From positions 540,001-572,000 of the forward strand of contig JACQJH010000002.1 of assembly GCA_016205145.1 (NCBI GenBank): a stretch of DNA of 32,000 nucleotides, written 5' to 3'. The DNA comes from Candidatus Iainarchaeum sp. GTDB taxonomy: Archaea > Iainarchaeota > Iainarchaeia > Iainarchaeales > JACQJH01. Below are positions 1 through 32,000 of this stretch, one piece after another. Every line of letters begins with the position of its first letter. Within the stretch, counting starts at the first letter, position 1. The position numbers and the translations under genes were made by a program. The notes under the pieces are model-generated. The model searched no databases. It worked only from the letters and a program-made list of their open reading frames with translations, and was not told the origin of the DNA.

Positions 1-23
1 TATAAGGCTCGTTTAAGCGAAAA

Positions 24-773
24 CTAATGCCTGACGTTGCGCGGCCTCAGCTTCTCGTGGTGCTTTATTATCTCAAACTTCATCATGTAAACGTAGGTTT
101 TCAGCATTTCCGTGAACGGAACAATGAAAACCAGCACCAAAAACAGCGAAACGAATTTTCCCAACAGCAAAAAGGAGTCGAAGGCGAATTCCAAAACCAA
201 TGCGGCGGCCATCAGCGCGGTCGGCACAACCAGGGAAACAAGGAACAGCCTCGGGTTCCTGAGCGCGAACTCCGCGCTGCTGTAAACCGAGTTCTCGACT
301 GATTCCTCGTCCACGACAATCGCCTGCGGCACGAAAAAAACCGCGGATGAAACCAGGAAAACGATTATTGCCGCAACCCAGACCGGAAGGCCCGCGAAAA
401 CAATCCCGAAGGAGACAAGAGAAAGGAAAACCGTGTAGAGAAGGAAAAACGCGAAAAGCTTTGACGAGAACTTCTGCACCATTTCGGACAGGTAGTATTC
501 GACGCGCATGGAACTCAATTCCTTGCGCACCGAGAAAACCGTCAGGGAAACGAAAAAGGCGAAGACCGCGGTGAAGATTGCGAGAGCCGCGAACTCAAGT
601 ATGAGGATTTCAGGCGAATATGCGTTGAAATTGTAGTCGAAAAGCAGGCTTCCGGATGAAATGAAAACATTGGGAAACAGGGAGAAAACGAATGCGAAAA
701 CGAGGAGGATGGCAAATGCCAGTGCAACCTTGAAGTTCTTTTTGTAAAGCTCGAAAACGTCCGACAAAACCAT
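24..773 (-). CDS. multi-pass membrane protein, unknown function
   Basis: 249-aa ATG-initiated ORF with about 6 long hydrophobic segments (e.g. ALAFAILLVFAFVFSLF, ILILEFAALAIFTAVFAFFVSL, FAFFLLYTVFLSLVSFGIVFAGL). The overlapping + strand ORFs are K/R/Q-rich shadow frames. Confidence 0.6.
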   Translation of the reverse strand: MVLSDVFELYKKNFKVALAFAILLVFAFVFSLFPNVFISSGSLLFDYNFNAYSPEILILEFAALAIFTAVFAFFVSLTVFSVRKELSSMRVEYYLSEMVQKFSSKLFAFFLLYTVFLSLVSFGIVFAGLPVWVAAIIVFLVSSAVFFVPQAIVVDEESVENSVYSSAEFALRNPRLFLVSLVVPTALMAAALVLEFAFDSFLLLGKFVSLFLVLVFIVPFTEMLKTYVYMMKFEIIKHHEKLRPRNVRH

Positions 774-860
774 GCGAAAACCGGAACAATAATAGCATCA
801 AAAGGGAATAAAAAACGTGTTGGATGGCTTTCATGGCATTCCAGCCGGATTAACGCGAAG

Positions 861-913
861 GCCAGAACGCAGCATGCCTTCAACGAAGGCCTTCTGGCAG
901 GGAACAAAAAAAA
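861..913 (-). terminator. T8 run plus an adjacent 13-bp interrupted hairpin downstream of the 932-1534 gene
   Basis: On the minus strand, a T8 run (plus-strand A8 at 906-913) lies 18 nt after the stop at 932. It is followed by pairings gccagaa (861-867)/ttctggc (892-898) and gccttc (876-881)/gaaggc (885-890). Confidence 0.3.
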
Positions 914-931
914 GCCGGATTCCCGCGAGGG

Positions 932-1534
932 CTAGAAGAAGCCTTTTTCTTCAAGTTTCGCGATTATTGCAGCCGAAGCCCATGCAAGGATGCCGGACCA
1001 CATGAACAGCGCGAACGGGCTTGACTGGAAGCGTTCGGAAAAGTTTTCAACCATGAACTGCTTGCCCTGGCTTGCAAGCGATTCGCGCAATGCGTTGCAG
1101 TGGTCGTTTGAAAAGCAGAATGCCTGGCCCTGCGCGCCGGAAAGCTCGACAATGTTCTGCACGTACCAGAAAAACGCGATGTAAAATGCAAGAAAGCAAA
1201 GTATGACAAGGGCGATTGGAAAAACGGGGGAGAGGCCCTGCTTTGTCTCGAAGTAATCGTCGTACCAGCCTATGAAATAATATGCGAGGAAAAATCCTGC
1301 CAGCGGAACGAGCCAGAACATGAGGCTCTGGAATTCCATGAGCGGCAGAAGGAAGTTGAGCGGCGGAATGTTCTGCACAACCGCGCGGAGGGAATCGCGC
1401 GCCATGGAAAAGCCCACGAGTATGCCGTAAGAGAAAAGGAAAAGGCAGGCAAAGACTATTTTCCTGCTGGCGGAGCCGCCGCCCTTCTTTTCATTTGATT
1501 CGCCTTTTGACATGCCATCACAAAAAAAAGTCAT
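932..1534 (-). CDS. membrane protein, unknown function
   Basis: 200-aa ORF. Its ATG overlaps the stop of the upstream YbjQ-like gene (ATGA at 1531-1534). Four hydrophobic helices: IVFACLFLFSYGILVGF, LMFWLVPLAGFFLAYYFIGW, VFPIALVILCFLAFYIAFFWYV, FALFMWSGILAWASAAII. Confidence 0.6.
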   Translation of the reverse strand: MTFFCDGMSKGESNEKKGGGSASRKIVFACLFLFSYGILVGFSMARDSLRAVVQNIPPLNFLLPLMEFQSLMFWLVPLAGFFLAYYFIGWYDDYFETKQGLSPVFPIALVILCFLAFYIAFFWYVQNIVELSGAQGQAFCFSNDHCNALRESLASQGKQFMVENFSERFQSSPFALFMWSGILAWASAAIIAKLEEKGFF

Positions 1535-1875
1535 TTAGCCTTTTCAAGCTTTACAGCCGTGCCGTAAACAAGGAATTCCACGCCGCCTGGAACAACTACT
1601 GAGGAGACAAAGCGCACGTCAATGATTGCGTCAGCGCCGACAAGCTCAGCGTTCCTCCGCAGCTTTTCAATGGCGTTGTGCCTGACCTCGTCGAAAAGCG
1701 AGGCATATTCCTTTATTTCGCCGCCCCCAAGAAAGCGGAACATCGCCACTATGTCCTTGAAAATTGACCTTGCGCGGATGTCCGAACCCCACACCAATCC
1801 GAGCACTTCGGAAACCCTTTGGCCAGGCAAAGCGCTTGCCGTTATTATCGGCAGGAAATCCTTTTCGTTTTCCAT
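1531..1875 (-). CDS. YbjQ/UPF0145 (DUF74) family protein
   Basis: 114 aa. The family-typical pattern runs along the whole length: VLGLVWGSDIRARSIFKDI...GGGEIKEY...R..A...L...A...GADAIIDVRF...VYGTAVKL. Confidence 0.8.
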   Translation of the reverse strand: MENEKDFLPIITASALPGQRVSEVLGLVWGSDIRARSIFKDIVAMFRFLGGGEIKEYASLFDEVRHNAIEKLRRNAELVGADAIIDVRFVSSVVVPGGVEFLVYGTAVKLEKAK

Positions 1876-1966
1876 TGCACCACCAAGATATTGGTCAGGT
1901 GGAGTTTTTAATTGTTATCCAGAAGAGTTTTAGATTAGCCCTTGGTGCGGCAAAAAGGTTTTTGGC

Positions 1967-2932
1967 ATGACGATTGAACTGCCCTGGATTGAAAAATACA
2001 GGCCGACCACGCTGTCCGAAGTAGTGGGCCACGAGGAAATAACCCGGCGCCTGAAAAGCTACGTTGACAGGAAAAACGTGCCCAACCTCATGTTTTCCGG
2101 TCCGGCGGGGGTGGGAAAAACCTCCGCAGCAGTCTCCCTTGCAAAAGAGCTTTACGGAAAAGAATTCGAGCGCAACTTCCTTGAGTTAAACGCGAGTGAT
2201 GAAAGGGGCATTGATGTCGTAAGGAACACAATCAAGGACTTTGCGCGGACGCTTGCGTTTGACGCGAACTTCAAAATCATTTTTCTCGACGAAAGCGACG
2301 CCCTGACAACCGATGCGCAGCAGGCCCTTCGCAGGACAATGGAACGGTATACGAGAACGTGCCGCTTCATCCTGTCATGCAACTATTCAAGCAGGCTGAT
2401 AGAGCCGATACAGAGCAGGTGCGTTGTTTTCAGGTTCACGCCTTTGCCTGCAACGCAGGTAGCGAACAAGCTTAAGGAAATAGCGGAAAAGGAAAAAGTT
2501 GAAATCGAGGAAGACGCTGTCAAGGCCATGATTTACGTCAGCGAAGGCGACCTGCGAAAGGCGATAAACATTCTGCAGGCGTCGGCAAGCCTTGAGGGAA
2601 AAGTGAAAGAGGAAACAGTTTACAGCGTTTCAAGCCGCGCCAAACCAAAAGAAGTGAGGGAAATGATTGCATTCGGCCTGGAAGGAAAATTCAAGGAAGC
2701 GCGGGAAAAGCTCGACACGCTCATGTTCCAGCACGGAATGTCGGGCGAGGATGTCATAGGCCAGCTTTACAAGGAAACAATGGCTTTGCCGGAAGAGGAA
2801 CTGCCAAGCAAAACAAAAATCGAGCTTGCAAACATCATAGGCGAATACAATTTCAGGCTGGTTGAAGGCGGGAACGAGCGCATACAGCTTGAAGCGCTCC
2901 TGGCGCAGTTCGGAAAATTCGCGAAAAAATAG
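1967..2932 (+). CDS. rfcS: replication factor C small subunit (clamp loader), no intein
   Basis: 321 aa with RFC box PWIEKYRP, Walker A GPAGVGKTS, Walker B IIFLDESDAL and the SRC motif IQSRC. Confidence 0.95.
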   Translation: MTIELPWIEKYRPTTLSEVVGHEEITRRLKSYVDRKNVPNLMFSGPAGVGKTSAAVSLAKELYGKEFERNFLELNASDERGIDVVRNTIKDFARTLAFDANFKIIFLDESDALTTDAQQALRRTMERYTRTCRFILSCNYSSRLIEPIQSRCVVFRFTPLPATQVANKLKEIAEKEKVEIEEDAVKAMIYVSEGDLRKAINILQASASLEGKVKEETVYSVSSRAKPKEVREMIAFGLEGKFKEAREKLDTLMFQHGMSGEDVIGQLYKETMALPEEELPSKTKIELANIIGEYNFRLVEGGNERIQLEALLAQFGKFAKK

Positions 2933-2968
2933 CTGTTTTTAAATATGCGTTGTAATACAATGTATTAC

Positions 2969-3262
2969 ATGGAAACCGTTTCTTTGAGGCTTGACCCGGC
3001 TCTGGCGAGGCGCATCGAAAAGGAGATGGCCTCCGCAGGATATTCCACTAAAACCGAATTCATCCGTGAGGCAATACGGAACCGGCTCTCGGAAATCGAA
3101 GAGCGCAGGAAAGCCGAATGGGAACGGCTGGCGGCAATGCGCGGCATCCTGAAAGGCAAGGGAAAAGCCAAAACGGATGAGGAATTCAGGAAAATAAGAA
3201 TCGAGGCAGCCGAGAAATACATTAATGAATTGGAAAAAAAGTTTGAACTCAATCAAAAATGA
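2969..3262 (+). CDS. ribbon-helix-helix (CopG/Arc-type) DNA-binding protein, antitoxin-like
   Basis: N-terminus METVSLRLDPALARRIEKEMASAGYSTKTEFIREAIRNRL fits a beta-strand plus two helices (RHH), followed by a charged C-terminal tail. ATG at 2969 is preferred over the ORF-track start at 2945. Confidence 0.7.
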   Translation: METVSLRLDPALARRIEKEMASAGYSTKTEFIREAIRNRLSEIEERRKAEWERLAAMRGILKGKGKAKTDEEFRKIRIEAAEKYINELEKKFELNQK

Positions 3263-3671
3263 CTTCTTCCGGCAAAAGCACTTCAACAATTCCCGTCAGG
3301 CTTTGAAAATGCCCGTCCCTTGAAACCATGACCGCCCTGTTATCCCTCGCGACAAGTGCGTGAAGGATATCGGCATAATGCGCCCCTTTTATCTCCAGGG
3401 AAAGCCTTTTTGCTTCGGAAATCTGCCCCGCGGAAATTTCAAGCCGCAGGATATTCTCATTGAAAGGGGCAAACATTTGCCCAATCCGCTCGCTTGAATA
3501 ATCGTGCCCAAGCTCCATGACAACCAAATCAGAATACAAAATAAGCGAATCGTTTTCAACGCACTGTTTCAAAAAATCAAAAGCGAACATTCCAAGCGGC
3601 CTCAACCCGTCACTTCTGTCCTCAAAGTAGTCGCGCCAGACGGAAGTGTCAACGTAAAAGCGCTTTTCCAT
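3249..3671 (-). CDS. PIN-domain protein (VapC-like ribonuclease)
   Basis: Acidic PIN signature positions: FYVDTS (N-terminal Asp), VVMELG, HYADILH, VSRDGHF. About 140 aa. ATG at 3671 is preferred over the GTG at 3692. The 3' end overlaps the RHH gene by 14 nt. Confidence 0.7.
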   Translation of the reverse strand: MEKRFYVDTSVWRDYFEDRSDGLRPLGMFAFDFLKQCVENDSLILYSDLVVMELGHDYSSERIGQMFAPFNENILRLEISAGQISEAKRLSLEIKGAHYADILHALVARDNRAVMVSRDGHFQSLTGIVEVLLPEEVIFD

Positions 3672-3747
3672 GACCGCTTTGGCAGGCAACACGCATTAAA
3701 AGGCTTGGTGAATTTCGGCGATTGCAGAAGCGCATTGCCGCAAAAAG

Positions 3748-5001
3748 TCAAACCCATTGAAGGATTTTCTTCTGGTGTTTCAGGGCGTCGTACAAAACGC
3801 TTTTTTTCCTGTAAGTTTCAATGGGCACGACAAGCTTTGACTTCAGGAAAGCGAATGCCAGGTCAATGCCGGAAAATGCAAGCGGTTTTTTCTGCAGGGC
3901 GTGGCGCACGTTCTCGCGGATTTGCCAGGTTCCAAGAGGAACGTCGTAGCCCTTGCCTATTTCCCTGAAAACAATCGCCGCGCCCTGCCTTTTCTCCCTG
4001 CGCAAATACTCGCAGACAGCAAGCCTCGCCGAATAGTATGCGCCCGTAATGTTGTCGGCATAGTTTTTCCTGCCCGAAAAAAACTCGAAATCGTGCGCGA
4101 CGTGGAAATCGGTTGCGTTCGGCGTCCACACCCCGCCCGGCATCCATGTTTCCATCATTTCAAACGACCATTCATTCGGCAGAAGCATCACCCAGAAATT
4201 GTTGTCAAGGTAATTGGAATTGAACAGCCTGATTTCGGAAAGCTGGGGAAGATATTTGACTTTTTCAAGCAGCTGTTTTGAAACCGTGTCGTCCACTGCA
4301 GTGATCGACCACCTGGTCGGGACGAATTTCCTGTTCTTTTTCACGCCCAGGGTGCCGGCGGACAAAAGCTTGTAAAGGAAATGCACCGGCAGGCCGTCAG
4401 TATAGAGTTCCTGCATTGCGGTCGTTGATTTTGCATCCGTGTCCGAGACAAGGTAGTCGACTTTTGTCGGAATGCTTGGGTTTGATTCGAACGAAAATTT
4501 TTCCATGGCGGCTGAGGGGCCCATCGGCGCGAAAAGGTCGGAAAAGGAAGAGCCGAGTTTCGGCTTGTCCTTGAGTTTGACGTCAAGGTCAACCTGTTTT
4601 TCGGACATGGCGATTTCCTGTATGGCGGCAACGTCATATGTCGGGTTTGACGCGGAGTGCACGGAAACTTTTTTGTTGGAGCGGAACAGCTGCTGGCGAA
4701 AGCCTAGAATTTCGCTTGACGGAAGCCCATACCATTGTTCGGGATTGTCAAGAAACGCGGCGTCTTCGACGAGTTGCGGCGGAGACAATGGTGCGATGTC
4801 AACCTGCGGATAGTTTTTCCACGCAACGAAAATTGACGGAGGGGAGGAGCCGACAAACTCCTTGGCATCGAATAGCCTCTGCGTTGCCCGCTTTTTTTCA
4901 AAGCGGTCAAGCAATGGGCAGGACGGAAGATTGCACCACAGCCTGCCCTTGCACGGAACGCAGATGCCCGGCGTTGGCACGAATGAAGGCGAAGCCTGCA
5001 T
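3748..5001 (-). CDS. nreA: Nre-family DNA repair protein (NreA-like, DUF650/DUF651)
   Basis: 417 aa from the ATG at 5001. N-terminal Cys cluster CVPCKGRLWCNLPSCP and the motif FVPTRWSITAVDD. The 650-aa ORF-track entry is an upstream shadow extension antisense to the 5117 gene. Confidence 0.7.
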   Translation of the reverse strand: MQASPSFVPTPGICVPCKGRLWCNLPSCPLLDRFEKKRATQRLFDAKEFVGSSPPSIFVAWKNYPQVDIAPLSPPQLVEDAAFLDNPEQWYGLPSSEILGFRQQLFRSNKKVSVHSASNPTYDVAAIQEIAMSEKQVDLDVKLKDKPKLGSSFSDLFAPMGPSAAMEKFSFESNPSIPTKVDYLVSDTDAKSTTAMQELYTDGLPVHFLYKLLSAGTLGVKKNRKFVPTRWSITAVDDTVSKQLLEKVKYLPQLSEIRLFNSNYLDNNFWVMLLPNEWSFEMMETWMPGGVWTPNATDFHVAHDFEFFSGRKNYADNITGAYYSARLAVCEYLRREKRQGAAIVFREIGKGYDVPLGTWQIRENVRHALQKKPLAFSGIDLAFAFLKSKLVVPIETYRKKSVLYDALKHQKKILQWV

Positions 5002-5116
5002 GAAATAGTGAAGTTTTGAAGGTTTTTTAAGCCGCTCCAAGCAGGTTTCCCATGAAAGAGGATCTATGGCTGGACACACAACAAATTTAATAATCGAATA
5101 ACGCATAGAATATTGA

Positions 5117-7144
5117 ATGAGAAAATCTGACGTTTTCGGCTTGTTTTTGATCAGTTTTTTGACGCTTTTTTTTGAACTGGCCATGATCCGGTGGATTCCT
5201 GGAACCGTTGCCGCAATCGGATATTTCACCAACCTTATTCTGATTTCAAGTTTTCTTGGAATGGGGCTCGGCTGCCTGCTTGCCGGCAGGAAGGATTTTT
5301 CGCGCTTTTTGCCGGCACTTTTTTTCGCAACGGTGATTGTTGCAGTGCTGATAAAAAAAATCGGGGTTGCCCCGAGCCAAAACCTGTCGGATTTCATTTT
5401 CGTGGATTTTTCCGGCCAAGCCCTGCCGTTGATTCTTGTCATGCCGCTTGTGTTTTTCGTCAATTTCCTGTTTTTTGTCCCACTGGGACAAATCCTGGGC
5501 AGGTTCTTTGAAAAATTCCAGCCACTGAGGGCATATGCCATAAACATTCTGGGCGCAATAGCGGGCATAGTGGTTTTCACTTTGTTGTCGTTCCTGTCAG
5601 TTCCGCCGGTCGCATGGTTTTCCGTGGGCGCAGCCTGCACTCTCTGGTTCCTCAGGGGCAAAAAAATCCATTTTGTTTCCGGAATCCTGTTTTTTGCCAT
5701 AGCGCTGTCGGTAATCGTAATTGTTGCCGAAAATGAGGTCTGGTCGCCTTACCAGAAGCTTGTCGTGACGCCGGAAACCGGAAACAATTATTTTTCTTTG
5801 ACCGTTAACAACAATTATTACCTGAGCGCAACCAAATTCGACCAGCAGACGATAAAAAAATATGAGATAAACAAGGCATGGGCCGAAATATACAATCTGC
5901 CATATGAATTTGCCCAGCCAAAAGATGTCCTAATCCTTGGAAGCGGCGGTGCAAACGACCTGTTTTTTGCGCTGAAAAGCGGGGCCGAACACATTGATGC
6001 AGTTGAAATTGACCAAAAAATAGTCGAAATATCATCCCAAAAAAGAAAGGACGGTGCATATGGCGATTCCAGAGTCAGCATAATCGTGGACGATGCCAGG
6101 ACATACCTTAAAAGCACGGACAAAAAATACGACCTCATAGTCTACGGTTTTCTGGACTCGCACAGGCTGTTTTCCACGATGGCGAACGTCCGGCTTGACA
6201 ACTTTGTTTATACTCTGGAAGGAATAAACGAGGCCAAAAAGAGGCTTAAGGACGGCGGGGTGATTTCCCTGTCTTTTTTTGCCAACAGGGAATGGGTGGC
6301 GCAGAAGCTCTTCGACCTGTTAAGCGAAAATTTCGGGCAGAAACCTCTTGTTTTCGAGTCAGCCGCCATGCCATCGGAAAAGGTAATGCTTGTAACCAAC
6401 ACGTCCGGCGGGCTATTGAAGGAAAACGTCCCGAATTTCAATGAAACTTCAGGGGCATATGCGAAAAACAGCGGAAAATACAAGGTGCCGAGCGACAACT
6501 GGCCTTACCTGTACCTTGAAAACAATTTCATTCCGCCGGAATACATAATAATCCTCATCATCATATTTGCTGCAAGTGCGGCGGCTGTTTTCTTTTCAAT
6601 CAAATCAGGCGCTGATGCAGGCATCCTTGGCAACCTGCAGTTTTTCTTTTTGGGCGCCGCATTCATGCTTTTGGAGACCAAAAGCATCGTGGAATTATCC
6701 CTGATTTTCGGAACAAACTGGTTTGTGAACGCCGTGGTCATAACATTCATACTAGTCATGATTTTGGCCGCAAACTTGTTCGTAATAAAATTCAATCCTA
6801 AAAAAATCCGTTACTTTTACGCATTGCTGTTTTTGACCCTGATTTTCAATTTCATTTTTCCGCCAAAAAACATTCCGTTTGACAATCCGGTGATAAGGCT
6901 TATTGCCCCGGCGTTCATTGCCACGTTGCCCATATTTTTTGCAGGACTGGTTTTTTCCTCGCTTTTCAAAAAAACCAAAAATGCAAGCCTTTCTTTGGGC
7001 CTGAATATCCTTGGCGGGGTACTTGGCGGGTTCCTGGAGTACGCCTCGCTCATTTTCGGCATAGGGCACATCATATTATTGGCGGTTATCCTATATGTTC
7101 TCTCAATGGCGTTCGCTGGATTGCTGGGTTTCGGAAAAGATTAG
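5117..7144 (+). CDS. spermidine-synthase-like (class I SAM-dependent fold) domain flanked by multi-TM bundles
   Basis: 675 aa: about 7 N-terminal TM helices, then a central soluble domain, then about 6 C-terminal TM helices. The central domain has VLILGSGGAND, IDAVEIDQKIVEIS, IIVDDARTYL and YDLIVYGFLDSH, which matches the SpeE-type motif order. Confidence 0.7.
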   Translation: MRKSDVFGLFLISFLTLFFELAMIRWIPGTVAAIGYFTNLILISSFLGMGLGCLLAGRKDFSRFLPALFFATVIVAVLIKKIGVAPSQNLSDFIFVDFSGQALPLILVMPLVFFVNFLFFVPLGQILGRFFEKFQPLRAYAINILGAIAGIVVFTLLSFLSVPPVAWFSVGAACTLWFLRGKKIHFVSGILFFAIALSVIVIVAENEVWSPYQKLVVTPETGNNYFSLTVNNNYYLSATKFDQQTIKKYEINKAWAEIYNLPYEFAQPKDVLILGSGGANDLFFALKSGAEHIDAVEIDQKIVEISSQKRKDGAYGDSRVSIIVDDARTYLKSTDKKYDLIVYGFLDSHRLFSTMANVRLDNFVYTLEGINEAKKRLKDGGVISLSFFANREWVAQKLFDLLSENFGQKPLVFESAAMPSEKVMLVTNTSGGLLKENVPNFNETSGAYAKNSGKYKVPSDNWPYLYLENNFIPPEYIIILIIIFAASAAAVFFSIKSGADAGILGNLQFFFLGAAFMLLETKSIVELSLIFGTNWFVNAVVITFILVMILAANLFVIKFNPKKIRYFYALLFLTLIFNFIFPPKNIPFDNPVIRLIAPAFIATLPIFFAGLVFSSLFKKTKNASLSLGLNILGGVLGGFLEYASLIFGIGHIILLAVILYVLSMAFAGLLGFGKD

Positions 7145-7195
7145 ATTCAAATGCCAAATCAACATTTTTATGCGTTTCACTGAATAGGTTATACC

Positions 7196-9109
7196 ATGGC
7201 CGAAAAGCAGATTGAACTTGAGTTCCCCGACGGCGGCAAAAAGAAATTCGCGAAAGGCATTACCGGCGCGGAAATTGCCAAGGGAATAGGCGAAGGCTTG
7301 GCACGCGCGGCGCTTTCCGTGAAAGTTGACAATGAAGTCCTGGATTTGTCAAGGCCGATTGAAAAAAGCGGGAAGTTTGAGGTTCTCACGGAAAAAAGCC
7401 CCGACGGCCTGAGGACAATGTGGCATTCCACTTCGCATGTCATGGCCGAGGCAGTGCTGGAACTGTTTCCCGAAGCCAAGCCGACCATCGGCCCTTCGAT
7501 TGACGAGGGATTCTATTATGATTTTGATGTGAAGCATCCTTTTTCGCCCGAAGACCTGGAAAAAATCGAAGGCAGGATGAAGGAGATTGTGAAAAAAGAC
7601 GAGCACTTCGAGCGCAGGGAAATCAGCAGGAAGGAAGCCCTTGAAATGTTCAAAAAAAATTCTTACAAGGTTGAATTGATCAAAGAACTGCCGGAAGGCG
7701 AAACCATTTCAGTTTACCAGGACGGCAAGTTTACCGACCTCTGTTCCGGGCCGCACATTCCAAACACCGGGCGCATCAAGGCGGTCAAGCTTTTGAAATC
7801 GTCCGGCGCGTATTGGCGGGGCAGTGAAAAGAACAGGATGCTGCAGAGGATTTACGGCATCAGTTTCCCCGAAGAGAAAAAGCTGAAAGAGTTTGTGGCG
7901 CAAAAGGAAGAGGCCGCGAAAAGAAACCATTTGAAGCTTGGCAGGGAGCTTGACCTTTTTTCGATGCAGGAAGAGGCGCCCGGCTGCGTTTTTTTCCATC
8001 CGAACGGAATGGTAATCTGGAACGAGCTCATGAAATTCTGGCGCGAAGAGCATTTCAAAGCGGGATATGACGAAATAAAGACGCCAGAAATAATGAAGCA
8101 AAAGCTCTGGGAGAAGTCGGGGCACTGGGACCACTACAAGGACAACATGTATTTCACGAAAATCGACGACGAGGATTTTGCCGTAAAGCCCATGAACTGC
8201 CCCGGCGGAATTCTTGTATTCAGGTCGAAAAGGCACAGTTATCGCGATTTGCCTTTGAGGCTTGCCGAAGTGGGAACAGTGCACAGGCACGAAAAGTCGG
8301 GCGTTTTGAATGGGCTGTTCCGTGTGAGAAGGTTCACTCAGGATGACGCGCACCTCTACTGCACCGAGGAGCAGATAATGCAGGAAGTCAATGGCATCAT
8401 CGGCCTCATCGACAAGATGTATTCCGTTTTCGGTTTCTCTTACCGCGTCGAATTGTCGACGAGGCCTGAGAAGGCGATGGGTTCGAAGGAGGCATGGGAC
8501 CACGCCGAAGGCGAACTCAAAAAGGCGCTGAACGAGGCGGGCGTGGAATTCAAAATCAATGAAGGCGACGGCGCGTTCTACGGCCCGAAAATAGACTTCC
8601 ACATCCGCGATTCTTTGGGGAGAACATGGCAGTGCGCGACAATCCAGCTCGACTACCAGATGCCCGAAAAGTTCGAACTTTATTATATTGGAAAGGACGA
8701 CAAGGAGCACAGGCCGATCATGCTGCACAGGGTTATCTTCGGCTCTGTTGAAAGGTTCATCGGCATACTCATAGAGCATTTCGGCGGAAATTTTCCGTTA
8801 TGGCTTTCCCCGGTGCAGGTCAAAGTGCTTCCTGTGAGCGACAAGTTCAACGATTATGCGAAAAAAGTGCATGGACAATTGAGGCAAAATTTTATCCGCA
8901 GCGAACTCGACGACAGGCAGGAAACCGTTTCCTACAAGGTCAGGGACGCGGAACTGAGGAAAATTCCTTTCACGCTCACTGTGGGGCAGAGGGAAGAGGA
9001 ATCAGAAACTGTTGCCGTAAGGGACAAAAGCGGAAAGGTTTCCGTGCAAAAACTCGATACATTCACTGCCGGGCTTGCGGAAAAAACCGGTAAAAGGGAA
9101 AATGCCTGA
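7196..9109 (+). CDS. thrS: threonyl-tRNA synthetase, bacterial/eukaryal-type architecture
   Basis: 637 aa. TGS-like N-terminus, HxxxH editing motif (HSTSHVMAEAV), class II motif 2 FRVRRFTQDDAHLYC, motif 3 GSVERFIGILIEH, and a C-terminal anticodon-binding domain. Confidence 0.95.
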   Translation: MAEKQIELEFPDGGKKKFAKGITGAEIAKGIGEGLARAALSVKVDNEVLDLSRPIEKSGKFEVLTEKSPDGLRTMWHSTSHVMAEAVLELFPEAKPTIGPSIDEGFYYDFDVKHPFSPEDLEKIEGRMKEIVKKDEHFERREISRKEALEMFKKNSYKVELIKELPEGETISVYQDGKFTDLCSGPHIPNTGRIKAVKLLKSSGAYWRGSEKNRMLQRIYGISFPEEKKLKEFVAQKEEAAKRNHLKLGRELDLFSMQEEAPGCVFFHPNGMVIWNELMKFWREEHFKAGYDEIKTPEIMKQKLWEKSGHWDHYKDNMYFTKIDDEDFAVKPMNCPGGILVFRSKRHSYRDLPLRLAEVGTVHRHEKSGVLNGLFRVRRFTQDDAHLYCTEEQIMQEVNGIIGLIDKMYSVFGFSYRVELSTRPEKAMGSKEAWDHAEGELKKALNEAGVEFKINEGDGAFYGPKIDFHIRDSLGRTWQCATIQLDYQMPEKFELYYIGKDDKEHRPIMLHRVIFGSVERFIGILIEHFGGNFPLWLSPVQVKVLPVSDKFNDYAKKVHGQLRQNFIRSELDDRQETVSYKVRDAELRKIPFTLTVGQREEESETVAVRDKSGKVSVQKLDTFTAGLAEKTGKRENA

Positions 9110-9130
9110 AAAACACGCGGGCAGTAAATC

Positions 9131-9138
9131 TTTTTTTT
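9131..9138 (+). terminator. T8 run immediately downstream of thrS
   Basis: TTTTTTTT lies 22 nt after the thrS stop. Archaeal termination typically uses oligo-T. The run abuts the stop codon of the convergent minus-strand gene. Confidence 0.35.
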
Positions 9139-9500
9139 CAGGAAACCACTTGGACTGTCACAGGATCATAACCTGTGGTTGCCTTGACCTTTGCCGCTGT
9201 GCCGGAAACAATGTCGGAGCGGATGTCGCTTGGCAGGCCAGCCGGGCTGATGTAGGCTGTTATCGTGATGCGTTTCCCGGAAGCGGGCGGGGCGTTCGCA
9301 TGTTCTTGGAAGTCAAGCTTTTCAAGCAGGAAAACCGTGTCGGCTTTCTGCAGCCTTGCGAGAATGTCGGTTTTCGCTGTCAGCAAAGCCTTTGTCGAAT
9401 CGTTGATTGCCAGAAAATAGCTTAAAGCGACAAGCGAGAGGCCGATGACGACAACCGCTATAAGCAATGCCTCAAAGCTAATCTGTCCTTTTTTGTTCAA
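9138..9500 (-). CDS. class III signal peptide (type IV pilin-like) protein, last gene of the pilus operon
   Basis: N-terminus (L)NKKG|QISFEALLIAVVVIGLSLVAL has KG-Q, Glu at +5 and a hydrophobic helix. I chose the TTG start at 9500 because AAGGTG lies 5-6 nt upstream. The ORF-track ATG at 9548 would add 16 non-signal residues. Confidence 0.6.
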   Translation of the reverse strand: MNKKGQISFEALLIAVVVIGLSLVALSYFLAINDSTKALLTAKTDILARLQKADTVFLLEKLDFQEHANAPPASGKRITITAYISPAGLPSDIRSDIVSGTAAKVKATTGYDPVTVQVVS

Positions 9501-9510
9501 GAGAGCACCT

Positions 9511-10017
9511 TCAGATCGGCACGTTAAGCGAAACCCCGCCGGAGTCATTCTGGATTGCTATGCGCAGGCTTGCGGGACCGGTTATGGGTGCGGAAATGTT
9601 GCCGCAGGAATTGATATTTTTTATGAACGTTGCCTCGCCCACGCACTTGTTGATGTTGCCCGTGCCGTCATTCTGGCATGCCGGCGGCTCTTTTCCCGGG
9701 CCGAGCTTTGCGCTGAGGCTTGCCTTAAACGTGATTTTTGACGGACTGCATTCTATCGTTGCTTCTGCCGGAATGAAGACGTTGATCGTTTCCTTCGCCT
9801 CGCCAGAGGAAGTGAGGATGGCATTTGTGGCCGAAGCGATTTTGTCCGCGGCAAGCCTCGCCTGCCCGACCCTTGCAACGTCTTTCGCGGATTCAGCCGC
9901 AATAGTGATGTTCGGCTGGACGTAGCCCACGATGTAGACAAGCGAAATGAGCACAATCATTATGAATTCGATTGACGCCTGGCCCTTCCTGTTTTTCAGA
10001 AACCCAAAATTTTCCAC
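9511..10017 (-). CDS. class III signal peptide (type IV pilin-like) protein, 168 aa, 4 Cys
   Basis: GTG start. N-terminus ...KNRKG|QASIEFIMIVLISLVYIV. Ser/Thr/Gly-rich beta-type C-terminal part with Cys residues (ECSPSK, PPACQND, NKCVGE, NSCGN). Overlaps the end of the peptidase gene by 22 nt. Confidence 0.7.
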   Translation of the reverse strand: MENFGFLKNRKGQASIEFIMIVLISLVYIVGYVQPNITIAAESAKDVARVGQARLAADKIASATNAILTSSGEAKETINVFIPAEATIECSPSKITFKASLSAKLGPGKEPPACQNDGTGNINKCVGEATFIKNINSCGNISAPITGPASLRIAIQNDSGGVSLNVPI

Positions 10018-11117
10018 AGCAAATCACCCGCAATGCCAAGCAAGACGAACGCAATCAGGACCGAGGGCGCAAAGGCCGCGCTCTTCTTGACCAGGATTTT
10101 TTCCGGAATGCGTTTTTCCATGCATAATTTTTTCAGCTCCGAAAGCTCTTCTTCAGTCAGGCCGCGCGCCTTGATGCTCGACGCAATCTCCCTTCCCTGG
10201 GGCTTTAGCTCGGACAGAAGGGATTCTAATTTATTGGCTTTTAAGTGGTTAATAATTGTTTTTATTGAAAGCGGCTCCTTTTCCGCCACATTGCCGTCGG
10301 AAAGCAGGAAAAAGCTTTTCGCGGGAATGTCGCCTTCCGCCAGCTCGCTGACGGGCTTCTCCTCAACCAAAAACCGCTTTGAAACCGCGAAAAGCTTTAA
10401 GAAAATGTAAACAAGCGAAATTGCCGCGGTTGAAGCCAGAAAGCCGGAAAGCGCCGGCAAAAGGCTCTGCCACAATGCAAACGCAAACAATCCCGCCGAC
10501 ACTGCCGGTTTTGCCTTGGCCGGCAGGAAAGCCGCAATGAAAAGCAGCGGCAGCACCAGAATCTGCGGCAAACCGAACAAAACCAGGACCGCGTTCAAGC
10601 CCAGGGCAAGGGCAATGATTTTTGCAGTCGAAACAACCGTGCCCCTGACGCTTTCAAAGATTTCCCTGCGCGCAACCGCGTCCGATTGCAGGCCGCGCAC
10701 GGCAATCATCGCGCCGAAAGGCATGACCGAAAAAACCGAGAAAATGAAAAGCGTGAGCGGAAAAATTGGAAGGGGAATCGCCTGCAGCAGCGGAATTCCA
10801 AGCAATGCGCCGGCAACCGCGGGATTGAACGGGTTCGCGAAGGCAAGCGCCGTGAACAGTTTCACGTCCCCGCCGGCCCAGACGCCGAGCTTCCACAGAA
10901 GCCACGAAACGCAAAAAGTCGCAATTCCCAAAGCAATCGAAAACCCCAGAATTGACCAGTCGGATTTCACAAACGATTCGGTTGTTTTGGATGCCAGCGC
11001 AAAAGCAATCAGCGAATACGTCAATTTGTTCGGGATTAGCCTTTCTCTCAAATCAATGATTGACGCAACGGCAAGGACTGCAAGCGAAACAAGGTAGTTT
11101 GCCAGAACAAAAAGCAT
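9996..11117 (-). CDS. A24-family archaeal prepilin peptidase (EppA/PibD-like) with a C-terminal extension
   Basis: From the ATG at 11117: TM1 followed by the first catalytic Asp context ASIIDLRERLIPN, then the second Asp in WAGGDVKLFTALAF. There are extra TM helices, an approximately 95-aa charged soluble segment, and a final TM (AAFAPSVLIAFVLLGIAG). Confidence 0.8.
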   Translation of the reverse strand: MLFVLANYLVSLAVLAVASIIDLRERLIPNKLTYSLIAFALASKTTESFVKSDWSILGFSIALGIATFCVSWLLWKLGVWAGGDVKLFTALAFANPFNPAVAGALLGIPLLQAIPLPIFPLTLFIFSVFSVMPFGAMIAVRGLQSDAVARREIFESVRGTVVSTAKIIALALGLNAVLVLFGLPQILVLPLLFIAAFLPAKAKPAVSAGLFAFALWQSLLPALSGFLASTAAISLVYIFLKLFAVSKRFLVEEKPVSELAEGDIPAKSFFLLSDGNVAEKEPLSIKTIINHLKANKLESLLSELKPQGREIASSIKARGLTEEELSELKKLCMEKRIPEKILVKKSAAFAPSVLIAFVLLGIAGDLLWKILGF

Positions 11118-11219
11118 TGCATTCCACACCTGCACAAAAAAAACTTGCCTATTAAAAGAAAGGGCGGCGCAAATAAAAGGCTTATGAAGGCCACGCAATC
11201 ATTTTGTGAATAGGCAGGC

Positions 11220-11390
11220 TTACTGCATAAGCGAAGTGATGGTTTCGCTGCGGTAGGTCAGGATGTCAGCCTGCGCCTTGGTTGCAACGGAAACGATTGC
11301 ATTGATTAGAAGCGCGGCTGCAATCGCAAGGAGGATTCCGAACAATGCCGTCAGAAGGTATTCAAAAGCCGTTTGGCCGCGCTCATCCAC
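11220..11390 (-). CDS. short Flp-sized type IV pilin (paralog A)
   Basis: A GTG at 11390 with AAGGTG 6 nt upstream gives (M)DERG|QTAFEYLLTALFGILLAIAAALLI. The ORF-track ATG at 11411 is an alternative start. Confidence 0.65.
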   Translation of the reverse strand: MDERGQTAFEYLLTALFGILLAIAAALLINAIVSVATKAQADILTYRSETITSLMQ

Positions 11391-11400
11391 TGGCAACACC

Positions 11401-11565
11401 TTAAACTCCATTGACCGTGTTGAGGAAATTCGTCAGCTGCTGGTTTCCCTGCTGCTTGGTCGGCCCGATGAAGTTCGTGATAACCACGATTACAACCGCG
11501 GCAATCAAAACGGCTGCCGCAATCAGCAGAAGGTATTCCAGTGCGCCTTGACCTTTCGAATCCAT
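11401..11565 (-). CDS. short Flp-sized type IV pilin (paralog B)
   Basis: MDSKG|QGALEYLLLIAAAVLIAAVVIVVI from the ATG at 11565. 54 aa. Confidence 0.7.
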   Translation of the reverse strand: MDSKGQGALEYLLLIAAAVLIAAVVIVVITNFIGPTKQQGNQQLTNFLNTVNGV

Positions 11566-11579
11566 TGGTTTCACCAAAA

Positions 11580-11756
11580 TCATGCGACGTTCCCCAAATT
11601 TGCAAGACTTGAGTTGTACGTGCCCTGGGAATTTTCAATGCTGCCTTTGCCGCTGCTTGCAGAGCTTGTCAGCAGTATTATGACGACTGCCGCAATCAGC
11701 ACAGCCGCACCAATCAGCAGCAGATACTCCAATGCCCCTTGACCTTTCGAATCCAT
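11580..11756 (-). CDS. short Flp-sized type IV pilin (paralog C)
   Basis: MDSKG|QGALEYLLLIGAAVLIAAVVIILL from the ATG at 11756, with GGTGGTG upstream. The ORF-track N-terminal extension reads through a terminator hairpin. Confidence 0.7.
   Translation of the reverse strand: MDSKGQGALEYLLLIGAAVLIAAVVIILLTSSASSGKGSIENSQGTYNSSLANLGNVA
11683..11732. repeat. 50-bp perfect direct repeat, copy 1 (in pilin C)
   Basis: acgactgccgcaatcagcacagccgcaccaatcagcagcagatactccaa is identical to 11928-11977. It encodes LEYLLLIGAAVLIAAVV. Confidence 0.9.
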
Positions 11757-11783
11757 TTCAACACCACCGGTTTTTTTAAGAAT

Positions 11784-11806
11784 AAAAAAAAGGCCAGCGA
11801 GTGGCC
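11784..11806 (-). terminator. hairpin plus T8 intrinsic-terminator-like element after pilin D
   Basis: The minus strand reads GGCCA-ctcgc-TGGCC followed directly by TTTTTTTT, starting 13 nt downstream of the pilin D stop. Confidence 0.55.
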
Positions 11807-11818
11807 TTCTCTGCCAGT

Positions 11819-12001
11819 TCATGGAGTGAGCTGGTTTTGCAGGTTTGACTGCGCTTCCGTAGCGGTATTAGCCGATGTCTCAGCTGTGGTTTTGCCCGAC
11901 TGCCCTATGTTCGTCAGCAGCACTATTACGACTGCCGCAATCAGCACAGCCGCACCAATCAGCAGCAGATACTCCAAAGCGCCCTGTCCATTAGAATCCA
12001 T
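11819..12001 (-). CDS. short Flp-sized type IV pilin (paralog D, candidate major pilin)
   Basis: MDSNG|QGALEYLLLIGAAVLIAAVVIVLL from the ATG at 12001, with a perfect GGAGGT 8 nt upstream. Followed by the hairpin-T8 element. Confidence 0.75.
   Translation of the reverse strand: MDSNGQGALEYLLLIGAAVLIAAVVIVLLTNIGQSGKTTAETSANTATEAQSNLQNQLTP
11928..11977. repeat. 50-bp perfect direct repeat, copy 2 (in pilin D)
   Basis: Identical to 11683-11732. The flanks diverge. Confidence 0.9.
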
Positions 12002-12017
12002 TTTTTCAACCTCCAAT

Positions 12018-12182
12018 TTAACCGTTTAAAACCTGTTGCTCCCTGTTGGCGAGTTCGTTCTGAACCGCTTTTGGCACAGATTTTAAGTATAAAGCAACGA
12101 CCAAGGCTACGACAATGGCTGCGGCGATCATAAGCAGCACTTCGATTGAGGCCTGCCCGAGTTCCTCCGAAAAAAGGCTCAT
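12018..12182 (-). CDS. short type IV pilin-like protein (paralog E)
   Basis: MSLFSEELG|QASIEVLLMIAAAIVVALVVALYL from the ATG at 12182, which overlaps the upstream stop (ATGA). Confidence 0.65.
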   Translation of the reverse strand: MSLFSEELGQASIEVLLMIAAAIVVALVVALYLKSVPKAVQNELANREQQVLNG

Positions 12183-13111
12183 ATCACGCCACCAAACAGT
12201 CCAACCGACAGGATTTTTGCCGCAAAATAACAAACAAACGCAAGTAATAGAAGGATTGGGATGTATATAATACTTTTGCTCATTTTTCCGTCGCGCATAA
12301 GCGAAAGCATGAATCCGACGGCAAGAATTTCAACTGCGATATACGCCTGCATGAGCAGCACTATGAGGTCCTTAACTGCGACTGCCTGCGCCCTTGCCGC
12401 GAGGCCGATGTCAAGGCCCTGTGAGGCCGAAACCACAAGGAACGAAATGATTGTCGAAACGATGCCGAAAATGAGCGGCGCCACAATCGCGCCGGCGGCA
12501 ACCATGAACATGACCTGCATCGTGGTTTTCGCCTTGCGCTCCTGCCCTATGCGGTAAATTTCGCGGATGTCGTCGGAAATCTCCTCAAGAACGTCGGCAA
12601 GGCCCGCGCCTGCCTTGATCGAATCGATTATGACGATGATTGACCTGCTTACAAGCCTTGAATCGATGTTTTCGGAAAAGCTTTTCAGGGAATTCTCAAG
12701 GTTTTCGCCTTCCTCAAGCTTCCTCAAAACATTGTTCATCTCCTTTGCCAAAGGCCCGTATTCGGCGTTCGCAATCTCCCGCAAAGCATATTCGTATGTG
12801 CCGCCCGCGTTAAGCGTGTCAGCCATCTGTTTCAGGGCTTCCGGCAGTGCCTTTTCAATGGCGTCAATGCGCTGCATTGCCTTCAGGTAAGGATAACCCA
12901 AAAACAGGTCCAATGCGACAATTGGAATGACCGCGACAAAAATCCTGAGCTCGTCGAACAAACCGGCAACGCTGAGGAAAAAGAACGTGAGAACCGCGAA
13001 GATGATTGCGAGCGCCACGGCCATGGCGATGAAAACCCCCGCGTCCACTTTCAGGCCGGCCTGCTTCAAATAGCCCTGGTACTTTTCAACTAGTGTCTGC
13101 TCCTGTTCCAT
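12179..13111 (-). CDS. TadC/EpdK-like pilus platform membrane protein (T2SSF domain)
   Basis: 310 aa with an N-terminal TM pair, a cytoplasmic helical domain (LPEALKQMADTLNAGGTYEYALREIA) and C-terminal TMs. Confidence 0.8.
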   Translation of the reverse strand: MEQEQTLVEKYQGYLKQAGLKVDAGVFIAMAVALAIIFAVLTFFFLSVAGLFDELRIFVAVIPIVALDLFLGYPYLKAMQRIDAIEKALPEALKQMADTLNAGGTYEYALREIANAEYGPLAKEMNNVLRKLEEGENLENSLKSFSENIDSRLVSRSIIVIIDSIKAGAGLADVLEEISDDIREIYRIGQERKAKTTMQVMFMVAAGAIVAPLIFGIVSTIISFLVVSASQGLDIGLAARAQAVAVKDLIVLLMQAYIAVEILAVGFMLSLMRDGKMSKSIIYIPILLLLAFVCYFAAKILSVGLFGGVI

Positions 13112-13114
13112 ATT

Positions 13115-14281
13115 TCAAGACCTCGGCTGGCTGATTGCAATGTACGCTATGAGAGTTGCAAGCACTATCGGCATTATGACAAGATAAATGACCGCGATGT
13201 TCTCCGGCGCGAGCGGCAGAACCGAGAAAATGCTGCTGCCGCTGCCGATCTGCAAAGGCGTGTTCCTGACTCCGCCGAGAATTGCGATGAAAACCGGCAG
13301 GACAATGGCGATGAAAATGAATATGACCCCGAAAAAGTTGAGCGCTTCCGCAAAGGCCTGGATTCTCGCCCTCAATTCGAACGAAACGTCTTCCGCGATT
13401 GTTTCCATGACATCGGAAAGGTTGCCCCCGGTCTTCAGCGCCCTGATTATGTGCAGCAGGGCACTCCTCAACGCAACGGACTGCGTGCGCAAGGCGAGGT
13501 TCCGCAACGCATCCTTGGTGTCGGTGCCCTCCTCTATCTGCGTGACAACCCACGAGAATTCCTCGGACAAAGCGCCGTAACCTGCGGTTGCAATCGCCTG
13601 GATTGTGCGGTAAAGGCTTATCCCGGCTTTAAGCTCGGTCGCCATGTGCCTCAAAGCGAAAGGCATTTCCCTTGTCACCGCCTCGCCGCGCATCTGCGCA
13701 AGCTTTCTCGGCAAAAACAGCATGAAAATTATCGTGATGAGCCAGACAATGAATCCAACCAGTATGCCGACCGGAAGGATCACTAAAATGTTCAGGGTCA
13801 TCGCCGAAAACAGTACGCTGCCCACAACCCAGCCGATCAAAAACATTATGACGGAAACAACCGCTGTAATGGCAAGGTACTGCTGCGTTGACAGCCTGAC
13901 ATTCGCGGATTCAAGATAAAATGAGAGTTCCTTCGACGCGGGCAACTCCTTTATGACGTTGACTATCGGCCTGAAAAAACCCTGAAAGCGCAGGAAAACC
14001 GTTCCAAGCTTCTGGATGAGCGGGTTCTTGAGTTCCTGCAATTCCTCGATGCGCTGCACCTCGATTTTCGCCCCATGGCCTTCCGCAATGATTCCGCGCA
14101 GTTCTTCAAGCTCGCCCGAAGCGGCCTCCAAAGGCCTGCCCTCGTCCTTGTACTTGCTCTTCATCTTTTTGACTATCTGCTCTACCTTGTCCATGTCCAC
14201 TGATTCCTTGGACTGCGAACCAGGGCCGGCAGGCTTTTCCTGCCCGGATTTTTTCCTGTCACCAAAAAGCTTCAAAGCCAT
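13115..14281 (-). CDS. TadB/EpdJ-like pilus platform membrane protein (T2SSF domain)
   Basis: The ATG at 14281 (MALKLFG...) lies 12 nt after the ATPase stop. Charged N-terminal region, TM pair, T2SSF motif EMPFALRHMATELKAGISLYRTIQAIA, and C-terminal TMs. Confidence 0.8.
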   Translation of the reverse strand: MALKLFGDRKKSGQEKPAGPGSQSKESVDMDKVEQIVKKMKSKYKDEGRPLEAASGELEELRGIIAEGHGAKIEVQRIEELQELKNPLIQKLGTVFLRFQGFFRPIVNVIKELPASKELSFYLESANVRLSTQQYLAITAVVSVIMFLIGWVVGSVLFSAMTLNILVILPVGILVGFIVWLITIIFMLFLPRKLAQMRGEAVTREMPFALRHMATELKAGISLYRTIQAIATAGYGALSEEFSWVVTQIEEGTDTKDALRNLALRTQSVALRSALLHIIRALKTGGNLSDVMETIAEDVSFELRARIQAFAEALNFFGVIFIFIAIVLPVFIAILGGVRNTPLQIGSGSSIFSVLPLAPENIAVIYLVIMPIVLATLIAYIAISQPRS

Positions 14282-14293
14282 AACAACCAACAA

Positions 14294-17200
14294 TCATTTT
14301 TTCGCGCGGCCGTCAAGGAACGCCTGGAGCTTTGCCGAAACTTCCGGCATGCCCCTTATCCCTAGTTTGACTAACTCCTTCAAAAACCTTTCCCTTTCCG
14401 AAATTTCGTCGTCAAGCTGCTTTTTCTTCAAACCGCTGAAATCGCCCAGCATCTTCAGGTAAGCGCTCGGCACTGAAGTCCTTTCAAACGAGTCATCCAC
14501 CGGATTCCACTTGAATAGCTCCTGGGTCTGCGCCTTGCCCTGCAAAACGCCCGACACTTCCGAAATTTCGGTCAGCCTCCTGATAGTGCCCTTCTGCCTG
14601 TCATGCAGCCTGTGCTCGATTATGACAAAATCCAGGCCGCTCAGCATGAGAGGCGGCACATTCATGGGCGGACTGGTAACCCTGACAAGCGTTTCCTGCG
14701 CGGAATTCGCGTGCACTGAACCCAGGGAATTGCCCACAATAATCGATTCAGCGACAAAATTGTGCGGTTTCAGGCCGCTTGCCTCTTTTTCGCCAACGGT
14801 CAAATCGTAGACAAAACCGCTGTAATCAAATTCATGGATGTGCGTAATCCGGTCCCAGAAAATTTCGCTTGACGCGAGCTGTTCAAGGCCGTCAGCTTCA
14901 ATGCCAGCCGCCTTGAATGCCACGGCCAATTTTTTGACACTCTCCTTTGACGGCATTCTCTGGCCGAGCCTGAAAAAGCGCAAAAGGCCCTGGCTCACGC
15001 CAGCCAACCTCGCAATTGCGCGCTCGCTAATGCCCTTTGCCTGCGCCTCCGCAACCATTTTGGCAATCAGGGCATTGCACGGGACAACATCTACATTGGT
15101 GTTCGGCTGGACGGGTTTTGAAAGAAGCAGTTCAAGCTTTTTCAATTTCTCAGGATACTTCAACGGAAAAGCCGCCGAAAATTTGCGGACATTCTCCAAG
15201 CCGTAAACGTAAAGCCTGAACCACCTGCTGTTGGCTGTTCTGGACTCGTATTTCCTCGAAACGATCCCTTCCGTGAGGAGGGCATACCGTACAAAGTCAA
15301 TGTAATGCTCGTTTCCGCACGTGAAAACAAGCGCGTTATTTTCGAGGTCAACGTGGCCTTCCGCGTCAAAAAAGCCGGCCACAAACTCGTTGAGTGAAGA
15401 GCAAAAATGGCTGTTTGAAACCAGTGCATTGTTTCTCGGCCCCGCCGGAATTGCGAACAGCTGCTGGGCTTTCCTCGATTTGACAATGCCACTCACACTC
15501 ACTTCAAAACAATTTTTTTCAGGGGACGCGGGCCTCACTCCGACATGGGTTCCGTCAAACTCTTTTTTCATGAAAGCGGAAAATTCAGGAATTATCCTTT
15601 CATCTTCGGTGAAAAGACTTACCCTGCCCTCGTTGCATTCATATTGTTTGCCGTTCTTCTCGCGCTTGCGCCGGTAATCAAGAATGTGCCCATCGCCGTG
15701 CAACAGGCCGCTCCAATACTCGATTTCCGGCTTGACGGCATCAGCATTCCGGTAAAGCCTGGCGGGAGTTGCAACAAACATTGCCTCTTCAAGATTTCCC
15801 GCGGCAGTCTGCACAACCTTTCCGTCAAAAGTGTAAAAAGGGTGGTTCGGTGTAACCGTGATTTCGGCACCGCTTGCAAGCCTTATGTGCCTGACCTTTC
15901 CGGCGTATGGTTTTCTCCTGGCTTCGACAACCTTTTCGCGCTGCATTTTCCCGCTGTCGTCGAGTGAATTTATTTCCTTGCCATCAACATCAACAATCTG
16001 CCATTCGCCTTCCTTCCTCGAGCCTTTCATTTCAATCAGGCCGTCAACAAACGTGCCAATTTCCTCAATGCCGTCAGGGAATGGAATCTTTGTGTCAAAA
16101 GTAAGGCAGCCATCGTGTCCAGTATTCATTGCAGTGAAAAGCGAAAACGCCTCGGCATGCCTGATTTCGCCGACGATTATCCTGTCCGGCCTCATGCGCA
16201 AAGAGTTTTTCGTCAAAATGTCCATTGTCAGCTCGCCCTTCCCTTCCAAGCCCGGCGGCTTTGCCTCAAGCCTGATCCAATGGTTCAATGGAAGGTTCAA
16301 CTCTGCCGTGTCCTCTATTGTAATGACGCGCTCGTTTTCCGGAATGAAGGATGCCATGACATTCAGCAGGGTCGTCTTGCCCGAACCCGTGCCGCCGGAA
16401 ATGAGCACATTTGCCGGCCTGACGCTCATGCCCTCAACGCACAGCCAGAGGAACGCGGCAACTTCCGCATTGATTGTGCCGAAATTTATGAGGTCGACAA
16501 TCGAGTAAGGGTCTTCCCTGAATTTCCTGATTGTGAGGGTGGAACCTGAAACAGAAGCCGGCGGGATTGTGGCATTTACCCTGCTGCCGTCAGGCAGCCT
16601 TGCGTCAAGCAGCGGCGCGCTCAAATCGACGCGCCTTCCGACCTCGCGCGCAATCCTGTTGATCAAATCCTGCACTTCGTCGTCGGAAAAAAACTCGATG
16701 TTCGTCGCCATCATTTCAAAGTCGCGGTGGAAGACAAAAACCGGCTTTTTCGGGCCGATGATCATTATTTCCTCAAGCCTGTCGTCCTGCACAAGCTGGT
16801 CGATGAGGCCGTAGCCCACCATTTCCCTTACAACCGCGTCAATGTAAAAATCAAACCGTCCCCTCGGAATCTTCAGCTCCGGTGAAGACTTCAGGATTTC
16901 CTCGATTTTCTGCTTGTAAATGATTCTTCTCTGCGCCTGGTCGCGGATGCGGTAAGGCTGGATGCTTATGAGCCTTGTCGCAGCCTCTTTCAGCGTATTG
17001 ATTATCGTCCTCTCGGACGCTGCCGCCTTGGGCACCGGAACAAAATAGTATAGCAGTGGCTTGTCCGGCAGCCTGAAAATCCTGACATCGCCGTAGGACG
17101 CGACCTCGGTTTTGGTTTTGGTTTCCTCAAGCTCTTTTTCAACCTGCGACTTCTGGCCTTCAACCAACTGCATTGCCTCGCCGGCTGGAACGGCTTCTTC

Positions 17201-17404
17201 CCCGGCTTCCGGCGCCTTCGCCGGAATGGTTGAAGTCTGCCTCATCGCCTGCAATATTTCCTCGGCAGCCGCGGCCTTTTCCCCGGCCACGGGCTTTTTT
17301 GCAGCCGCTACTTTGGATGGCGGTGCAGCGCTTTCCGCCTCGCCCGGCTTGCGCTTCGACGCCTTGACCTTGGTCATTAAGTCTTTCAGGTAATCAGTGG
17401 GCAT
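14294..17404 (-). CDS. type II/IV secretion (TadA/FlaI/VirB11-like) pilus assembly ATPase, interrupted by an intein
   Basis: 1036-aa precursor with Walker [11 protein letters not shown] and Walker [12 protein letters not shown]. The His-box [14 protein letters not shown] is split by 460 aa, so the mature ATPase would be 576 aa. An approximately 100-aa A/E/K/P-rich N-terminal region is present. Confidence 0.9.
14729..16108 (-). mobile_element. intein (460 aa) with a LAGLIDADG homing-endonuclease domain
   Basis: Starts GHDG|[10 protein letters not shown] (Cys1). Block B is [20 protein letters not shown] motifs are [13 protein letters not shown] and [12 protein letters not shown]. Block F is GFVYDLTV...PHNFVAES. 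Ends IIVGN|S (Asn, with Ser at +1). Removing it in frame restores the contiguous conserved ATPase motif. Confidence 0.85.
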
Positions 17405-17435
17405 GCGGCGGAAGCACCATTACAAAAACGGCGTT

Positions 17436-17460
17436 CTATTATTTAAGCTTTATTTAAAAA
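17436..17460 (-). promoter_or_regulatory. A/T-rich TATA-like boxes upstream of the pilus operon
   Basis: The minus strand reads TTTTTAAATAAAGCTTAAATAATAG, 32-56 nt upstream of the ATPase ATG at 17404. Confidence 0.35.
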
Positions 17461-17498
17461 GGGGAAAAAATGCCGGAGCGCAAAAAAATTCGGAAAAA

Positions 17499-19391
17499 TC
17501 ATTTGAGGCGGACAGCGTCAAGGTTGCGCAATGACATCGCATTGATGTGGAACCTGCTTGCAATGTATTTGGAGAATTCTATGCACTTGCCTTTCTCGCC
17601 GTGGTTGACGAAAAGCCTTTTGGGTTTGGGTTTCAGGTTTCTCACATAGGCTGAAAGCTGGTTCCTGTCGCTGTGGCCGGAAAAGCCTTCGACTGTTTCA
17701 ACGCGCATGTTGATTTTCAAAGCTTTCGTCTTTCCGTCCTTGCCGACAATCGGCAGTTCTTTTATTCCTGACTGGATTTTGCGGCCCATGCTGCCCTCGC
17801 CCTGGTAGCCGACAAAGATGAGCGCGTTGGCGGGGTTTTCAGCCATGTGGTGGAAATACTGCAGGGAAGGCCCGCCGGTCATCATGCCGGATGAAGCGAG
17901 AATTATCGAGGGTTTTCCGTTGACTGCTTCTTCCCTGTTTTTGGGGTCGATTTCCTCGAAAATCGGCGCCGTGAACGGGGAATCGTTCTGCAAGACCCTT
18001 CTCTGCACGCCTTTGCGCAGGTATTCCGGATAGGCTGTGTGGATCGCGCCCGCCTCCCTTGTCATGCCGTCGACGATTATGCGCGTGTCAATCAGGCCCT
18101 GCTTGTAAAAGTTTTCAAGCACGAGCAGGATTTCCTGCGCCCTGCCGACGGCAAAAACCGGTATTAAGATGCTGCCGTCCTTGCTCACGACGTCGTTTAT
18201 TATCTGCAAAAGCCTGTCCTCGGCTTCCTGCCTCAACGGCATTATGTCTTCCTTTGCGCCGTAAGTGCTTTCAAGAATCAGGGTTTCAAGCCTCGGATAC
18301 TTTATGTCAACGTTGTTGAAGAGGCGCGTGAACCCGTACTTAATGTCCGCGCTGTAAACGAGATTGTGCATTCCGTCGCCCATGTGCAAATGCACGGACG
18401 CAGAGCCGAGAATGTGCGCGGCATTGTGGAATGTCATGCGCATGTCCGGCGAAATGTCGGTCACTTCCCTGTAATCGCGGGTTATGACATATTTTGTCAT
18501 TTCCTTGACGTGCTGTTCGTTGTAAGGCGGTTCCTTGCCTTCCTTGACCAGGACATCAATGTAATCGAACTGCAATAATGCCATAAGGTCGCGCGTGGGT
18601 TCGGTGCAGTAAACCGGTCCCTGGTAGCCGAGCTTGAAGAGGTACGGCACGAAGCCGGAATGGTCCAAGTGGGCGTGGCTGACGATGATGGCGCTGATTT
18701 CGTTGACGGAAAAATTCATTGCGTCAAGGAAAGGGTAGCGCTCGTTCTCGTTCGCGACGTTTATGCCGCAGTCAAGCAAAACCTTTGTCTTCGGCGTTTC
18801 AACAAGGATGCAGCTTCTTCCGACCTCGCGGAATGAACCCAGGGCGACCATTCTCACCCAGTCATTGAGGCTCGGCTCTTCCTCGCGGTAAATCTGCTCC
18901 GCCGTCTTCTGCAAAATCTTCTTCCTTTCCGAGGCATACTTGTTTATGTGCTGCCTTATGCCGGCAAGGATTTTTGACGGCGAAGTGGGCGCCCTGATTA
19001 TCTTGGGGGTCCAGCCGGTTTCAAGGATTATGCGCTTCGAAGTTTCGCCGCCCTTGCCAATGACCAGGCCGGGCTTTATCGATTCTATGACGACCTCGGA
19101 GAACGCATCCGTGAAAGTTATGTCCTTTATCTGCGCGTCCTCGGGCACGATTTCAATGATTTTTTTCTTCGCCTGCTCGGGCTCAAGCAAAAGGCTCTTG
19201 TCCGTCCTGATGTTGACCCTCTTTTTCAGCTCGAACGCGAGCTTTGCGACAAAATTCTCGTCCTCGAAAAAGGCCTTCGGGTTTGTCGTGTAAATGGCGA
19301 CTTCCGGCCCCTCCATCTCGATCTTCTTGACCTGGCACTTGTCCGGAAGGACAGCTGAAACCTTCGCCTTGATTTCATCCAAGATTTTCAT
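17499..19391 (-). CDS. aCPSF1: KH-domain beta-CASP metallo-beta-lactamase ribonuclease
   Basis: 630 aa with N-terminal KH modules (GLVIGKGGETSKRI), the MBL motif IVSHAHLDHSG, and beta-CASP/C-terminal motifs. Confidence 0.92.
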   Translation of the reverse strand: MKILDEIKAKVSAVLPDKCQVKKIEMEGPEVAIYTTNPKAFFEDENFVAKLAFELKKRVNIRTDKSLLLEPEQAKKKIIEIVPEDAQIKDITFTDAFSEVVIESIKPGLVIGKGGETSKRIILETGWTPKIIRAPTSPSKILAGIRQHINKYASERKKILQKTAEQIYREEEPSLNDWVRMVALGSFREVGRSCILVETPKTKVLLDCGINVANENERYPFLDAMNFSVNEISAIIVSHAHLDHSGFVPYLFKLGYQGPVYCTEPTRDLMALLQFDYIDVLVKEGKEPPYNEQHVKEMTKYVITRDYREVTDISPDMRMTFHNAAHILGSASVHLHMGDGMHNLVYSADIKYGFTRLFNNVDIKYPRLETLILESTYGAKEDIMPLRQEAEDRLLQIINDVVSKDGSILIPVFAVGRAQEILLVLENFYKQGLIDTRIIVDGMTREAGAIHTAYPEYLRKGVQRRVLQNDSPFTAPIFEEIDPKNREEAVNGKPSIILASSGMMTGGPSLQYFHHMAENPANALIFVGYQGEGSMGRKIQSGIKELPIVGKDGKTKALKINMRVETVEGFSGHSDRNQLSAYVRNLKPKPKRLFVNHGEKGKCIEFSKYIASRFHINAMSLRNLDAVRLK

Positions 19392-19430
19392 GCAATATCA
19401 CTGAATCGTAAAAAAGGATTTTCCTTGGGC

Positions 19431-19442
19431 GTTTCATGAAAC
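19431..19442. promoter_or_regulatory. 12-bp perfect palindrome GTTTCATGAAAC upstream of aCPSF1
   Basis: Lies 40-51 nt upstream of the ATG at 19391, just distal to a T-rich TATA-like stretch (minus strand TTTTTTACG at 19408-19416). Confidence 0.25.
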
Positions 19443-19564
19443 CGAACCGTTTTTTGGACCGCCCAATCGTTTATGCAAAACCGATGCCAACCATGAAGGC
19501 AAATAAAATTCCTTGTTAAAATGAAAAAAGCGCTGGGTTGCCGGATTGGCTGAAACAAAAATCC

Positions 19565-20215
19565 TCAGGCGCCGAGCTTCGGCTGCCTGTCAAGCACCTT
19601 CAGGACTTCCGGCTGGGACAAATGCCTGACGCCTTTTGCGTCGACAACGCAAAGCGAAATCGACTTGCCGCCGGAATAAATGTCCCTTTTGGTTGCCGCC
19701 TTGACCGCCTTTGCCGCCAAGGACAAGGCCTCTTCCTCTGAAAGGTTGGACCTGTAATTCGAGTCAAGAACTGACAATGCGAGCTCCGTGCCCGAGCCTG
19801 AAACCGCGTACTTTGGCCTTTCCAGGACGCCGCCGAACGGCTCCAATTCGAAAATTTCGGGCCCGCTGTTCACGCCTGCAATCAAAAACTGTGAAATGAA
19901 AGGATAATAGCGGTTCGCATTCATGACATTCGAAAGGAACGTTGCAAGGGCCTGCGGAGTCATCTTCGCCTGCCTTTCAAGCTCGTAGCTCAAAACCTGG
20001 CTTTTCATGAAGCGCACTATGACCTGGCTGTCCCCGACACTGCCGGCGTTTGTGACTGCAATCTTGTCGCTGATCGTGTAGATTTTCGGGCTTTCCTCGT
20101 CGTAAGCCAGATGGCCCATTGACGCGCGCTGGTCCGCGCCCAGGACAACGCCCTGGCCGAAAACAATCGCGACAGTCGTGGTGCCGGTTTTAAGCTCGTT
20201 CAATTCCTGCGTCAA
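19565..20215 (-). CDS. psmB: proteasome beta subunit
   Basis: 216 aa. TTG start with GGTGGT 6 nt upstream. A 10-aa propeptide precedes the active-site Thr (KTG|TTTVAIVF). Ntn-hydrolase pattern throughout. Confidence 0.9.
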   Translation of the reverse strand: MTQELNELKTGTTTVAIVFGQGVVLGADQRASMGHLAYDEESPKIYTISDKIAVTNAGSVGDSQVIVRFMKSQVLSYELERQAKMTPQALATFLSNVMNANRYYPFISQFLIAGVNSGPEIFELEPFGGVLERPKYAVSGSGTELALSVLDSNYRSNLSEEEALSLAAKAVKAATKRDIYSGGKSISLCVVDAKGVRHLSQPEVLKVLDRQPKLGA

Positions 20216-20294
20216 AGCTGACCACCAAAAAAACTGAAAAAATTCGTTTTGAGCCTACCTTAAAACGTAAAGAGTATTGCTTTCACAAATGTTT

Positions 20295-20356
20295 AAAAAG
20301 CTACGCGTTTTCCGGGCCAGCGGTGCAGTTTGCCCTGCAGCCGCAGGCAGGCCCGG
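20295..20356 (-). terminator. GC-rich nested hairpin followed by a T-run, downstream of the FKBP gene
   Basis: ccgggcc (20312-20318) pairs with ggcccgg (20350-20356) and encloses an inner cctgc/gcagg hairpin. On the minus strand a TTTTT run follows (plus-strand A5 at 20295-20299). Confidence 0.4.
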
Positions 20357-20368
20357 CCGGCAGATTTG

Positions 20369-21217
20369 TCAGATGTCCTCGTTGCTTTCGCTTGCCGGCT
20401 TTTTCTGCCTGGGCTTTTGCGCGGCTTTGGCGCGGGGGCTTTCTTCTGCCTGAGCAGGCGTTGGGTTTGCTTCCTTGCCTGCCGCGCCGGAGATTTCTTC
20501 GCTTCCTGCCCCGCTTTCACTTGCGCCTTTGCCTTCGCCTTTTTCCTCTTTGGGCATTTCCGAGAACTTCACGGCTTCGAGCGCGGGACAGCTTTTTTCC
20601 ACGAGCTTGGAGAACAAAACCTTGAAGGGTTCGAATGCCTTGCTGAAGCGCTGGGACAATTGCACTTCCACTCCGCCGCCCTTGATTGAAAGCGTTTTCT
20701 CCTTTTCCGGCACGCCGGAAAAATATTTTTCAAATAGCGATTCCACTTTTTTCCCGTCGCCGGCGATTTTTTCCCTGACCTCGACTTCGTATTCTATTTC
20801 CTTGCCTGCCAATGGGCTGTTGAAGTCAACCCTGACGCGCCCGCCTGAAACGCTCTGGACGCGCCCCTGCCTGCCGTTCATTTCAATTACAAGGCCCTTC
20901 ACCGGGTTGATTTTCCTTGAAATGAATTCTTTTGTGGAAATTATCCCGATTAGTTCCTGGCTCCTTTCGCCGAAAGATTCCCTGGGTGAAAGCGTGAAGG
21001 ATTTTTTTTCGCCCGCCGACAATGATTTGATGTGCTGTTCCAGGGCGGGAAAGACTTCCTTTGCGCCCAAAACTATCGGAAAGGGCTTGTACTGCCTTTC
21101 TTTCTCGAAAAAGCCGTGCTCTTTTGCGACGCTTTCAAGAGTCGAATCGAATACCTCGCCGCCCTTCACCTTTGACGTGAGGTTGATCAGAAGAACGTCG
21201 TTGTCGTTGAAAACCAT
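20369..21217 (-). CDS. long-type archaeal FKBP peptidyl-prolyl isomerase (FKBP plus IF/flap plus C-terminal domain) with a low-complexity tail
   Basis: Motifs KVKGGEVFDST, FPIVLGAKEVFPALEQHIKSL, an insert-in-flap segment, and FNSPLAGKEIEYEVEV. The C-terminal 60 aa or so are E/K/G/A/S-rich. AAGGTGA ribosome-binding site. Confidence 0.85.
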   Translation of the reverse strand: MVFNDNDVLLINLTSKVKGGEVFDSTLESVAKEHGFFEKERQYKPFPIVLGAKEVFPALEQHIKSLSAGEKKSFTLSPRESFGERSQELIGIISTKEFISRKINPVKGLVIEMNGRQGRVQSVSGGRVRVDFNSPLAGKEIEYEVEVREKIAGDGKKVESLFEKYFSGVPEKEKTLSIKGGGVEVQLSQRFSKAFEPFKVLFSKLVEKSCPALEAVKFSEMPKEEKGEGKGASESGAGSEEISGAAGKEANPTPAQAEESPRAKAAQKPRQKKPASESNEDI

Positions 21218-21336
21218 AAAAAAATCACCTTAAAGGCAGACAACAAAGCCGGGCACGGAAAACCCGTTCCAGCAAAAACTTTTAATTTTGTTGGCTAAGC
21301 TATTCTTGTCTGGCAAACTATTTTAAGGTTGATTTT

Positions 21337-22719
21337 TTGGCAAAACCCGGAAAGAAGAGGATAAGCTGGGCGCAGGCGGGCGCGCTTTTCGTCATAGTCT
21401 TCATGGTGGGCTCGACGATCGCGTTCGGCGTGCTGTCCAGCGACGACAGCGGCAACGGCAACACGCCGCAGGACGGCCCGCAGCCAAGCCAGCAGCAAAC
21501 CACAATAGCCTACGAGGCGGACAATGTTGACGCTTCAATCCAGCAATTGCTTCCATCCGTGCGGATTGTGGGCAAGACACAGGACTATGATTTCGCGAAA
21601 ATCGACAAGGCGGTTTATGCCGTTGCCGGAGTGAAAAAGGTGCAGTCAGGCTACCAGCCGAACGCCGACACGAACGGCGGGTATTACCTTGCCGACATTT
21701 CTTTCAGCCCCGACTACAACGTCGGATTCATTGCGGAGCAATTGCAGGAAAAAAGCGGCCTGGATGGCCTGGAAGTCTACTCCTACGCCATAGTCGAAGT
21801 GCCGAAAAAGGTTGGGCTGCAGAACAAGGCCTTGAACATTTCAAAGGAATACGAGTTTTCCGTGCAGAGGCTCACGGGCCTTGTCGGCACTAGTTCCATG
21901 CCATTGGACAAGATCAAGATGCTGTTGAGCGTTTCCCTGTCCGGAGAAAAGCTTGTCAATGCGACTGCGATTGAAACCGAAAACTCTTCAGCACAGCCGG
22001 TTGCACATTCCACAAAAGCAAGCCTGCAGGTTTCAGGCCTTGAAAACGAGATTGTCTTTTCAGGCGAATACGCGCTTCCATCCGGCATCACTGAAAAGGA
22101 CCTCAACTCCGCGCTTTCCGGCATAGCCGACGTCAACGCAGTTTCAATCTACCTTTCACAGCCGGCTCCTCTGGGCATTGAAATCTTTGCGGATGAAAAC
22201 AGCCTGGAAGGCATTGCACAGGACGTGAACGCACTGCTTATTTCGGATTATGCGGTCAGCGCGGAAATATCGGTTGACTTGAACGCTGTCACGGTTTCAG
22301 TCGGAGCGGAAGAGGCAGGCCTGCAAAAAATAGCCGAAGGCGTGAACAAAATGCTTTCGGCAAAGTATCCAGGCGCCGAGCCTGAAACCCAATACCCCAA
22401 AGTGCTGCTTGAGGGCAGCCTGAGCCTTGAAACCGGAAAGGCTGAAACCGCTGCAAGCCAGGCGAAAAGCCTGCTTGAAGGCAAAGGCGTTTCAGTGAAA
22501 AGCCTTTTCAGGCTCGCCCGGCTGTCCGCCCAAACCATTGAAAGCGAAGGCATAGTGTATGCCAACGATTCGGGCTTCATTCCCGCGCTCGTGAAGCCGG
22601 AGAGAAAGGAAAACGAAACCGTTGGGTTTGAAGTCTCGTTCTATTCGGTGCGCGGCAAGGCAGTGTATGCGAACGCTGTCGAAGCCGGCCAAGTCCTGAC
22701 CACAGCAGGCAGCCAATAA
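21337..22719 (+). CDS. membrane-anchored extracellular protein, unknown function, internally repetitive
   Basis: 460 aa. TTG start with AAGGTTGA upstream. N-terminus KPGKKRISWAQAGALFVIVFMVGSTIAFGVL acts as a signal anchor, followed by a Q/P/G/N linker and recurring amphipathic helix motifs. I do not recognise the family. Confidence 0.6.
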   Translation: MAKPGKKRISWAQAGALFVIVFMVGSTIAFGVLSSDDSGNGNTPQDGPQPSQQQTTIAYEADNVDASIQQLLPSVRIVGKTQDYDFAKIDKAVYAVAGVKKVQSGYQPNADTNGGYYLADISFSPDYNVGFIAEQLQEKSGLDGLEVYSYAIVEVPKKVGLQNKALNISKEYEFSVQRLTGLVGTSSMPLDKIKMLLSVSLSGEKLVNATAIETENSSAQPVAHSTKASLQVSGLENEIVFSGEYALPSGITEKDLNSALSGIADVNAVSIYLSQPAPLGIEIFADENSLEGIAQDVNALLISDYAVSAEISVDLNAVTVSVGAEEAGLQKIAEGVNKMLSAKYPGAEPETQYPKVLLEGSLSLETGKAETAASQAKSLLEGKGVSVKSLFRLARLSAQTIESEGIVYANDSGFIPALVKPERKENETVGFEVSFYSVRGKAVYANAVEAGQVLTTAGSQ

Positions 22720-22769
22720 GCCAATAACTTCGTTGTTTGACGAAAAAAAGCATTGTAATGGGCGTTGGC

Positions 22770-22779
22770 TTTAAATATT
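22770..22779 (+). promoter_or_regulatory. TATA box TTTAAATATT for the 22837 gene
   Basis: Lies about 60 nt upstream of the ATG, so the predicted leader would contain the GGAGGT ribosome-binding site. Confidence 0.4.
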
Positions 22780-22836
22780 GCTTTTCGGATGATGGCTATA
22801 CACTAAACCGCTTTTTGCGGTCTGGAGGTTGAAAAA

Positions 22837-23202
22837 ATGGCTTCATTGGAAGAAATCGGGACATGGGCTTTCATTCTCGGCGTAGTGATAGCGGTTCTTG
22901 CCGGCGCAGCGGTCAGCTTTACAGCCGTCAACGGCACAGTAATCGCGTACGTCGTCGGCGCCCTGGTAGTCCTGGGATTAGTCGTCGGCTTCCTGAACAT
23001 CACCGACAAGGAAACAAACAAGTTCCTCATAGCAGCGGTTTCCCTGGTAATCGTTTCAGGCCTCGGAAGCAGCCTGTTGTCGCAGGTCCAGATAATCGGA
23101 GCTGCATTGGGCAATATCCTCGGCAACATCCTTACTTTCGTTGTGCCGGCGGTAGTTGTCGTGGCATTGAAGTCAATCCATGACATAGCCTCCTCAAAGT
23201 AA
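22837..23202 (+). CDS. small 4-TM membrane protein, unknown function (apparently monocistronic)
   Basis: 121 aa with hydrophobic helices (WAFILGVVIAVLAGAAVSF, VIAYVVGALVVLGLVVGFL, FLIAAVSLVIVSGL, ILTFVVPAVVVVAL). Has its own TATA box, a perfect ribosome-binding site and a terminator. Confidence 0.65.
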   Translation: MASLEEIGTWAFILGVVIAVLAGAAVSFTAVNGTVIAYVVGALVVLGLVVGFLNITDKETNKFLIAAVSLVIVSGLGSSLLSQVQIIGAALGNILGNILTFVVPAVVVVALKSIHDIASSK

Positions 23203-23213
23203 ACTAATACAGC

Positions 23214-23246
23214 GGGGGCGAAGAGCCCTCTTTTTTCTTCTTTTTT
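23214..23246 (+). terminator. hairpin plus T6...T6 terminator
   Basis: gggggc (23214-23219) pairs with gccctc (23225-23230) around a 5-nt loop. It is followed by TTTTTT cttc TTTTTT. Confidence 0.55.
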
Positions 23247-23316
23247 CATTTCCTTTTTCTGGCAATCGCCGAAACCAAGACAAACGCATTAAAAGCGTCG
23301 CACGAAAAATTCCGGC

Positions 23317-23682
23317 ATGATTGACGACGCAATGCTCTGCAGGATTTCGCTTGTCGTTGCGCTTGCAGGGATCGCCTTCCTTTTCGCGCTCGACTTTCTT
23401 GACAGCCAAAATTATTCGACAATCACCCAAGCCGAAGGCATTGCCGGCGCAAAAGCCTGGGTGAAGGCAAAAGCCGCATGGACGAAAGAGCAGGGCAATT
23501 CGACATTCTTCGGCCTTGAGGACAGTGAAGGCGGCAGGATTACGGCAACAATCTTTCGGCCAAGCGCGGAGGAAAAAGAACTGTTGAAAGGCAAAGGCGT
23601 TGTCCTTGTGAAGGGCGTTGCCAAAAAAAGCGGCAACGGCTTCATTTTCATTGCTGAGGAGATCAAGGCATGGAAACCCTGA
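23317..23682 (+). CDS. membrane-anchored OB-fold (tRNA-anticodon/nucleic-acid-binding type) protein
   Basis: An N-terminal TM (ISLVVALAGIAFLFAL) is followed by an OB-like pattern: STFFGLEDSEGGRITATIF...GKGVVLVKGVAKKSGNGFIFIAEEI. Overlaps the next gene by 13 nt. Confidence 0.55.
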   Translation: MIDDAMLCRISLVVALAGIAFLFALDFLDSQNYSTITQAEGIAGAKAWVKAKAAWTKEQGNSTFFGLEDSEGGRITATIFRPSAEEKELLKGKGVVLVKGVAKKSGNGFIFIAEEIKAWKP

Positions 23683-24854
23683 TCTGGATTCTGATCGGAT
23701 GCGGGCTCGGCACGCTCACCGGCTTCGCGCCAGGCCTGCACGTGAACTCAATTGCGGTAATTGCGCTTGCATTCGGCTGGAACGATTTCAACATTGCCGC
23801 CATGGTTTGCGCAATGGCGATCGTGCACACTTTTGTGGATTTCCTGCCCAGCATTTTCCTGGGCGCGCCCGACTCGGACACGTTTCAGGCTGTCCTTCCC
23901 GGCCACAGGATGCTCTTGGAAGGAAAAGGGCTTGAGGCCGTCAGCCTGACGGTTGCGGGCGGCCTATTCGGCGGAATGATTGCTATTGCGTTGTCGCCGG
24001 TTTTTTCGGAATTCGCATTGCAGGCATTCGGCTTCCTTCCCGCAATCATTCCGTTTGCCCTCATTGCAATAATGCTTTCAATGGCGTTCGAGGAAAAAGG
24101 CAATAAAAGAAAAAACGCGCTGATTGTTCTGGCTTTGTCCGCCGCAATCGGGGTCATTGCATTGCAGGGCAGCCTGCAATTCAGCGAGCCTCTTCTTCCA
24201 ATGGTTTCAGGCTTTTTCGGGGCATCTGGATTGCTTTACAGCCTCAAGGAAAAAACCATTGTGCCGGAACAGGAAAGCTTTGAAGGAAGCCTTGGCGGAC
24301 AGGACGTGCAGAAAGGCTCGCTGCTCGGCATTGCGTGCGGAGCAATGGTCGCAACCATGCCCGCAATCAGCACTGCGCAGGCGGCGTTCATAGCAAAAAA
24401 AATCCGCGGAAAGTCCGGGCCAAAAGAATTCCTTGTCCTGCTGGGGTGCGCGAACACTGCCGCAATGATTCTTTCTTTTTCAACTCTGTTCGCTGTCGGA
24501 AAGGCGAGGACGGGTGCGGCGGCCGCGGTTGGCGAAATGGCCGGCGAAAGCACGGGGTTTCCGTTGAGGCTTCTGGCGGCGAGCGCCATTGCCCTTGGTG
24601 CCGGGGCAATCCTGACGCTTGCATTGGCAAAACCTTTCCTTGCATGGCTTGCAAAGGCGGACTACAAAAAAACGAATGCGTTAGTGCTTGTTTTTGTGGC
24701 AATTCTTGTCTTTGCGCTCTCAGGCTGGAAGGGAATGATTGTTTTTGCGGCTTCTGCCGCGGTCGGGGTTTTCGCAATCGCCTCCAAAACGAAAAGGAGC
24801 GCGATGATGGCATGCCTCATGATGCCAACGGTTTTAATCTATTTGAACATTTGA
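23670..24854 (+). CDS. DUF112 / TctA-like tripartite tricarboxylate transporter family membrane protein
   Basis: 394 aa, about 10-12 TM helices. The N-terminus GTLTGFAPGLHVNSIAV is typical of the TctA/DUF112 family. GAGGAG ribosome-binding site. Confidence 0.7.
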   Translation: METLIWILIGCGLGTLTGFAPGLHVNSIAVIALAFGWNDFNIAAMVCAMAIVHTFVDFLPSIFLGAPDSDTFQAVLPGHRMLLEGKGLEAVSLTVAGGLFGGMIAIALSPVFSEFALQAFGFLPAIIPFALIAIMLSMAFEEKGNKRKNALIVLALSAAIGVIALQGSLQFSEPLLPMVSGFFGASGLLYSLKEKTIVPEQESFEGSLGGQDVQKGSLLGIACGAMVATMPAISTAQAAFIAKKIRGKSGPKEFLVLLGCANTAAMILSFSTLFAVGKARTGAAAAVGEMAGESTGFPLRLLAASAIALGAGAILTLALAKPFLAWLAKADYKKTNALVLVFVAILVFALSGWKGMIVFAASAAVGVFAIASKTKRSAMMACLMMPTVLIYLNI

Positions 24855-24862
24855 ATTATCCG

Positions 24863-25237
24863 ATGGCGAAATTCAGTGTGAAAAAAATGGTTGTCGAAAG
24901 CATCATTGTCGCGGCACGCAACGTTTATCCTAATGAGTTCATCGCCTTGCTCGGAGGAGACCGCGAGAAAAAGATTGTCGACGAGATTGTCGTCCTGCCG
25001 GCAGTTTTCGGAGAAATGCATTCCATTATCCGGTCCGACCTGATGCCGTTCGACAAGCGCATTCTCGGCAGCGTGCATTCGCATCCATCCGAGTATGCCG
25101 TGCCTTCCGACGCGGATTTGCAGGCGTTCGGCCATTTCGGGGAAATAAATATAATAATCGCTTTTCCCTACACTCTTGACAGCATGAAGGCTTTCGACCA
25201 GAAGGGAAAAAAGATTACAATAGAGGTTATGGCATGA
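24863..25237 (+). CDS. minimal JAMM/MPN+ metalloprotease (AfJAMM-like, 124 aa)
   Basis: Glu in NEFIALLGG, plus HSHPSEYAVPSDAD, which matches H-x-H-x7-S-x2-D exactly. The ORF-track entry 24335-25237 is a shadow extension over the TctA-like gene. Confidence 0.85.
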   Translation: MAKFSVKKMVVESIIVAARNVYPNEFIALLGGDREKKIVDEIVVLPAVFGEMHSIIRSDLMPFDKRILGSVHSHPSEYAVPSDADLQAFGHFGEINIIIAFPYTLDSMKAFDQKGKKITIEVMA

Positions 25238-25833
25238 GGGCAAAAACACAGAAAAGGGAACGGCTTCGTATGGAACGGGCAAATCCTGTCGACCTGCCGG
25301 AAAAACTCCATATTAACACCTACTACTTCCCGAAACTGAAACTATACAGTGCAACAATAGGCAGCGAAAAATTCCATTTTGCGCTTTTTCAAAACACAAA
25401 TACTGTTGAAATTCTTGATTCGATTGGCCAGGTAATAGGCAGCATTACTTCTGCGGTTCGCGGACCGGTGGACTTTGCGGCTAATGAACGGCGCGAAATC
25501 TGGGATAGGGAACACAGGGGCAAAGGCCTCGGCTCTGCCGCCCTCAAATTGCTCGAAAACGCGATTTTTGAAAAGAATGGCGAGGCCACAACGCTGAGCG
25601 GCGGCACGGTAAAAAAATCTGTCCTGCTTATGTTTCTCAGGAACGGTTACGAGTTGAGCGATGCCGACGCCGGACTGCTTTGCCAGCACCTGTCCGTGAC
25701 TTTAAGAAAGCCAGTTGCGCGGGATGGAATTGCGTCCGCTTTGAAGGACAGGCACGTACTGGAAAGTCTGCCTGCGCGTATAGGTTTTTCAAAAACAATT
25801 GTTAGGCCAAATGACTTATTTTGGGGGGAATGA
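25234..25833 (+). CDS. putative GNAT-fold acetyltransferase-like protein
   Basis: 199 aa. Motif-A-like HRGKGLGSAALKLLENAI, then VKKSVLLMFLRNGYEL. Its start overlaps the JAMM stop (ATGA) and its stop abuts the gpmI ATG. The family assignment is tentative. Confidence 0.45.
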   Translation: MRAKTQKRERLRMERANPVDLPEKLHINTYYFPKLKLYSATIGSEKFHFALFQNTNTVEILDSIGQVIGSITSAVRGPVDFAANERREIWDREHRGKGLGSAALKLLENAIFEKNGEATTLSGGTVKKSVLLMFLRNGYELSDADAGLLCQHLSVTLRKPVARDGIASALKDRHVLESLPARIGFSKTIVRPNDLFWGE

Positions 25834-27402
25834 ATGGAACACGCTGAAATTTCTCGGAAAGTTGTTCTCATCGTCCTCGACGGCTGGGGCATCGGAAAGA
25901 AGGGAGATCCCGGCAACTGCGTGGAGCAGGCGAACATCCCCAATTTCACGAAATACTGGAATGGCTTTCCGCACTGCGAAAACGATGCGAGCGGCGAGGC
26001 TGTCGGATTGCCTGCGGGCAGCCAGGGCAATTCCGAGGTCGGGCACTTGCACATGGGCGCCGGACGCATTGTATGGCAGCCTTTTGAAATGATTAACCGG
26101 AAGATCCGGAGCGAAGAGTTTTTCAAAAACCCTGCCCTGAAAAAGGCCATGGAAAATGCGCGGAAGAAAAACTCGAAACTGCATTTGATGGGATTGTGCT
26201 CCGATGAAGGGGTGCATGCGCACGTCAACCATTTGCTTGCACTGCTGGAAATGGCGAAACGCGAAAAGGTTCCGGGTGAAAAGGTTTTCGTGCACTTTTT
26301 TTCGGATGGAAGGGACGTGCCGGAGAAAAGCGCGGAAAAGTATGCCAAAGCTATTGAGGAAAAATGCGCGCAGCTTGGCTTTGGCGAAATCGCAAGCGTT
26401 TGCGGCCGCTACTATTCTATGGACAGAGACAACAACTGGGACAGGACACAGAAGGCGTTCGAACTGCTGACGGAAGGCAGGGGCAAGACCGCCAAAAGCG
26501 CATTGCAGGCAATCCGAAATGCGTATGCGGATAACGTGAAAACAGACTATTATATTGAGCCGACCGCAATTGTTGCCGGGAACGGAAAGCCGAAGGCGGT
26601 TGTCGGAGACAATGACAGCATCATCTTTTTCAATTTCCGCACGGATAGGGTGAGGCAGCTGACAAAGGCGTTTGTCTCGGGAAATTTTGATTTGTTTGAA
26701 AGGAAAAAAGCGCCAAAGGTTTTTTTCGCGTGCTTCGGCTCAAGTGACAAGAGCGTGAAAGTGGACACGGCATTTTCCGAAACGCATGTGAAAAATTGCC
26801 TCGGCGAAGTGCTTGCAAAAAAAGGCTTGAAACAGCTGCGCATGGCTGAAACGGAAAAGTACGCACACGTCACATACTTTTTCAATGCGCAAGTTGAAGC
26901 GCCCTTCAAGGGCGAGGAACGGCTGCTTGTGCCCTCCGCCAAAGTGCCGAGCTATGATTTGAAACCGGAAATGTCCGCAGCGGAAATAGCAGAGAATGCG
27001 TCGGGGGAAATTGCCAAAAAAGAGTTTGCCTTTGTTCTCATAAATTTCGCCAACGGCGACCTGGTCGGCCACAGCGCTGTAATTCCTGCAGTCGTGAAAG
27101 GCATTGAAGCCATGGACAAAGCGCTTGGCGTGGTTGTTGAAACCTGCCTTGCAAACGGTTACACTGCAATAATCACGGCCGACCATGGCAGCGCGGAGGA
27201 AAAGCTGTACCCTGACGGCACGCCAAAGCCGTCGCACAGCACAAACAGGGTGCCGTTCATTGCCGTTTCAAATGACAAAAGCCTTGCAGGCGCAAAATTC
27301 CTGTCCGGCGGGCAGAAGGACGTCGCGCCGACGGTGCTGGAAATAATGGGTTTGCCGAAGCCGGCTGAGATGACAGGCAGAAGCCTTTTGCGGAAAATAT
27401 AA
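25834..27402 (+). CDS. gpmI: 2,3-bisphosphoglycerate-independent phosphoglycerate mutase, bacterial GpmI type
   Basis: 522 aa with VVLIVLDGWGIG, GNSEVGHLHMGAGR, ITADHGSAE, and GpmI-like length and domain order. Confidence 0.9.
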   Translation: MEHAEISRKVVLIVLDGWGIGKKGDPGNCVEQANIPNFTKYWNGFPHCENDASGEAVGLPAGSQGNSEVGHLHMGAGRIVWQPFEMINRKIRSEEFFKNPALKKAMENARKKNSKLHLMGLCSDEGVHAHVNHLLALLEMAKREKVPGEKVFVHFFSDGRDVPEKSAEKYAKAIEEKCAQLGFGEIASVCGRYYSMDRDNNWDRTQKAFELLTEGRGKTAKSALQAIRNAYADNVKTDYYIEPTAIVAGNGKPKAVVGDNDSIIFFNFRTDRVRQLTKAFVSGNFDLFERKKAPKVFFACFGSSDKSVKVDTAFSETHVKNCLGEVLAKKGLKQLRMAETEKYAHVTYFFNAQVEAPFKGEERLLVPSAKVPSYDLKPEMSAAEIAENASGEIAKKEFAFVLINFANGDLVGHSAVIPAVVKGIEAMDKALGVVVETCLANGYTAIITADHGSAEEKLYPDGTPKPSHSTNRVPFIAVSNDKSLAGAKFLSGGQKDVAPTVLEIMGLPKPAEMTGRSLLRKI

Positions 27403-27522
27403 AAATAAAACAGCTGGGTATCGAGCAACGCGAGCTTCCCGTGTAGGGGGCCCCCCTCACAACCCCGAATGTTTAATGCGAAAATAAAGCAGATGGGTAC
27501 TGAGCAATAGCGAAGTACCCGT
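27402..27522 (+). repeat. two degenerate 41-42-nt direct repeats (79-nt period) flanking a G5C6 palindrome
   Basis: 27402-27442 (aaaataaaacagctgggtatcgagcaacgcgagcttcccgt) and 27481-27522 (aaaataaagcagatgggtactgagcaatagcgaagtacccgt) are about 75% identical. Copy 2 folds as gggtact/agtaccc. gggggcccccc lies at 27446-27456. Confidence 0.6.
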
Positions 27523-27581
27523 CGTCGAACCCGGCGGACGAAACCGCCGCGCACCAGCCGGGCGCGACGGCTGCGGAGACA

Positions 27582-27618
27582 TTTTAATATAGGGATTTGT
27601 TTCATAATATAGGGTTTT
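27582..27618 (+). promoter_or_regulatory. duplicated TATA-like module upstream of the second pilin-like cluster
   Basis: ttaatatagggatt and ataatatagggttt occur 21 nt apart and end 5 nt before the ATG at 27623. Confidence 0.4.
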
Positions 27619-27622
27619 TATC

Positions 27623-28048
27623 ATGCGGCAGAAAGGGCAGCTGAGCCTTGACTATATCCTTGCGTTCCTTGTCCTCATTGTCTTTGTCATAGGCTTCCAG
27701 GCGCTGTCAAGGGAGATAACCAAAAACCAGCAGGTTTCAGGCCTCATAAACCAGGAAACGATTATCGGGAACAACGTTGCGCATCTCATGGCTTCGGCAA
27801 AGGCCTTGTCGGGAAACGACGGTCTTGTAATCGAATACTACGTTCCGGCTCTGCAGGTTGCAGGCGCGGGCGGAGTTGGATGCGACATAACGATTGCCGG
27901 CGGCCAGATAACCATCACTCCGGCAATTGGCGCTTTCGGGCTCAATGAAACGGACGCAATGAAGCGCATTACATTTTCTCCGCCAGGCGGAATAAATTTT
28001 CCGTCAAATGCCAAATGCGGGGAAAAGATTTCAATAACGAAAACGTGA
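27623..28048 (+). CDS. class III signal peptide (pilin-like) protein, 141 aa
   Basis: MRQKG|QLSLDYILAFLVLIVFVIGF, then a Gly/Ile/Thr-rich beta-type domain. Confidence 0.65.
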   Translation: MRQKGQLSLDYILAFLVLIVFVIGFQALSREITKNQQVSGLINQETIIGNNVAHLMASAKALSGNDGLVIEYYVPALQVAGAGGVGCDITIAGGQITITPAIGAFGLNETDAMKRITFSPPGGINFPSNAKCGEKISITKT

Positions 28049-28057
28049 GTTGGAAAA

Positions 28058-28591
28058 ATGCAGAAAGGCCAGATTGCATCGCTTGATTTCCTGATCGGGC
28101 TGTCACTCGTCATTCTTGCGACCGGCCTCATGCTGCGGTTCATGGAATTCCAGGGATACGACTTGAAGGAAAGCGTTGCCTCCGCCGAACTTCGCGGAGT
28201 AGCGGAAACCGCTTCGGATTTGCTTGTAAGCAATCCCGACTGGAACTGCAAAATAACCAGTGCTGTTGGGGGCGCAACGCTCTTGTCTTTGAGCAATTGC
28301 CTGACAAACCAGAGCAAAAGCACCATAAACGACAAAACCAAGCTCGGCATTTCTTCAGGCTATGGCTGCAGCATAACCGACGATGCAGGAAATTACTTTT
28401 TGGCGTCGGCCTGCAAGGATGCCGTGCCATCGAACGCGCCCGATGTCGCAAGCGTGGATAGGGAAATAAACCTAGTTGCAATCAATGGCACGTTGAACGT
28501 GCCAAAGGCGGCGATTGAAAACTGCATGTCCGGCGCGGACACGGCAACCTGTGCGCCCAAGACTTTGAGGGTGAAAGTTTGGCGCGCTTGA
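28058..28591 (+). CDS. class III signal peptide (pilin-like) protein, 177 aa, 6 Cys
   Basis: MQKG|QIASLDFLIGLSLVILATGLML, with six Cys residues in the predicted extracellular part. Confidence 0.65.
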   Translation: MQKGQIASLDFLIGLSLVILATGLMLRFMEFQGYDLKESVASAELRGVAETASDLLVSNPDWNCKITSAVGGATLLSLSNCLTNQSKSTINDKTKLGISSGYGCSITDDAGNYFLASACKDAVPSNAPDVASVDREINLVAINGTLNVPKAAIENCMSGADTATCAPKTLRVKVWRA

Positions 28592-29196
28592 ACCAGAAAG
28601 GCGTTTTTTCCGCGCTCATAGCGGTTGTAGCGGTTGTCCTGCTCGTTTCCACGATTTACAATTCGCAGGCGCTTGGAAGGCAGGCAAATCAGGCGATTAG
28701 CAGGCAGAACATCCTGCCGGCAAACGCGCAATTGCAGCAGACCGTGTTCCTGCTTGACAAGGCGGCAGGCGACGCATTGGCCGACCAGGCATACCAGCAT
28801 CTTGTTGCACAGGGCGGAACCCAGTGCTACAGCCCCAACTTTCCGTCGCCGTTGTATGAGACGAGAGTCAGGGATTACTTCACCAATGTTTTTGCACAGA
28901 CCGGCAGCGGAATAGAATGCAAGATTGATTCATTGGAATTTGACGGAAATCCGGCCGGCACGGACAGCCTTGGCACGCCATCCTTGCACCCAGGCAGCTG
29001 CGAGGCCGGCAACAAGTGCACTTCGTTCATAAGGATAAGCCCGGTCGTGTCATGCGAAATCAGGAATACCGGCTTCAGGGCGCGGGTTTCAAAGAACGCG
29101 GTTTTCGAGAAAGAGCTGTTGTATTACAAGGAAGGCGCGGACTGCAAAATCGAAGTCTTGGACTTGCAGAGCGGCCTGCTTGACGTACTGCCATGA
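28579..29196 (+). CDS. pilin-like N-terminal-helix protein, 205 aa, 6 Cys
   Basis: A TTG start overlaps the previous gene by 13 nt. N-terminus ARLNQKG|VFSALIAVVAVVLLVSTIY lacks Gln at +1. Six Cys residues. Confidence 0.5.
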   Translation: MARLNQKGVFSALIAVVAVVLLVSTIYNSQALGRQANQAISRQNILPANAQLQQTVFLLDKAAGDALADQAYQHLVAQGGTQCYSPNFPSPLYETRVRDYFTNVFAQTGSGIECKIDSLEFDGNPAGTDSLGTPSLHPGSCEAGNKCTSFIRISPVVSCEIRNTGFRARVSKNAVFEKELLYYKEGADCKIEVLDLQSGLLDVLP

Positions 29197-29270
29197 AAAG
29201 CCGCTGAATCAAACTTCTTTTTTGCGCGCACTGCTTTCCGTTAAAAGCTTTTGGGAAACCAAAATATCCT

Positions 29271-31058
29271 ATGCAATTGTCCATTGCGAAGAAACGGATT
29301 GCCGTCATCGACTATGATAAATGCGACCCCGTCAAATGCGGCGGCTATTACTGCGAAAGGGTCTGCCCGGTCAACAGGACGGACAAGAAATGCATTTACC
29401 ATGAAGGCAAGGAAAAGCCGCTCATCTCGGAAGAGCTTTGCATTGGCTGCATGATTTGCGTGAAGGCCTGCCCTTTCGGCGCGATTTCAATAATCAACCT
29501 TTCAATCGACCCCGGATATGTTTTGCACCAGTTCGGCCAGAACCTTTTCAGGATCCACGGCGTCGCCCTGCCTAAGCAGGGGAAGGTTGTCGGCCTGCTG
29601 GGAAGGAACGGCACGGGCAAGACGACCATAACGAAAATTTTGTCCGGACAGGTCGTGCCCAACCTCGGCGCATATGACGGCGATGGAAGCTGGGAAACCG
29701 TTCTGGAGTTTTTCCGCGGAAAGGAGATAAGGGAATTTTTTGAAGGGGTCAGCGCCGGGAGCGCGAGGGTTTCAATCAAGCCGCAGAACGTCGAGGCGAT
29801 TCCGAAGAATTTCAGGGGCAGCGTGCAGGAACTGCTCGAAAAGGTTGACGGAAAAAATGCCGTTCAGGAAATCTCCGGCCGCCTTGGATTGAATGGCATC
29901 CTCGCCAGGCCGATTTCCAAGGTTTCGGGCGGCGAACTCCAGAAGGTCGCGATTGCCGCGGCAGCGCTCAAGGACGCAGACCTGTATTTTTTCGACGAAC
30001 CCTCGTCGTATCTTGACATCCGCGAAAGGCTGAAGGTCGCGGAGTTCATTTCGGAAATCGCTGAAAGCGGAAAGTCTGTCATGGTTGTCGAGCACGATCT
30101 TATCATCATGGATTTCCTGACGGATTTCGTGCATTTGATGTACGGCGCGCCGGGCGTTTACGGAATGCTGTCGCAGATCAAGAATTCGCGCGAGGGCATA
30201 AACGATTACCTTGAAGGTTACAGCCGCGAGGAAAACTACAGGTTTCGCGACAAGCCCATAAAGTTTGACGTGAAGGGCGCCAAGGAAATGAAAAGGCTTG
30301 AACTGCTCGCCGAATGGCCGGAGCTGGAAAAAAGGCTTGACGGGTTTGAATTGAAGGTCGAGGCGAACCGCATCAACAAAAACGAAGTTGTTGGAGTGTT
30401 GGGGCCGAACGGCATCGGAAAAAGCACTTTTGCGAAAATGCTTGTCTCGGAAATAAGGCCGGACAACACCGGGCTTGATGTGAAGCGGACCATTTCGTAC
30501 AAGCCGCAGTACATTGCGATGGAATCGGATAAGACCGTGCTGGAGCTCTTCAAGGAAAACGGCGCCGAAATATCTGATCCGGACATAAAGAGCACCATCA
30601 CCTCCCCTTTGGGCGTCGACGAACTCCTGGAAAAAAGCGTTTCAACGCTTTCAGGCGGGGAAATGCAGCGCGTTGCCATTGCATTGTGCCTTGCAAGAAA
30701 ATCCGATTTGATTCTGATGGACGAGCCTTCCGCGCACCTGGACATCGAGCAGAGGCTGAACGTTGCAAAGGTAATAAGGAACATTGTCGAGGGAAAAGGC
30801 GTTGCCGCGCTCATCATAGACCACGATCTTCTGTTCCTGGACTACATTTCCGACAGGCTCATGGTTTTTTCCGGCGAACCATCGAAGAAGGGCCTTTGCC
30901 AGGGGCCGTTTCCGATGGAGAAGGGCATGAATCTTTTGCTCAAGGAGCTTGACATTACTCTCAGAAGGGATGAAAGGACGAAAAGGCCGCGCATCAACAA
31001 GCGCGATTCGGTCAAGGACAGGGAGCAGAAGAAAAGCGGAAAATACTATTATGAGTGA
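29271..31058 (+). CDS. abcE1: ABCE1 (RNase L inhibitor homolog) ribosome-recycling ATPase
   Basis: 595 aa. N-terminal FeS Cys clusters (DKCDPVKCGGYYCERVCP; CIGCMICVKACP), two NBDs (GRNGTGKTT/SGGELQ and GPNGIGKST/SGGEMQ). Confidence 0.95.
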   Translation: MQLSIAKKRIAVIDYDKCDPVKCGGYYCERVCPVNRTDKKCIYHEGKEKPLISEELCIGCMICVKACPFGAISIINLSIDPGYVLHQFGQNLFRIHGVALPKQGKVVGLLGRNGTGKTTITKILSGQVVPNLGAYDGDGSWETVLEFFRGKEIREFFEGVSAGSARVSIKPQNVEAIPKNFRGSVQELLEKVDGKNAVQEISGRLGLNGILARPISKVSGGELQKVAIAAAALKDADLYFFDEPSSYLDIRERLKVAEFISEIAESGKSVMVVEHDLIIMDFLTDFVHLMYGAPGVYGMLSQIKNSREGINDYLEGYSREENYRFRDKPIKFDVKGAKEMKRLELLAEWPELEKRLDGFELKVEANRINKNEVVGVLGPNGIGKSTFAKMLVSEIRPDNTGLDVKRTISYKPQYIAMESDKTVLELFKENGAEISDPDIKSTITSPLGVDELLEKSVSTLSGGEMQRVAIALCLARKSDLILMDEPSAHLDIEQRLNVAKVIRNIVEGKGVAALIIDHDLLFLDYISDRLMVFSGEPSKKGLCQGPFPMEKGMNLLLKELDITLRRDERTKRPRINKRDSVKDREQKKSGKYYYE

Positions 31059-31087
31059 AATGGTTCGGCGACGGAAAGTGAATTTGA

Positions 31088-32000
31088 ATGAAAGTCCTGA
31101 AAGCAGACCAGAAGCTCGGATTGCTTGAAATCGTGCCGGAAGTGCCTGACGATTTGTGGCATCTTGAACGGATAATCGAGAAAGGCGACGTTGTTTCCGG
31201 CGAAACCGACCGCAAGATAAAGGGAAACGAGGGCGAGCAGGCAAAGCGCGTAAAGCTTTTTGTTGAACTGGAAGTCGAAGGCGCCGAATTCCACAAATTT
31301 TCCGGCCTGCTGAGGGTCAACGGCACAATTGTTGCCGGAAAGCCCGAGGAATTCATAGAACAGAAAGCGCACCAGAGCCTGGACCTTGAGCTTGGAAAAA
31401 AAATTTCCGTGAAAAAGAAGAGCCTCAAGGCATATCAGCTTGAACGCCTCAAAAAGGCGCAGAAGGCCACGCGCGGAAGCGTCCTGCTGGTTGTATTGGA
31501 CGATGAAAGCGCAAGCTTTGCCGTGCTCAAGGAATTTTCACTTGAGGAGAAAGCTTCCATACGCGGAAGCAGGAAAGGCAAACAGCTTGAAGGCGAGGAA
31601 GGCGAAGAAGCCTTTTTCTCGGAGATACTTGAAAAGGCAAAGCAGTCCGGCCTTGAAAAAATCGTGTTCGCCGGCCCGGGCTTCACAAAGGACAAGCTGA
31701 AGGCGTTTCTTGCAGGAAAAGGCGAACTGAAGCCGACGCATTTTTTTGAGCCCTCCAACAGCGTTGGAAGGACCGGCCTCAACGAGCTTCTGAAAAGCGA
31801 CGCATTGCAGAAAATCGTGCAGGAAATGCAGGTTTTGAAGGACGCAAGGCTGCTGGAAAAGATTCTCGCGGAACTCGGAAAGAACAGCGGCATGGCCTGC
31901 TACGGCCTGAAGGAAATAAGCGGGGCGGTTGATGCCGGAGCGGTTGAAATTCTTCTCGTCTCCGACAAAATGCTTCTTTCAAACAGGGAGAAGGCAGAAG
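31088..32000 (+). CDS. pelA: Pelota (aDom34) mRNA surveillance factor, 3'-truncated by the window end
   Basis: My own translation from the ATG at 31088 gives MKVLKADQKLGLLEIVPEVPDDLWHLERIIEKGDVVSGETDRKIK...VFAGPGFTKDKL...ACYGLKEISGAVDAGAVEILLVSD. The frame stays open to 32000. It is absent from the ORF track because there is no stop in the window. Confidence 0.85.
   Translation, partial: MKVLKADQKLGLLEIVPEVPDDLWHLERIIEKGDVVSGETDRKIKGNEGEQAKRVKLFVELEVEGAEFHKFSGLLRVNGTIVAGKPEEFIEQKAHQSLDLELGKKISVKKKSLKAYQLERLKKAQKATRGSVLLVVLDDESASFAVLKEFSLEEKASIRGSRKGKQLEGEEGEEAFFSEILEKAKQSGLEKIVFAGPGFTKDKLKAFLAGKGELKPTHFFEPSNSVGRTGLNELLKSDALQKIVQEMQVLKDARLLEKILAELGKNSGMACYGLKEISGAVDAGAVEILLVSDKMLLSNREKAE

Follow-up and report, generated by a model that had tools for sequence, protein, structure and literature searches.

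The only studied member of the pilus family closest to the locus described here is the Epd pilus of Methanococcus maripaludis, which mediates attachment and whose prepilin peptidase, EppA, requires Gln at position +1 of its substrates (PMC4371748). Epd-like systems have two platform genes with a single T2SSF domain each together with short pilins, and gave rise to the bacterial Tad systems (PMC6668835); TFF system 1 is present in DPANN archaea (bioRxiv 10.64898/2026.04.22.720090). Transformation of M. maripaludis depends on the Epd pilus genes as well as on an OB-fold protein and a TctA-like protein, all of them essential (PMC10133366), and neither a TctA nor an OB-fold partner is mentioned in Makarova 2016 or in the 2026 MacSyFinder2 preprint.

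We analyzed a 32-kb stretch of DNA, here called the window, from a metagenome-assembled genome of Candidatus Diapherotrites (Iainarchaeota, DPANN), an uncultured archaeon with a small genome. The window contains a pilus operon of 11 co-directional ORFs, running on the minus strand from 17404 to 9138 in the order ATPase-TadB-TadC-pilins 1–5-peptidase-minA-minB, all of which were found intact in an ORF check (Table 1). Using the best-supported start codons, which are also those called in independent assemblies, the spacing is 12 nt for ATPase/TadB and 3 nt for TadB/TadC, followed by a 4-nt overlap for TadC/pilin 1, then 16, 62 and 14 nt between successive pilins 1 to 4, about 10 nt or an overlap for pilin 4/5, approximately 100 nt before the peptidase gene, and overlaps or about 10 nt at the peptidase/minA/minB junctions. 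The compact eleven-gene operon of the first-pass annotation was thereby reproduced with regards to ORFs, strand and spacings. A TATA-like element 32–56 nt 5' of the ATPase start codon is a putative promoter of that gene. The operon is intact, its gene content, motifs and conservation are evident from the sequences, its arrangement recurs in independent assemblies, and its gene order is kept in at least 11 related loci (same order in L003, L004, L006, L007, L008, L010, L013, L015, L018, L022, L025, L083 and L084).

Table 1. Features of the window. A slash within a motif marks the predicted cleavage or splice site.
Feature	Coordinates	Strand	Evidence
A/T-rich TATA-like element (TTTAAATA...TTAAATAA)	17436..17460	-	Read from sequence
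Secretion ATPase (TadA/CpaF/EpdL-like), 1036-aa precursor, 576-aa extein	14294..17404	-	Pfam T2SSE 1.3e-42
Intein, 460 aa, with LAGLIDADG endonuclease, in ATPase His box (NTGHDG/C...VGN/SLGSVHAN)	14729..16108	-	Intein_splicing 2.7e-17, LAGLIDADG_3 5.2e-13
TadB-like platform protein, 388 aa, single T2SSF domain	13115..14281	-	Pfam T2SSF 2e-21
TadC-like platform protein, 310 aa, single T2SSF domain	12179..13111	-	Pfam T2SSF 2.2e-19
Pilin 1, 54 aa, MSLFSEELG/QASIE	12018..12182	-	Class_IIIsignal 5e-4, under gathering score; motif
Pilin 2, 60 aa, MDSNG/QGALEY (Flp-like G/xxxxEY)	11819..12001	-	Class_IIIsignal 2.7e-7; GGAGG ribosome-binding site
Pilin 3, 58 aa, MDSKG/QGALEY	11580..11756	-	Class_IIIsignal 3.4e-8
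Pilin 4, 54 aa, MDSKG/QGALEY	11401..11565	-	Class_IIIsignal 1.2e-8
Pilin 5, 56–63 aa, ..DERG/QTAFEY	11220..11411	-	Motif only
EppA-type prepilin peptidase, 373 aa	9996..11117	-	Peptidase_A24 2.2e-14 and Arc_PepC 1.1e-13
minA, larger pilin-like, 168 aa, KNRKG/QASIEF	9511..10017	-	Motif; relatives
minB, larger pilin-like, 120 aa (136 aa from ATG 9548), NKKG/QISFE	9138..9500	-	Motif; relatives
OB-fold protein, one N-terminal TM helix, 121 aa	23317..23682	+	Pfam tRNA_anti-codon 4.5e-7, above cut-off
TctA-like permease, 394 aa, overlaps OB gene end	23670..24854	+	Pfam TctA 1.6e-44
JAB/JAMM metalloprotease-like protein, 124 aa	24863..25237	+	Prok-JAB 3.2e-9, HSHPS...D motif
pX1, pilin-like, 141 aa, MRQKG/QLSLDY (Asp +5)	27623..28048	+	Sequence
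pX2, pilin-like, 177 aa, MQKG/QIASLDF	28058..28591	+	Sequence
pX3, pilin-like, 205 aa, ..NQKG/VFSALIAVV	28579..29196	+	Sequence only; weakest assignment

Domain searches with profiles recovered T2SSE, two T2SSF and Peptidase_A24, which fit an Epd/Tad-like reading. Among solved structures in the PDB, the secretion ATPase scored best with CpaF (264 bits), ahead of afGspE (255 bits) and FlaI (197 bits); its core is 48.6% identical to CpaF and 39.3% to FlaI, and it shares 60–72% identity with Diapherotrites proteins of the 'CpaF family'. A neighbor-joining tree grouped it, in 82 of 100 bootstraps, with bacterial CpaF and the clade-1/Epd-like archaeal ATPases of Methanobacteriales, Thermococcales, Hadarchaeota and Hydrothermarchaeota, with FlaI placed separately. 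The FlaI model is nonetheless the best NCBIfam match of this ATPase, many of its homologues are labeled 'flagellar protein FlaI' by JGI, and pilin 4 gave a weak Arch_flagellin match (1.2e-3), all of which could suggest an archaellum or an archaellum-like rotary motility apparatus. However, the FlaI match reached 306 bits against a cut-off of 550, the platform is encoded by two genes rather than by a single FlaJ, searches of the window found no homologues of FlaB, FlaF, FlaG, FlaH, FlaX or FlaCDE, and the mature pilins of 45–55 aa are far below archaellin size. With these findings and the CpaF-side position in the tree, the archaellum was rejected as having practically no likelihood, and the earlier assignments, of the ATPase away from FlaI and of the locus to an Epd/Tad-like type IV pilus with conserved signals, held.

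All seven predicted substrates encoded in the operon carry the G/Q...E signature (Gln +1, Glu +5). The pattern G/Qxxx-E with 12 or more hydrophobic residues after it occurred seven times in the window, always inside the operon, compared to 0.02 times on average, and never more than once, in 100 shuffles. The first-pass annotation had given [KRL]G/Q for every substrate, which was correct for Gln and Glu in all seven cases but not for the residue at -2, this being Asn in pilin 2. Class_IIIsignal matches exceeded the gathering score for pilins 2–4 and stayed under it for pilin 1 and minA; pilin 5 and minB had no significant Pfam family match, with Class_IIIsignal absent, and Pfam Flp_Fap, Flp1_like and TadE gave no significant match. 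The class III signals of the small ORFs, which had been predicted, proved to be conserved in relatives, as are pilin 1 (with orthologues at the matching position), minA and minB, and orthologues of pilin 5 lie directly before the peptidase gene. The 5' DNA of pilin 3, encoding its N-terminal part, is almost identical to that of pilin 2, with a divergent tail. An AlphaFold model of minA (pLDDT 72.7) has a helix at residues 8–69 and a six-strand sheet, and minB was called at 120 aa in independent assemblies. Both catalytic Asp motifs of the peptidase (IIDLRER and AGGDVK) aligned to FlaK (PDB 3S0X), and its length is the normal EppA architecture of A24 plus Arc_PepC. Its score with the NCBIfam EppA equivalog model, 52.6 bits, is far under the cut-off of 450, so the enzyme is EppA-like in architecture, with orthology not implied.

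The locus thus resembles the M. maripaludis Epd system (EpdL, EpdJ/EpdK, EppA, EpdA-E) in having one VirB11-family ATPase, two single-T2SSF platform genes, a dedicated long Arc_PepC peptidase, prepilins with Gln +1 and Glu +5, and very short major pilins without a globular head. It differs in forming one compact operon, whereas M. maripaludis has its ATPase/platform genes, main locus and major pilin gene at separate sites, in lacking genes for a DUF2341 adhesin, MinD/FleN or a FlaH-like protein, in the EppA score under cut-off and in its DPANN host. Likeness to bacterial Tad/Flp (type IVc) pili includes CpaF as top solved-structure match, an identical His box (AMNTGHDGS), the order tadA-tadB-tadC, the Flp motif G/xxxxEY in four of the five pilins at a mature size of about 50 aa, a peptidase without methyltransferase domain, and two larger pseudopilin-like proteins with G/xxxxEF or EA. 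In contrast to Tad, a secretin (RcpA), TadD, TadG and TadZ are missing, as is an outer membrane, and both Gln +1 and the Arc_PepC extension are archaeal Epd traits. No accessory ATPase of the TadZ/FleN/MinD or FlaH/KaiC type, companions of Epd and Tad systems, was found within the 32 kb. With archaeal TFF 'system 1' or clade 1 (Makarova 2016; 2026 MacSyFinder2 preprint) the locus shares the ATPase clade, the two platform genes and DPANN carriers; the Methanobacteriales and Thermococcales versions differ by clustering only ATPase-TadB(-TadC), having pilins and peptidase elsewhere, and the all-in-one form is that of Iainarchaeota, Micrarchaeota and Hadarchaeota. The recurring gene order and the ATPase clade thus assign the locus to a known kind, and sequence comparisons make it very probable that its products assemble a type IV pilus of the Epd-like kind (archaeal TFF system 1, related to Tad) in Iainarchaeota. 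The suggestion that this composition may not be characterised did not stand, since two-platform system 1 had already been reported in DPANN, the peptidase is an ordinary EppA and the intein occupies the KlbA site.

That intein interrupts an extein that aligned through the junction with 23 intein-free homologues, the columns NTGH.G..G..H.NS being invariant. Its insertion site is that of the Methanocaldococcus jannaschii KlbA intein (MJ0781; PDB 2JMZ/2JNQ, the class 2 prototype; MNTGHDG/ALAYDE), with which it also shares the host protein family and a homologous N-terminal splicing domain (46.7 bits), and alleles occupy the same ATPase site in 10 further loci. Unlike KlbA orthologues (Ala1, Ser G:6, Cys+1), the window allele has the class 1 signature of Cys1, Gly G:6 and Ser+1, and unlike the M. 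jannaschii mini-intein it contains a full endonuclease. Related Cys1 alleles in L018 and L031 are 48–56% identical to it, full-length (436–530 aa) Ala1 alleles from Iainarchaeota, Micrarchaeota, Thermococcus and Hadarchaeota share 23–28% identity with it (lowest E-values about 1e-45), and mini-intein alleles in L025 and L062 matched at the termini only. The Gly in place of the penultimate His, together with an operon orientation that is inverted compared to relatives and severs it from the OB/TctA genes, could indicate a decaying or silenced locus, in which the intein has put the motor out of action and an inversion has moved the operon. However, about 5% of functional inteins lack His G:6, the window intein keeps Cys1, the block B T..H, Asp F:4, His F:13, the terminal Asn and Ser+1, and the related Cys1 alleles are maintained. 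Decay is further opposed by the intact ORFs (11/11) with conserved catalytic motifs, by the identical arrangement in independent assemblies and by the TATA-like element before the ATPase gene, making it a highly improbable explanation.

In relatives, the operon runs straight on into OB, TctA and JAB genes and then three pilin-like genes. In the window, this trio (23317–25237) and pX1–3 (27623–29196) are split from the operon by rearrangement, OB/TctA lying 6 kb away. As both groups belong to the conserved array in relatives, the description of the locus as self-contained was only partly right. By family and layout, the OB/TctA pair resembles MMJJ_13020 (OB, one TM) and MMJJ_13030 (TctA-like) of M. 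maripaludis, with both Pfam families, the order OB then TctA, an OB protein that has one N-terminal TM, and genes that adjoin or overlap; the M. maripaludis pair is, however, unlinked from epd, while in Iainarchaeota and Micrarchaeota the pair lies inside the pilus array. Of the 12 informative Iainarchaeota loci, 7 have OB/TctA directly 3' of minB, and OB/TctA are linked to pilus genes in 3 of 5 Micrarchaeota loci. The OB gene was placed in L003, L004, L007, L010, L015, L018, L083 and L020; in L020, of Micrarchaeota, OB/TctA accompany peptidase-minA-minB on the strand opposite to the ATPase. JAB follows TctA directly in L004, L018 and L090, and one gene (PMT_2) further downstream in L083. Homologues of pX1 are found 3' of TctA in L004, L018 and L090, and homologues of pX2 occur in L004, L007, L008, L010, L018 and L090; a phmmer search of the relatives' loci found none for pX3, which has neither Gln at +1 nor an acidic residue at +5. 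Pfam gave no significant family match for pX1–3.

These neighbors bear on whether the pilus serves purely adhesion or host attachment, the role suggested in the first-pass annotation, with OB, TctA and JAB being unrelated housekeeping or transport genes kept by descent, a tenable alternative that we do not favor. It agrees with the surface attachment by M. maripaludis Epd pili (PMC4371748) and with OB/TctA keeping JAB, phosphoglycerate mutase and ABCE1 downstream when away from the operon, as in the window and in L084/L090, the pair lying 20 kb from the pilus genes in the L084 genome. OB/TctA and the pilus genes were also found to be unlinked in Thermococcus, Hadarchaeota, Woesearchaeota and the Altiarchaeota locus L086, the last located from the TctA side, so the adjacency in Iainarchaeota could be inherited synteny. 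Against adhesion alone, linkage persists in three arrangements, namely after minB in Iainarchaeota, as in L020 of Micrarchaeota, and in about 28 Methanobacteriales loci having TctA 1.2–3 kb upstream of the ATPase, and both the OB/TctA pair and the Epd pilus are genetically required for transformation (PMC10133366).

For the predicted thin, Epd-like pilus we propose the following course, in which prepilin cleavage, intein splicing, the make-up of the filament and the roles of its subunits are modeled on M. maripaludis Epd and bacterial Tad. The intein would splice out of the ATPase precursor, restoring the His box, whereupon a hexameric TadA/CpaF-like motor would act on a heterodimeric TadB/TadC-like membrane platform. 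The EppA-type aspartic peptidase would cut about 10 prepilins behind the Gly, so that the mature proteins begin with Gln (+1) and have Glu (or Asp) at +5. The major subunits are probably the three near-identical QGALEY pilins, with a mature length of 49–55 aa and each predicted as a single hydrophobic helix with a variable tail, while pilin 1, pilin 5, minA, minB and pX1–3 are probably priming or tip subunits. By homology with M. maripaludis Epd, surface or host attachment is on balance the expected function. Capture of extracellular DNA may well be another, if less surely so, because the OB/TctA linkage is conserved; the two roles are compatible, and since OB/TctA are essential for transformation of M. 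maripaludis, the pilus may serve DNA uptake besides attachment. The linkage would thus point to DNA uptake at least as much as to attachment, in a machine of known type that relatives of this archaeon unite with two genes required for DNA uptake in a methanogen.

The minus strand between positions 17404 and 9138 was found to contain all eleven co-directional genes proposed in the first-pass annotation, and the compact spacing described there was also confirmed, with successive gaps along the operon of 12, 3, −4, 16, 62, 14, about 10, about 100, −22 and about 10 nt. The operon start codons represent the best-supported choices and are the same as in the gene calls of independent assemblies. A TATA-like A/T-rich element could be read in the window 32–56 nt 5′ of the ATPase start; scans for sigma-70 promoters and intrinsic terminators, using models ill-suited to archaea, gave no excess over shuffles, and searches of the window for tRNA genes and Rfam families gave no match. 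The GC content was uniform over the window and the operon lies among archaeal housekeeping genes (RFC, Nre, ThrRS, aCPSF1, proteasome beta, FKBP, iPGM and ABCE1); the operon DNA is chromosomal and is no mobile element. The product of minA, one of the two larger pilin-like genes ending the operon, was 100% identical to the hypothetical protein HY394_06175 of a Candidatus Diapherotrites archaeon MAG, Diapherotrites being Candidatus Iainarchaeota of the kingdom Nanobdellati (DPANN).

Genes of the pilus operon, the OB/TctA/JAB trio and the distal pilin-like genes (slash, predicted prepilin cleavage position)
Feature	Position	Strand	Length	N-terminal motif
ATPase	14294-17404	-	1036 aa	
TadB-like protein	13115-14281	-	388 aa	
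TadC-like protein	12179-13111	-	310 aa	
Pilin 1	12018-12182	-		
Pilin 2	11819-12001	-		
Pilin 3	11580-11756	-		
Pilin 4	11401-11565	-		
Pilin 5	11220-11411	-		
Peptidase	9996-11117	-	373 aa	
Larger pilin-like protein minA	9511-10017	-	168 aa	
Larger pilin-like protein minB	9138-9500	-	120 aa	
OB protein	23317-23682	+		
TctA-like permease	23670-24854	+		
JAB/JAMM gene	24863-25237	+		
pX1	27623-28048	+		MRQKG/QLSLDY
pX2	28058-28591	+		MQKG/QIASLDF
pX3	28579-29196	+		NQKG/VFSALI

Pfam profile searches matched T2SSE, T2SSF, Peptidase_A24 and Class_IIIsignal, and the proposal of an Epd/Tad-like type IV pilus operon was borne out by the presence of an ATPase, two T2SSF proteins, an A24 peptidase and predicted class III substrates. 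The ATPase matched T2SSE (1.3e-42), split by Intein_splicing and LAGLIDADG_3, and the platform is encoded by two genes having exactly one T2SSF domain apiece according to Pfam. The peptidase matched Peptidase_A24 (2.2e-14) and Arc_PepC (1.1e-13), and its alignment with M. maripaludis FlaK (PDB 3S0X) showed both catalytic Asp motifs to be kept. The NCBIfam EppA equivalog scored 52.6 bits against a cut-off of 450, and a crude hydropathy scan gave 7 TM segments, with about 9 TM expected for the EppA type. The operon as a whole has the ATPase, platform, two-Asp A24 peptidase and class III subunits expected of an archaeal type IV pilus among TFF systems.

All seven predicted operon substrates read G/Q-x-x-x-E followed by a long hydrophobic stretch, in agreement with the Gln at +1 and Glu at +5 previously noted, and these were the only seven occurrences of this pattern in the window (mean of 0.02 in 100 shuffles). 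The accompanying claim of Lys, Arg or Leu at −2 in every substrate failed for pilin 2, which has Asn at that position. Class_IIIsignal (PF04021, former DUF361) was over cut-off in pilins 2–4 and weaker or absent in the other substrates, several subunits lacked any family match in Pfam, and neither Flp_Fap (E = 1.1), Flp1_like (E = 0.042) nor TadE was significant on the pilins. A Flp-type G/xxxxEY motif was present in 4/5 pilins, the predicted mature pilins being 45–55 aa long, and the DNA of pilins 2 and 3 was near-identical across signal and helix, then diverging abruptly in the tail. An AlphaFold model of minA (pLDDT 72.7) displayed a long helix and six strands, a lollipop-like topology that we regard as suggestive only, because Foldseek comparison of the model with the PDB gave no match at E < 0.1; a word-indexed homologue search with minA returned just three close relatives.

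That the locus might encode an archaellum was rejected, as the NCBIfam FlaI equivalog reached just 306 of the 550 bits set as its cut-off, CpaF exceeded FlaI among solved structures and the ATPase was split from FlaI in the tree. Against the PDB, the extein, i.e. the ATPase minus its intein, matched Caulobacter CpaF at 264 bits, Archaeoglobus GspE at 255 and FlaI at 197, with respective identities of 48.6%, 40.7% and 39.3% over a 280-column core, and the His box AMNTGHDGS is exactly common to extein and CpaF. In a neighbour-joining tree (280 columns, 100 bootstraps, M. maripaludis EpdL itself being absent), the ATPase was nested in Iainarchaeota, which formed a clade with Micrarchaeota in 86/100 bootstraps. 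This clade, joined by Thermococcus, Hadarchaeota, Methanobacteriales, Hydrothermarchaeota and CpaF, was separated in 82/100 from FlaI, afGspE and a second set of DPANN paralogues, so that the phylogeny proposed as a check placed the ATPase with the clade-1/Epd-like and CpaF group. The window held no FlaF, FlaG or FlaH, its platform is split and not a single FlaJ, and Arch_flagellin remained sub-threshold. The intein-free ATPase was 60–72% identical to many Diapherotrites proteins, which NCBI names "CpaF family" or "TadA".

Two further observations concern these ATPases. Residues 1–100 (17105–17404, minus strand) begin with an N-terminus, MPxDYLKDLxxKVK, that is near-invariant among Iainarchaeota homologues and is followed by a variable linker rich in Lys, Ala, Glu and Pro; it may be a docking motif. 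On one Iainarchaeum contig (JAOAJD010000001.1), a second T2SSE ATPase (locus L077), encoded at a distance of about 20 kb from the Epd-like operon (locus L007), is divergent, with 45% identity and a position in another clade of the tree. Similar paralogues occur in Micrarchaeota (L072–L074), and some DPANN genomes therefore hold a second TFF system.

With a clade-1/Tad-group ATPase, a split platform and prepilins having Gln at +1 and Glu at +5, the locus is one more Epd-like/system 1 pilus operon, ordinary as such. Published clade 1/Epd-like systems combine two platform genes with short pilins and a long EppA peptidase (PMC4858521), two single-T2SSF platform genes being their defining trait (PMC6668835), and EppA requires Gln at +1 of the prepilin (PMC4371748). 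A 2026 preprint likewise lists the split single-T2SSF platform as a system 1 trait and places DPANN among the carriers of "system 1", which removes the novelty of composition that had been implied. Bacterial Tad (type IVc), derived from an Epd-like system (PMC6668835), shares the TadA/CpaF ATPase, TadB and TadC with the operon, but it also has the secretin RcpA, the TadD pilotin, TadZ and TadG. Because no such domains were found in the window, membership of bacterial Tad was rejected and the locus was not filed as Tad. The ORFs of the 32-kb window included no accessory ATPase of the FleN/MinD or FlaH/KaiC type; such a gene could lie in another part of the genome. The operon is a clean minimal all-in-one example, in which 8.3 kb accommodate the motor, the split platform, the peptidase and subunits of every class. 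It therefore lends itself to heterologous reconstitution and to structural studies of the archaeal side of the Tad lineage.

The intein (460 aa; residues 433–892, nt 14729–16108 of the minus strand) splits the ATPase His box at NTGHDG/SLGSVHAN, and since the M. jannaschii KlbA intein precursor (MJ0781, PDB 2JMZ) starts with MNTGHDG/ALAYDE, it occupies the known KlbA site, where inteins were also found in ten further loci. According to a review, the class 2 signature is common to all KlbA orthologues (PMC4031507), and most of the ten other alleles carried it (Ala1...Ser-Asn/Cys). The inteins of the window, L018 and L031 read Cys1...Gly-Asn/Ser or Cys, that of the window having Cys1, Gly at G:6 and Ser at +1, which is a class 1 signature and not the class 2 set of Ala1, Ser at G:6 and Cys at +1. 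These Cys1 alleles were 48–56% identical mutually and 23–28% identical to the full-length Ala1 alleles; within Iainarchaeota the two types share one site. The window intein retains the T..H of block B, Asp at F:4 and His at F:13, the two LAGLIDADG motifs and the terminal Asn, and looks functional as judged from these residues; the "intein-gated" motor regulation of the first-pass annotation is speculation. The occurrence of Cys1 in an intein at this site may be informative about the origin of class 2 inteins.

A survey in which each species was represented by a single genome gave 80 loci. The order ATPase-TadB-TadC-pilin 1-(one to four QGALEY pilins)-pilin 5-peptidase-minA-minB was seen in L003, L004, L006, L007, L008, L010, L013, L015, L018, L022 and L025, and the full order also in the two closest relatives, L083 and L084, as looked up by protein. 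A comparable compact form was found in Micrarchaeota and Hadarchaeota, and in Methanobacteriales and Thermococcus the ATPase and platform genes alone were clustered. Because the operon order recurs in related loci, the small pilin ORFs are conserved genes, and the possibility that relatives might not keep them, raised beforehand as a potential refutation, has been removed.

Apart from the pilus operon, which is inverted, the gene order of the window follows that of L083 (RFC, Nre, ThrRS ... OB, TctA, ..., iPGM). In relatives (L083, L003 and others) ThrRS lies directly 5′ of the ATPase on the same strand; inversion of the operon within 9110–23316 of the window has made ThrRS convergent with minB, and between the operon and OB/TctA there are now aCPSF1, proteasome beta, FKBP and two or three other genes, among them a 460-aa ORF and a gene for a small membrane protein. 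This layout was identical in two independent assemblies. A search for inverted repeats as scars of the inversion gave short chance-level pairs only, the best pair being a shared ribosome-binding site and start region.

Some genes around this rearrangement deserve separate mention. The gene at 22837–23202 (+) encodes a 121-aa multi-TM protein and has a ribosome-binding site and start region, GGAGGTTGAAAAAATGG, almost that of pilin 2, a 5′ element, TTTAAATA, and a T-rich tail; a longer, 148-aa ORF on the opposite strand (22803–23249) looks spurious. The 460-aa protein (21337–22719, +) has an N-terminal TM helix and no Pfam match and was found, among the examined loci, only in the window's own strain. 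Between RFC and Nre (2708–4600, minus strand), L083, the closest relative, encodes a class-III-signal protein of 535 aa that may be an adhesin, and one additional pilin of 54 aa, neither having a counterpart between RFC and Nre in the window.

The OB protein has an OB fold (PF01336 over cut-off) and a single N-terminal TM, and is followed by the TctA-like permease (Pfam TctA 1.6e-44) and then by the JAB/JAMM gene. The adjacent single-TM OB-fold and TctA-family genes, without TctB or TctC, make this a pair of the OB/TctA type described for M. maripaludis (MMJJ_13020/13030). The positive-inside rule gave an ambiguous topology for OB over 11 orthologues, and a single-sequence AlphaFold model of the protein had a pLDDT of 47.8, too low for use. 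In 7/12 of the Iainarchaeota loci having enough downstream sequence (L003, L004, L007, L010, L015, L018 and L083), OB and TctA lie directly 3′ of minB in the same orientation, spaced by tens of nt; in relatives the entire OB/TctA/JAB trio comes straight after the last pilus gene. In Micrarchaeota, L020 holds an intact pilin-peptidase-minA-minB-OB-TctA block on the strand opposite the ATPase, and L016 and L017 have TctA amid pilin-like genes. About 28 loci of Methanobacteriales have TctA 1.2–3 kb upstream of the ATPase, though outside its operon. Linkage of OB/TctA to the pilus was absent in Thermococcus, Hadarchaeota, L006, L022 and L084 (20 kb apart in the genome of the latter). Since look-ups from the TctA side found no adjoining pilus genes in Woesearchaeota, one further contig and Altiarchaeota, the last keeping the OB/TctA pair alone, the pilus–TctA linkage is lineage-restricted.

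The three distal pilin-like genes, pX1–3, sit between iPGM and ABCE1. Both pX1 and pX2 have Asp in place of Glu near +5, and pX3 has neither Gln at +1 nor an acidic residue, as is often the case for tip pseudopilins. Homologues of pX were seen downstream of TctA/JAB in L004, L007, L008, L010, L018 and L090. The earlier description of the locus as self-contained could be upheld only in part, as OB/TctA/JAB and pX1–3, all outside the eleven-gene operon, belong to the same array in relatives.

In M. maripaludis, natural transformation needs the Epd pilus genes and an adjacent single-TM OB-fold/TctA-like pair, and the TctA-like permease was proposed as a DNA transporter by the authors from one genetic screen (PMC10133366). 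The genetic evidence for a role of OB/TctA in transformation is confined to M. maripaludis and M. thermophilus, and the study covers neither piliation of OB/TctA mutants nor OB/TctA synteny (PMC10133366). TctA is not mentioned in the main text and part of the supplements of Makarova 2016, nor in the 2026 TFF preprint, and the parts of the literature searched contained no description of a pilus-OB-TctA array.

In Iainarchaeota and Micrarchaeota, the genes of the Epd-like pilus, of a membrane-anchored OB-fold protein and of a TctA-like permease make up one array, ATPase-TadB-TadC-pilins-EppA-minA-minB-OB-TctA. A tentative and somewhat doubtful reading is that their products jointly form a machine for DNA uptake in archaea: DNA would be captured by the pilus, bound by the OB protein as by a ComEA-like receptor and taken in through TctA as a ComEC-like channel, and the machine would serve nucleotide scavenging and gene acquisition in nucleotide-auxotrophic DPANN cells. 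Because the OB/TctA linkage is not universal, we hold such a role to be plausible rather than probable. We know of no ComEC homologue in archaea, and archaeal DNA import is for that reason an open question.

The wider point, and the main source of the operon's interest, is the conserved pilus array with OB/TctA. If the DNA-uptake reading is true, the array would give independent support for TctA-like proteins as the missing archaeal DNA transporter, a proposal until now based on M. maripaludis genetics alone. With operonic linkage in two DPANN phyla and near-linkage in Methanobacteriales, the proposal can be put to the test through comparative genomics and complementation, and the array suggests a way in which DPANN cells without nucleotide synthesis may feed.
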